A stretch of 64,000 bases of DNA from Octopus vulgaris. Its lineage: Eukaryota. The stretch lies in NCBI GenBank assembly GCA_951406725.2, contig OX597834.1:22382001-22446000 (forward strand), in the 5' to 3' direction. Below are positions 1 to 64,000 of this stretch, piece by piece (position 1 is the stretch's first letter; each line of letters starts with the position of its first letter). The position numbers were made by a program, and so were the translations under genes. The notes under the pieces are model-generated. The model worked only from the letters and a program-made list of their open reading frames with translations. It did no database searches and was not told where the DNA came from.

Positions 1-400
1 AGGATGAGGTGTGAGGGCTGGTGGGGGGCTGTTTTTACCCTTGCTCCCAAAGATAACTTTTTAAAATTCTTTTTTTTTTTACTTTTTTTTTTTGTTCTAT
101 TGATAGATACAGAGTTTTGTTTCTGCGGAATCTAATACGTTGCTAACTGTGCTAAAATGACATACCCCCTGCTTTCAAAGATCAATAAACTATGTAGAAG
201 GGAGAAGGAAAAATAAAATAAAATTAGGAAGAAAAAAAACACTAATAATAATAATAAGTATAAATATAAAATAGTAGTAGTAGTAGCAGCAGCAGTAATA
301 ATAGAGGTATAAGAACTGCTTTTAGCCAAATATTATTTTTGTGTTTGTATGTGTGTGTGTGTGCATATATATATGTGTGTGTGTGTGTATGTATTTGTAT

Positions 401-432
<32 letters not shown>

Positions 433-1692
433 CGTGTGTGACATTCTTTGTGTTTGAGTGTATGCGTGTATATGCAGGTATATTTAAATGTGTATATAGG
501 TGTGTACATCTATGTATATGTATATACGTGTATATATTTCCTTCTCTCTCTCCTTATATATGTGTGTGTGTGTATGTGTATACACAAGCATATAGAAATC
601 CTCACACACACACACTCACTACCCACCTTGCCTAATCAGTGTGTGCTCATAGATATATCCGAGTATAAGGTTTCAGTAATAGGTTTTTATTAAGTACGAA
701 AATATCCTTTAAAATATAGGATCTACACATCATTGCCTCCGCCATGTGTCGATATATTCCCATACTGTACATGTGCGTGTGTGTGTGTTAAAGAAAATAT
801 GTACCTAGCTCCAAATTGAATATTAAAAATATATTAAATTTTTAACATTATAATCTAAAATAAAATCTATATTATTAACAGGATGTGTTTAAATAAGAAG
901 CAAAGGAAGGTGAGGTCAAATTTTTTTCGTTAGTTGCATTGATAGATTATTAAATGGCAGCGGCGGTGCTGGTATCGGTGGTGGTGGTTGTCGTGGTCGT
1001 GGTTGCAGTGTAGAGCAAGGAAATAAATAGCATTTGTGCAGAGAAACTGCGGGAAGCCTCTGTCTTGAATTCCAAGAATCACTGTTCTTATTTTGCGTTC
1101 CAAAACAGCTGTTATCACATGCATAACGGATCCGGCTTTCAGCCAAATCTGTCATGAAGATCCACCCACCGTTTTGCTTTGCTTTGCTTTGGCTACGAAG
1201 GGTGGGTTGCTGGTCGTCTTTTCTTTCTGCTCAGTGGCTGCTGCAGCACCAAAGGTTGGGTGTTTGACAACTGAGCTTTTCCTCTTCGGTTTCTTTGAGG
1301 AAATTCTTGTTTCAGGCAAAAATGTATGAAAGGTTGATGAGAGAGAGGCAAAATTGGTGTAACTCAGTCGCTGGTACAGCCTGCTCGTGAAATTAACATG
1401 CAATTGGTTGAGTACTCAAATACTGGGATAAATTGGTAGCCTTGTGCCAAAAATTAGAAAGAATTATTATTAAGGTGTCAAGCTGGTGGAATTGTTAGCA
1501 CACCAGACAAGGTGCTGAGTGGCATTTCATCCATCTGTATATTCTGGGTCCAAATTTTGCCGAGCTCGACTTTGCTTTTCATCATTTCAGGGTCGATGAA
1601 ATAAGCACCAGTCAAACACTGGGGTCAATGCAATCAACTTACTCCCTGTTCCCAAATTTCAGGCCTTGTACCTGTAGTAGAAAGGACTATTA

Positions 1693-1726
<34 letters not shown>

Positions 1727-2335
1727 GGTGGTGGTGAGTTGGCAGAACCATTAGCACACCAGGCAAAATACTTAGCAGCATTTTGCCCATCCTTACGTTC
1801 TGAGTTCAAATTCTGCTGAGGCTGATTTTGCCTTTCATCCTTGATAAATTAAGTACCAGTTACGCACTGGGGTCGATGTAATCGACTGGTCCCCGCCTCC
1901 TAAAAAAATGTCAGGCTTTGTGCCTATAGTAGAAAGGATTATTATTGTTATTATTATTAATAATAATGAATTTTAGCTCAGGGTCAAAAGGAAACTCCCT
2001 TACTTGAAAATGCCGGTAAGGATCAATGACGGCATCTGTAGAATAACATCTCAGTAGAATGTACTTCTCTAACCCATGCTATCATGGAAAATCAGATGTA
2101 AAGTAAATGAACAAATATAATTGCTCTGCATTCTTCTACTGGACCCTTTGGTAGACTTTGCACCCTAAAGATACAGTCATGTTGTCTTTCAAAAATGTGT
2201 ACGTGTGTGTGTGTGTGCATGTGTTACTAATGAGTAAGATGTTAGTTAGGTCTGCAGTTGATGGCGAAGGCGAGATCAGATTCCAAAACCAAGAAATAAC
2301 CGAAACCTTAGGCAAATTAGTGAGAAAAGAGGGGA

Positions 2336-2380
<45 letters not shown>

Positions 2381-2505
2381 AAGCTCAGAACCATGTAACT
2401 ATGTAACATGATTAGACAATTAGTACAAGGAATATTCTGTATGAGATAAGAGAGAAAGAGATTGTTTGAAAACCTTGGTACGATGAGTTCTGTTAAGGAT
2501 CTCAC

Positions 2506-2542
<37 letters not shown>

Positions 2543-2600
2543 TACTTTGTTCTCTCTGTCTCTTTCTCTTCTTCTTTCCCCCTTTTTTTTTTCTACCCAG

Positions 2601-2657
2601 GTATGCAACAAATGCATCACCATCATCATCATCATTATTATCTTTGGACTTGTACAG
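2601..2657 (+). other. Candidate 57-nt cassette or recursive-splice exon ([19 protein letters not shown]), phase 1-1
   Basis: About 55-nt pyrimidine tract, then ctacccag|GTATGC, and downstream donor CAG|gtattt. Confidence 0.4.
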
Positions 2658-2750
2658 GTATTTGTACATTAGTCATTCTGGAAACAGATTCCATGGCTTT
2701 ATTACAAGGTTTCCTTTTTTATTTTATTCCGTTTTCGTTATTTATTATTT

Positions 2751-2813
<63 letters not shown>

Positions 2814-3100
2814 CCATGTGCCAACATACACACATTTTCATTACAACCAGTCTATTATATCTAGATTAAGGTATCTTACGCAACTAGTAGTAGTAGTAGC
2901 AGCAGCAGTAGCAGTGGTAGACCCTACAAATACTAAAAGTGCCTGAGTTGCATTGATTTTCATGTGACTGAAGTACTTTTTAGAATTTGGTTGTGTCAGC
3001 CAGGTGTGTGTGGGGAGGGGGTCTTTTGGTTGCTTCTCAACAAATTTTTCCACTTTCTCTGTAATATAAGTTCAAGTCATTTTTTAGTGTATGCATACTT

Positions 3101-3157
<57 letters not shown>

Positions 3158-4206
3158 CATATATTGAATGTATTCATAATGTGTATACATTATATATACA
3201 TGCTCGTAAATAAATACATGCATATATATATAATAAGAAATATTACACACACACACATACACACCTTGGGCAAGTGTCTTCCCCTATAGCCTCAGGCCAA
3301 CCTAAGCCTTGTGAGTGGATTTGGTAAACAGAAACTGAAAGAAGCCCATCATATATATATATATAGGGGGACAAACACACTAATACATACTATACATACC
3401 TATATACATAAATATATATATATTTATGTATATAGGTATGTATATATATATGTATATATATATATATATATATTTATGTATATAGGTATGTATAGTATGT
3501 ATTAGTGTGTTTGTCCCCCCACTGTTGCTTGACAACTGATGCTGGTGTGTTTACATCCCCCATAACTTAACAGTTCAGCAAAAGAGACCGATAGAATAGG
3601 TACTGGGCTTAGAAATAATAAGTCCTGGGGTCGATTTGTTCGACTAAAGGTGGTGCTCCGGCATGGTCGCAGTAAACTGACTGAAACAAGTAAAAGAAAA
3701 TATATATATATTTTATTTTATTTTTTACTTGTTTCAGTCATTAGACTGTGGCCATGCTGGGGCACCGCCTTGAGAAATTTTAGTCGAACTAATTGACCCC
3801 AGTATTTATTTTTCTTTTAAGCCTGGTACTTATTCTATCAGTCTCTTTTGCTGAACCACTAGGTTACAGAGATGTAACCACACCAACACCGAATGACAAA
3901 CACAGATCCATGGCTTAGTGGTTAGGATGTCATACTCACGATTGTGAGATCATGGGTTCGATTCCCAGGCCAGGCGTTGCATTGTGTTCTTGAGCACCAT
4001 GTTGTTCTGCGATCATTTCGACATCTGACATGTGACACCCAGTTGCACCTGTACAGGTAATGTCAATCTGATGGAGGGAGTGAGCCTATATCTACAAAAA
4101 CATTTGATCACTATAAATAAATCATTTGTGTGGTTGTTCGGTAAGAAATTGTTGAACCCTCATACATCGTCTGATGACAAGAGTATCCATTATATATATA
4201 GATATG

Positions 4207-4710
4207 AGGAGGCGCAATGGCCCAGTGGTTAAGGCAGCGGACTCGCGGTCTTAGGATCGCGGTTTCAATTCCCAAATCGGGTGTTGTGAGGGTTTATTGA
4301 GCAAAACACCTAAAAGCTCCACAAGGCTCCGGCAGGGGGTGGTGATCCTTGCTGTACTCTTTCACCACTCTTTCTCTCACTCTTTCTTGTTGGCCTGCTC
4401 GCTTAGCCAGCGGGGTGGCATCATTCGAAGGCTTGCATCCTTCAAAACTTCCATGCTTCCTGAGATTCGCCAACACTACACTTGATTTTCTCCCCTCCAT
4501 ACACACATGTATCTGACTCATACATTGTTCGCTTTCCAGACATTTCTACATTACTGCATGTACTTTATATGGACTTTCTGACAAGTTGTGGTGCACCTGA
4601 GCACTGTATACAATAATTTCATTATATATATTATAAAACAATGCGAACGCATTGTGACCAGCGATGTGTAGCAACATCTGATGGTCTGGTCGGTCACGTG
4701 ATCACATGAT
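4207..4710 (+). mobile_element. tRNA-derived SINE family D with an approximately 200-nt insert (4434-4633)
   Basis: A box tggcccagtgg, B box ggtttcaattccc. Uninterrupted copy at 6117-6410 (-) and a deleted copy at 45134-45342 (-) with an atgatcatt target-site duplication. Confidence 0.85.
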
Positions 4711-6077
4711 ATATATATATATATATGTATATGTATATATATATATATGTATATATATATATACACATGACAGGCTTCTTTCAGTTTCCATCTACCAAAT
4801 CCAGTCACAAGGCTTTGGTCGACCCAGGGCTAGAGTAGAAGACACTCGATTCCCAAGGTGGTACACGGTAACTGCTTATATACATGGCTTTAGAAATGAG
4901 AGAATGTGATTTCAATATGTAATGAGAAATGTGTGTCTGTGTAAGAAAAAGCAAAGTGTCTGTGTGTGTGTGTGTGTGTGTGGCATTTTAGCAACTTCAT
5001 AAAAGGACTGACTTCCAAATTCTTCAAATGTATACATGTGTGTGTGTGTGTAATATTTTATTATATATATTCATGTGTATATTTATGAGTGTGTATATAA
5101 TGTGTATGTTATGAATATATTCATATATGTATACATTACTTATTTGAAAAAGAGAGATGGTGGGGCAGAAAGAGAAGAAGAAATTCTATGAAAGCACTAT
5201 TTTCTAACTGCTTGTATTGGAATGGTTTTGATAACAAGAATCTGTTGCCATCTATGCATGGTTTTAGTAATTTGGTAAATGGAAACGCCACTTGTGCATA
5301 CCAAAAATCAAAAATAGAAAGAAAGAAAGAAAGAAAGAAGTAAAGAATAAATTTGTCCCCAGAATGCTACAAAACAGACAACGATATGCATATAGAATAT
5401 TTGAAATAGAAATTTACTTTCTATTATTGAAAAATAAAATAAAAAACAATGAAATGGTATAAATTACTCGCGCAGTCTTTGGAATCTATTGTACGGATGA
5501 GCTGAACGTGATGTGATAATATTTAGGTTGTTTGATTTTTTTTGATTTTTTTTTTTTTAATCTTGTAGTTGTAATAGTCAACCACAATACTCTCTGTCCG
5601 TATTTGTTATGCTGTCGTTTCAATCTGAGCACACCAGATTTAGAAATGTTTATTATTTGCACCTACTTACATACACATTGCGCTCCTACTAGGAGATGCT
5701 TTGTGAAAATTATTTGGAATTTTTTGTGTGACGTGTATTTCGATACTTGAAATCCTGCGGGTGTTTCGCCGCTGTCAAAATTCAGTGTCTGACATCATCA
5801 TCATCATCAGCATCCACTTTTCCATGCTTGCATGGGTGATATGGAATTCGTCGGGACAAATCTTCTACAGCAGGATACCCTTCCTGTCACCAGCCCTCAA
5901 CAGTTTCCATGTAATGTAACATTTCCCCATGGCTGGACATGTTTTCACAGAAAATTGAGTGTGAATTGACACCGCCTGTATGAAGGTGACGCTCACTTAC
6001 AACTATTGCCTATTGCTAAAAGGAGGTACAAACATATACACTAGCATACACACGCACACACACCTCAAGACAGCAAG

Positions 6078-6123
<46 letters not shown>

Positions 6124-6616
6124 ATCATGTGACCGACCAGTCTATCAGATGTAGTTACACATCGCTGGTCACAATATGTTCGCATTGTTTTAGCCTTCAA
6201 ATGACACCACCCTGCTGGCTAAGCGAGCAGGCCAAAAGAAGAAAGAGTGATGAAAGAGTACAGCAGGGATCACCACCCCCTGCCAGAGCCATGTGGAGCT
6301 TTTAGGTGTTTTCGCTCAATAAACACTCACAACGCCTGGTCTGGGAATCGAAACCGCGATCCTAAGACCGCGAGTCCGCTGCCCTAACCACTGGGCCATT
6401 GCGCCTCCACACACACACACATATATATATGGGTGGGTTAGTTAGAGGCTTAAAATAACCATCTAAGGGGTAGAAGTAGCTATTACACTACCGGTATTTT
6501 ACTTATATATAACCATGGGCATACACATGCAAAGATATGTTCATAAGTTATAGACAAGGATTAACATGGGTTTTCCATTTTCTGTTTTCTTTATATATAT
6601 ATATATATATATATAA

Positions 6617-6821
6617 ATGTGACCGCGTGTGTATCGTTGGCGATTTTTTTTCCTCCGTCTTCCCTTCTCTGGATCTTTCCTTTTCCTATGTTTCTGACGA
6701 AGAGCTCCGCTCGAAACGTAAAACCCTCCTTCTTCCATTCCTTCCTGAGCATCCAATAATACTATATTTGTTCCACGTCCTCGCGTTGTTGTGTTTTCTC
6801 TTGGTGTTTTCACGTTTGGAT

Positions 6822-6825
<4 letters not shown>
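6617..6825 (+). mobile_element. Short non-autonomous repeat carrying a hammerhead (Penelope pLTR/retrozyme-like), embedded in (TA)n
   Basis: About 210 nt bounded by TA runs. A diverged relative lies on the minus strand at about 52535-52695. Confidence 0.6.
6690..6724 (+). ncRNA. Minimal type I hammerhead ribozyme motif
   Basis: gttt-CTGACGA-a-gagc(tcc)gctc-GAAA-cg-TA-aaac: stem I gttt/aaac, stem II gagc/gctc, palindromic stem III ACGT, GUA cleavage triplet. Confidence 0.75.
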
Positions 6826-6891
<66 letters not shown>

Positions 6892-7812
6892 TGGGTATGT
6901 AGATAGATAGATATGCACCCAAGATCTATTTGTAACCAGTTAGCTTCACCTGGGTTAACAACACAACTACACACCACATCTTCCATGCTTGCTAAGGCGC
7001 TGTCCTATGTCCTACTCCGCACAACCAGGTACCCGTTCACACACACACACACCTGAAGAACTTACCTCTTAACATTGAAGCACTTTAGTTATTAGTTTTA
7101 GAATTAATTTGGATCGTAATTCTGCGAACATGAAATAAGAAAAATTTACCAGAGATGCAAACGAAAAAGAAAGACATTAATAAATAAAGCAGATTGAATG
7201 TTTCCACCAACATTTCTGAGAGTAGTGAATAATATCAGTAAAACACAATAACTCTAGATTTTAAGATGTCTCTAGTAGGTTATGTAAAACTTAAGGGAAA
7301 ATGCAAAAAAAAAAAAAAAAAAAATCTAAGAAAAAAAAATCGTTTGGCAACATTTTGGAAAATATAGAAATTTGTTTGGCTTCATTTAATGGACCTAAAT
7401 ATCTGAAATCTGATTTTAATTGTAGTTTTAAAAATGTTGCAAAGCGATATTCTTCAAACTCTTTCGTCATTGTCATTGCCATCATCATCATCATCATCAT
7501 CATCACTGAAGTATTTGCCTGTAGTTTAAAATACTCTTATGTATTGTCAGTTTCTTCAGACACAATATTGTGGCAGTGGTGGTTGTGGTGGTGGTGGTGG
7601 TGGCAGCGGTGGTGGCACTGACTTCGTCATGCTAGCTGTTGTTGCATCTCATTAAAGGCACAAGGCCAGTAATCTTCAAGGTCAGGGTGAAGAGGTCAAT
7701 CACATCAACCCGCGTATTTGACTTTCTTTTACTCTGGCATGCTAACGATTCTGCCAGCTTGCCAAAGAATATTGTCCCGTTATAATATCATGCTGCACAT
7801 AAATTTGTTTAA

Positions 7813-8035
7813 CCCTTTAGCATTTAAACCGGCCATATCCGGCCAAAAGTATTCTGCCTGTTTTATGTTCAAACTGGCCAGATCTGGTCTCTCACACCAA
7901 CCCTACAATATCGTTTTAAAAATTAACGGCTACCTCATCAAAATCTCATAACTACAAGATTAATGCCTGATTAATTCAAATCAATGTGGATAAAAAAAGG
8001 ATTAATTTTGGCAGAATAATGCGAACACTAAAGGG
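7813..8035. mobile_element. piggyBac-type MITE family 1 (about 220 bp)
   Basis: TTAA|CCCTTTAG...CTAAAGGG|TTAA. Homologous copies at 28108-28327, 39803-40328 and about 59990-60876. Confidence 0.85.
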
Positions 8036-9420
8036 TTAAAGGATGGGAAACAGGAAGAACATCCAGCCAAAGGAAAAAAAAATCTGCCTTTGATAAATCT
8101 TATCCAACCCATGCAGACGTGAAAATGCAGAAGTTAAAACAACAATGGCAGCAATGCTGTTGTTGATGATGATGATGATGATGATGTATGTGTGCGCATA
8201 TTTGTGTGAGTGGTCAGGGTGCGATGTGCATCTGCGATAGTGGAATGTTTTCGTTGCACAGAATATGTAATATAAGCAGGAGACATCAAGAATCTCTGGT
8301 CCCTTGTGCATCTGCTTGCTCTGTTGTTGCAGTAATATGAGAGGCAGGTTCTCGGTTATCTCCAAAAATGAAAAATGAACAGCCATGTGCATGCATGCAC
8401 ATGCGTGTATGTGTGTTAGATCCCATGTTTTGCTTAATTGCAAATCATATATTAAGATGGATAATTAGTGAACGTTTTCTCACAGCGTATGATAACAACT
8501 AATACGTAACACACACACATATTACGTTATGTTAGTCCATCATTATTATCGTTATCCATCACATGAGAGAAGAAGATGAGTCACAGCATGTCCGGTTGTG
8601 GCCAATCAGTCGAAGGGCTCTGTCACAGGTCGGGGATTGGTGATCTGCAGGAACTGAAGGCAAGGAATTGGTTCTGGACTTGCACAGTTCTCGTTTTCTT
8701 TGTGCCCCTGCAATCCTGTTCTGCCTGTAGGGGGTGGGGAGTCACACCACACACACATATACACAGCAGGCTTCTTACAGTTTCCATCTACCAAATCCAC
8801 TCACAAGGCTTTGGTCAGCCTGAGGACACTTGCTCTAAGTACCACACATTGGAACTGAACCCCAAGCCACATGGTTTGGAAGCAAACTTCTTACCACGCA
8901 ACTCCTTATAAGGGAATTATTCCTAGAATCTCTGCAAGAGGTAGGGCAGGCAAGCAGACAGGCAGGCAGGCAGGCAGGCATGGATGATAGGTATCAGGAA
9001 GGAAAAGGGGTGCAAAGTGGGAGTGGGTGGGGGTTGGGGGTACTGGGCTCAACAGGGTGTTAAAAAAAAAATTAAAAACAAAAAGAAAATACGATAATGG
9101 CACAAGTAATTGGTTCTGAGATTGCGGTTGATGATAACACGTGCAGCTTCTTTAGCGTGTAGCATGTACCCCGTATCAAATAGCTGCCTCTTTCTCCTCT
9201 GACAAAATGACATTCTCTCAGCTCTCCCTGCTCTCCCCCCCCCCGCTGAAAGGGCCCCCTTTCATCACGTCCCCCCACCACCACCACCACCACCACATCG
9301 CTCAACCACTGGGAGACATGAGACATGCAAATATTTTTTAAGTTGGACTTGTCACTTTGTAAGAGATGAGACAAACTTAAAGATGACATAATTGCTGATG
9401 ATGGCTTCAGGGGTGGAGAG

Positions 9421-9452
<32 letters not shown>

Positions 9453-10295
9453 CCTCATTGAGAGATGGAAGGAGAGAACAATATTCAATTTGAGAGAGAG
9501 AGAGAGAAGAAGAAGAGAAAGGGAAAAGGTTTGATTTTCAAGGTTAATCTTCAGTGATATTTAAGAATATACTTAAATCCCTATTAGTAAACCATTCAGG
9601 ATTTTGTTTTGATTTTTTGTTTTTCTTGTTCTTGTTCTGTGAAAGTGTGCTTGAACTGTTAGTGACATACGGCTGCATATGTATCTACATTTCACGTGTG
9701 TGTGTGTGTACAGTTTTAAAGATATTAGCTATGGAAGAAGGGGTACAGAAATATCATGTTATAAGTTGTCACTTAACGAAGAAAAAGTTCGTCCCCCCCC
9801 CCAAAAAAAAACCGAAAAAAAAGTAAAGGAGCTTATCAGTATGTTACTATGGTTACACTAAATGTCAAAGATAGCTTCTGTTATTTAGAAGAATTAATTG
9901 TGACAAATGAGGTGGGAAGGGGTGGAGCAGCCGTTTGATTGCACTAACGGGTCCCCGACAAGCAAGATCCTCCATGTCATGCGGTGCCAATGTTTGGCTT
10001 ATGGACTTATTAAGGGGAGATTAATTTCCAAATTTCTGTCTGTAATTTTTGCATGTTGAGTGACAAGGCAGTTGTGCGTCTGTATATCAATTATGTTCAG
10101 ATGATGGAAAATGAGAGAACGACACCAAGAGAGAGAGCAGGTGGGGTGGGGGCAATCTAGAAGTTCTTTGTTAGAATACTGAAAGTCAATGTTAAAACTA
10201 AGTACTTTATTGTATGAACACATGTCTGACTGAAAAAAAAGAAACGGGGTTGGTTGTGAAGTACTTAAACGTATTTTGATGTATGTAAAAGGACT

Positions 10296-10356
<61 letters not shown>

Positions 10357-10570
10357 AGAGTAAACATATAAATGTGAAACAAGGTGAGAAAAAAAGAGTA
10401 CTCAAATACCAGGGGTAGAGTAATATGCTTTATTTAAAAGCAGCAGAAATTCAACAAAACCTGTTACTTGGAGTTTCATGTTCCCGTTCGTCATATATAT
10501 ATATATATATATATATATGAAAAAACAAGTCAGGATAGAAAATGCTAAAATAATTTTATAAAGAACATTT

Positions 10571-10606
10571 CAGTACCGGTTTCAGTCATTGAGACCTTTT
10601 CAACTG
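10571..10606 (-). ncRNA. Hammerhead motif, U3-A8 core variant
   Basis: Minus strand: cag-TTGAAAA-ggtc(tcaat)gact-GAAA-ccgg-TA-ctg. Stems I and II pair, stem III is the palindrome ACCGGT. Confidence 0.6.
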
Positions 10607-11519
10607 TAACAATTAAATAATTAAATTTAGAAAAATTAAAAGAAAAGCTTTTTTTTAAAGAATATTTGTATAGTGTTCAAATACAAGTGGCATTTTCCTT
10701 GTTTCTGCCTTTCTCTGTCTCTCTTGCTTACTCTTGTGTGTTCGAGGTCCATGTGAATTTTTTATATATATATATATATTTTATGTTCTGGGTTCAAATT
10801 ATGCCTAGGTCAACTTTGCCTTTCATCCTTTCAGGGTCCATAAAATAGTACCAGTTACATACTGGGATTGATGGAATATACTGCCCCCCCCCCAACTAAA
10901 TATACTGGTCTTGTGCCAAAAATTTCCAACCATCATTATTAATTATGTAGATTTTTGTTTAACGTTTTCTTTTGCTTCTTTTTGGATTTTGTTTCTTAAT
11001 TACAAATATGTTTTCATTTTGAACAAAGTCAAAAATTTGACTACATTTTAGTTTCTGTTTAGATAGGACACGTTTTTAGTCTTTTCATTTTCAAGTTTTT
11101 GTCACTTAACATGTGTGTGTATTGTCATTATGTGATGGCTGTAAATGAGTGTCACTGTTATAAAAGCAGTGTCATTTCTTTCCAGTATTCTGCAATCGTA
11201 AATGTAAGTCTAAGGATTGGGCCCGAATAATAATAGCCCACATCAGACAGAATGAATGAAAAATATAAATAAAAATAAAGTCTTCATCAGCTGCCTCACT
11301 CAGGATTCTAACAGTTTTAATGCCTTCAAAAAGAAAACACACCCACTCACACACAAATATATTCTAATGCTCACATATTGAAACTGGGATTGAAGTTGGT
11401 GAATGAGCATGATCATAAACATGGAATCCATTCCTGCATCAAATGTGAATGAAACCAAAAAGAAGAGTAGAGTAGGTCGTTCTGGTATTTTCTTATAATA
11501 CTTTCTCTTTGCTTTTCAG

Positions 11520-11564
11520 GCAGAAGAAAACAAAAAATGGGAATGAAATCTCCTACACAGTCAG
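11520..11564 (+). CDS. Candidate 45-nt NAV cassette exon (xRRKQKMGMKSPTQS), phase 1-1
   Basis: ctttctctttgcttttcag acceptor, CAG|gtatag donor. Open in the phase required by exon 16590. Confidence 0.5.
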
Positions 11565-11841
11565 GTATAGAACCAGCGTTTAACACTAACACACAATGTT
11601 ATGGCCTGACATAGAACTGCTTAATGATTTATATATAAAGAGAGAAAATAGTGCACTTGTTATAGCAAAAATATAGAACACCATTTAACACTAACCACAC
11701 AATATTACAGCTAAACATAGAGTTGCTTATTCACTTACTCACTGATGTAGTTATACTCATACGCATGCTTGTTTGTTTTTATTCTTTTACTCTTTGATAC
11801 AGTTTAGGCCTAAGGTTGTGGCCATACACATTAATATATAT

Positions 11842-12086
11842 ATATATTTATTATTGAATATATTATACAAACGTGTAACACTCTCTTACAGTACTTGGAG
11901 ATTTCCAGCAAGTCACGGGTATGAAGTTATCCTGTAGTGGCTTCACACAACAGCTAATACCCAGTGGCTTGTGTGTTGATTACAAATCAAAAATTGGTTA
12001 ACTCCATACCTGTGGCTTGCTGGGAAACTCTGAGTACCGTCTGTGAGGGTTCCATGTTTGTATAATATGCTGAGTATTAAATATAT
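11842..12086. mobile_element. Foldback/MITE with about 85-bp imperfect terminal inverted repeats
   Basis: tattatacaaacgtg...ccagcaagtcacgggtatgaagtta pairs with taactccatacctgtggcttgctgg...catgtttgtataata. Confidence 0.7.
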
Positions 12087-15000
12087 AGTCCTCTCTGTCA
12101 ATGATATTGAGGTCTACTTCTTTTGTTGTTACACTTGCAGTTAATCATTTTATAAATACGTTGGAATAAAATGTTTTTGGTAGTGAACAGAATAGTTTAT
12201 TTATTGGTATTAATAATAAAGGAATTAATTATTCTTTAGTTTATTTATGGAAAGTCTTCAAATTTCTCAAGGTAATGAAATGAGATGAAATAGAGTGAAA
12301 TAAAAGAGGAATATTCATGCAATTGTCCCCACCATAGCTGGGGTCTTTATCTCACAAGATAGTTAGTGACCCCACCGGTACTGGTGCTTAACTAAGAGAC
12401 CATGCCAAAGTAGACAGTGGAGCTAGGTGCTGTCTCCTCATTAACCAGTCCCTGTCAAACCATCCAACCCATGCCAGCATAGAAAACAGACATTAAATGA
12501 TGGTTTTGTTTTTTTATTTCATTTCATTTCCTTGACTAATTTGAAGACTTTCTGTATCTGTATATAAATAAACAAAGGAACGATTCCGTCATATCTTGTA
12601 GCATTATTATTACCATCTGTGTGTGTGTGTGTAGGAGTGCATCTATTACATCAAAATATTTCTGTTTCTAACGATTTTTGTTTACATTTTGTTTTGTTTT
12701 CTTTTGTTTGTTTTTTTTATTATTGGTTTCCGTTCCTTAACCATCTTTGTCTTTCCCAAACTGAAATTCCTGGAATCCAGATCGTTGAATAAATACAACA
12801 GTGATATTTTATTAGGATTTCTTACCGATTCATTTCTTCAACCAACAACCTAAGAGTTCACAACAACAAAACTTAATCAAATGTTTACCATTTGACTCAC
12901 GACCTCCACCACCAACTTCTTCACCTTTTTCCTTTTCTTTTGCCTTCTTCATGTTCCTCCTTCTTTTCCTCCACCTCTCCTTCTCCACTTTCACCTCTTC
13001 CCTTCTCTTTCTCCGCCACCACCAACGAGACACCTTTAATTACAAAACCTATATTAGATGACATCCAAATGTTTACACTCAAAGGTTTCCAAGAGGAATC
13101 CCAAAGAAAGACATATCTTTTTCTTTTCTTTCTTTTTTTTTGTTCTACCCCCACCCCACCCCACCCTATATGTGTTGACTTCAAGAGACAAGAATGATGC
13201 CGGGCAAAGCAGGAAGTAGAAAGATTAACAATCAGGGAGTAGGTGGGTGGGGAGGTTGTTATTACTATTAGATGTGATGTGGAGACAATTTCTATCACAA
13301 ATTCACAAGTTGTTTGGTTTTAAAATGAAGTCAAAGGAATAAAAGGAGTGTGAGGTGATGGTGGCAGCGGTGGTGTAAGATTAGAATCTTTTGTAACAAT
13401 GGATTAGTTAAACAAAGCAAAGACATTTATAGACATTACCATTATTAGAGGCGACAAAACCTTTAGCATGCCAGGCAAAATGCTTAGTGGTATTTCATGT
13501 CCTTATGTTCTAAGTTCAAACTCTGCCAAAGTCAGTTTTGCCTTTCATCCTTTCGGGGTCAATAAATTAAGGACCAAGTTATGCACTGGGGTCGATGTAA
13601 TCGACTTAATACCTATGTCTGTCCTTGTTTGTCCCCTCTATGTTTAGCCCCTTGTTGGTAATAAAGAAATAGGTATTTCATGCCTTTGTGTTCTGAGTTC
13701 AAACTCTGCCGAAGTCAGCTTTGCCTTTCATCCTTTCGGGGGTCAATAAATTAAGTACCAGTTATATACTGGAATCTATCTGATCGACTGGCCCCCTCCC
13801 CAAAGGACTTTTTAGTTTTATCAAACAAGCAAAGCAAAACCATACATGTGTTGTTGTTGGTGGTGATGATGATGCTGCTCTGGTCTCCTCTTTCTGTTCC
13901 ATCCTAATACAATTGGAACAATGGGATTATCTTAGAATTCACTCTGAATTTTATCAGTGTGTGTGTGTGTGTGTGTGTGTTTGTATAAACTTGTGTTGTT
14001 TATGTGTGTCTATGTTTGTGTATGAGTGTGTGTGCCTCTGTTTATTTTTTATGTATTCATCTGTGTTTATGAGTGTCCATTGTTAGTGTTTGTATGTGTG
14101 TGTGTGTACATTTCCATACCAAAATAATTCCCAGACTTGTATCACTGTTCTATGATAAAAGTGTCCATTCCTTACCATCTCCCTCATTGAAATACAGGAA
14201 ACTGTTGTTGCAAACAGACTTTCCAAAGAATAAATGAATTTTCTTTGGAATTCAATAAAGAACATCTGTTGCCTAGCAACCTAAATGGCCCACTTCCATA
14301 TCAAACCTACATAATCAGTGAACAGTGGAATCATTGGAGCACCAGACCAAAAACCTCATGGTGCTTATTCCAGTTCTTTATGGTCTGAGTTCAAATCCTG
14401 CTGGAGTCAATTGTTTTTCATTCTTTGGGGGCTAATAAAATAAAATAGCAGACAACCACATGACATTTATGATGGTAGTGTGTGTGTGTGTGTGTGTGCA
14501 AATTGAGGGATATTTGGCTACTGTTTCTATTTGGTTCATGGCAACTGCATAGCATCTCCCTTGTTTCACCCCTTTCTAAGGAGCATGTCATTGGAGGGGT
14601 CATGAATGGTGATAGGACTTTGACAAACGTAACTGATTTATTGATTAACCAAACAATTACTTAATTGATTGAATGGTTAACCAATTAACAAATAAATAAT
14701 GAAGAAGTGAAATAGAACCAGTGTGTGTTTATTATCTGCATATTGACCCTCCCAAGATACAACAAAATCAGTTTCATGACAAGAGTTCATGTCAAGAATC
14801 TTGCAAACCAAATACAAGACAAAATTTTATAAAGAATTGTTATATTTTCTATTATTTTTAATTCCATTATAACATTTTGTTTGTCAAAATTAGCTCAGAA
14901 CATTGAAGCTTGTTTTCATTTTACTAGAACAATTAACTTGTTTTTTATCGTGTGTTTTGCATTGTTTTGTTTTGTTTCTGTCCCTAACAAAAGACCCTAA

Positions 15001-16589
15001 AAAAAACCAAAAATGATTGAAAATGATTTAAAAATATTTTCTGTGTTTTCTTTTCACTTATATAGTTAACAACAAAAAAAGACAGAATTTCTATTTTATC
15101 AATTTAATTAATTACATCATAAAATACACACGCACACATAAACACACACACACATATACATACATATATATACATATATGTTTGCTGGTATTATCTGATA
15201 TCAGTAAATTTGATTCTTTATCTTTTTCCTTTTGGGGTCAGTAAGGGTTCTTTGTTTCCCATTTTTTCCTCTTATTCATCACAATTTCATTCATATTAAA
15301 CATCATCATCATCAAATAATAAAGAAATTTTGTTTGTTTTTTTATGCAGTTTTGAAAAATCTGTCTCTCCATCATGTGCCTGTATACATACATACATACA
15401 TTTATTATATTGTGTTCGTTTATGACAACAGACTGTAACGAAACAATTAGGTTATGAGCATGAGACTTTAACACACTTGTTCATTAACAAGCTTTTGTTT
15501 TCACATTAACCTTTACTTAGCATTTTCGTTTCTACCTTTTTTTAAAATTGTGTTTTGAATTGACTCTTGCATATCAAATTATTTACTTAGACATAGACAC
15601 ACATAACCATTGATGGTAGACCTAATATGTCACCCGGTTTAACGCCACCATCTGGCACCTTGGGGGTGGTCTTTATTGGAGCTCATTCTGTTGCAAGAAT
15701 TCAGGCCAGGCTAGGGGTCTGGTTATATTTCTGTCTTACCACCCACCAGTCCCAGAAGCCATGTGAAGAGTTACAGGAACTCCCTTCCCTCCTGACTAAA
15801 AGAGTACAAAATAAAAAAAAAAACAAAAGCAATACATAAATAACTTCCACCTTCCCACCCACTGGGGAACATCTTCCAGATAAACAATGCATGACCTTGC
15901 AGGTGGGGCCCAGTTAGAATTTTCTTCAGGTCGAGTAGCCCATCCCCATCAATAGGTCCCTGAATAAGGATTGTTTAAGGATGTTGAATGAAACACCCAC
16001 GTTTCCAGAGATGAATTATCCAAACCACAAAGAACCCCTCTCAACACATGGCTATGATGCTCCCCCACAACTCCTGTTCATGATCAGAGATGCACTTAAG
16101 GCCACCAAGGAACTTGCTCAACTGGTTAAGGTCAAACAACTGACAAGCAAATCTGTGGTATTGAGCAGAATATTTGCTGTAGCCCATCCTTTATGCCAAG
16201 ACAAAACAATGTACATGATAACACTTCCAATCAGTTGAGTTCAGAAGCCATGAGAGCCACTGCCTGGTACTACATCATCATTATTATTATTATCATTATT
16301 ATTATTAATTTTTAAGGCAATGACTTGACAGATTCGTTAGCACACGGGACAAAATGCAATTTCATCTGCCTTCATGTTCTGTGTTCAAATTCAGCCGAGG
16401 TCGATTTTCCCTTTCAACCTTTTGGGGGGTCAATGAAATAAGTACCTGTTAAGCACTGCGGTCAATGTAATCGACCTACACCCTCCCCCAAAATTGCTGG
16501 CCTTGTACCAAAATTTGAAACCATTATTTGTCATTATTATTATTATTATTATTATTAATATTTAACTTTTCTTTTTGTTCTACTTTCAG

Positions 16590-16687
16590 ATATAATGCAG
16601 ATCCCAGAGACACCTGATCGCGAAGGAAAGCGAGTAACAATCACTGTTTACTTGGGGTCAAATCCTGATCCAACTAGGGCTCCAGAG
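16590..16687 (+). CDS. NAV2: NAV exon, phase 1-0: (D)[32 protein letters not shown]
   Basis: Acceptor ctttttgttctactttcag, donor GAG|gtcagt, 98 nt. Similar to the NAV 'GRHVKIVV' region. Confidence 0.88.
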
Positions 16688-19109
16688 GTCAGTTCCTTAG
16701 TACTTTACTCACAAAGATTTCTTTAACCCTTTTCATACCAAACTACCTGTGACTTCTACAATACAAACTTCTTGTTTTAAAGTAATCTGAATTAAAACCT
16801 TCCACCAAAGTTTGATGTTAATTTATGTTCCAAACACCAGCTTAAATTACCACAAAATTATTTCACTAAATTCTTCATTATTTTCTCGATTAACTCAAAC
16901 AAAGGCGGCATATTTTAACAGAAATATAACAAAATGGTCAACTATTTTGATACAAGCTAACTCCTAGCAGGTTTAAGTAGGAGTTTTGAAGTGGGTCATT
17001 CTCTGCCCTTTACAGAATGGCAAACATCTGAACTGACCTTTTGGTTCCCTTCCTGCCAGACTTTAAGCTTTTTAACCCTTTTGACGCCAATCTATCAAAG
17101 ACTGTTTTTGGTTCTTTGATACCTACTCCTTGATTTAACGTAATCTAAATTAAAAACCTTTCATCAAAATTTCCTGTTAATTTCTGTTCCAATCAAAAAC
17201 TTATCAATGACAAAGTTATTCTACTGAATTCTTCATTATTTTCAAAATAAGTCAGTGTATTTCAACAGGAATATGGTAACAGAAGGATTAAGTAGGAATT
17301 GTTAAGTGAATTCTTTGCTGTCTCTTACAGAATGGCAAACATTTAAACCAAACTTCTGGTTCCCTGCCTGCCAACTTACAACTTCTTAACCCTTTAGATG
17401 CCAATCTAAACCAGCCCCCTGATTCTGTGACCCAAATTTCTTCTTTTAAAATTATCTATAATAAAGCCTTCTCCCATGAAAATTTTATGCTAATTTATGT
17501 TCCAAAGAGCAGATCAATAATGACAAAGTTATTTTACTAAATTCTTTATAATTTTCAAAATTGATTTAAACCAATGCACTGTTTTTTAACAGAAATATAG
17601 TAACAAAACAGTTAAGTAGAAGTCACTAAGTGGATCCTTCTCAGCTTTTTATAGAATGGCAAAACATTTAGACCAGACCTTCTGGTTCCCTACCTGCCAA
17701 CTTATAAGTTTCTTAACCCTTTAGATGCCAATCTAAACCAGCCCCTGGTTCTGTGATCCAAATTTCTTCTTTTAAAATTATCTATAATTCTCCCTTCAAT
17801 ATTTTATGCTAATTTATGTTCCAAAGAGCAGATCAATAATGACAAAGTTATTTTACTAAATTCTTTATAATTTTCAAAATTGATTTAAACCAATGCACTG
17901 TTTTTTAACAGAAATATAGTAACAAAACAGTTAAGTAGAAGTCACTAAGTGGATCCTTCTCAGCTTTTTATAGAATGGCAAAACATTTAGACCAGACCTT
18001 CTGGTTCCCTACCTGCCAACTTATAAGTTTCTTAACCCTTTTGATACCAACCTGTCTGACACTGCTCTGAATCTGTGATACAAACATCCTGTTCTAAAGC
18101 AATCTAAATTGGTAAAACGAAGAAATTCAGCCATAAAAAAATACTCTGCCCCTATGGAAATGTAGATGATAATGAGTACGATGATAATGACAAGTACTGT
18201 GATAACGATAACGATGATTCATTATCATTGTTTACATTATCATCATCACGCCATACATTTTCATCATCATCATCATCACGCCATACATCATCATCATCAT
18301 CATCATCATCATCATGCCATACATTATCATCATCATCATCATCATACATTTTCATCATCATCATCATCATACATTTTCATCATCATCATCATCATCATCA
18401 TACATTTTCATCATCATCATGCCATACATTTTCATCATCATCATGCCATACATCATCATCATCATCATGCAATACTCAATCATCAATCATCATCATCATC
18501 ATCAATGCCATACATGACCAAACATTGAACTACATAACATTATGTAGCTTTGCCTGCTTCCATTTTTCATTATGATTTTTGTATGTTTTGTTTTGCTTTG
18601 TTGGTTTCTTTTTAATTTTTTTTCTTCTTCTTCCTGTTTATATTAAATAAATTATAAACAGGAAACTATTTTATTCCCCCCACCCCACCCACCCCGGTCA
18701 GTTGAGTAATTCTCCCCAACCACCCACCTCCCGTCTCCTCTCTCTCTCTGAAAGCAATCATCGAATGAATGAGAAACAACAATAATCTACATTTTTCCCC
18801 CAAAAAGATATATTCATTCAGCCGTTCCATCATGTGCGTTATCTCTCTCACTGGCAGCCAAAAAATGGAGGGGGGGGGTAAAAAATAAAATAATAATAAA
18901 TCTGCTCCACACCAAAGCAGTTCCATTCTTGATTATCATATCAGCATTTAGCAGAAGAATAATGGGTCTTTTGTTTGTTGTTAGCTTTTTGGGTTGGTTT
19001 TTTTTTGTTGTTGTTTTTAGAGAATGAAGCAACAGATGAAATATATATTTATATTCATATACATATGTAAATATATATGTATGTATATCTATGTGTATGT
19101 GCATATATA

Positions 19110-19142
<33 letters not shown>

Positions 19143-19236
19143 CTATGTGTATGTATATATGTGTGTGTGTGTATGTATGTATATATCTATGTGTATGCAT
19201 GCTAGCATGGAAAACGGACGTTAAACGATGATGATG

Positions 19237-19274
<38 letters not shown>

Positions 19275-19494
19275 ATCTTGTAAACAGTTGGGTATTTTTG
19301 TGATCCGGGAGGTTCTCTTCTATTCTTTCTGTTTAAGGGGTGGGGCAGTACCTGTTACTATGGTGATCTTAATAGATTTCAGTACTTACTAAACATTCCA
19401 TATTATTACCATTCCAGATTACAAATTGCTTATTTTAAAAGAGTACCCTTTCAACTACTGGAATGACAGACACTCCCCTCATAGTCCACATTCG

Positions 19495-19531
<37 letters not shown>

Positions 19532-20597
19532 GGTAGTAAGCTGGCAAAACCGTTAACACGCTGGGCGAAATGCTTAGCAGTATTTCATCCATCTTCACGC
19601 TCTGAGTTCAAATGCAACCAAGGTCAACTTTGCCTTTCATTCTTTTGGGGGTCAATAAATTAAGTACCAATTACGCACTAGATTCGATGTATTCAAATTA
19701 ATCCCTTCCGCAAAATTTGAGGCCAGTATGAAAGGAGCCATTCTGAGGATACACCTGTAATTAAAAAGGTAATATAAAAGGAGAAAGGGGCTCTCTACCC
19801 TCCTTTTGACCAGGCTCCCATGGCTTTTATGGGTTTTTCCATCAGGAACCTTTTGAAACGCCTCCCCCTATTGGGAGTTTTTCGTTGTTATATTTTCATT
19901 GTTAAACTGTTTTTTACTCGGATTTTACAAACGGACAAAACCCTTTGTAACTTTCGTCCTGTGTTTTGTCCCTTTATGTTATAATTAATTTTTGTCAGCC
20001 CTTGTGGCCAATAAAAGAATTAATTATTATTATTAGTAGTAGTATCATGTGTGTTTTTTTTTTTTTTCCAATTGCAGAAGTTGCCAGAGGTTCTTATTGG
20101 CTCTTTATCTGTAAGTGGCAAAACCAAATGGGATATTCTAGACAATATTGTACGAAAGATATTTAAGGTAAGGTTGTTGTTTTTTTGTGTTTTGTTTTTT
20201 AAGACATTTTTTTTCCTTTTCTTCTAAAACTTTTTAGGAATAACAATCATGTGGCCATTTTATTTTTATTCTTTTTTTATTTTATTTAGATATTTTTTTA
20301 CTCTGTGGTGCATCAAGAATTAAATAAGATTAAAATTACTTGTTTAGGAAAGTCTGAAAAAAAACTGTAGAAGTTTGAAAATTAAGAAATATATATATAA
20401 AGGAAATTATTGCTTACCTTGTTTTATATATATATACTTAAATATCTATATAGGGTATTAAATTTTTACAAATTTATTACCAGTGGCCTAGCATGCATAA
20501 AAAGTCAATAGACTACATATTATTCAATATAAAATAGTGTACATTTGAAATACAGAGAAATTGCCTATAACAGGCAATTTCTCTTTGTGTTTTATAC

Positions 20598-20648
<51 letters not shown>

Positions 20649-23600
20649 CAACATTATGAATAAAGCATTTTTTAAGATTATTGTAGTGGGGTGGGGGGTC
20701 TCTCAGTCTGGGGTGTGTTTACTCTTAGAGGTACACAAAAGAAATTACAAGAATACATGACATTGGTAAAAAGACTACTTGTTAAATTAATCATATATAT
20801 ATATAACGGAGATCAAGTGTGGGTCTGTCAAGCTGGGGTACATGAGATTTGTGAGAGAAAAAAACCCACTGCTTTTGCCTTGTTGAATTAATCATGTATT
20901 TATATACAGCTTCTCCTCGACTTGGAACCCAATTCCATTCTGACTGACAGGTTGTAAATCAATGTGGTTGTATGTTAGATTTATATTTTTCAACACTATT
21001 TTCATACAAATGCAACTGATTCTTAAAAACAACTGAGTGAGAGACAATGGCAGGTAAGTGGATGCCTGGGTCTGAGGGAGACCTGCATTGCCAGACACTG
21101 CCATTGTTATCATATGCCTGGCCGCCCCATGTCCTGTCCGAAAATCATTTATTTATTTATTTTTTTATTTTTTGTGGTCGTAAGTCGCATAGGTCATAAC
21201 TCAAGGAGAAGGTGTATATGTATATATATCAAGGTTATGAATAAAGCATTTTTTCAGATCAGGGAAGGCTCTCTTAAACTGGGGTATAAAGTACCTTTGA
21301 AGGTACTTAAGATAAAATACAGGGATACCTAAGTTACAAATAAGGCATTTCACAAGATTAGTTTACATTTATATTTTAAGTTTTATTTTCAGGGAAACCC
21401 TATGCTTTTCTTTCTCACTGATCCATTATTTTTTTTTTTGCACAGGAGTATGTTTTACGAATCGACCCAATCACCAATTTAGGACTGAGTGCTGAAAGTG
21501 TGTTTTCTTATCACATCGGTGAAATTATACGTACCAAAGGTAATTTATACCTTCTTTTACTGTTTTTTTTTTCCTTCTTTGTTTTTCTATTTTCTTCTTT
21601 TATTCTATTATTCTTTTATTTGTTTGTCACTTGACTGTGGCCATGCTGGAGCACCGCCTTTTAGTCAAGCAAATCAACCCCAGAAGTTATTTTTTGTAAG
21701 CCTAGTACTTATTCTATTGCTCTCTTTTTGCCAAACTGCTACTAAGTTACGGGGACATAAACACACTAGCATCAGTTGTCAAGCGATGTTGGGGGGGGGG
21801 GAGACAAACACAGACACACAAATACCCCCCCCCACACACACACACACATATATATATATATTTGACGGGCTTCTTTCAAGTTTCCGTCTACCAAATCCAC
21901 TCACAAGGTACACTAAAAGTACCCATGCCAGTACCACACTAAAAGCACCCATGCCAGTACCACACTAAAAGCACCCGTGCCAGTACCACACTAAAAGCAC
22001 CCATGCCAGTACCACACTAAAAGCACCCATGCCAGTACCACACTAAAAGCACCCATGCCAGTACCACACTAAAAGCACCAATGCCAGTACCACACTAAAA
22101 GCATCGATGCCAGTACCACACTAAAAGCACCCGTGCCAGTACCACACTAAAAGTACCCATGCCAGTACCACACTAAAAGCACCCATGCCAGTACCACACT
22201 AAAAGCACCCATGCCAGTACCACACTAAAAGCATCAATGCCAGCACCACACTAAAAGCACCTATACCAGTACCATGTTAAAGGCACTCATGCTGGTACCA
22301 CATCAAAAGACAGTAGAACCTGGTGCAGCTTCCTAACTTTTGCCAACTCCAGTCAAACTGTCCAACCCATGCCAGCATAGAAAATAGACATTAAATGATG
22401 ATGATTACAATGACTGCCGTAGATTGTGTTGGTGGTGGTGGTGGTGGAGTTACCAAAAAAAATGCCGTGGATGATAGCAACTATCAAGAGGGCCAATATT
22501 CACGTGTATGTGTTTTTGTCATATCATAATCTGAAATATCATCTTTTGCATGCAGTGCAGCGGCATGCATGAGAACAGATCCATATTCTAAGAATGGAAT
22601 ATCTTAAGTAAAATTAAGCATGGAGAACTCACAGACACTAAAAATAAACATTTTTTTTTTGTCTCTCTTTAGTTATCATTTTATATTATTTTTCTTCTCT
22701 TTTCTGAATGTTTGTGTTATGATAATGTGATAATGGATGAGAAAACGATGCAGTTTTTCCCAGTCCCTAAGGGACACATTATATAAGATGAAAAATAGAT
22801 TAAGGCCCCAGGGTGGGGTGGTGCAAATGCATGAAAAAAAAAAGTGTTTGCGTAACTGAACGAAGACAGACATAGCATTGAGTAGAGTTTCAGAATGTGG
22901 ATTATTTGCTTTTAGCTAAACTGATTAGAAACCTGAGGCTGCCGCTCTGCTCTTTTAGCCTTGGGGGAGAGGGTTTTTTGTTTGTTGCTTTTTTTTTATC
23001 CTGTCCCTCTTTCTTCTTTTTTTTTTTTATTCATTTGTTAATATTTGGGTTTTGTTATTTTGCGGTTTCTTTTTATTTACTTATTTTACGCACTTCAGCA
23101 TTAACTTGTGTTATATATATATATGTATGTGTATATATATATATATATATATAATATGTATATAAATATAAACACATATACATATATGCACTTATATACA
23201 GATAGATATACTGACTGTTAAATAGATATTGCCATTTGCACACACACTGATACAAACATGCATTTGTGTGTGTGTGTATATATATATATATTTACTGCAA
23301 GATGCTGTCTACTTCAACTGTAGAGATTTGCAGACTTACATAATAATTTCAAGTATGTCGGTTATGTGTGGCAAGTAGGGTAATGTGTCTTGTCTAAAAG
23401 CAAGCATACTGCTCCGTTTGCAATTAATGTATTCTTAATAACTAAACTAACAAATCTTTTTGAAGGAACAATTAGTTAAAAACTAAAACAGGGAATGGTT
23501 AAATTTAATGTGTTGCTCCATTTAACTCTGACCCCTAGTCTTTGGGTACTTTTAATAGAGCCCACTCTGTTGTCTCCCAGTTTAACACCACTACCTGGTC

Positions 23601-24482
23601 CCTGAGTACCTTTAGTAGAGCTCACTCTGTTGGTACCTTGTTGAACACTGCTCCTCGTTCTTGGGTACCTTTAGTACTATCCTTTCTGTTACAAGCTTTC
23701 AGAGCAAGTGTCCATTCAGAAGATATCTTCGCCTTTTCATCTCTAACTGAAATCGTTAAATATGTAAAAAAAAAAAAAATTTACTCACAGCTTGACAAAT
23801 AGTGAAACAGAAGAATGAAAAAGAATGGTATTATCGAGACCAAATAACTGTGATCCTTGCTCAGTCCTTGTGTAGCCATTCACTTAATGTAAAAACACTG
23901 CCTATGTTTCAATTAATTTTGAAAATAAAGAAAATTTGAAGAGCTTTGTAAATTACAGAGGTGATATAACTGAGCTTAGCTTGGCCATTTTTGGTACTTT
24001 TTGTAACGAAATACACAACTTATGATTTTAATTAATTTTGTAAAATAATTGAGAATTTGAAGTAAAATAACCAAATTTATTCATTACATTAATTAACCAT
24101 TGTCTAGTCATATTTCTGATGAAATTCAATAATTATGTTTTCTAATTATTTTTGAATTTAATGAAGAATTTGATAGGGCTTTGTAAAATAATTATCTTTC
24201 TCATTTACTTCTGTATTACACAAGAATTTGGAACATAACTTGGCAAAAAGTTCTTACATAAAATTCTGAGATATAAAGTTTAAATTTTAAATGAATGCAT
24301 TTTAAAACGAGAAATTCTGAATTGTAAAACCTGAGATGATCTTGAGAGGTTCCATATCAAAAGAGACATTCCCACGCCATCATATATTTGGTGGTACCAA
24401 GTGAATGCTAACTTTATTTGACATTAGGCATTTTAATATTTCGCTCGTTCTAGGCAATATAAGGATATCAATGATAACACGG

Positions 24483-24518
<36 letters not shown>

Positions 24519-27500
24519 GATTTAATGAATTTTGTAATGTACAACAGTAATTTAATAACTGGTGATCAGATATCTGGAAAATTCAGTTATCTGGCAGCCC
24601 TCTGATCCCAGTGGTGCCAGGTAGAAGCGAGTTTACATACTAAACACTTAAGATCCAAGGGCAAAGTGTGGCCCACGGGACTTTCTGGATGACACATCTA
24701 AAGAAAAAAGTAGCTAGAATTTGTTTTAGAAGTGCAGCCTGCTTGATATAATAAATCGTGTCTTGTGGCCTGCTTCTCAAAAATCGTGGCCCATGCCTGG
24801 CTTAAAACAAGCAGCTTTTTTATGTAAAAGAACCAAAGACAGTCTTGGGGTAGGTTGCTATGAAAAGGGTTAAGATGGGTGCTGGCATACAGATCAGGTG
24901 AGTTCATACTTAACAATGCAGTCACTGTTATGCCCCTGAGAAAAGCACATAGGTTTTGCTTGTTCTTCCAGCCTTTACTTCATGGTTGAATGACTTTAGC
25001 AGTAAGAAGAGACAACCAGCTGTAAAAACAATTGCTTCAAGAAGAAAAAAACATGCTGATATTTGTTAAAAAATAAAAAGAGAGAGAGAAATTGATGTAA
25101 AAACAGTGGAATATATATGCATAAATAAATTAGTCATTAGCATAATTTATGTATGATGTGTTTCATTGACACAAACATGGGTGAACACACAGTGAGCTTA
25201 TCTGACTGCTAATGTCTTTCCAAAAACTGATATTTATTGTTTCGTTTGGTAGTTAGGATGAAGTTTCAATAGTGTAGGAGGTTAGGTTTATGGTATGGGG
25301 ATCTGTAAAAATGAGACTTTTATAAGCCAGTCTCTCTTGTTAACCCTTTTAATGCCTATTTACTCCTGTCTAAATCATGCCAGCAGGGAAAAGCAAGCAT
25401 GAAATGAAACATAATATATATATCATCATCGTTTAATGTCCACTTTCCACGCTAGCATGGGTTGGACGATTTGACTGAGGACTGGCGAACCAGATGGCTG
25501 CACCAGGCTTCAGTCTTGATCTGGCAGAGTTTCTACAGCTGGATGCCCTTCCTAACGCCAACCACTCCGAGAGTGTCGTGGGTGCTTTTTACGTGTCACT
25601 GGCACAGGGCCAGTCATGTGGTACTGGCAACGACCTCGCTCAAATCTTTTACACAGGTGCCAGTAAGGCAATGCTGGTAACAATCACGCTTAAATGGTGC
25701 CTTTTACGTGCCACCAGCACAGAGGCCAGATAGCCTCTGTTGTATACACAACAAATCTATTGGCTTCAGAGAACTGGTGTGATCAATTTGAATGCTATTG
25801 ATATTTAACAGTTTATCTTTAATATCAGGCACCAGTCAATGGGGCTCTCGGTCCACACAGTACCAAGATACAGTGTAATAAATGTAACCTATACAAGAGA
25901 TATATAAACAGGGTCAATTTATCTATTTTCTCCATAGATTGAAAAAGAAAGATGGACAGCCTTAATTGATTAATGAACCATTATTAGGTTCTCTGTATTT
26001 TTCTTATATATTTGTTCTCTATGAGTATTTATTTTCTGTTTCAGACGCTGAGGTTCCTGAGTTGCTACCTATCGGCTATCTTGTCGGGGACACGATGCAA
26101 ATCGGTATTTGTCTTAAAGGTAAACTATCAACAAACATCTTGTGTAAATTTTGAGGGATTTTATGACAAGTGCAAACATGGTGATGTGGTTAAGAAGCTC
26201 GACTAGTACCTTCTGAACAGAATTTGGTAAACGGAATTTGTGCAGGAACCCATCATGGATGTCTCTGCCATTTCCACATGGAACCATATTGCCAGAAGGT
26301 GTCACCATTGTGATGATATTTGGTGATAAATGTCTGGTGAAATGTAAACCTTCTTGAAATAAATTTGATACATCTCTCAATATATACACATGTGAATAAA
26401 CTGTCATCTAAATTACACAGAAATGAAAATAACACTTGACATTTCATTCTAACAGATACATTTACCAAAATTACATACAAATATTTTAAAATACTAAAGA
26501 GTAAATTTATTCAATTAAATCGCTATTGGCACCAACCAAGACCTCCAGGCGACTTCAGAATCTCCTGCAACTCTTCTGGATGGCCTTCTGGTTTAAGTTG
26601 GTGGACGCTGCCATAATCCTTGCCTTCAGTTCATCTTTGGTGTTACAAGGAGTTTTCTTGGTCTCTCACTCAACTGCACCCCACACATAATAATCAAGGG
26701 GGTTGCAGTCTGGGGAATTAGGTGGCCAGATGTTAGGGGTGATGTGGTCGCAGAAGTTGTCTGACAGCCATGGCTAGATTATTCTGCTTGTGTGGCATGG
26801 TGCAGAGTCCTGTTGCTAGACACAGGGTCTTCCAGCAGCCACCCTCTTGACCCATAGCAGCACTACCGCCTCCAGGCACTTGATGTAGGCCTCTGTGTTG
26901 AGTCTGAGGCCATGTGGGAAGATGAATAGCAGTGTAACATTGCCGTTACTAGTGATATATGATATATGGACTAATATTCATGAACCCCATGATATTGACT
27001 GGATGTTTGATTTTTCTCACTCTCAGTACATGTCCTCAGATTGACACCCAAACACTCTGAAATGTTTGTATTCGAGCTTCCAACACGAATGCCAAGCAGT
27101 ACAGCATGTCATTTCCAAATTTCCAGTAGAGTGAATTGCATCATGGTGCTATTTATCTCACAGATGGTGCCCAACTGACCCTACTATACTGTGTAGTCAA
27201 CAAAATCAAAAACAATGTGTCTTTGCAAAATTTAAAATATAAAATGGTGACAATTTATCCATTGTACCCTGTATATATGTATGTGTGTGTGTGTGTGTGT
27301 GTATATATAGAAATAAAATATACAATGAGCTTCTTTCAGTTTCCATCAACCAAATCGACTCATAAGTCTCCGCTCAGTTCAGGACTATAGTGGAAAATAC
27401 ATGCCTTAGGTGCCATGCAGTGAGATTGAAACTGAAATCCACATAGTTGGAAACCAAAACTCTTAACCACAACTCCAACTTTTACAAATATTTCAAACTG

Positions 27501-30500
27501 TCCAAATATTTCTATGGCATTAAAAATCTTGTCCTTGCTTTTACTTTCAGGTACCAAGCAGAACAGTGTTGATTCGCTGGCATTTGAAACCCAAATCCCC
27601 AAATCAATTATTCAGCGGTACGTTTCACTGCTTTTAGAACACCGAAGGATTATACTGTGTGGACCAAGTGGAACAGGTAAAACCTACCTGGCGCAGAAAT
27701 TAGCTGAACACTTAGTACTAAGGTAAGACTGATTGGCTTTTTATGTACAGGGGTTGGCAAAAGCAGGTAAACGGTTGCCTTATATGAGTGGAATGTTCTT
27801 TCCATTTCTCTATTTCTTGTTTTAGGATAGGAATTCTATGTTCTTTTTAACTAGTTCTTTCTGTAATATGGAGCAAATAATTCATGAGAAAATATTGCAA
27901 AGATACCATTGACTCTATTATTATCTAGTGTAGCAATTTAAAAATGATAATAAAAGAATCATCAATATATATATTTAATTGCAGGCCCCCAAAAAAGCAT
28001 TAAATAGCTGAAGGATTAAAATTAATCAAAAGACATACTAAGTATGTCTAGCTGAAGAGTTTTTACTGTTATTTCCAGCGGGTAGACATACTTAATATGT
28101 CCTTTAACCCTTCAGCATTCAAACCGGCCATATCCGGCCAAAATATTTAACCTGTTTTATATTGAAACTGACTAGATCTCGCCTCTCACCTCAGCCCTAC
28201 AATGTCATTCTAAACCTAAAAAATTACATCACTGAGATCTCTAAACTACAAGATAATGCATGATTAATTCAAACCATTTTAAATAAACAAACATCACATT
28301 TGACAGAATAATCTGAACACTAAAGGGTTAATTAATTTTAATTCTTTCTGTAATAAAATAATCATTCTGAATTATAACTATTAAAACTGCATATCTACTT
28401 TTGTCCACCCCTTTATATTGTGATATATCTATGTCTGTGTGAGTATGTGTCTCCTTCTGATATTGTTCAGTTTTATGCCTATTTTTTTTTCTGTGCCAGC
28501 ATGGGTTAGATGAATATATTGTTGAGGCATCACCAGATGCCATGTAATATACAGACACAGCATCCTCCATTCCTGGGTTTGTAGACTTGCAAGCTACATG
28601 GTGACCTCAGTAGTATTGGTGGCGCTAAAAAAAACACCCAGTACATTCTGTAGAGTGGTTGGCATTAGGAAGAGCTGTAGAAATCAAACCAAAATTGTCA
28701 CTGGAACATGATGCAGTCCTTCAACTCATCAGTTCCTTATCAAACCATCCAATCCATGACAGTATGGAACATGGACATATGAGGAGGGGGGGGAGATGGT
28801 TGGATGGCTTGTTTTGGTTTATTTCTCTTTTTTTTTTTTTTTTAATGTGTTTTGTTTTTCTTTTAGGTCTGGGCGAGAACTTACTGCAGGGTCAGTGGCA
28901 ACATTTAACGTTGACCATAAGTCTGGAAAAGAACTTCGCCAGTACCTGTCAAACATTGCAGAGCAGTGTGAGAGTACGAGTGCCGGAGAACTACCTAGTG
29001 TTATTATATTGGACAATTTACACCATGTTGGCTCTTTGGGGGAAGTCTTCAATGGCTTTCTGAGTGTCAAATACCAAAAGTGGTGAGTATATCAGTTTCT
29101 TTGATAGGATTCTAACCATTTCAATATTAACTTGCCTAAAACTGTTCTTGGTTCAATGATACAAGTACCATAAAAACCCATGTAATTTGCACACCTGTGT
29201 AATTTATACAGATGATTTTCAGGATAGAATTTGTTAAATTCACACACAAAAGTTTTCAGAATTGCCAATATGGCCAGGAGGAAAAAAGTTTTCAATTTAG
29301 TTGCATTTAGCATAATTTCACTCATGATTAGATTTTATTAAATTTTCATTAAATAAAAGTAATTTCTGTTTAACAGGTATCACATTGAAAGCTATGAAAT
29401 TACAGTGTTTGTGTTATTTATAATAAACTTTATTTTACATTTCTTGCCCACAAGAGATTATGTCCAATCTTTAGCATACTGCTGTATGTCTTCTCAAATC
29501 ACGACCACAGGAAAAGTTGTTGATAAGAATTATCAACAAAAACAAAGCTGATAAATATGCACAAGTGTTGCAAATTAAGTTTAATTGCAAATAAACATTA
29601 ATGGTTTTAGTAAATTTATACAGAAAAAGTAAGCACCAGCATAAATAAAAATCAACTTCGTTATATTTAAGCCCTTATTTTTTCTATAAAGACCTGTTCA
29701 GACATTAAATGAGTCAACTTCCAGCACAAATGTTTACATTTTGTACGTCTTTTTTCAACAAAAGAAAAAATTTCTTCAAAAATTCTGGAAATGATCTACT
29801 TGTGTAATTTCTGCACCCCTAAAGTTTGTTTTTATTTTGTAAAAAAAAAATGCTTAGATTATGTGGGTTTTTACAACACCTTGCTTTAAAATGATCTAAG
29901 TTAGTTAGTTAATTTTTGGCTCAAAAGCAAATAGCAAGGCCATGTAGGGGGACATGGAGTTAAGTACAGGGTGGTGTTCATGTAAAGAGTTCAGGCCACT
30001 TGAGGTCAAGGGAGACTTTGAACAAAGCGGTCGTCGGCATCTTCACCATCTCGTCTGGCAGCTTGTTCCAGTATAAAATCTTCTGTTACAATTTGATACC
30101 AATTCATATTCCAATTAGCAGATCAATAATGACAACGTTATTCTAGTAAATTCTTCGTTATTTTCAAAATTAATTTAAACAAAGGCAGTGTATTTCAACA
30201 GAAATATGGTAGCTAAAGGACTAAGTAGGATTTGTTAAGTGGATCCTTCTCTGTCATTTTACTGAATGACAAACATTTCAATCAGGCCTGGTTCTTTGCC
30301 TGCCAACTTACAATCTGCTTAACTCTCCTGATATCAACACACCTAAGACTGCTGCTGTTCTATGATACAAACTTCCTGCTTTAAAAAACCTCCCATCAAG
30401 ATTTCGTGTTGGTTTATGTCCCAAACACCAACTTAATAAGGACATTATTTTCAAAATTAATTGAAACAAAATTAGTGTATTTTAACAAAAACAGCAATAA

Positions 30501-33500
30501 AAAGGTTTAAGTGATTTAAATTAAAACTTTCTATAAAAATTTATGCTAATTTATGTTAATTTATGCTCCAAACACCAACTTAGTAATGATAAAGTTATTT
30601 TACTAATTCTTTATTGTTTTCAAAATTAAATGGCACAAAGGTTGTATATTTCAGCAGAAATATGGTAACAAAAGAGTTAAAGAGTTCTAAATAAAACCTT
30701 CCATCAAAATTTCATGTTCCAAACATCAATTCAATAATGACAGTTATTTTACTGAATTCTTTGAAATTCCTATAAATTATTTCCAAATTATTGACCACTG
30801 TTCCATAGTTGTTTTTACAAATTCTTGTCCTTTTTATTTCTTTGCAGCCCTTACATAATAGGAACGATGAACCAAGCTACTGGACTAACCACCAACCTGC
30901 AACTACACCATAACTTCAGGTTAGTTTAGCACTTCCTTTATCTGTTGCGAAAATGCTTCGCCAAACGGTTAAGGTGTTGGGCTCACAATCATAATGTCAT
31001 GGGTTCCGGTTCCTGGACCAAACAGTGTTCTGTGTCTCCTTGCGCTGGACACTTCATCTCACATAGCACCAGTCTACTCAGATGTAACTAGGTGCCAGCC
31101 AAGTGTGGATGCAGTCCTCTCTCCCTCCTTCCAGCTCAGGGATCTTATATGTGTTCTTGGATACCTGCTGTGAAGCCCACGCTATTTGCTGGCTTCACAC
31201 CAGGGTTCTGGTCTGAGGATAACCTTGCTCCCACCAGGTTTATCAAAGCACCTGAGAGGTCCCATAGAAAATGCCCTTTCTCTCTGGCTAGACCATGAAA
31301 ATAAATAACAATTTAAGCAAGCACAAAACCTTTACTAAAATGCTTAGCTTTCAAGAAGACTCAGTTCAGGAATTGAACCCATGACTTTATGATCATGAAC
31401 CCAACACCCTAACCAGTAGGCCACGCATCTTCACAGAGGCACAGCCACTTGAGCAAGTATCTTCTGTTATAGTCCTGAGCCAATCAATGTCTATTGAGTT
31501 AAATTTGGATGGCGGAAACTGTGTGGAAGCCTATCATACATTTATGTATAAGTGTGTGTCCTTGTCTCCCGCCCCAATACTTCACAACCAGTGGTGGTTT
31601 GTTTATGTCCCTGTAAGCTGGTAATTCAACAAAAGAGTCTGACAAAATATGTACTTGAAACTGCTTTTTTTTTTTTTAATTGGAATCAGTTTGAGTAACC
31701 AAGCCATTTTAGGTGGTGCTCCAGCAAGACCCCAGTCCAAAAGAAAGAATTAAAAATTTCACCTAAGTCCACCTTGAATGTTTGGTATTTTTTTTGCTGT
31801 TGTTTTCCTTGATTTTTTTTTTTATTACTTATTTTTATTTCATTTTATTTATATATTTTTTTTAAACATTGCAGATGGGTTCTTTGTGCCAACCATATGG
31901 AACCAGTAAAGGGATTCCTTGGTCGTTACCTACGCCGCAAATTGGTAGAAGCCGAGGTACACATGGGTACCCGAAATAATGACCTAAACAAAATCATCGA
32001 TTGGATTCCCAAAGTATGGCAGCATCTTAATAAATTCTTAGAGACCCACAGTTCTTCAGATGTCACCATTGGTAAGAAACTACACATGCATTACATAATA
32101 AACTGGGTCTTTTTTTGTTGTTGTTGTTATTGGCTGATAAACAACACATGTATACATTTGTGACCCTTTCTGACCTCTGCTGCTGAAGAGGAAATAACGA
32201 CTCTGAAATGCATGCATGTAACAGTCTGGTTTTTTTGTCAACATTTGTCTATTTATTAGTGAAGTCTCATATAAAATAATTTTTGGTTTTAATTTTGGAA
32301 TTAAATGGTTTTGATTTTTCTGTCATGTAGGTAAACTTTGGCCAACCCTGTGTGTGTGTATGTATATATATATATACACACACACACACATATTGTAATC
32401 TAACATTTTTCAACATATTTCTATTGTAGGCCCCAGGTTGTTCTTATGCTGTCCAATGGACATCTCAGGATCCCAAGCATGGTTCACAGATTTATGGAAT
32501 TATTCCATTGTTCCTTACCTATTAGAAGCTGTTAAAGGAGGTTTACAGGTAATTCTTGATCTTTTAAAACATTTCTAAATTAACAGCCTGCTGTTGCTGT
32601 TATTATTATTAATAGTAATAATAATAATAATGTATGATAATTCCATTTCTTGTTATCTTGTGTACTAAATTTGTATTTAGTCCATAGTTGGAAATCAGTG
32701 GTAAGATACCTTCAAATCAAAAGGTTTTATATTTAAAAAATGCATACACACACATATGTATATATAAATGTGTGTGAACGTAGTTACATATATACTTACA
32801 CATACATATACACATACATGCATATATAGATATATAGACACATATATGTATTTATAGATTCACACAGACAGATAATATGTGTGGCTGTGTGATTAAGAAG
32901 TGCTTCCTGATTGGTGTGCTTTTGGGGCCCCACTGTGTGAATAGTGGCACCTTAGCCAGATGTCTTCTATTACAACCCTGGTAGACTTGTGCCTGCCTTG
33001 AGAAGAAATTTGGTGGAGGGAAACTGTGCGAAAACGTATATATACGAGAGTGAGTCAAAAAGTAATGCCATTTTATTTAGGACAGGTATAATTACCAACA
33101 CAGGAACGTGTATCATACATCAAAATGGAGCTGGTCGTCTGTGGATCACATCCCTACTTCTCAACATTGTCACCGTTTCTCTCAATAGCAATGTTCCACC
33201 TTCGAATGAGAGCATGTATCCCTACCCTGTAAAATTCTAGTGACTGTTCTTTGAGCCACTTCTTCACTACAACTTCTTCTTTTGAAGACTCATAACAGGT
33301 GATGAAAAATGGAATGGCACCACTCTATGCCACCACCACCGAAAAAGTTCAAAATGCAAAAGTTAGCTGGAAAAATCATGGTGACTGTCTTTTGGAGTGC
33401 TCAAGGTGTCATTCTGGTCGATTTCTTGCCAAAAGGAAAAACAATGAATTCAATAAGCTTCAGTTTAATGTATGATACATGTTCCTGTGTTGGTAATTAT

Positions 33501-34726
33501 ACCTATCCTAAACAAAATGGCATTACTTTTTGACTCACCCTCGTATATATATATATATATATATATACATATGCAATTGGCTTATTGTATATAGTGGTCA
33601 GATGCAGTACAACTCATCAGAAAATAGTAAAAGAGGGGACAGAAAGCAGCAATACGTCAGGTGAAGGAAGCCAACAGTGATAACCAAAAGTACATTCTTG
33701 GAAGACAGGATTAAACACAAGAATAGAGGAAAGTGAACGGTCGAACAGTAAAAGTAGACCATTCTGCTAGAGGCACATCATCATCATCGTTTAGTGTCTG
33801 CTTTCCATGCTAGCATGGGTTGGACGGTTCAGCTGGGGTCTGGAAGTCAGAAGGCTGCACCAGGCCCAGTCTGATCTGGCAATGTTTCTACAGCTGGATG
33901 CCCTTCCTAACGCCAATCACTCCAGGAGTGTAGTGGGTGCTTTTTCGTGCCACCAGCACAGGTGCCAGACGAGGCTGGCAAATAGCCACGATTGGATGGT
34001 GCTTTTTACGTGCCACCGGCACAATGCCTGAAATTTGTGGGGAGGGGCCTGGTCAATTACATCAACCCCTGTTCTCAACTGGTACTTATTTTATTGACCC
34101 AAAAGAATGAGAGGCAAAGTCAACTGCAGTGGAATTTGAACTCAGAATGTAAAGACTGTGTTATATCGTCAGCAATGATATATGATGTGTGTGCATAACG
34201 ATATATCATAATAGGGAATATAGCCACATAACAATAAGCACAATAGCAATCCAATACTCCAATATAGAATTAATAATGATACTAATGCTCTCACACTTCA
34301 ACCACACAGTTTGACCTCTTCTGTCCACTAGTTCATCAATTTATAAGACTCATCCAGTCTACTGACACTTATGTGTGGGGGTATCAGTTCCCTCCACAAC
34401 ACACTGATGAAATGACACTAAGCTTTTTGTCTGGCTAATGATTCTACCAGCTCAAGTCCAAAGATTAATAATGTGATACACAGTGACTGTCAAGTTGAAT
34501 ACTTACCAAAAACATTTGGTTCAGAGGAAGGCACACAGCTTTGTCTGTCCTTCAGCCTGGACTGATTAAAGCTGAAGAACAAGCTGACACTCCCAGCTCA
34601 CTTCATGGTTGAGTGGTTTTGTGGTAGGAAAAGACATCCAGCTGGAAAAACAAATGCTCCAACAACTAACACCATTCTGCCTGTGAAATGGATGCAAGAG
34701 ACTGGCAACCAAAACAAACTGATAAA

Positions 34727-34761
<35 letters not shown>

Positions 34762-36677
34762 TAATAGTAGAGTACTTGTAGTAATGATAATAATGGTGAT
34801 AAGGATTTCTTGTTTCCTGTTAGGAAAAGGTGGGGTCTTATGGGTTTTTATCAGATATGTTTAAATATAGTTAGACTTGTAATATGAGGAACAATAAACT
34901 TTTGAAATTTAGAATAGAAATATGAATAATGTTCTTTTAAAACGCAATAAAATTCTCTTAGTCTGATTTTTAGTAAATATATTATGTGTGTGTGTGTGTA
35001 ATATCTGAAAACACTCACTGATAATTTAATTAACATGTAAATATGTGATTGATTAATTAATAATTTCAGTTGTTTATTAATGTTGTTTTTGTTTCATCTA
35101 AAAACAAAATTTTCAAAATGGCTCATTTGTTTTTGTTTATTGTTTTTAAAACCAAAAAAAAAAAAAAAAACGTTATTTTTTTTTTTTAATTACCAATTTG
35201 TCATCTAGTTTAATTAGTAGTTTAGTCTGTTTCCTTCACTAATTGTTTTCCCTTAAATCCCACCTGAAAAGCTAGATCGAACCCTTTCAAAACACCATCC
35301 TTGTGCAATTGATCCCTAGCATCTCTAGTAGCTTAGTCCTGTCTATTTTTTGTCTCCCGTTGTTGTGGCACATCCCCTACCCTTATAAAACTTCTTGTAC
35401 TCTTCTATCGTCATTGTATCTACCCTGCAGTGATTAGTTTGTTTTCGTTTTGTTTTTGTCACTTTTTCCTTAATTCCTGGACAGCTAAAAGCAATATTTA
35501 CTCACATAATTATTAGCATTATTCTTCTTCTTATCGTTATCATCATCATTTAAGGTGGTGAGCTGGCAGAATTGTTAAAACGCCGGGCAAAATCCTTTGC
35601 GTCATTTCATCCATCCTTACTTTCTGAGTTCAAATTCCGTCGAGGTCGACTTTGCCTTTCATCCTTTTAGGGTCGATAAATTAAGTTGCCAGTGAAACAC
35701 TGGGGTCAATGTAATTGACTAGTCGCCTCCCCTAAAATTCCAGGCCTTGTGACTTTAGTCGAAAGGATCATCATCATTTTTTTTTTTGGCAATGAGCTGG
35801 CAGAATTGTTAGCACATGGGAGAAAATGCCTAGTGGTATTTTGTCCATTTTTAGATTCTGAGTTCAAATTCTGCCAATGTTGACTTTACCTTTCTTCCTT
35901 TTATAGAAAGGATCATCATCACCATCACCATCATCATCATCATCATTATTATTATTATTATTATTGCAAGGCAGCGAGCTGGCAGAATTGTTAGCACACC
36001 AGGCAAAATTACTAATAACATTTTGTCTATTTTTACACACTGAGTTCAAATTCCGCTGAGGTTGACTTTGCATTTCATCCTCTCGGGAGCAATGTAATCA
36101 ACTTACCCACTCCACTGAACTTGCTAGCCTTGTGCCAAAATTTGAAAATATCATTATTATTATTATTATTATTATTACTGCTACTACTACTACTGCTTGC
36201 TTGACTCATTAGCAAGTCAGACAAAATGCTTTCTGGCCCTTCTTCCAGCTTTACATCCTGAGTTCAAATTCTACCAAAGTCGATTTTGCTTTTCATCCTT
36301 TTGGTGTTGATAAAATAAGTACACATTGAATGCTGGGGGTCAGTATAATCAACTAACCCTCAGCCCCCAAATTTCAGGTCTTGTGCCTATAGTGGAAGGA
36401 TTATTATTATTAGGGCAGTATTTCTTCTGGTCCTTGTGTAAGAAAAGCACTTAGCGTAGTTTTAGACAAGTGCCCCATGCGTACACACACAAAAGCAAAA
36501 GTCAGGATGGTGACAACTGGAATGCCTCTGATCATAAGTCTGCTCATCATGTGTATGTGTGTGTGTTAGCTATGGCATTTAAGGCCATTCTGGAGTTTTG
36601 CCCTGAAGGAAATTTTGTTGTCTATGAAAGGAAATCATGTGCTGATGTTTGAGACACACACACTCTCTCTCTCTCTC

Positions 36678-36767
<90 letters not shown>

Positions 36768-37944
36768 TCTCTCTCTCTCTCACACACACACATGCTCTTA
36801 AGCAGAGTAGCATGTTGTCTATACCAATTTTATGCAGATTCTATATCTGTTCCTAACATCTTAAACCCTCATCTTTCGGCTGACAGTAATCAACATAAAT
36901 TATATTTTATTTTTAGGGGCCTGAATTCCATCTTCCCCGCTATTTAATTAACATTCCCAATCCCTTATATCTTTCCCCGTCCCCTCACTCTTGTATGAAA
37001 AAAAAAAAACAGTCAAAAAAGAAATCTACCTCATAAAAACATTAATCAAAATAATTTAATTCCACTCAACATGCAATTAAAAAAAAAAAGTTACAAGGAA
37101 AGAAAGAAATGCTTGCTGCAATCAATAACTTGTTAGAGATTACTTATGAAATACCATCTTAATGAATGGTACTTCAAACTATTTAACCTGTACTCAGCTC
37201 TATTAATAACGACTTCTCCTCGTTTCCTCATTTTACCTTTGCGTCATTTCATTTAATCCCAGTTTGTACCTAAAATAAATTTCTTCGGCCTATGTGTGGC
37301 TGTTCATCATTAATGATCCGCTTAACACAACTTATGCTAACGAGAGATAGCAACAGACTGATGTGTGTGGGGGTGAGGTAGCAAGCTAGCAGAAGTGTTA
37401 GCACACCAGACAGACTATGTAGCAGCATTTCCTTTGTCTTTATGTTCTGGGTTCAAATCCCACCAAGGTCAACTTTGCCCTTCATCTTATGAGAGTCAAT
37501 AAAATAAATACCAGCCATGTACTGGGGTTGATGTAATTGACTCCCCACCATCAATTATATATACATTTGTGTATGCATATATATATATATGTGTGGTCGA
37601 AGCATCATCCAAACGTGGCTGATGCCAGCGCCGCCTTGAGTGACTTTTGTGTCGGTGGCATGTAAAAAGCACCAACCGATCGTGGCCACTGCCAGCCTCC
37701 CCTGGCACGTAAAAAGCACCCACTACACTCACGGAGTGGTTGGCGTTAGAAAGGGCATCCAGCTGTAGGAACACTGCCAGATCAGACCGGAGCCTGGTGC
37801 AGCCTCCTGGCTTTCCAGACCCTGGTCGAACCGTCCAACCCATGCTAGCACAGAAAACGGACGTTAAACAATGATGATGATGATATATATATGCATATAT
37901 ATATATATATATATGCATATATATATGCATATATATATATATAT

Positions 37945-37986
<42 letters not shown>

Positions 37987-38428
37987 GTACTGGTGGCACG
38001 TAAAAAGCACCCACCACACTCACGGTGTGGTTAGTGTTAGGAAGGGCATCCGGCTGTAGAAACCTTGCCAGATCAGATTGGGGCCTGGTGCGGCCTCCAG
38101 GTTTTCCAGTCCTCAGTCAAACCATCCAACCCATGCCGGCATGGAAAGCAGACGTTAAATGATTATGATGATGATGATGATATATACACACACACATACA
38201 TACATACATACATGTGTATGTGATTGCTAAATGGAGACTAAAAGCTCATTGTGTGTATATATGTATATGTGTGTGTGTAGGTATGATTGTGTGGACCAGG
38301 AGTTCATTTCTTAACCATGTGATTTCATGTTGAGTCCCATTGTGTGGCACCTTGGGCAAGTAACTTCTACACCCCTGGCCAATAAAAGCCTTTGCGAATG
38401 GGTTTGGTAGATGAAAACTGAAAGAAGT

Positions 38429-38471
<43 letters not shown>

Positions 38472-39154
38472 TTTCCAACCAAGGTCCATATGGCCCTTGG
38501 GGTCCACATAAGATTTTGTTATTTAAATTTATCTGCAATAAATTGGTTATACGTCTACAATACAAAAGAAAATTTAACAGTTTTTTTAAATACAATTTCT
38601 TATAATAATTATAAAAATATAATAGGGGTTTTTAAACAACAAATGGCTATTAGGGTCCACTCACATAAAGTAAAAATCAAAGGGGTCCAGAGGTAGGAAA
38701 TATTTGAGAACCACTGGGGGGTGTGAGTGTGTGTTTGTAGGTTTTTTTCTTGACATCACATGATAGTTGTAAATGATTGTCACCATCATACAAGCAGTGT
38801 TGTTCCTTTTCAATTTTTCCTGAAAGCATGTCTGCTCCTTGAGGAACTATTACCTTGCTTGGAAACAGGTGAGGGTTGATGACAGGAAGGGCACCAACAC
38901 TGTTTCCCTTTCCGCTCTTCATTTTTAATGAAGACATTACACCTGCAGATGGTTCTTCCAGTTGTGTACTCCTCCACACCTCCAATCTCACCTGCCTGGG
39001 AGGGTCTGCAAAAATCCTAGATAAGACCCTTTCTCTTGACTAATTCATTTAAAAATAACATCCCATATCATAATTACATAGGTGTGTATGTGTGCGTGTG
39101 TATATATATATATATATGTGTATGTGTGTATATATATATGTATATATATATATG

Positions 39155-39201
<47 letters not shown>

Positions 39202-42200
39202 GTATATATAACTTTTTACAAAAATAAATATGATACTCTTCTTAAAGGTGTTGAATAATCCTTCAATTAATATTTGAGTACTTTGTGTGTGTGTGTGAGA
39301 GTGATTAATATGTGCATATGTAATTAATTAAGCCTCTTCAGCTATCTCAACTTTCTCAATTCCCTTCATGCCTTCCCACCATAAAAAAATACTTTTTTCT
39401 TTATTTATTATATATATATTAAGTAAAATAAAATTACTTCTATAAATAGCATATTAAAAACTACAAAGTAAATTTTATCTCAATTAATCAATTAATTAAC
39501 TAATTTCTATAACTCCATCGTGTTATGAAGGTGCCTGGGCTTAGTGGTTAAGATGTTGAGCTCACCAGCGGCTTGTTGTGGGTTCAATTCCTAGGCTGGA
39601 TGGCGATGTTGTGTCCTTGAGCAAGGCATTTCATTTCACATTGCTTTTGTTTGTTCAGCTGAAGATAAATACCAGTGCTACGCTGGAGATAACTCGGCAA
39701 CAAGCTTATATCCCATTTGGGGAGCGGCAGTGAGGGCTCTTGTTCTGTCTGTCTTCTAATTACATTAGAAATGCAGATGAACTCCAAGTTCATGGGCCCT
39801 AACTCTTTAGCATTTAAACTGGCCACATCAAGGCTAAACATCCTTCTGGTTTTATGTCCAAACTGACCATATCGAGCCTCTCACACCCACCCTACAATGT
39901 CATTCTAGAAATAAATAATGGCATCATCAAAATCTCAAAGCCACAAGATAATGCATGATTAATTCAAAACAGTGGTTAGAGCATCGGGATCATGATCATG
40001 AGGTAGTGAGTTCGATTCCTGGACTGGGCTGTGTGTTGTGTTCTTGAACAAGATACTTTATTTCACATTGCTCCAATTCACTCATCTGTAGAAATGAGCT
40101 GTGACATCACTGGTGGCAAGCTGTACCAGCCCCTTTGCCTTTCCCTTCAATAACATCGGTTGGCATGGAGACAGGGTGGCCAGTATGCATGGGCAACTAC
40201 TGGTCTTTCATAAACGACCTTGTTCGGACTTGTGCCTTGGAGAGGGACTTTCTAGATGCAATCTCACGGTGAGTCATGACCAAGGGGCGAGTCTTTACAT
40301 TTGACAGAATAATCCGAATGCTGAAGGGTTAAAGGTATGAGGCAAGCTTTTGTAGACGTTTGTCTGTCAAGTTATACTCTCATTACTCTTTTACTTGTTT
40401 CAGTCATTTGACTGCGGCCATGCTGGAGCACCGCCTTTAGTCGAGCAAATCGACCCAGGGACTTATTCTTTGTAAGCCCAGTACTTATTCTATTGGTCTC
40501 TTTTGCTGAACCGCTAAGTGACGGGGACGTAAACACACCAGCATCGGTTGTCAAGCAATGCTAGGGGGACAAACACAGACACACAAACACACACATACAT
40601 ATATATATATATACATACATATATACGACAGGCTTCTTTCAGTTTCTGTCTACCAAATCCACTCACAAGGCATTGGTCAGCACGGGGCTATAGCAGAAGA
40701 CACTTTCCCAAGATGCCACGCAGTGGGACTGAACCCGGAACCATGTGGTTGGTTAGCAAGCTACTTACCACACAGCCACTCCTGCACCTTATGTTAATTT
40801 TCTGATATGTTGATTAATAATTTATCTTAATTTGTCAGAAGATAAAAATATATTTTATAATTATTTTTTCCTTCAGTTTTTTTCTTATTGTCTTAGAAAG
40901 ACAACACAAACACAAAAATCAGCTTTTAATGCTCGTCTTTCATACTTTGGTTAGTCTGACAGGATTCAATAAATTGGCGGACTGCATTGTGCTCCAGTGT
41001 CTGTTTTATTGTGGTTGCCATGGTTGGATGCCTTTTGCTAATGCAAACCACTTTACAGAGTGTACTGGGTGCTTTTTACGTAGCACCAGCACTAGAGAGG
41101 TTACCATGTAGCTCACAAGACTAAGATTTCCTTTGATGGAACAAGTCTACAGTAGACAGGGAGACAGCTTTATGCCAGGGTGATAAAAGGTTAAGAAAAA
41201 ATGAAAGAAGGGAACAGAACAAACAAACATTCCATAGTGTTTATGATTGGGATTTTATAGCATTTAGGGCAACATTTATGGTGTTTAACTCTTTCATTAC
41301 TGTATTTATTTTGAGATGCTCAGTGTTTCTTTCAATTAATTTTAAATATTATAAAGAATTTAGTAAAATAACTTAGTTATCATCCAGCTAGTGTTAAGAA
41401 CATAAATTGAGACTGTTTGGTAGAAGATTTTAATTTAAACCTTATGAAAACAAGACATTTGTACAACAGAGCCAGAGCCGGTTTCAGCCGGGTTGGTAAC
41501 GAAAGGGTTAAGGCAAGCATTTAATAGTGTTTATGGGTGATACCTGATAATGTTTAGGGCTGTTATTTCATTGGGTTTAGCTCTTGTTATGTAGTGTTTA
41601 GAGTTATTTGTTCATGTTTTTTACTGTTTTCTTTTAATTGTGTTTAAGGCAAATATTTGGTCATGTTCAATGCTATCATTTCATAGTTTTTTTAAATATT
41701 ATCATTTGATAGTGTTTAGATCTTATTTGATGAAGTATATAAGGTGGCAAGCTGGTGAAATCATTAGCACATCAGGCAAAATGTTCTGTGGCATTTCTTC
41801 TAAGTCTACATTCTAAATTCAAATTTTGCTGAGGTCAGCTTTTGCCATTCATCTTTCCAGTGTTGTTAAAATAGAGCACCCTTTGAGCATTGGAGCCAGT
41901 GTAAGTGACTCGACCATATCATTCCCCTTAAAAATTTGTAGCCTTGTGCCAAAGTATGAAAACATGCCGGATAAAATGCTTAGCAGTATTTCTTCCAGAT
42001 TTACGTTTCAAGTTCAAATTCCACCAAGATCAACATTACCTTTCATCTGTTCTAAGTTCAAATTTTGCCAAGGTTGGCTTTGCCTTTCATCCTTTTGGGG
42101 GTCAATAAAATAAGTAACAGTTAAACTCTGGAATCATTGTATTCAAATAGCCCCTCTTCCCCCAAATTTCAGGCCCTGTGCCCCTATAATGGGAAGAATT

Positions 42201-45200
42201 ATTCGAGCTGGCAGAATCATTAGCAAGCCAGGCAAAATGCTTGGCGGCATTTCATCCGACTTTACATTCTGAGTTCAAATGCCGCCAAGGTACACTTTGC
42301 TTTTCATCCTTTTGGGGTCAATAGATTAAGTACCTGTGAAACACAGGGGTCGACATAATCGACCAGTCCCCTTCCCCCAAATTTCCTGCCTTGTGCCTAT
42401 AGTAGGAAGGATTATTATTATTATTATTATTATTATTATTGTGATAAGCTGGCAGAATCATTAGCACATTGGACAAAATCCTCAGCAGCATTTCCTCTGA
42501 CTCTTTACATTCTGAGTTCAAATCCCATCAAGGTTGACTTTGCCTTTCATCCTTTTGTGGTTGATGAAATAAAGTACCAGTTGAACACTACTGGGGTCAT
42601 GTAATCGACTTAACCTTCCCCCCCCCCTAAAACCTGCTGGCCTTGGGCCAAAACTTTGAACCCATTATTTGATAGTGCTTAGGGCTGTCGTATTTGCTAG
42701 TGTAGAGACGTTATTGTTATTTGCCTATATTATTGAAATGATTGAAAATATTGCTTCCAACTGCCTCCTGTTTTTTCTCCCAGTCACGTAAACTGAATGA
42801 CAATGAGGTAAGTAAACAGACTACAGCATGTCTTCTGTGAAGTTCTTTAGTCACTGGTACTTTATAAGCACTACCCACCCCCCCTATTTTTTTTTCTCCA
42901 GCATATTTGATTTACAGTTATGTTGTTTTTGTTTTTTTTTATATATATATATATATATATATACAGTTTATATTGAAGAATCACTTCCTCAGGTATAAAA
43001 AAAAATAAGAATAAACAGTTGAGCGGCCCGTGGGTCTAGGATGGTGACCCATTGAGTAAGGACAGTGTGTCCTTGAGCAAAGTTCATCGCTTTGATTCCA
43101 TTGGTCAACCTGGTGCTCTGCCAAGTGGCTGGTAGGAAGAAGGATGTTCACCCTTTGAAATGTCTTTAGGAATTTGACAATCCAATGCTACAACGTAGAT
43201 TCACAGAACCAACTTGCAAATATTCCTATATATACATACATATAGTTAAATATACACACACACACATCATGTACCTTTAAAATATATTTATTTGTAGGGA
43301 CATCATTGAGGACCAGTTTGATATAATTTCTATCATAAACATCAGAATAATAATAATAATAATAATAATAAAAGAACCTTGAAATAGAGGTCTTAGAAAT
43401 GGGCATCTAAGAATAACAAGTGCACCTCTGACCATGGTGGCTTTGAGTATAATACCAAATGGCACTCTTAAATCCAATGCTCAAATACCAGGAAACCCAA
43501 AGTATCAGAACTACAAAAATTGTTCTTATTTGGTGCAGCCCATATCTTAAGAAAAGCACTTGTCAACCTGAGATTATTTGATTCGTTTAAAACTTTTTCA
43601 AAATCACAAATTGTACAACAAACTTTTAACATAATCTTAATTGTCAGTATTTGGTCTCCTTTCCTTGAAATATATCCATTGCTAATCAGAAATAACAGCC
43701 ACGGTGAAACATGCAATTTGCTGTTACTTGAGGTCTCTGTATGAAGACTTGAAGCATCTTGTATAAAACAGTGCAACAACAATTAATCTAATAATAATAA
43801 TAATAATAATAAAATAATAATAATCAACATAGGAAGGTGGCGTACTGACAGAATTGTTAGTATGCCATCCATTTTCAGGTTCTAAGTTCAAATCTTGCCA
43901 CGGTTGGCTTTGCCTTTCATCCTTTCGGGGGGTCAATAAAATAAGTACCAGTTGTGTACTGGGGTCATTGTAATCAACTCACCCACTCCCTTGAAAATAG
44001 TGGCCTTGTACCAAATTTGAAACCAATAATAACAACCATCATCATCCTCTTAAATCATCATCATCTTCATTCTCACAAAATGCATCTCCTTCAGATATAT
44101 GTAAATATGAAGGTGGAGGGGTGGGCAGTTGACCATTAGTTAATTGTCCTTTCATAAATTGCATTCAATTCCCCCCTGCCACTTGTCCAAGCCTGTGGGT
44201 TACCAGTGATCTAGATGCTGTTTATGAATATGTACCTCATCACCACTTATATTACTCTCTGGATCCATCCCTGCCTTCCCCTACTCTCCCTTCTAAAATG
44301 TGAGTAATGTTGCTCCTCTACTACAAGAAACCTTTCCTGCTCTGGCCCTTTTATCTCATACTTAACCCCTCTCTGTTCCTTATTCTCGAGGCTGTAAAGT
44401 GCTCCTCCCCCAATACACACTCAGGGGTCTTAGACTTGCAACCTCAACAGTGCTGTTGGCATGAAAAAGTACCCAGTACATACTGTAAAGTGGTTGGTGT
44501 TAGGAAGAGTAGTAACCATGGAAACCATGCCAGACACTTGAGCATGATGCAGTCCTTGGGCTCCATCAGATCCTGTTAAACTGTCCGACCCCGAGGCAGC
44601 ATGGGACATGGACTTCTAAATGGTGATGATGGTAATGACAGATGTATACAGCTTCCTTACAATTTTAACCCAAATTTCTAGAAATCCCTCCACTATTTCT
44701 CTAAAACAGCTACTTTGACCCTCAGATGTTTAATGCAATATTCACTACTGTGGGTTTCTGTATCTGAAGCATAGTTGTTAACTGGACAAAGCTACACCAG
44801 TCTGGGCTGTTGTTTCATTTCTTCTCTCTCCCTCTGCAAGTTCTACCTTGAGCTGTTCCCCAAAAACACCATTAACTGTCTACAGTCATTCTTGATTTGA
44901 CCTTCACACATACACACGTGCGTAATCACATTAAACGAAAACAAACCAACACACATCGCTTATGTTATCAGTGCATCTCAGCTTCAAAATAAACGCTTAT
45001 GGGGTATTTACTGCTTGGCTTCACACAACATTGTCACTGAGTGTATGTGCTGCTAAGAATACTAAGTAACCACTCCTTGTCAGTGATTGCTGTACTCTGA
45101 TTAATGATCATTGTACTCTAGCTAATGATCATTCTGATCACTGTGACCGACCAGGCTATCAGATGTTGCTACACATCGCTGGTCACAATGCGCTTCGCAT

Positions 45201-46664
45201 TGTTTTAGCCTTCAAATGTCGCCACCCCGCCGGAGCCTCGTGGAGCTTAAGGTGTTTTCACTCAATAAACACTCACAACTCCCAGTCTGGGAATCGAAAC
45301 CGCGAGTCCGCTGCCCTAACCTCTGGGCCATTGCACCTCCACATGATCATTGTACTCTAGCTAATTGTTAATGTATCCTAGCAAATGATCCCTGTATCCA
45401 AGCTAATGACCCTTGTACCCTAACTATGGATCACTATAGTCTAGCTAATGCACAACTGCTTCTTGTTTTGTGACAGCTTCTTCAGTGGTCAAAAGTGAAT
45501 TGCAGAACTTTCTCACACACTTCCATCTCTGAAAAGCAATTCTCTCCTTCCCCCATATCCCCACACCATCTAAGAATATCCCCCAGTTAGTAAGCAATCA
45601 ATTTACTCATTAACGAAATTATTCTAACAGTAAATCGGTGACGGGAAAGCCCAAATTGATTCGAAGCATATCACCATTATTATTACCATCATCATCATCA
45701 TCATCATCATCTTATTAAGGCAGCAGGCTGGCAGAATCATTAGCATGTTGGGTGAAATGCCTAGTGGTATTTCATTTGCCACTACGTTCTGAGTTCAAAT
45801 TCTGCCGAGGTCAACTTTACCTTTCATCCTTTCGGGATTGATTAAATAAGTACCAGTTGAATACTGGGGTTGAGGTAATTGACTAGACCCATCCCCGAAA
45901 ACATATGGCCCTGTGCCTTTAGTAGAAAGCATTATTATTATTATCATTCTCTGCATGTTTTCCTCTCATTGTTGTCACATGTTGTCTCTTCCTCTTCCTC
46001 CTCCGCCACCTGCATGTCCTTCTTCGATGTTGTCTTAGTTTCCGCCACAGTCGTTGTGTTTGTGACGTGTCGTGATGTTCATTTCTGTCGTCGTCAGTTC
46101 CGAGATCCAAAATCAACGAAACGTTCGCTCCTCTTGTATCGTGTCCGTCTCGTACCTCTTGTTGTCATCGCGTTGTCATCGTTGTCGTTGCATTTACTCA
46201 TGTATAGATGTCGCTGTTTGTACACTGTGCACATTTGCACCGTAATATAATTCGGTCTGTGAGCAATTGGCAAAATTTCTTTAGAATTTCATTCTTCACT
46301 TTCACATGCTTCATACACTAGCATTCAAACAAAAGAAATTTAGCTCCTTTAATTTGCACATCTAATTAAAAAAAAAGAAAGAAAAGAAAAGAATTTATCT
46401 TCGTTAACCCTTCTACTGCAGAAACCTCATATACATCCATTCAAAATTTCATTAACTTTTAACTACAGAGATCAGTTTTATGTAACCAATTTATCTTTTG
46501 TAGACGCAGGAGTGGCTGTGTGGTAAGTAGCTTGCTAACCAACCACATGGTTCCGGGTTAAGTCCCACTGCGTGGCATCTTGGGCAAGTATCTTCTGCTA
46601 TAGCCCCGGGCTGACCAATGCCTTGTGAGTGGATTTGGTAGACGGAAACTGAAAGAAGCCTGTC

Positions 46665-46724
<60 letters not shown>

Positions 46725-47721
46725 CTGTTTTTGTCCCCCTAGCATTGCTTGACAACCGATGCTGGTGTGTTTATGTCCCCGTCACTTAGCGGTTCGGCAA
46801 AAGAGACCGATAGAATAAGTACTGGGCTTACAAAGAATAAGTCCCGGTGTCGATTTGCTCGACTAAAGTCGGTGCTCCAGTATGGCCGCAGTCAAATGAC
46901 TGAAACAAGTAAAAGAGTAAAGGAGAATGTCATTTTTGAAGCAATTTCTTGTTGAGATATGTCGAGTTTATAGAAGCAGAAAATACCAATTCTATTTTCT
47001 GGTAGATATTTAAAACCATTATTGGAATAATTGTGAAATTTCACAGTTAAAAGATAAAAACACACCAAGAAGGGAGTCTGTGTATGGTTGCTTGAGCTGC
47101 TAGAAATAGCAGCCACATGACACCTTACCATCATTATAAAGGAAGCACATGCTGGAAAACATGAATATATGATGAAGGATACGTTGTTTGAAAGTAAGGT
47201 GGATGGTCATGGTGGGAATATTTTCGTAGGTTTGCTTGATCAGCATTTACCTGGGATTAAACAACATGCAGATGCAGGCTTGGATGTATGGCTGGGAATC
47301 TTTGTCTTGTAACGAACATGGTTTTGGGACAAGTCCCATTGCATGGCACCTGGGCAAGTGTCTTCTGTTATAGCTCCAGGCTGACCAATGTCTGATGAGT
47401 GGCTTTGGTTGAGAGAAACTGCATGGAAGCTCATAATGTACACACATGCATGTGAGTGTGTGTATGTGTGTATGTATGTATATATATATGGTACATATAT
47501 ATATATGGTACATATATATATATGGTACATATATATATATATGGTACACATGTATGTATATATATATATGGTACATTCACGGAGTGGTTGGCGTTAGGAA
47601 GGGCATCCAGCTGTAGAAATACTGCCAGATCAGACTGGGCCTGGCGCAGCCTTCTGGCTTCCCAGACCCCAGTTGAACCGTCCAACCCATGCTAGCATGG
47701 AAAACGGACGTTAAACGATGA

Positions 47722-47766
<45 letters not shown>

Positions 47767-48452
47767 CACACACACACACTGTTTCTTGACAACCAGTGTT
47801 GGTTTGTTTACATCATCATAACTTAGAATTTCAGCATTAGAGACCAATAGAATAAATACTAGACTTAGAACTAGTTACTAGGGTCAATTTGTTTGACTAA
47901 AACCCTTCAAGCTAGTGCCCCAGCATGGTCAACAAATAAAAGATAACTGAACAGTGCACAGGGTGATTCAGTGTCCCTTTAGCATTTAAACGATAAATAG
48001 TTTTAAAATAGAGAAGGGACTTCTGACTCAGCCTGTATTTTCAGTAAGTAATTCAAAGGTTTTTTTGTCCCCTCTACAAAATCTAGAATTTTCCAGTGAC
48101 TACTCCTGAGTGTTTTTACTAGGAATGCTTGGGACGTAGAGTACTCTGTCTGAAGAGGATACTCTGTTTTTGTTGCTTGAAAGATGAAGTATAGAGAAAC
48201 GCTCTGAGGTGTGGCAGAGATAATTTTCAGCATTGAATCACTGGTCATACTTCACCACATGTATTGAGTTCCATTCTTCCATATTTATGCATGCATGCAT
48301 GTGTAATGCTATAGGTAGGTAGATAGATAGATAGATAGATAGTAATAATATATATTTACATAACAAGACTAAATATTTGTTCATCAAATATAAATATTGG
48401 TGTGTATACACACACATACATATGCTCACACACAAATCAACTGGTAACTTGT

Positions 48453-48501
<49 letters not shown>

Positions 48502-49215
48502 CATCATCATCATCGTTTAATATATATATATATATCCATACATGTTTCTGTGTATATATTCACACATACATAGACACAAACTCACAAATGTACACAGACA
48601 TAAATCAAATGATAAATTGTTGCACACACACATACATATACACACACATGGACACAACGGATATTTGAGGATGATTTTTTTTTTCTCTTTTCTTAATCAA
48701 CAAAAAGTCCGCATAAACTCATAATTTAATTTTATTTCTGTTTGTTCTAGAAAATTATATAATACATGTATATACATACATACATATATACACATACATG
48801 TATGTGTGTGCACGTGCGTGTGAATATGGATTGATTGATTGACTGATTTTTTTTTAGTCTATTAAGGTTACTTGTACACTTCACCTATGGCACACACACA
48901 CACACACACACACACAATGTCCATCCTCCACTCTCAAAATATATTTTCGATATGATTGGTTTCTCCAATACTTAATAACAACCTTCTTCAACCCAAAATT
49001 GCTTTGTTTTGTTGAGGTTTGTTTTTTCATATTTATGTTACATTGTCCTCCATACCAATCTCATTTATCAATTCTGTCTCAATTTATTTAATTGAATAAT
49101 TTCGTGTATTTCTACTAAATGCAATATAAAACATTTACGCCTGTCTTAATTCTGATACGGCTTATCTTTCAAATATTATACAAATCATAAGGGATCTTTT
49201 TCTTCATTATTATTA

Positions 49216-49259
<44 letters not shown>

Positions 49260-50831
49260 GTCGTCATCATCATCGTATTAAGGCAGCAAGTTGGCAGAAT
49301 CATTAGCATGTTGGGTGAAATGCCTAGTGGTATTTCATTTGCCACTATGTTCTGAGTTCAAATTCTGCCGAGGTCAACTTTACCTTTCATCCTTTCGGGA
49401 TTGATTAAATAAGTACCAGTTGAGTACTGGGGTTGAGGTAACTGACTAGACCCATCCCCAAAAGCATATGGCCCTGTGCCTTTAGTAGAAAGCATTATTA
49501 TTATTATTATTATTAAGGTGATGAACTGGCAGAATCAGTAGCTCACCAGGTGAAATGCTTAGTGGTATTTTGTCTGTCTTCACACTCTGAGTTCAAATTC
49601 CGCCAAGGTCAGCTTTGCCTGTGATCCTTAAAATAATTCCCAGTTGAACACTGGAGTCAGTGTAGTTGATTTAGCCCCTCCCCTGCAATTGCTGGCCTTG
49701 AGCCAAAATTTGAAATTATTATTATTATTAGTAGTAGTAGTAGTAGTAGTAGTATTATGGTGGATGGTAGAATTTGTGAAAAGAGCAAAACCGAAAAAAG
49801 ACTTTGTGGTATATCAACACAAAGGGTCCTTTGGGGAAGAAAAAAAAAATCAAGAGATTATTGTACCACTGTCCATGTTTTTTAAATCATAAACTTCATT
49901 GGTGGGGTGGGGTTAATATAAAATGCATTTCTTTATCATCATCGTCATCATTTTAACGTCCACATTTCCATGCTTGCATGGGTCAGGTGGAGTTTATTCA
50001 AGCAGACATTCTATGGCTAAATGTCCTTCTTGACACCAACCCTAACCTGTTTCCAAGCAAAGTAAGGCTTCCACATGGCTGGACATGTTTTTGCAGAATA
50101 TTAGAAATTAATGACACTGCTTGTATAACAGTGACACTCATTTACAACTATCATGTGATGTCAAACACAAACATAGATTCACACTCAACCCACACATATA
50201 TATGTACAGCAGGCTTCTTTTAAGTTTCCATCTACTAAATCTACTCGCAAGGCTTTGGTTGACCTGAGGCTATAGTAGAAGACACTTGCCCAAGGTGCCA
50301 CACAGTGAGACTGAACCCGGAACTATGTGGTTGGGAAGCAGATTTCTTACCCACACAACTATGTCTGCCCCTCTTAAAAACATAAAATTAATGGTGAGTT
50401 TTAATTAGAATATAAATATTTGTTAAATAGGTGATACGATTTCACAGAATCAGGGATAATCAGAAACCGGTTGAAATGGAAAGATTTTTAATAATCAGAA
50501 CATTTTTGTTAATTACTCATTAACCTCAGACATTGACGTCATCCTTATAAATCTGTCCTGTTTGCCAGGAAGCTTATCATTTATCCTCTTCTTTCTTTTT
50601 CTCGTTTCTTCTATTATCTAGCTCTACGGTAGAAGGGCACCATGGGAAGACCCCGCAGAATGGGTGAATGAAACTTACCCATGGAATACTTCAGGTAATC
50701 ATGATGCGCCATCTTTGCAACGTCTGCGACCAGAAGATGTTGGCTATGACACTCAACCAGCGCCCCCCGACTCACCGAAATCAAAGTCTGAAAATAATAC
50801 AACCAATGACGGAATAGAGAGTGATGCTTTG
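16590..50831 (+). CDS. NAV2: Neuron navigator (NAV2/unc-53/sickie family) gene, partial: ten spliced exons encoding the C-terminal region and AAA+ ATPase domain
   Basis: Joined exons translate in one frame to ...[11 protein letters not shown]...[17 protein letters not shown]...IDPITNLGL...[11 protein letters not shown]...[28 protein letters not shown]...[17 protein letters not shown]...VIILDNLHH...[10 protein letters not shown]...[31 protein letters not shown]...[16 protein letters not shown]...[18 protein letters not shown]...[14 protein letters not shown]...LRPEDVG. This matches NAV1-3/UNC-53 as I recall them. Assignment to NAV2 specifically is nominal. Confidence 0.97.
16723..18110 (+). 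repeat. Tandem array of about 4.3 units (about 315-350 bp) of MITE family 2 plus a roughly 100-bp spacer
   Basis: TTAACCCTTT restarts at 16723, 17072, 17386, 17713 and 18032. Units 3 and 4 are near-identical. Confidence 0.85.
18165..18515 (+). repeat. Compound (CAT)n repeat with recurrent gccataca/atacatttt interruptions
   Basis: Visible directly. Source of the poly-H/S/I ORFs. Confidence 0.9.
20078..20167 (+). CDS. NAV2: NAV exon, phase 0-0: [30 protein letters not shown]
   Basis: Poly-T then ttgcag acceptor, donor AAG|gtaagg, 90 nt. Conserved [12 protein letters not shown] motif. Confidence 0.95.
21446..21539 (+). CDS. NAV2: NAV exon, phase 0-1: [31 protein letters not shown]
   Basis: Acceptor tttttgcacag, donor AAG|gtaatt, 94 nt. 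Conserved EY..DP..LGL...Y.IGEI.R. Confidence 0.95.
21909..22305 (+). repeat. 26-bp minisatellite, about 15 copies (cacactaaaagcacccatgccagtac)
   Basis: Direct head-to-tail periodicity of 26 with no unique spacers. Confidence 0.95.
26045..26119 (+). CDS. NAV2: NAV exon, phase 1-1: (D)[24 protein letters not shown]
   Basis: Acceptor ttttctgtttcag, donor AAG|gtaaac, 75 nt. Conserved PELLP.GYLVG. Confidence 0.95.
26387..27271 (-). mobile_element. Decayed maT/DD37D Tc1-mariner transposon
   Basis: Minus-strand translation [65 protein letters not shown]...[18 protein letters not shown]. 37 residues between the 2nd and 3rd Asp. TA-CAGGG terminus at 27271 and a degenerate TIR near 26390-26409. Confidence 0.85.
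27551..27722 (+). CDS. NAV2: NAV exon with Walker A (GPSGTGKT), phase 1-2
   Basis: Acceptor cttttactttcag, donor AAG|gtaaga, 172 nt. [56 protein letters not shown]. Confidence 0.97.
28108..28327. mobile_element. piggyBac-type MITE family 1 copy
   Basis: TTAA|CCCTTCAGCATTCAAACCGGCC...CACTAAAGGG|TTAA. Confidence 0.85.
28867..29082 (+). CDS. NAV2: NAV exon with Walker B (VIILDN), phase 2-2
   Basis: Acceptor tttttcttttag, donor GTG|gtgagt, 216 nt. [34 protein letters not shown]...[27 protein letters not shown]. Confidence 0.97.
29899..30070 (-). mobile_element. CR1-type LINE 3' fragment
   Basis: Minus strand [30 protein letters not shown], then a short 3' UTR ending in (TAAC)n. Confidence 0.75.
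30848..30919 (+). CDS. NAV2: NAV exon, phase 2-2: (C)[23 protein letters not shown](R)
   Basis: Acceptor atttctttgcag, donor CAG|gttagt, 72 nt. Sensor-1-like GTMN. Confidence 0.97.
31875..32071 (+). CDS. NAV2: NAV exon, phase 2-1: [23 protein letters not shown]...HSSSDVTI
   Basis: Acceptor aacattgcag, donor TTG|gtaaga, 197 nt. Confidence 0.97.
32430..32548 (+). CDS. NAV2: NAV exon, phase 1-0: (G)[39 protein letters not shown]
   Basis: Acceptor tttctattgtag, donor CAG|gtaatt, 119 nt. Confidence 0.97.
33045..33543. mobile_element. Mariner-derived non-autonomous element, about 86-bp TIRs, TA target site
   Basis: TA-CGAGAGTGAGTCAAAAAGTAATGCC...GGCATTACTTTTTGACTCACCCTCG-TA. Plus-strand fragments ITGDEKW and [39 protein letters not shown]. 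Minus-strand fragment [36 protein letters not shown]. Confidence 0.92.
35550..36410 (+). mobile_element. Head-to-tail cluster of SINE family B (gagctggcagaa...gagttcaaattc...ttgcctttcatcc, (ATT)n tail)
   Basis: Four to five consecutive copies. Other clusters at 1472-1960, 13445-13810, 41740-42665, 49280-49730 and 60875-61490. Singles at 16315, 19530, 37375, 43830 and 45715. Confidence 0.85.
36663..36790 (+). repeat. Long (CT)n microsatellite; another at 2755-2810
   Basis: Visible directly. Confidence 0.95.
37595..38180 (+). mobile_element. Two copies of SINE-like family C (ggcacgtaaaaagcacc...gttggcgttaggaagggcatccagc...ggacgttaaac(GAT)n)
   Basis: Same family at 25424-25730 (-), 33777-34022 (-), 47575-47725 (+), 58855-59157 (+) and 63824-64000 (+). 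Confidence 0.8.
38466..38716. mobile_element. hAT (Charlie-like) MITE inside a SINE
   Basis: Right end TTGAGAACCACTG (reverse complement CAGTGGTTCTCAA), degenerate left end gtgttttccaacc, internal ggggtcca motifs. Confidence 0.55.
40384..40789 (-). mobile_element. Full-length tRNA-headed SINE family A (internal microsatellite)
   Basis: Near-identical to 46503-46921 (+). Other copies at about 3263-3700 (+), 3722-3905 (-), 21615-21908 (-), 47285-47940 (+, interrupted), 50205-50370 (-), 60124-60460 (+). Confidence 0.85.
41289..41507. mobile_element. piggyBac-type MITE family 2, opposite orientation to the 16.7-18.1 kb array units
   Basis: TTAA|CTCTTTCATTAC...GTAACGAAAGGG|TTAA. Internal similarity to 16727-16940. 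Confidence 0.75.
42784..42807 (+). CDS. Candidate 24-nt NAV microexon (SRKLNDNE), phase 0-0
   Basis: ttgcttccaactgcctcctgttttttctcccag|TCACGTAAACTGAATGACAATGAG|gtaagt. Stop-free and frame-preserving in a phase-0 intron. Confidence 0.7.
43372..43790 (+). mobile_element. 5'-truncated R4/Dong-clade non-LTR retrotransposon 3' end within (TAA)n
   Basis: Frameshifted [10 protein letters not shown] / [21 protein letters not shown]...QIPGNP / [18 protein letters not shown], typical of the RLE-domain C-terminus. (TAA)n on both sides. Confidence 0.75.
46503..46921 (+). mobile_element. Full-length SINE family A
   Basis: tRNA-like head ggagtggctgtgtggtaag...ggttccgggttaagtccc, CORE-like cttgggcaag, (TA)n, tail atgactgaaacaagtaaaagag. 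Confidence 0.85.
50622..50831 (+). CDS. NAV2: NAV exon, phase 0-0: [21 protein letters not shown]...[12 protein letters not shown]...ESDAL
   Basis: Long pyrimidine tract plus ctag acceptor, donor TTG|gttggt, 210 nt. Follows an 18,073-nt intron. Confidence 0.95.
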
Positions 50832-51696
50832 GTTGGTATATTCTCTGTCTATCTATCCTTCTGTTTATCTGTCTGTCGATCTATCTATCTGTCTCTTTTT
50901 CTATTTATCTATCCATCTATTTGTCTGACTATCTATCCTGTCTTCTGTCTAGCATCTGTTTATCTATCTATCTACCTATTTGTCTGTCTATCTATATGTT
51001 TATCCACCTGTGTGTCAATCTATCTTCTGTCTGTCCAATTATCTATCTGTCTGTCCATCTATCTGTTTTCTCTTCGTCTGTCTTTTTCTTTCTGACTCTC
51101 TTCCTCCCCATCATTCTCTCTCTCTCTCTCTCTCTCTCTCCCCCCCTTATTTTTAAATGAAAAAAGAAATGTTCTTTTATTTTTGCATTGAAACAATGAC
51201 ACAAGAGACCATCTCGGGCTATTTCTAAACCATAAACATCGGTACTTATTGTGTCTGCATTAATGGTAAAATTATTAAAATTTATACAATTTAAATTCAC
51301 GTACTAACCTGAAACATGTCTAAAATAAAAACCTCAACAGTTTAAATTATTTGAAAGCCTTTTATCTGTGAAATTACAATTGATGTGATAACATTGTAAT
51401 GTTCTTCTTCAGTAAACATTACACATTTCAGAAATTATGATTCCATCTAATTATCTAAGATTATTTTATACAGTATAAGTAAATGTTTAATTTAGATTAT
51501 TTTAAAACAATAAGTTTGTCTCACAGGACCTGAAGCAGTCTCAAGCAGATTAGTATCAAAAGACTTAAGGCTGAACATTTATTTAAAAGTTTCATATTTA
51601 AATTAGAAGGGGAGAAAATGAAAAAAATTAATATGAATTTACAGAAGTCTATAGTGTCAGTCTAGCTGGAGTAATAAGGATTATTATCTTCATTAA

Positions 51697-52052
51697 CCCC
51701 TTACCCGGCAGAAACCGTTTTGATGCGTTTTGACCGAAATCGTTTTTTTCTATCTCTGGCGAGTTAACTCGTCAAAAGATAGACTCGCCAAAATCGACAG
51801 CAAACGGAAAATAAGATAACCAAATAAAATAACATGATTTTTTGTAAAAGTAATATGATTTATGAAAAAAATGGGTTAACACGTTTCTGCCCAAGCCAGT
51901 AATTTAAAATCAATATTATTGAATTAAAATTCATAATAAATAAGGTTTGAAATATACCTCGAAATCACCATTCAAAACATAGTGAAATAAAACAATTAAA
52001 AAATATGTCTGAAAAAATACATTTATTTTCAAAATAATTGTTGGGTAAGGGG
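51697..52052. mobile_element. piggyBac-type MITE family 3 (356 bp)
   Basis: TTAA|CCCCTTACCC...GGGTAAGGGG|TTAA, a perfect 10-bp TIR. Confidence 0.85.
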
Positions 52053-52626
52053 TTAAAGATTATCAGATTATGATTTAAAAAGAAAAAGATCAGAGATGCT
52101 GTGAAAATATATTTGACTCATAAAAAGAGAGGTGAACGACTCAAGGGAGGCAATTACCACAGAGCTAAAGCTGATAGTTTGTCATCTTTATATTGTATGT
52201 TAATGTGGTTAGAATGTGTTAAAATAAATATTTGGTAACACTGAGAATAGACCAAAGAAATATTACTTGTATGTAATTTGACAAATCCCACACATTCTTA
52301 TGTAATCCACAAAATGGAAGAAGTGTCATCAGTTTGTAACAATGGCAGTTGTGATGTATTTACTTGGGACTTGGACACAGCTTGTTATCTGCTTCACAAC
52401 TTGGAATTAAACTTTGTTATCTTTTCCACTTCTCAAGCTTTCATATGAATAGAATTTCATACATGCATACATATGTACATACTTACATTCATTGTATATT
52501 TATACATAAATTTGATACATACATTATAATATGTAAGGGGGAGTTTACGAAAAAAACAAAAGACGAAGACAGGTGGTGTACAAAACAAATAGATGTATTA
52601 GTATAACGCTCAGAAATAGAAAAAGT

Positions 52627-52662
52627 CTTTTACGTTTCGAGCCTACGCTCTTCTACGGAAAG
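52627..52662 (-). ncRNA. Degenerate hammerhead motif, relative of the 6690 element
   Basis: Minus strand: cttt-CCGTAGA-a-gagc(gtag)gctc-GAAA-cg-TA-aaag. Stems intact, core mutated. Confidence 0.5.
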
Positions 52663-52806
52663 GGACACAGACAAAACAAGGAGTGAAAAAAATATTATAT
52701 GTAACAACGTTAGAGTTGTAAAATATATTTTACTTAAGGTAAACATTATCGGATATAAAACTCAATACATTAGTTTGATTGGACAAATATGTTTATCATA
52801 CATATA

Positions 52807-52840
<34 letters not shown>

Positions 52841-54209
52841 TGAGATAGATAGGTACAAAAATGAGAACTGAGTCTCAATATGCCAAAGTAGAAGCATATA
52901 TATTTTATATTTTGTTATTCTTATTTATTGTGTGTGTGTGCCTAATTGTTTCAACTTTGAACCATAGCACCCACAATTAGGAGGGTGTGTTACAGTTCAG
53001 GGTCAGAACACCTGATAATCATTGGATGCCATCTGATAACATCAGTTCCTCCTGATCAATACTCCATTCACCAAAGTGAATGGAAAAGAAGCACCTTCTT
53101 CTAAGAGTTATCAATCACATACATTTACCTATTTGTTACAGTATTCTAATGGCATTCCTTTTTTTTCCTTCCTTTGATTGGGGTTTTTTCTCTCTGTTAT
53201 CTACATTTCATCTTGCCATTGCTCAGAACATTGTCTTAATTATATATCTAATGATGCAGTAATTCTGATTAGATGAAATGGTTCAGTTATTCTTGAGGCC
53301 CAAAATATTTCAAATATTTCCTTACTTAGCTAAAGTTGGCTGAAGATACAAAGAAGACTTTATTTTAAAAATTGTAAGTTTGGTAAAATGTTGACAGATT
53401 TATCAAATATTATTAAGAAAATTATAGAAATATAGCACACATGTTTCTTACAACTAAGTTTCTTAATGAAAGACAATAAGGGACTTTAGGAAACCCATTT
53501 CTAATTATTTTGTACAAATATCTAAGACATTGCTGCAAACAAAATGAAAATTTTGGTATTTAATTTTTTAATTAGAAATTCAGTCATTTCTCTAAAAAAA
53601 AATTATCTGAAATTTGTAATGTTTAAAAGGAAGAATATGTTTCACAGATTGGTCCTATATTTTCAGGTTTTTCATAATAACTCTTCAACAAGACATTTAA
53701 ACTTTATGTACCTTGCAAAGACTTTACTTACTACCTTCATCAACTCAACATCATCTCATACCCTTTTCTGTATTTTAAGCATTTTTTTTTTAAAGCAATT
53801 TACATTTCCACCATAATATCATTGCATTATTCACATTTTAATTTTGATCTTGATTTTTAAATCCTATATTCTTATTTTAGATCATTTTTAAATTGCTGCC
53901 GACGCCAAAACCACATTTTCTTTAGACATACCGAAATATAGTCTGGCTCTTACCTTACTTCATTAAACCTTATCTTGGTTTCTTTTTTTTTTTTTTACTC
54001 CTCTACCCCCCCCCACTCCCGTCCTTGGATAAACTAAATATCCATTACAGTTATTTATGTCTCTCAAAAACAGTCATGTCTCGCTTGTAACATATATCTC
54101 CGCTTCTAAAACTATTTTCATGAAGTACCCAGAAACTTAAAACCTTGGTTGGGTTTCTTTATCTTTTTCATTACATCCATTACCTTTTCTCTCTCTTTTC
54201 CATCTCCCT

Positions 54210-54575
54210 CTCACCTATCTATCTATCTTTCTATCTGTCTGTCTATCTGGTCTGTCACACTGCCTATTTGTCTATATCTATCTGTCTATCTATCTGTCTG
54301 TCTATCTATCTATCTGTCTGTCTGTCTATCTGTCTGTCTGTCTGTCTATCTGTCTATCTATCTATCTATCTGTCTGTCTATCTGTCTGTCTATCTGTCTG
54401 TCTGTCTATCTATCTGTCTGTCCGTCTTGTCTGTCGCTCTACCTATTTATCTATCTCTCTATCTAATCTGTCACTCTATCTGTCTGTATCTGTCTGTCCA
54501 TCTTCCAGTCTCTCTCGCTATTGATCTATGTAATCTATCTATATCTATCTATCTATCAATTTATCTCTCTATCTA
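54210..54575 (+). repeat. Compound (CTAT/CTGT)n tetranucleotide repeat; another at 50845-51080
   Basis: Visible directly. Confidence 0.9.
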
Positions 54576-54949
54576 CTTACCTTACTTTGTTTTGTTTCCT
54601 TTTCAAGGTAATTCTTTGGAATTGAGATTTTGCTGTCTAATAATTGACTAGGTGTGACTTCACACCTTTTTACAATGCATTCATGTCATAAGAATCAACA
54701 GCCACACCTTACGGCACGTGTCTGTTGTAAGAAAGTATGATTTGTACATATATGTGTCTGAGTGAGAAAAAAATGTTTCAAACTATAGATAAATTCTTCA
54801 TACATTCTCAAGCCATTCCCCTTCTCTCTCGGTCTTTCCCCTACCTACCTACAATAATACATACACACATGTCTATGTCAGTATAATAGAATTAGGAAAT
54901 CCTTGTTGCATTAGTGTATATTTGAAGAAAATGAATGACTTTTCTAGGA

Positions 54950-55205
54950 ATTCTGTTGTGTCTGAGGAGAGTCATTCTTTTTTAGTACCTTATAATGTAA
55001 CACACTCACCGGTAAAATTTCCAGTTATTTCTTATTTTTATTTTCTAAAATTTTCGTTGCATCTTGCAACCTTTTCAATAGTCTTGTCTCTTTACCGGTG
55101 AGTGTGTTACATTATAAGGCACTAAAAGAGAATGACTCTCTCCAGACACAACAGAATATGCTTCAACACACAAACTCATATAAAGAATCTTGCAAACCAA
55201 ATCCA
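54950..55205. mobile_element. Inverted partial repeat pair (about 67-bp arms) with a hammerhead in the loop, Penelope pLTR-like
   Basis: 54950-55017 is the near-perfect reverse complement of 55091-55157. Related sequence at 14700-14815 and 62330-62530. Confidence 0.7.
55045..55081 (-). ncRNA. Hammerhead motif, U3-A8 core variant
   Basis: Minus strand: cta-TTGAAAA-g-gttgca(aga)tgcaac-GAAA-at-TT-tag. Palindromic stem III AATT. Confidence 0.55.
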
Positions 55206-58149
55206 AAAACAAAATTATTTTCTACTTAAATAATTAAATATTCGCAAATTATGTTGTTTAGTAAATGATACAATTTGTAAACATCTAATTATTAAAGGGA
55301 AAAATATTTACCAGAAAAGTCATTTTATTCATTTCTTTCAAATATTACACACACACACACATACATATAACAAAACAAGAAGTCGAGAAATTTTTTAGTA
55401 TTCTTTATTCACCATTTCACATGTTTCATTTCCTAATAGGGATTCCAAGGTTTTACTTGGATTTTACCCTACCTACCTATATATATATATATATATACAT
55501 ACACACACACATTTCCTCTCTCGCTTTTTTTCCTGCTAACAATTTTACCTATGTTGGCCCAGATTAGGCAGTCCTTTTATCAAAAACATCCAAATTGTGA
55601 CCATCCCACCTTATTTTTTGGTGGTGGGTTATCTTTCTAACACTATATCATATATGTGTCTCTCTCTCTCTCTCTCTCTTTCTCCATGTGCCATGTCTAC
55701 CAGCATCGGCAATCTTGGACTTGTATGCCAAAGTTTAAAGATTCAAGATTTTTCATGGAAAAGATACAGCAGTGATTTTCCATTGCCTTTTGCTAGTTTA
55801 CAGTTTATTCTGCTTGTCCCCTGCTCTCCTAAGCTTACCTTTGAGACACAGAGCCTATTAAACTCTTAGCTAGAATTGGTTCATGTGAAAGCAGGGCATG
55901 TTCACACAAACTGGATGGCCTGAGTCACACTAATGATACCATAAGAATAGTAGTGAACACCCAGAGTTGTGTGCAGAGGCAGGATGCTTGTGTAGGGTTA
56001 GCCGTGAATGGTCGATGTAACATTGAGGTTATGGTCTATGAAGCAGCAGTAGTGTTGTCAAAAACAGCAACAACAAAGAAGGGACACACGAAAATGTGTT
56101 GGAGCAACACAGAGCCCTTTTAAAGCTAGGCTAAATAATCATGAGTACTCTTTGAGAATCTAAGAGACACAATGTTACAACATTAGCCACGTATATATGG
56201 TGGGTAAAAGAGGAAAGTACACCATACAAAATTGACTGGTAACTGCTTGAACAACCTGGGCCATAGTTGAACAGGTGTTGCAAGTTTTGCTTGGTCTAAG
56301 GGAGAAAAATTCTAAGAATTTCACCCAATGGAAGTACTTTCTTAAACTCAAAAATCAAAGTATTTAGTTGCTGCCTTCATAATAAAAAATTAATTCACAT
56401 AATACCATGGGAGGCAACTCTTCTTTTTCTTCCAAGAAAATGCTTTCAGTTTCCATCTGTGAAATCCACTCAAAAAGGCTTTGGTCAGCCTGAGACTATG
56501 CTAGAAGACACTTGCCCAAGGTGCCATGCAATGGGACTGAAATCAGAACCATGTAGTTGGGAAACAAATTGCTAACCACCCAACCATGCTTGCACTGATT
56601 GTATATATTTCCTAGCTGCTTTGTTAATCATTTGCTTCACAACCCTGAAATTAAAACAAAAGAGGGATTAAAATTTTACTTCCATCTCCTACATTTCCCA
56701 AGGGATCACACATCTAAGTTCCAACTCGGTTCAACATTGCTTAACATTAGTGATCAGACGAGAGCCCATGTTTTCAACGTGATATGACTGTAACCCCGAT
56801 TGATTGACCAAATGATTTATCAAACGGATGAGTTAATTAATTGGTTAAATGGTTAATTAGTTCATTAATAATTACAAATCTTTTTTTTCAATTGCTGTCT
56901 TACATCCAGAATCAGTTTAAATTCATGAAAATTGTCTTTGTCAAGGTGGTCCAAATTTGGTTTTTATTCTAGAGGAACACATACACACATGCTGGTTATA
57001 TGAAATTTCACCATAACCATTTTTGCCATCGGAAAATTCACCTTAAGAAATTCCATTTTAAATGACCTCACCACATTTTTTTTTTAATGTTTGACATTAA
57101 ATAAAGGCTTTTTATAAAACATTTTATAATTTTTTTTTTTTAATTCTAAAATAAGCTTATATAATATGTTTTATCATTATCCATATAGCAAATTTTCCTA
57201 TACAGTGAAATTTCTTACACTGAATTTTCCAGACACAACACATATTCACATACACATATCTTTATATATATATTATTATATATTTTGATGACTGTTTGTT
57301 TTTAATTAATCGTATACTAATCATATACTGTCTCCCATCGTACAGGAAATGAATCAATATTTAAGCTGGAAGGCAGGTCCAAACCAATGTTTGACGTCGA
57401 ACATAAATATTTGCTGAAATTCCCCCCTTATCCATGAAATCATGTAAGTTTTAACCATTGACCCCACAACCTCCTTTCTCTCCTCCCCCTGTCTCTTCCT
57501 CATGTCTTCTCGTACATACTCTTCTCCCCTCTTCCATCACAGTTCTCTTCATATTTCCTCCTATTTATATATACACATTTATTTATGTATGTGTGTGTAT
57601 GTATATATATATATATATTTATACACACATTACATATATACAAGCATACATATTGTATTTACTTGTGTATAAGTCACAGTATTTTACTATTTTAAACTTG
57701 ATTTTAACTGAAAATTCAGGGTTCAACTTATACATGAGTAAATACGTGTGTGTATGTATCTATATATATGTGTGTATATATATATATATATGTGTGTGTG
57801 TGCGTGTGTATATATATATATATTTAACTACCTTGCTTGGCAACAGGTGGGGGTTGGCGTCAGGAAGGGCATCCGGCCGTAGAAAACTTGCCACACACAT
57901 AGCACTGCGTATATGTGCATATATATGTATATATACACACACACACATACATGCCTCTTTCTACCTTCTCAAAATAATGACCTCTGTTCCAATCATATTT
58001 TTATTTAAATTTAATTATTCATTATAATTTATTTCAATTGTGACGTTAATTAATCAGTTCTTTCTGTTCGTTATTTTAAATGTGTTTATTTCTTATTTAT
58101 TTTGCTAATTCTACTCAACTTCTTTTTGAACCTTTTCTCTTACTATTGC

Positions 58150-58216
<67 letters not shown>

Positions 58217-60497
58217 TCTTCTAAGGCATACAAAACTTCTAATTCATAACTTCTTTTCACCAACTAACTTAGTCTTATCTTCCAATAATAATTAGCATGG
58301 TTAACCAATTTACCAAAGAAGAAAATTTTCTTAATTTTTTTAGCGTAAATTTCTTCGCTCTGTAAGAAATATCAGATAATTTTGAATAACCAAAAGTTAT
58401 AGGCACATGTGTGGAGATAGAGAGAGAGAGATTAGGTTTTAGGAATTTTATCATTAACAACACATTCTGCAGACGTTATTGATTGAACATTTCTGTGAGT
58501 TTTTGGTTTGGTAAGGATATGGTCTTTTTGAGAGAATTTTTTAGAGTAATCTAATAAACTGGCTGTAAATAATGAGAAATTTAACATTTCGAGGTCATTC
58601 TCTGTGTCTGAGAGTGTGGAAGGGTAAAGAAAATGGTATTGATACTTCAAATATTAGATTTTTTGCATTTCATGGCATTTAAATTTGAAGAACTAGGAAC
58701 ACATTTTTCAGATTGTCGCCAGGTTTCTAGGATATCAGATTTTATGACTGCTCCCTATGTCCTTCCTTCTTGTAAGTTTTAGGACTTCAAACATGTGGTC
58801 ACCATATTAAAATCAAATAATGAATTTGTCAAAAGATTTTTCTTTTTCATTGAACACGTAAAAAGCACCATCCGATCGTGGCCGTTTGCCAGCCTCGTCT
58901 GCCCCCGTGCCAGTGGCACGTAAAAAGCACCATCCAATCATGGCCGTTTGCCAGCCTCGTCTGGCACCTGTGCAGGTGGCACGTAAAAGGCACTCACTAC
59001 ACTCACGGAGTGGTTGGCGTTAGGAAGAGCATCCAGCTGTAGAAACACTGCTAGATCAGGCTGGGCCTGGCGCAGCCTACTGGCTTCCCAGACCCCAGTT
59101 GAACTGTCCAACCCATGCTAGCATGGAAAACGGACGTTAAACGATGATGATGATGACTTCAAGTGACTCCTATAGAATCTTCTTGATGTTGTGTATCATT
59201 TCCTTATATGTTGAGAGCCACAGCATCCTTACAATGAGCACCAATTTTGTAGACATTTCATTTCACATCAGTAATAAAAACTGCCTATGTGTATGTATCT
59301 CTCATTTTCTCATCCTTCGGCACTCCCCTCAGCTAAGGGATTTTGCCTTGTGAATACCTGGTGACTTCACTAATACTGGTGCTATACAAAAAAAGTACCC
59401 AGTACACTGTGTAAAGTGGTTGGTATTAAGAAAGGTATCCAGTCGTAGAAACCATGCCAAAACAGACATTTCAGCTCAATGGAACCATGTAAGTGGTCAG
59501 AATGTTACCATTGGTTTCACACCGAATATTGCCATTAGACAATATTGATGACTTTACAGACATACTGGCCAGAGGTTCATGGCCTCTTTTATGTTAGGAA
59601 TAGGCTTAGTGGTGGCAAAAAGTGAAACAAAGCATTAAAAAATATTACTTTTTCAAAGGTAAAAAAGAAGGTTATGCCCCATGGATTGGTGTTAGTCATG
59701 GACAAAGCATTTGTAAGCTTCATGTGTGTTTCCTGATGCAAAGCCAAATATGACCATATTATTTTGGTGATGTCCGTCAAATAAAGTCTATCATTTCCTG
59801 TCCTTGAGCTAGCACAGCTACTTAAGAACTGGATAAAATGCCTTGTCTTAGAAATTTTCTAGACTCTGAGTTCTATTTTTCACCAAGGTCATCTTTGCCT
59901 CTCATCCTTTTAGTGTCGATAAAATACAAGTCAAGTGCTAAAGTCCTCAAAATTGCCGGTCTTGTTCCCAAATCAGAAACCATTATTTACCCTTTTGGTT
60001 AAATATTCTACCTGCTTTATGTTCAAACTGGCCAGATCTGACCCTTCACACCTACCCTACAATGTCATTGTAAAAACAAACAATCACATTATCAATATCT
60101 CAAAGTTACAAGATAATGCATGACTGCGTGGCACCTTGGGCAAGTGTCTTCTACTATAGCCTCGGGCCGACCAAAGCCTTGTGAGTGGATTTGGTAGACA
60201 GAAACTGAAAGAAGCCCATCGTATATATATATATATATATATATATATGCGTGTGTGTGTCTGTGATTGTCCCCCTAGCATTGCTTGACAACCGATGCTG
60301 GTGTGTTTATGTCCCCGTTACTTAGCAGTTCAGCATAAGAGACCGATAGAATAAGTACTGGGCTTACAAAAGAATAAGTCCCGGGGTCGAGTTGCTCGAT
60401 TAAAGGCGATGCTCCAGCATGGCCGTAGTCAAATGACTGAAACAACTAAAAAGAGTAATATAGAACAAAGTGAACAAATAAGCATTGCATTTGACAG

Positions 60498-60842
60498 CGC
60501 ATGGGAAGGCACCTGGCTCAGTGGTTAGGCAGTCGGGCTCACAATCATGAGATTGTGATTTCAGTTCCCAGACGAGGCTGTGTGTTGTGTTCTTGAGCAA
60601 GGCATTTTATTTCACGTCGCTTTTAGTTCACTCATCTGTAGAAATGAGTTGCAATGTCACTGGTGCCAAGCTGTATCAGTGTTTGCCTTTTCCTTGGATT
60701 ACATCGGTGGCATAGAGAAAGGAGGTTGGTATGCATGGACGACTGCTGGTCTTTCATAATCAACCTTGCCTGGACTTAAGCCTCAGAGGGGAACTTTCTA
60801 GGGGCAATCCCATGGTCATTCATGACTGAAGGGGGTCTTAAT
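60498..60842 (+). mobile_element. tRNA-derived SINE family E inserted in MITE family 1, atttgacag duplication
   Basis: Head tggctcagtggttaggcagtcgggctc. atttgacag at 60489-60497 and 60843-60851. Homolog at 39971-40295. Confidence 0.75.
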
Positions 60843-63725
60843 ATTTGACAGAGTAATCCGAATGCTAATGGATTAAGGCAGCAAACTGGTTGAATTGTTT
60901 GAGCATTGGGAAAATAGCTTGAAGTGTTTCTTCTGACATATTATGCTCTGAGTTCAAATCCTGCTGAGGTCAACTTTACCTTTTGTCTCTCCAGGTCAAT
61001 AAATTAAGATATCAATCAGTTACTGAATTGAATGGTATCGACTGACCTCCTTTCCTCAAAAATTGGTGGCCTTGAGCCAGATTAGAAACAGTTATTATTA
61101 AAATTAGTATTATGTCCTGAGTTCAAATCCTACCATGGTTAACTTTGCCTTTTATCCTTTCGGCGGTTGATAAAATAATACCAGTTGGACTCTGGGGTCT
61201 ATCTAATTGACTTGCCCCCTGTCCTGAAATTGCTGGTCTTATGCCAAAATTTCAAACCATTATTAAGGGAGTTAAATTGGCAGAACCATTATCTTGATGG
61301 GGGAAAACGTCTTGCATTTGTTCTGGTTCTTCCTCTTCTGAGTTCAAATCCTGTTGGAGTTACCTTTCTCTCTCCAGGATATCAACAAATTAGGGTACTG
61401 TTCCAGTACTGGGAGGAAGGAGGGGGGCACTGGCATCGACCAACTCCCCACTCCCACCTTCCCCAAACAATTGGTGGTCTTTTGGGACTATGCTAAAAAA
61501 TATTTCTTTCATAGAGGATGAATTCCTAAAAATTATGAGGGGGCCAATGATATTTAAGGGATTTAAGTTTTGATATTTTCATCTAACATTTAAAGTTTTT
61601 ATTTAATTTTTTTCTTTTTTTTTTATCATTCCCATTCTGCCTTATCTCAATTCTCATCCCCCACTCCACTCTGCAACCAGCTGCTTTACAAATATTAAAC
61701 AATAATTGTATCAGGTATAGGATTTGTCTTCTGGCGTTATTATAATTATTAGAGAAAATTTTTTTTTATTTTGAATGTTACCACTAACTTAACTATTGTT
61801 TTTCCATACAGATGGTGTTACTGAGTAACTAATTCATTTCTCAACATGCTAATTTTTCACACCTAATCATCTACAGTATCCTAATATTTACACAGTGATT
61901 CTCTCTTTAATATCTCAAGTCTATGTTTTGCTGAGGAGGTCCAATAAGACTTAAACATGTCCAGAATTAACTCCACTTCTTGCACACAAAAATCAATTAA
62001 TAATAAGTTATTCAGCTAATGTTGTCTTTTTCCACAATGCACAAATATTTCTAATTAGATTTCACTGATGGTCATTAACACTAACTTAATTACCACTTTT
62101 CTTGCTTATGTCATCTCTGGCTAATTAACATCAGCTATTTAATTATTCATTTTTTTTATCTGCTAATTTATCCAGTTTTCCATTTAAGTATTTACAATGA
62201 CACTTTTGGAAGTTTCCCACATAAAAAATGTATGTTAAAAGGAGAAGAGTAAGGATTTAAAGTCCAAATTTGTAATGGTTGTGAGTTATAATAATTTACA
62301 ATGATATGTAAATATATACTTCATTTCCGTATTTGGTTTGCAAGATTCTTGATGTGAATTCATGTGTTGAAATAAATCTTTTTTGTCTTGGGAAGGTCGT
62401 TATGCCAATAACACATGCACTGGTTCAATATCACTTCTTTGATGTTATGACTAACAATAAAGAAGTGATATCGAACCTGTGCCTGTATTATTGCTGGTGT
62501 ACTGATCCTCCCAATACACAACGAGATAAATATATTCTTTAATGTAATTTAAATTAGTAATCTAGTCCCAGTGGTTTCATGCTGGCATGTTATTCAGTAT
62601 TTTGCCAACACAGTGGTTGCACCACCATTGGTACTAAGTTACTAATCTAAATTTCATTTAAAAAATTTATTATCCACCTTTACTGTATTGAGCACTCTTT
62701 CTTTCATTTTCTTATTGAAGTATCATGTATCTGTGTGTATATAATAATAATAATAATAATAATAATATAACAGCATGTATATATTGGGTTAACAAACCCT
62801 TAGAATAAAAATATGTCAATGATTGCCTACGGGCTCCAACTTTTTGTATCTAAAGGGTGTTTAGCCCAATATTTATATGCTATTATTTATTAAAAACTAA
62901 TTATTTCACGTTCTCTTGAAGTTTTGAAAAATTTATGCCATAAACAGTGTGTATGTATATATATATATATATATATACATACCCACACATACACAAAGCA
63001 TGTGTGTGTGTGTGTATGTCATTTACAAGTACCTTTAAGGCAGGAAAAAATTGGTACAGGATTTCATTTGGTAATCAGACATGGTTGTCTGGTATACAAC
63101 AGATATGCAGTTCAATTCCAATGAAAGGATGTGTCCCTTCACTTTTTTCTGTTTTAGGAATGCTTGTTAATGTCACACACACATTCACACACACACACAC
63201 ATATATATAGTATTTTTTTAAATCGTCACTGTTTACATTATAGTTAATACATATGCATGTATGTATAAAAATATGAATTATATACAGTGTGTGTGTGTGT
63301 GTATATATATATATTTTGTTATATTTAGGAATGGTTATTTTGCCAGTTTAGCCAATAAAAATATATATTAATCTATCTATATATGCACACACATGTATAT
63401 CCATATATATATAATTTATAATTTATCTTTGAAAAATGTTTACTGCTTACATGATAGTGTGTGTGTGCATATGTCTGCATGTGCATATGCACACACACAC
63501 ACACACACACATTTATATATACACACACATGCAAGTGTATACTTACATATATGCATTTCAATAAATTTTCACATCATTTACAGGGAACCAGTTAATTAAT
63601 TCAGGAAATTTCATTTTTTCTTTTCTCTATATTTGATGTTTATCATAAAATCTCAAATATAACATATATACACATCACTACATAGCACATCTAATTTTAT
63701 TGTGACTCCAGCACTAATGTATGCA

Positions 63726-63760
<35 letters not shown>

Positions 63761-64000
63761 AACGAAGACTACTAGGTGTAAACCATTCATTTTATTATCC
63801 ATTACATACATATATATATATATGAGTGGTTGGCGTTAGGAAGGGCATCCAGCTGTAGAAACATTGCCAGATAAGACTGGAGCCTGGTGCAGTCTTCTGG
63901 CTTCCCAGATCCCCGGTCGAACCATCCAACCCATGCTAGCATGGAGAACGGACGTCAAACGATGATGATGATGATTACCAGCATCGCCTTACTGGCACGT

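What the first reader, a model, noticed from the sequence alone, without database searches (positions are those of the whole stretch)
10461..10606. Two adjacent antisense hammerheads, one with the rare U3-A8 core
Seen on the minus strand: cag-TTGAAAA-ggtc(tcaat)gact-GAAA-ccgg-TA-ctg (10606-10571). About 80 nt further downstream on that strand is (a)TGACGA-acg(ggaa)cat-GAAA-ct(cca)ag-TA-acag (10493-10461), whose 5' stem is overwritten by (TA)n. Known: the C3-G8 tertiary pair of hammerheads can be replaced by U3-A8. Inference: UUGAAAA is a compensated variant rather than decay, and different ribozyme-bearing repeats accumulate in the same TA microsatellite.
Basis: partly seen in the sequence, partly recalled or inferred. 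Interest (0 to 1): 0.7.

Follow-up and report, generated by a model that had tools for sequence, protein, structure and literature searches.

The report
Two Penelope tails with variant hammerheads
Two unrelated, very abundant repeats, likely the cut-off tails of Penelope-type jumping genes, sit side by side in a TA microsatellite; each carries a predicted, untested self-cutting RNA motif, one of an already published variant (U3-A8) and one that is broken here but whose family mostly has C in place of a normally fixed core U.

Summary
Both motifs are real at the stated coordinates. Motif A (10606-10571, minus strand) is an intact small type I hammerhead; 0 of 100 shuffles gave its layout. It belongs to a high-copy repeat (4,157 contigs in one run) in which neither U3 nor A8 shows a variant at 2% or more. 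So U3-A8 is inherited, not decay of this copy. U3-A8 is already published for Penelope-like element (PLE) hammerheads, including the same UUGAAAA core (PMC4209133).

Motif B is a truncated, damaged copy of a second, unrelated high-copy repeat. Other copies supply the missing stem I arm and show that most have C, not U, at core position 4. Its helices match Hydra-clade PLE hammerheads (PMC8557442, File S2), a clade known to insert in (TA)n.

Both families end in (TA)n elsewhere, so adjacency likely reflects a shared target. The two motifs cannot pair with each other. No PLE ORF was linked and cleavage is untested. The scan noted U3-A8 and a C4 family before on other DNA of this genome.

The parts
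10299..10354 (.). (TA)28 tract at the 3' end of element B
   Evidence: other copies of B also run into TA here (summed depth 107,620 in bin 10347-10352 in X1)
10355..10492 (-). Element B: 138-bp 5'-truncated 3' end of a high-copy repeat, likely a Hydra-type PLE
   Evidence: 3,762 / 4,106 / 2,902 / 1,431 contigs laid in X1 / X2 / X6 / X7; family continues beyond 10492
10461..10492 (-). Broken hammerhead B: G5-A9, weak stem II with GGAA loop, GAAA, helix III with a copy-specific G-to-A change at 10469, UA site 10466-10465, stem I 3' arm 10464-10461. Positions 3-4 and the 5' arm are missing in this copy; the family mostly has C3-C4
   Evidence: 10469 differs in 99% of depth in 4 of 4 runs
10493..10518 (.). 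(AT)13 tract between the two elements
10519..10759 (-). Element A: about 240-bp 5'-truncated 3' end of a second high-copy repeat, likely a PLE of unassigned clade
   Evidence: 4,157 / 4,745 / 2,499 / 361 contigs laid in X1 / X2 / X6 / X12; family continues beyond 10759; TA-rich loose ends before 10522-10523 in 4 of 4 runs
10571..10606 (-). Hammerhead A: intact small type I motif with U3-A8 core and palindromic helix III; predicted cleavage after 10574
10763..10779 (.). Short TA tract at the truncated 5' end of element A

Best explanation
The locus holds two unrelated high-copy repeats in one TA microsatellite, likely the 5'-truncated tails of two Penelope-like retroelement families that inserted independently, each with a predicted, untested type I hammerhead: A intact with a family-wide U3-A8 core, B cut off inside its core and belonging to a likely Hydra-type family that mostly has C at position 4. 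Shown: the motifs, high copy number, fixed U3 and A8, the family's missing stem arm and C4, TA at the 3' ends, and head-to-head inverted junctions in other copies. Inferred mechanism: a PLE RT/GIY-YIG protein nicks (TA)n and copies the element RNA from its 3' end, usually stopping early, which leaves 140-240 bp tails with the hammerhead 55-110 nt from the end. In tandem full-length transcripts two like hammerheads would pair through the palindromic helix III and cut slowly. At this locus A has no partner, B is incomplete, the two helices III do not match each other, and both likely lie antisense to a + strand host gene, so these copies are probably inert.
For: High copy in 4 of 4 runs for each element. 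No variant at 2% or more at the 13 core positions of A. The 10596:10584 pair reads A or G against U or C (A 34-88%, C 9-31%, sums never above 100%, unphased), in keeping with A-U, G-U and G-C pairs. Constrained energies: A monomer +3.2, A-A double hammerhead -13.9 kcal/mol; A x B helix III duplex only -1.4. Opposite-strand joints: 6 of 15 shown for A, 6 of 6 for B, as described for PLE inverted 5'-truncated copies (PMC8557442 Fig. 2 legend). B family: 4-bp CUGU/ACAG stem I, ACUC-N-GAGU helix III and A17 are the same as in Hydra-2_aMil; that helix III occurs in 5 of 26 Hydra rows of File S2; a Hydra family with (TA)n preference is listed for Octopus bimaculoides. A's UUGAAAA core equals that of the PLE-linked S. 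mansoni(4) motif, and its layout (no extra base, 4-bp stem II closed as A-U, 6-nt palindrome, A17) resembles the PLE-linked Marsupenaeus motif. B rarely has TA on its 5' side in other copies (summed depth 371 at 10497-10502 against about 1,000,000 in the body, X1), so A-TA-B is not a composite family.
Against: No RT or endonuclease was linked to either repeat: no genome is held, and none of the 150 longest of 258 ORF pieces scanned hit an RT or GIY-YIG family. Cleavage is untested. In a deep mutagenesis of a type III hammerhead only the G3-C8 swap rescued; all other single and double changes in the U-turn region were low (PMC9901934 passage), which argues for weak activity of both U3-A8 and C4. 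The outer stem I pair of A is broken in 2-19% of depth (10571). The unconstrained cofold minimum of A-A (-17.0) is a different fold from the double hammerhead (-13.9). A lacks the extra base after A9 and the G10.1-C11.1 pair of the min-HHR consensus in most copies. C4 rests on loose-end consensus rows (agreement 0.58-0.77), with 454 rows not shown. TA tracts are dense here (56 in 64 kb; 7.7% of random positions have one within 115 nt downstream), so TA adjacency alone is weak evidence.
Confidence: 0.8

Rival explanations
1. One or both repeats are non-autonomous, retrozyme-like or SINE-like elements that carry a hammerhead and borrow PLE enzymes; no coding master exists for them.
For: Only non-coding tails were seen. 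A preprint argues that animal retrozymes derive from PLE pLTRs (10.64898/2026.07.22.740005, part 1 of 5 read). Beyond 10759 the A family continues into a simple (GAA)n-like run.
Against: No tandem unit here. The helices are of the short PLE type, not the canonical 6-bp helix I type. B matches hammerheads of coding Hydra elements. Both copies are 5'-truncated pieces of longer families.
Confidence: 0.12
2. The hammerhead fold is a vestige in these families: U3-A8 and C4 are tolerated drift in master elements that no longer need to cleave, and the fold is kept only by recent amplification. This can hold together with the PLE origin.
For: Absence of core variation in A is not significant (P 0.185). 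Low activity of such changes in mutagenesis. U4C 'considerably decreases activity in vitro' (PMC3088659). PLE min-HHRs cleave poorly even as dimers (PMC4209133). Hammerhead-free PLE clades amplify well (PMC8557442).
Against: U3-A8 needs two changes and recurs in unrelated families: two in this window (3 of 3 descriptor hits have a Watson-Crick 3:8 pair; shuffles give 0.02 paired and 0.025 unpaired per window) and in S. mansoni. U3-A8 ribozymes were reported active in vitro, and the U4C viroid variant stays infectious. The listed variants in the B family's motif fall at unpaired places (10470, 10460).
Confidence: 0.3
3. A and B act together as a two-part double hammerhead, or as one composite mobile unit.
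For: Same strand, cores 109 nt apart.
Against: Helices III are not complementary (-1.4 kcal/mol). B lacks positions 3-4 and stem I here. Other B copies do not continue into TA and A.
Confidence: 0.03
4. Both motifs are chance matches in AT-rich DNA.
For: No Rfam hit; monomer folding no better than shuffles.
Against: 0 of 100 shuffles for A. Other copies of B restore the complementary arm and the broken pair. Match to published PLE motifs.
Confidence: 0.01

Closest known systems
Minimal type I hammerheads of metazoan PLE pLTRs, U3-A8 variant (S. mansoni Cercyon; Cervera and De la Pena 2014, PMC4209133)
   Same: Type I layout, short helix I, palindromic helix III needing a dimer, dispersed single truncated copies, and the same UUGAAAA core as S. 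mansoni(4).
   Different: A has a 6-nt palindrome rather than 4 nt, a 4-bp stem II, no extra base after A9, and mostly A-U or G-U at 10.1-11.1. No cephalopod term was found in that supplement. The link to an ORF is not shown here.
Hydra-clade PLE hammerheads (Craig et al. 2021, PMC8557442, File S2), closest Hydra-2_aMil and Hydra-2_aJap
   Same: For family B: CUGU/ACAG stem I, ACUC-N-GAGU helix III, A17, position about 110 nt from the 3' end, (TA)n targets.
   Different: All 26 Hydra rows have U4 (they were found with a canonical descriptor); family B mostly has C4. The listed octopus family Hydra-1_oBim has a different motif. Protein features of the clade could not be tested.
Natural U4C hammerhead variant of a viroid (cited in Perreault et al. 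2011, PMC3088659)
   Same: C at core position 4 in a natural hammerhead.
   Different: There a variant of a viroid with reduced in vitro activity; here the majority state of a high-copy animal repeat.
Animal non-LTR retrozymes (PMC7229834, search listing only; bioRxiv 2026.07.22.740005, part 1 of 5)
   Same: Non-coding repeat with a type I hammerhead, likely mobilised by PLE enzymes.
   Different: Retrozymes are tandem units; these are single truncated tails of two families.

Membership tests
Type I hammerhead (motif A) | Core N3-UGA-N7-N8-A, GAAA, UH with a Watson-Crick 3:8 pair | tested here: met
   U3-A8; no variant at 2% or more at 13 core positions in 4 of 4 runs
Type I hammerhead (motif A) | Helices I, II and III around the core | tested here: met
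   3 bp, 4 bp, and a 6-nt palindrome; helix III stable only as a dimer
Type I hammerhead (motif B, this copy) | Complete core and helix I | tested here: not met
   Truncated at 10492/10493; helix III pair broken at 10469
Type I hammerhead (family of B) | C3-G8 pair and helices I and III | tested here: met
   Loose ends behind 10489 and 10492 give C3 and a 4-bp arm; G at 10469 in 99% of depth
Type I hammerhead (family of B) | U at position 4 | tested here: not met
   C4-type rows hold 222 contigs over 4 runs, the one U4-type row shown holds 13 (X6); 454 rows not shown. This departs from the canonical core but is a known natural variant
Type I hammerhead (both) | Self-cleavage after position 17 | not testable with these tools
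   Needs an in vitro assay; contigs show no RNA ends
min-HHR consensus of Cervera and De la Pena 2014 | Extra base between 9 and 10.1 and a G10.1-C11.1 pair | tested here: not met
   A has no extra base; G-C is at most a minority (C at 10584 in 9-31%). Some PLE-linked motifs in their Fig. S3 also lack it
Penelope-like elements | RT plus GIY-YIG ORF upstream of the hammerhead tail | not testable with these tools
   No genome held; none in the window among 150 of 258 ORF pieces scanned
Penelope-like elements | Dispersed high-copy 5'-truncated copies with inverted junctions | tested here: met
   Thousands of contigs; opposite-strand joints 6 of 15 shown (A) and 6 of 6 (B)
Penelope-like elements | Hammerhead within a pLTR of a partial tandem | not testable with these tools
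   Needs full-length copies
Hydra clade (family of B) | Hammerhead near the 3' end with Hydra-type helices | tested here: met
   Same stem I, helix III arms and A17 as Hydra-2_aMil
Hydra clade (family of B) | Insertion into (TA)n | tested here: met
   TA on both sides here; other copies run into TA at the 3' end. Not unique to Hydra
Hydra clade (family of B) | RWK and DKT motifs in RT, CxCX5C linker, no CCHH in the endonuclease | not testable with these tools
   No ORF available (features)
Non-LTR retrozymes | Tandem units each with a hammerhead | tested here: not met
   No tandem or second copy of A or B in the window; other loci not examined

The most novel reading that the evidence does not exclude
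A Hydra-type Penelope-like family has spread to thousands of copies with C in place of the near-invariant U4 of the hammerhead U-turn, while keeping all helices. Either this C4 core cleaves as a dimer, or PLE amplification does not need cleavage. Together with the U3-A8 families in the same genome, it gives a natural series of core variants for testing what PLE hammerheads are for.
Probability: 0.5. Interest if true: 0.5.

Novelty: new member of a known kind. Interest (0 to 1): 0.3.

Why it matters
The headline feature, U3-A8, is published, and PLE tails in (TA)n are published, so the locus is an ordinary transposon remnant. The useful residue is the C4 core of the second family. The role of PLE hammerheads is still unclear (PMC8557442). 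A successful family with a core change that lowers activity in vitro is a direct test of whether cleavage is needed. It also shows that searches fixed on CUGANGA miss whole families.

Tried and rejected
Whole-genome search: no genome is held, so the proposed genome-wide count was replaced by laying assembled contigs of public runs. These give unphased, depth-weighted letters and no copy number.

Rfam: only a degenerate 5S rRNA at gathering score; only TA-driven and other sub-threshold matches locally.

Metagenome scan for the A layout: 2 loci, both inside a 409-aa bacterial-type ORF (shown for L002; L001 has the same sequence at the match) and without stem II; rejected as chance.

No RNA holder listed in the run search; X12 is only guessed to be RNA, so nothing is claimed on expression.

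No second copy of A or B in the window by blastn or nhmmer. Sequence look-ups in earlier scan notes: 0 hits for either element, and none near this place.

Family A's motif strings were not found among the consensus sequences of PMC8557442 (0 hits for two strings), so A's clade is unassigned.

Literature on C4: searches returned the viroid mention (PMC3088659) and a CYGANGA descriptor for deep-sea viromes (PMC13481778), and no PLE family with C4. Lünse et al. 2017 on PLE hammerhead variants and Hammann et al. 2012 were not available and may already list it.

The family letter at 10486 (stem II of B) could not be resolved. The order of the two insertions could not be determined.

Full report
**Observation.** Motif A reads on the minus strand as a type I hammerhead: 3-bp stem I, core U3 (10603) to A9 with A8 at 10598, 4-bp stem II, GAAA, the palindrome ACCGGU, and UA at 10575-10574. 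Its full layout arose in 0 of 100 block-wise dinucleotide shuffles of the window. Motif B, 78 nt on, fails the descriptor: it has no 5' stem arm and one mismatch each in stem II and helix III. Rfam recognises neither, and neither folds better than shuffles as a monomer.

**Setting.** The window is AT-rich, microsatellite-dense animal DNA. That it is octopus-like is an inference from recalled repeat types and from earlier scan notes, not from a call of mine. On the minus strand the order is short TA tract, element A (10759-10519), (AT)13, element B (10492-10355), (TA)28. A and B share no real similarity, and neither has a second copy in the window. Pfam finds pieces of a NAV1-like AAA+ protein on the + strand at 31813-32160 and 50622-51092, with weaker AAA-type hits at 27436-27723 (150 of 258 ORF pieces scanned). 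The two elements may therefore lie antisense in an upstream intron; that the gene reaches 10.5 kb is not shown.

**Family A.** No genome is held, so I laid assembled contigs of public runs at 80% likeness. Element A drew 4,157, 4,745, 2,499 and 361 contigs in X1, X2, X6 and X12: a high-copy family, though the tool gives no copy number. Of 244 positions, 29 show another letter at 2% or more; none is among the 13 core positions, including U3 and A8. So U3-A8 is the inherited state and not decay of this copy. It does not prove selection: 0 of 13 has a chance of 0.185, and two fixed positions cannot show covariation.

The first stem II pair varies on both sides (A at 10596 in 34-88%, C at 10584 in 9-31%). 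This fits A-U, G-U and G-C forms but is unphased. Against a strict fold, the outer stem I pair is broken in 2-19% of depth. Loose ends show TA-rich sequence at the 3' end in 4 of 4 runs and a continuation beyond 10759 in 3 of 4, so this copy is 5'-truncated. Six of 15 listed joints join opposite strands.

**Family B.** Element B drew 3,762, 4,106, 2,902 and 1,431 contigs in X1, X2, X6 and X7. At 10469 the family has G in 99% of depth; this restores a 4-bp helix III around one unpaired base, so the window's A is a private CpG-type change. Loose ends behind 10489 and 10492 in 4 of 4 runs supply the missing arm, which pairs with 10464-10461. They also give C at position 3 and C at position 4. Rows of this type hold 222 contigs (75, 80, 44, 23); the one U4-type row shown holds 13 (X6); 454 rows were not shown and row agreement is 0.58-0.77.

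C4-G5 is a CpG, so decay would turn C4 into U4 and not the reverse; a C4 majority points to the master element (inference). Other copies run into TA at the 3' end but almost never on the 5' side (summed depth 107,620 against 371 in X1), so A-TA-B is not a composite family. All 6 listed joints are opposite-strand.

**How it likely works.** Inferred from PLE biology: the element's RT and GIY-YIG endonuclease prime at (TA)n and copy from the 3' end, often stopping early or inverting. This leaves short tails with the hammerhead 55-110 nt from the end. The palindromic helix III is unstable in a monomer (+3.2 kcal/mol) and stable in a like-with-like double hammerhead (-13.9), although the unconstrained cofold minimum is another fold (-17.0). 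A and B cannot partner each other (-1.4). Both copies span their predicted cut site, so their templates were uncut or rejoined. At this locus the motifs are probably inert. TA tracts are dense here, so two TA-targeting families meeting in one tract needs no special cause.

**What is known.** Cervera and De la Pena 2014 (PMC4209133; main text parts 1-3 of 4 and supplement parts 1-2 of 3 read) report U3-A8 in S. mansoni PLE hammerheads, about 1,300 hits. Their S. mansoni(4) motif has the same UUGAAAA core, and dimers cleave only weakly. Perreault et al. 2011 (PMC3088659, passages) report natural U3-A8, say it was shown active in vitro, and cite a viroid U4C variant with much lower in vitro activity that remains infectious. 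Roberts et al. 2023 (PMC9901934, passages; authors' name recalled) found that in their type III construct only G3-C8 rescued, a point against strong activity of either variant.

Craig et al. 2021 (PMC8557442; passages, section 11, supplement parts 2 and 53 of 59 and searches) describe the Hydra clade, which inserts in (TA)n and includes an Octopus bimaculoides family. Hydra-2_aMil has the same stem I, helix III arms and A17 as family B; 5 of 26 Hydra rows share that helix III; all 26 have U4, but they were found with a canonical descriptor. PLE families are annotated in Octopus vulgaris, and that paper does not mention ribozymes (PMC13282606, passages). I also saw passages of PMC6765202 and PMC13481778, and part 1 of 5 of bioRxiv 2026.07.22.740005. 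My searches found no PLE family with C4, but Lünse et al. 2017 was not available and may cover it.

**Membership versus likeness.** A works like a PLE dimer-type hammerhead and meets the structural tests, except the extra base and G10.1-C11.1 of the min-HHR consensus. Family B looks like a Hydra-clade hammerhead with U4C. PLE membership rests on non-coding signs; the defining ORF could not be tested.

**Other motifs in the window.** A relaxed scan finds 3 hits, all with a Watson-Crick 3:8 pair: A, a C3-G8 motif at 6690-6724 and a second U3-A8 motif at 55081-55045 unrelated to A. Shuffles give 0.02 paired and 0.025 unpaired per window. Three hits are few, but they agree with compensation across families.

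**Earlier scan notes** (unchecked AI notes). U3-A8 PLE-type motifs were noted on other pieces of this genome (e1-9849011, e1-9936641), and a TA-flanked family fixed for C4 (e1-9580071). That last note pointed me to the Hydra table, which I then read myself. I had seen C4 before reading it. In this genome, 731 of 1,584 notes fit the word hammerhead.

**Verdict.** Real, well explained, mostly known. U3-A8 is a published variant and the locus is a pair of transposon remnants. The C4 majority in a likely Hydra-type family is the only part that may be new and is worth a cleavage assay. Interest 0.3.

Noticed in passing
window 6615-6825 (+), motif 6690-6724: A canonical C3-G8 minimal hammerhead (extra A, G10.1-C11.1) in a roughly 210-bp TA-flanked insert, 106 nt before a (TA)27 tract; likely a third PLE tail.
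   Followed up: partly
window 55081-55045 (-), within 54950-55157: A second U3-A8 minimal hammerhead with a 6-bp stem II, unrelated in sequence to A, in the middle of an imperfect inverted repeat; no TA tract nearby downstream.
   Followed up: partly
window 27436-27723, 31813-32160, 50622-51092 (+): Pieces of a NAV1-like AAA+ protein gene on the + strand (Pfam AAA_lid_NAV1, E 3e-15 and 1.6e-06; weak AAA hits at 27.5 kb).
   Followed up: no
window 11520-11564 (+): A 45-nt exon-like stretch between a pyrimidine-rich AG and GT, seen by eye; it may place the elements in an intron of the + strand gene. Untested.
   Followed up: no
window 56677-56795 (-): Degenerate 5S rRNA copy, 52.4 bits with many broken pairs; likely a pseudogene or 5S-derived repeat.
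   Followed up: no
window 33306-33530 (+), arms 33037-33132 and 33456-33551: Mariner-type transposase fragment (Pfam Transposase_1, E 3.8e-14) overlapping a 96-nt inverted repeat pair.
   Followed up: no
family of element A, beyond window 10605 and 10759: Loose ends show a subfamily with about four extra letters next to stem I, and a (GAA)n-like run in the family's upstream continuation.
   Followed up: no
family of element B, behind window 10438 and 10493: A diverged relative with a different helix III region, and signs that stem I extends by about five more pairs past one mismatch.
   Followed up: no

Follow-up and report, generated by a model that had tools for sequence, protein, structure and literature searches.

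A coleoid-conserved cassette microexon in the AAA+ lid region of the octopus Neuron Navigator gene

Introduction

Vertebrates and flies have well-described microexon programmes; cephalopods built their large brains independently. The microexons controlled by SRRM3/4 are characterized in 10.1101/2024.09.17.613571 and 10.1101/2021.02.24.432780 by UGC motifs near the 3′ splice site and a strong 5′ splice site, and the former work reports that UGC is missing from about one quarter of the SRRM3/4 targets and is not strictly needed. For the eMIC exons of flies, the latter work describes weak 5′ splice sites and short introns. The Navigator family is represented among the exons catalogued in table S2 of PMC8797185, which lists a 27-nt exon of fly sick (DmeEX0009502) as eMICdep and a 24-nt exon of mouse Nav1 (MmuEX0030948) as Neural. 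The Navigators themselves are placed in the McrB family by a 2023 review (PMC9877351), in which their nucleotide use and oligomeric state figure as unresolved.

Here, we describe a 24-nt exon of the octopus Neuron Navigator gene that encodes SRKLNDNE and is a coleoid-conserved cassette microexon, already annotated automatically in the RefSeq/GenBank models of three species. Our literature search found no paper on this exon (the supplements of 10.64898/2026.09.05.749416, on tissue splicing in Octopus bimaculoides, lay outside that search and may list it), none centered on cephalopod microexons as opposed to general papers, and none joining neuron navigator, AAA and microexon. What goes beyond the existing models is that the exon is conserved across coleoids and absent from the other animals compared, that a nemertean has a parallel insert at the identical junction, and that the 8 residues fall within the AAA+ lid.

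The Navigator Gene in the Window

The window, a 64,000-nt stretch of the Octopus vulgaris genome, contains 13 mapped exons of the octopus Neuron Navigator (NAV2/sickie), with further exons of the gene lying on both sides. The exons in the window match the O. sinensis NAV2-like isoform X1, and the exon downstream of the microexon is 100% identical to neuron navigator 2 of O. bimaculoides. A domain search resolves Navigator proteins into a ubiquitin-like domain (PF23092) followed by the AAA domain and then its lid (PF25408). The top Foldseek matches of the predicted fold are McrB AAA+ rings (E 2e-7), the best solved matches being McrB hexamers, and a search of the PDB by sequence gave one weak match, to PCH-2 (E 0.006), confined to the Walker A region. 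The features of the locus are as follows:

27551-27723, + strand: exon encoding GPSGTGKT, the Walker A motif of the Navigator AAA+ domain
32430-32548, + strand: upstream constitutive exon, lid domain, C-terminal ...GGLQ, donor GTAATT, phase 0
42708-42783, + strand: 3′ splice-site region of the microexon, with a 74-nt AG-free zone, TGC starting at 42752 (-32) and 42762 (-22), a pyrimidine tract (18/20) and CAG
42784-42807, + strand: 24-nt phase-0 cassette microexon, SRKLNDNE (from the window sequence and public proteins)
42808-42813, + strand: donor GTAAGT after GAG, matching the consensus
42826-42830, + strand: GCATG at +19 of the microexon, a possible Rbfox-type element (expected by chance in about 7% of 50-nt stretches of this intron)
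50622-50831, + strand: downstream constitutive exon, starting LYGRR after TAG, phase 0, end of the lid domain

Other variable exons occur in the same gene. A second microexon lies upstream of the window (L006:3259-3279, on G000:C21); it is 21 nt long, encodes WPHHLPM in phase 0, has the donor GTACCG and no TGC within 60 nt upstream, and is found in Octopus and in proteins of the Sepia cluster, being missing from Sepia protein P0124. The coiled-coil junction at which it is inserted carries other inserts in oysters, abalones and scallops and looks like a hotspot. Directly before the ubiquitin-like domain lies a 45-nt phase-1 cassette exon (GRRKQKMGMKSPTQS; 11520-11564, + strand), present in 16 proteins and missing from 3, conserved in Sepia and Argonauta, basic, and with an SP site. 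There are also two alternative last exons, a proximal one at 57346-57417 (EMNQYLSW...), whose tail is conserved in one protein of the Sepia cluster, and a distal one at L011:3505-3657 (TNKLTKFQ...); both Octopus tails are without the LxxMLMRLQEAA segment of the Navigators of other animals.

The Microexon and Its Splice Sites

The microexon lies in an intron of 18,073 nt (32548 to 50622). As originally predicted, a pyrimidine tract, CAG, 24 stop-free nucleotides in phase 0 that keep the reading frame, and the GAG/GTAAGT donor can all be read in the sequence, the two TGC motifs are present upstream of the acceptor, and the junctions 32548^42784 and 42807^50622 are right, the span then given (42750-42813) covering the flanks of the exon as well. 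The donor motif AGGTAAGT occurs in the 18-kb intron only here, and at the search sensitivity used, the genome has no second copy of the stretch around the microexon. No clear branch point was found upstream of it. Farther downstream, at about 42915-42940, there is a U/GU-rich tract, a kind of sequence common in this intron, which we take to be a possible ELAV-type element.

Both Isoforms in Public Gene Models

Independently of any motif, public proteins that contain the insert confirm that the microexon is real. In O. bimaculoides, XP_052831526.1 (X1, 395 aa) and XP_014785384.2 (X2, 387 aa) differ solely by these 8 residues, and SRKLNDNE is likewise present in XP_052831527.1 (X3). It occurs in A0A0L8G0B3 as well. 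In the cuttlefish Sepia pharaonis, one of three models (CAE1311282.1) has the identical 8 residues, and CAE1311285.1 and CAE1311283.1 are without them. The exon is thus annotated in both included and skipped form in O. bimaculoides and S. pharaonis, as befits a cassette. It is left out of the single O. vulgaris model, of that of Argonauta, and of all four Logan-assembled Sepia-cluster proteins. Altogether, the junction is spanned by 22 cephalopod proteins, 13 with the microexon and 9 without it, counts that are of gene models rather than reads and hence no measure of inclusion level. Gene models of this sort are usually built on RNA-seq. The downstream exon was found in 20 of the 24 sequencing runs listed; none of these 20 is recorded as RNA, and the runs carry no tissue labels. 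The exon had been presented as hidden in its intron; the RefSeq and GenBank models that already carry SRKLNDNE contradict this, while the same models bear out its expected conservation, with 8/8 residues shared by other Octopus species and Sepia.

Regulation of the Microexon

By its motifs and by analogy with known systems, we consider it probable that the microexon is under neural, eMIC-type control. It is 24 nt long (within the range of 3-27), keeps the frame, is annotated as a cassette, and has upstream UGC motifs and a consensus donor, and the genome contains an exon for the regulator domain: a partial match to SRRM_C (PF15230; positions 13-55 of 67) scoring 32.6 bits against a cut-off of 27. 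The exon in question (L002, G000:C25:37317492-37317626) encodes the initial portion of an SRRM_C/eMIC-like domain and is likely the eMIC segment of an octopus Srrm234. Under such control, skipping would be the default, 24 nt being too little for ordinary exon definition, and in neurons Srrm234 eMIC acting at the UGC/pyrimidine region, together with the strong donor, would switch the microexon on.

The same evidence leaves a possible, though not a probable, alternative: a real conserved cassette microexon that is not neuron-specific or not driven by eMIC, being instead broadly included, used in muscle or another tissue, or subject to Rbfox-, PTB- or Nova-type control. All nine of the O. sinensis RefSeq isoforms that reach the junction, among the 15 of 20 cluster members listed, include the microexon, which would also fit broad inclusion. 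The GCATG at +19 may be of the Rbfox type, a motif also common in the host intron. Further, the upstream signals discriminate poorly. The intron has 22 YAG sites with a pyrimidine tract; of these, 9 have at least one TGC between -40 and -4 and 3, including the microexon, have at least two, so that UGC motifs separate it weakly from other intron sites; within the gene, it is alone among the 13 acceptors in the window in having TGC between -40 and -16. The AG-free zone was discarded as evidence, its 74 nt falling within the 17-134 nt range of the gene's 12 other acceptors. The 21-nt microexon, which is not preceded by any TGC within 60 nt, indicates that the small exons of the Navigator gene need not follow the eMIC code. 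Against this alternative stand the size of at most 27 nt, the two UGCs just upstream of the tract, the consensus donor, the SRRM_C domain in the genome, and the neural or eMIC-dependent small exons of the mouse and fly orthologues.

Distribution and Origin

To trace the insert across animals, we fetched 532 proteins, of which 394 had both junction anchors and 138 lacking one anchor were left out. The 394 comprise 22 cephalopod and 372 other Navigator proteins; the set is vertebrate-heavy, with many isoforms of chiton, abalone, oysters, scallops, mussels, Lingula, annelids, arthropods and vertebrates, and none named as Nautilus. SRKLNDNE occurs in none of the 372 non-cephalopod Navigator proteins with both anchors. 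The junction is contiguous in 360 of them, vertebrate NAVs included, as the original prediction had it; the remaining 12 are from the nemertean Lineus longissimus and have VRN. A homologue search centered on the insert scored 13 candidates, of which 11 were matches, and returned no further insert-bearing protein. Since the insert is present in Octopus and Sepia and in 0/372 of the others, we posit that the microexon likely originated on the coleoid line, prior to the split of octopods and decapodiforms. Octopods and cuttlefish separated about 270 million years ago.

Gains of small exons have recurred in the Navigator genes of other animals. At the identical junction, the Navigator of L. longissimus has an optional insert, present in 12 isoforms and missing from 3 (P0156, P0160 and P0317-P0329), which consists of three unrelated residues as against the eight of cephalopods. 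As valine can start with GT, VRN, seen at the protein level alone, may reflect an alternative donor instead of a microexon.

Predicted Effect on the AAA+ Lid

The insert constitutes residues 268-275 of the included form (X1/X3 numbering), inside the lid (PF25408, 188-303) and about 220 residues after Walker A. In the structure model of the skipped form, the junction lies in the last turn of a helix (239-269), after which come a loop of 8 residues and a helix at 278-284; in that of the included form the helix spans 239-271, the loop has 14 residues, and the following helix is kept. Mean pLDDT is 81.1 for the skipped and 81.9 for the included form, with the block 271-280 of the latter dropping to 61. 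Thus, the insert is predicted to extend the end of the long helix and to lengthen the next loop with the fold intact: the helix ...GLQLY would continue into SRKL, and NDNE with the displaced LY would join the loop before the WEDP helix. The prediction that the end of the AAA+ module is remodelled is refined by this, the insert being within the AAA+ lid and the models favoring a longer surface loop over remodelling.

A few residues past the cephalopod insert, the downstream loop is 8 residues longer in nine proteins, the named ones being hymenopteran. Such extra residues lie between YGRR and WEDP in the hymenopteran Sickie proteins P0394, P0395, P0523, P0524 and P0526. Since this loop accepts inserts elsewhere, the effect of the cephalopod insert may be mild; together with the helix and loop models, the variation in loop length suggests that it is likely a tolerated surface change. 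In a further, rather unlikely reading, the microexon is neural but its 8 residues hardly change how the protein works: the loop tolerates them, and their conservation comes chiefly from the constraint of splicing signals on the 24 nt. Both models indeed fold alike with the insert as a low-confidence loop, the adjacent loop varies in other lineages, and the 8/8 identity between Octopus and Sepia is unsurprising beside flanking exons that are identical at 36/39 and 53/70 positions (92% and 76%). Yet the insert is in frame on both sides of the octopod-cuttlefish split and breaks a junction contiguous in 360/372 non-cephalopod proteins. In the reading that we favor, the fold is predicted to be kept, and the insert likely tunes a contact surface of the lid, with a neighboring subunit in a McrB-like ring or with a partner protein, instead of acting on the catalytic motifs.

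Chance Occurrence of the Motif Combination

We defined candidates as YAG followed by 3-51 nt in frame and GTAAGT or GTRAG, with a pyrimidine tract of at least 13/17. Within the 18,073-nt intron, the microexon (42784-42807) alone answers to this definition; read in antisense, the intron has no candidate of up to 27 nt with either donor. Shuffled versions of the intron (approximate dinucleotide shuffles) gave a like motif with GTAAGT in 6/200, with GTRAG in 25/200, and with a tract of at least 15/17 in 0/200, figures that understate chance because the shuffle breaks up pyrimidine tracts. Another in-intron site, at 46743, was rejected for its weak GTGTTT donor and the want of TGC. Although the shuffles yield a similar motif in 3-12% and the O. 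vulgaris and Argonauta models and the four Logan-assembled Sepia-cluster proteins all skip the exon, a chance pseudo-exon or annotation artefact is largely refuted and highly improbable, the identical 8 residues being found, with accessions of their own, in gene models from three species that represent two superorders.

Intron Length

In this half of the gene, the introns that result from skipping the three cassette exons of 21, 45 and 24 nt measure about 36, 23 and 18 kb, as compared to about 0.4-4.5 kb for the mapped constitutive Navigator introns; the distances to the two alternative last exons downstream are 6.5 and about 17 kb. The suggestion that the microexon explains the length of its intron survives only as an association between cassette exons and long introns; long introns may equally favor the birth of an exon or its skipping.

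Significance

The microexon programmes of cephalopods now have in SRKLNDNE a concrete, conserved test case. The ordinary kind of element that it represents and its existing automatic annotation limit the surprise. Since it lies inside an AAA+ domain whose nucleotide use and oligomeric state are, according to PMC9877351, still to be settled, the pair of isoforms with and without the 8 residues is a ready-made natural variant. The farthest-reaching proposal, which we regard as doubtful, is that a coleoid-specific, neuron-only microexon rebuilds a contact surface of the AAA+ lid, giving the neurons of octopus, squid and cuttlefish an altered Navigator ring assembly or partner binding. If true, it would provide a natural on/off variant with which to probe Navigator AAA+ function and a first case in which an eMIC programme of cephalopods is worked through.

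Comparison with Known Systems

The octopus protein has in common with the Neuron Navigator/UNC-53/Sickie family the succession of PF23092, AAA and PF25408. Within that family, the fly sick exon DmeEX0009502 and the mouse Nav1 exon MmuEX0030948 likely occupy other positions than the octopus microexon, since the fetched insect and vertebrate proteins are contiguous at its junction. From the fly eMIC class the octopus exon differs by its long flanking introns and strong donor, the latter being shared with the SRRM3/4 microexons of mammals. With the vertebrate SRRM3/4 and the non-vertebrate Srrm234-eMIC microexons at large, it shares a length of at most 27 nt, an in-frame cassette organization, UGC between the branch region and the AG, and the insertion of a few residues into a conserved domain.
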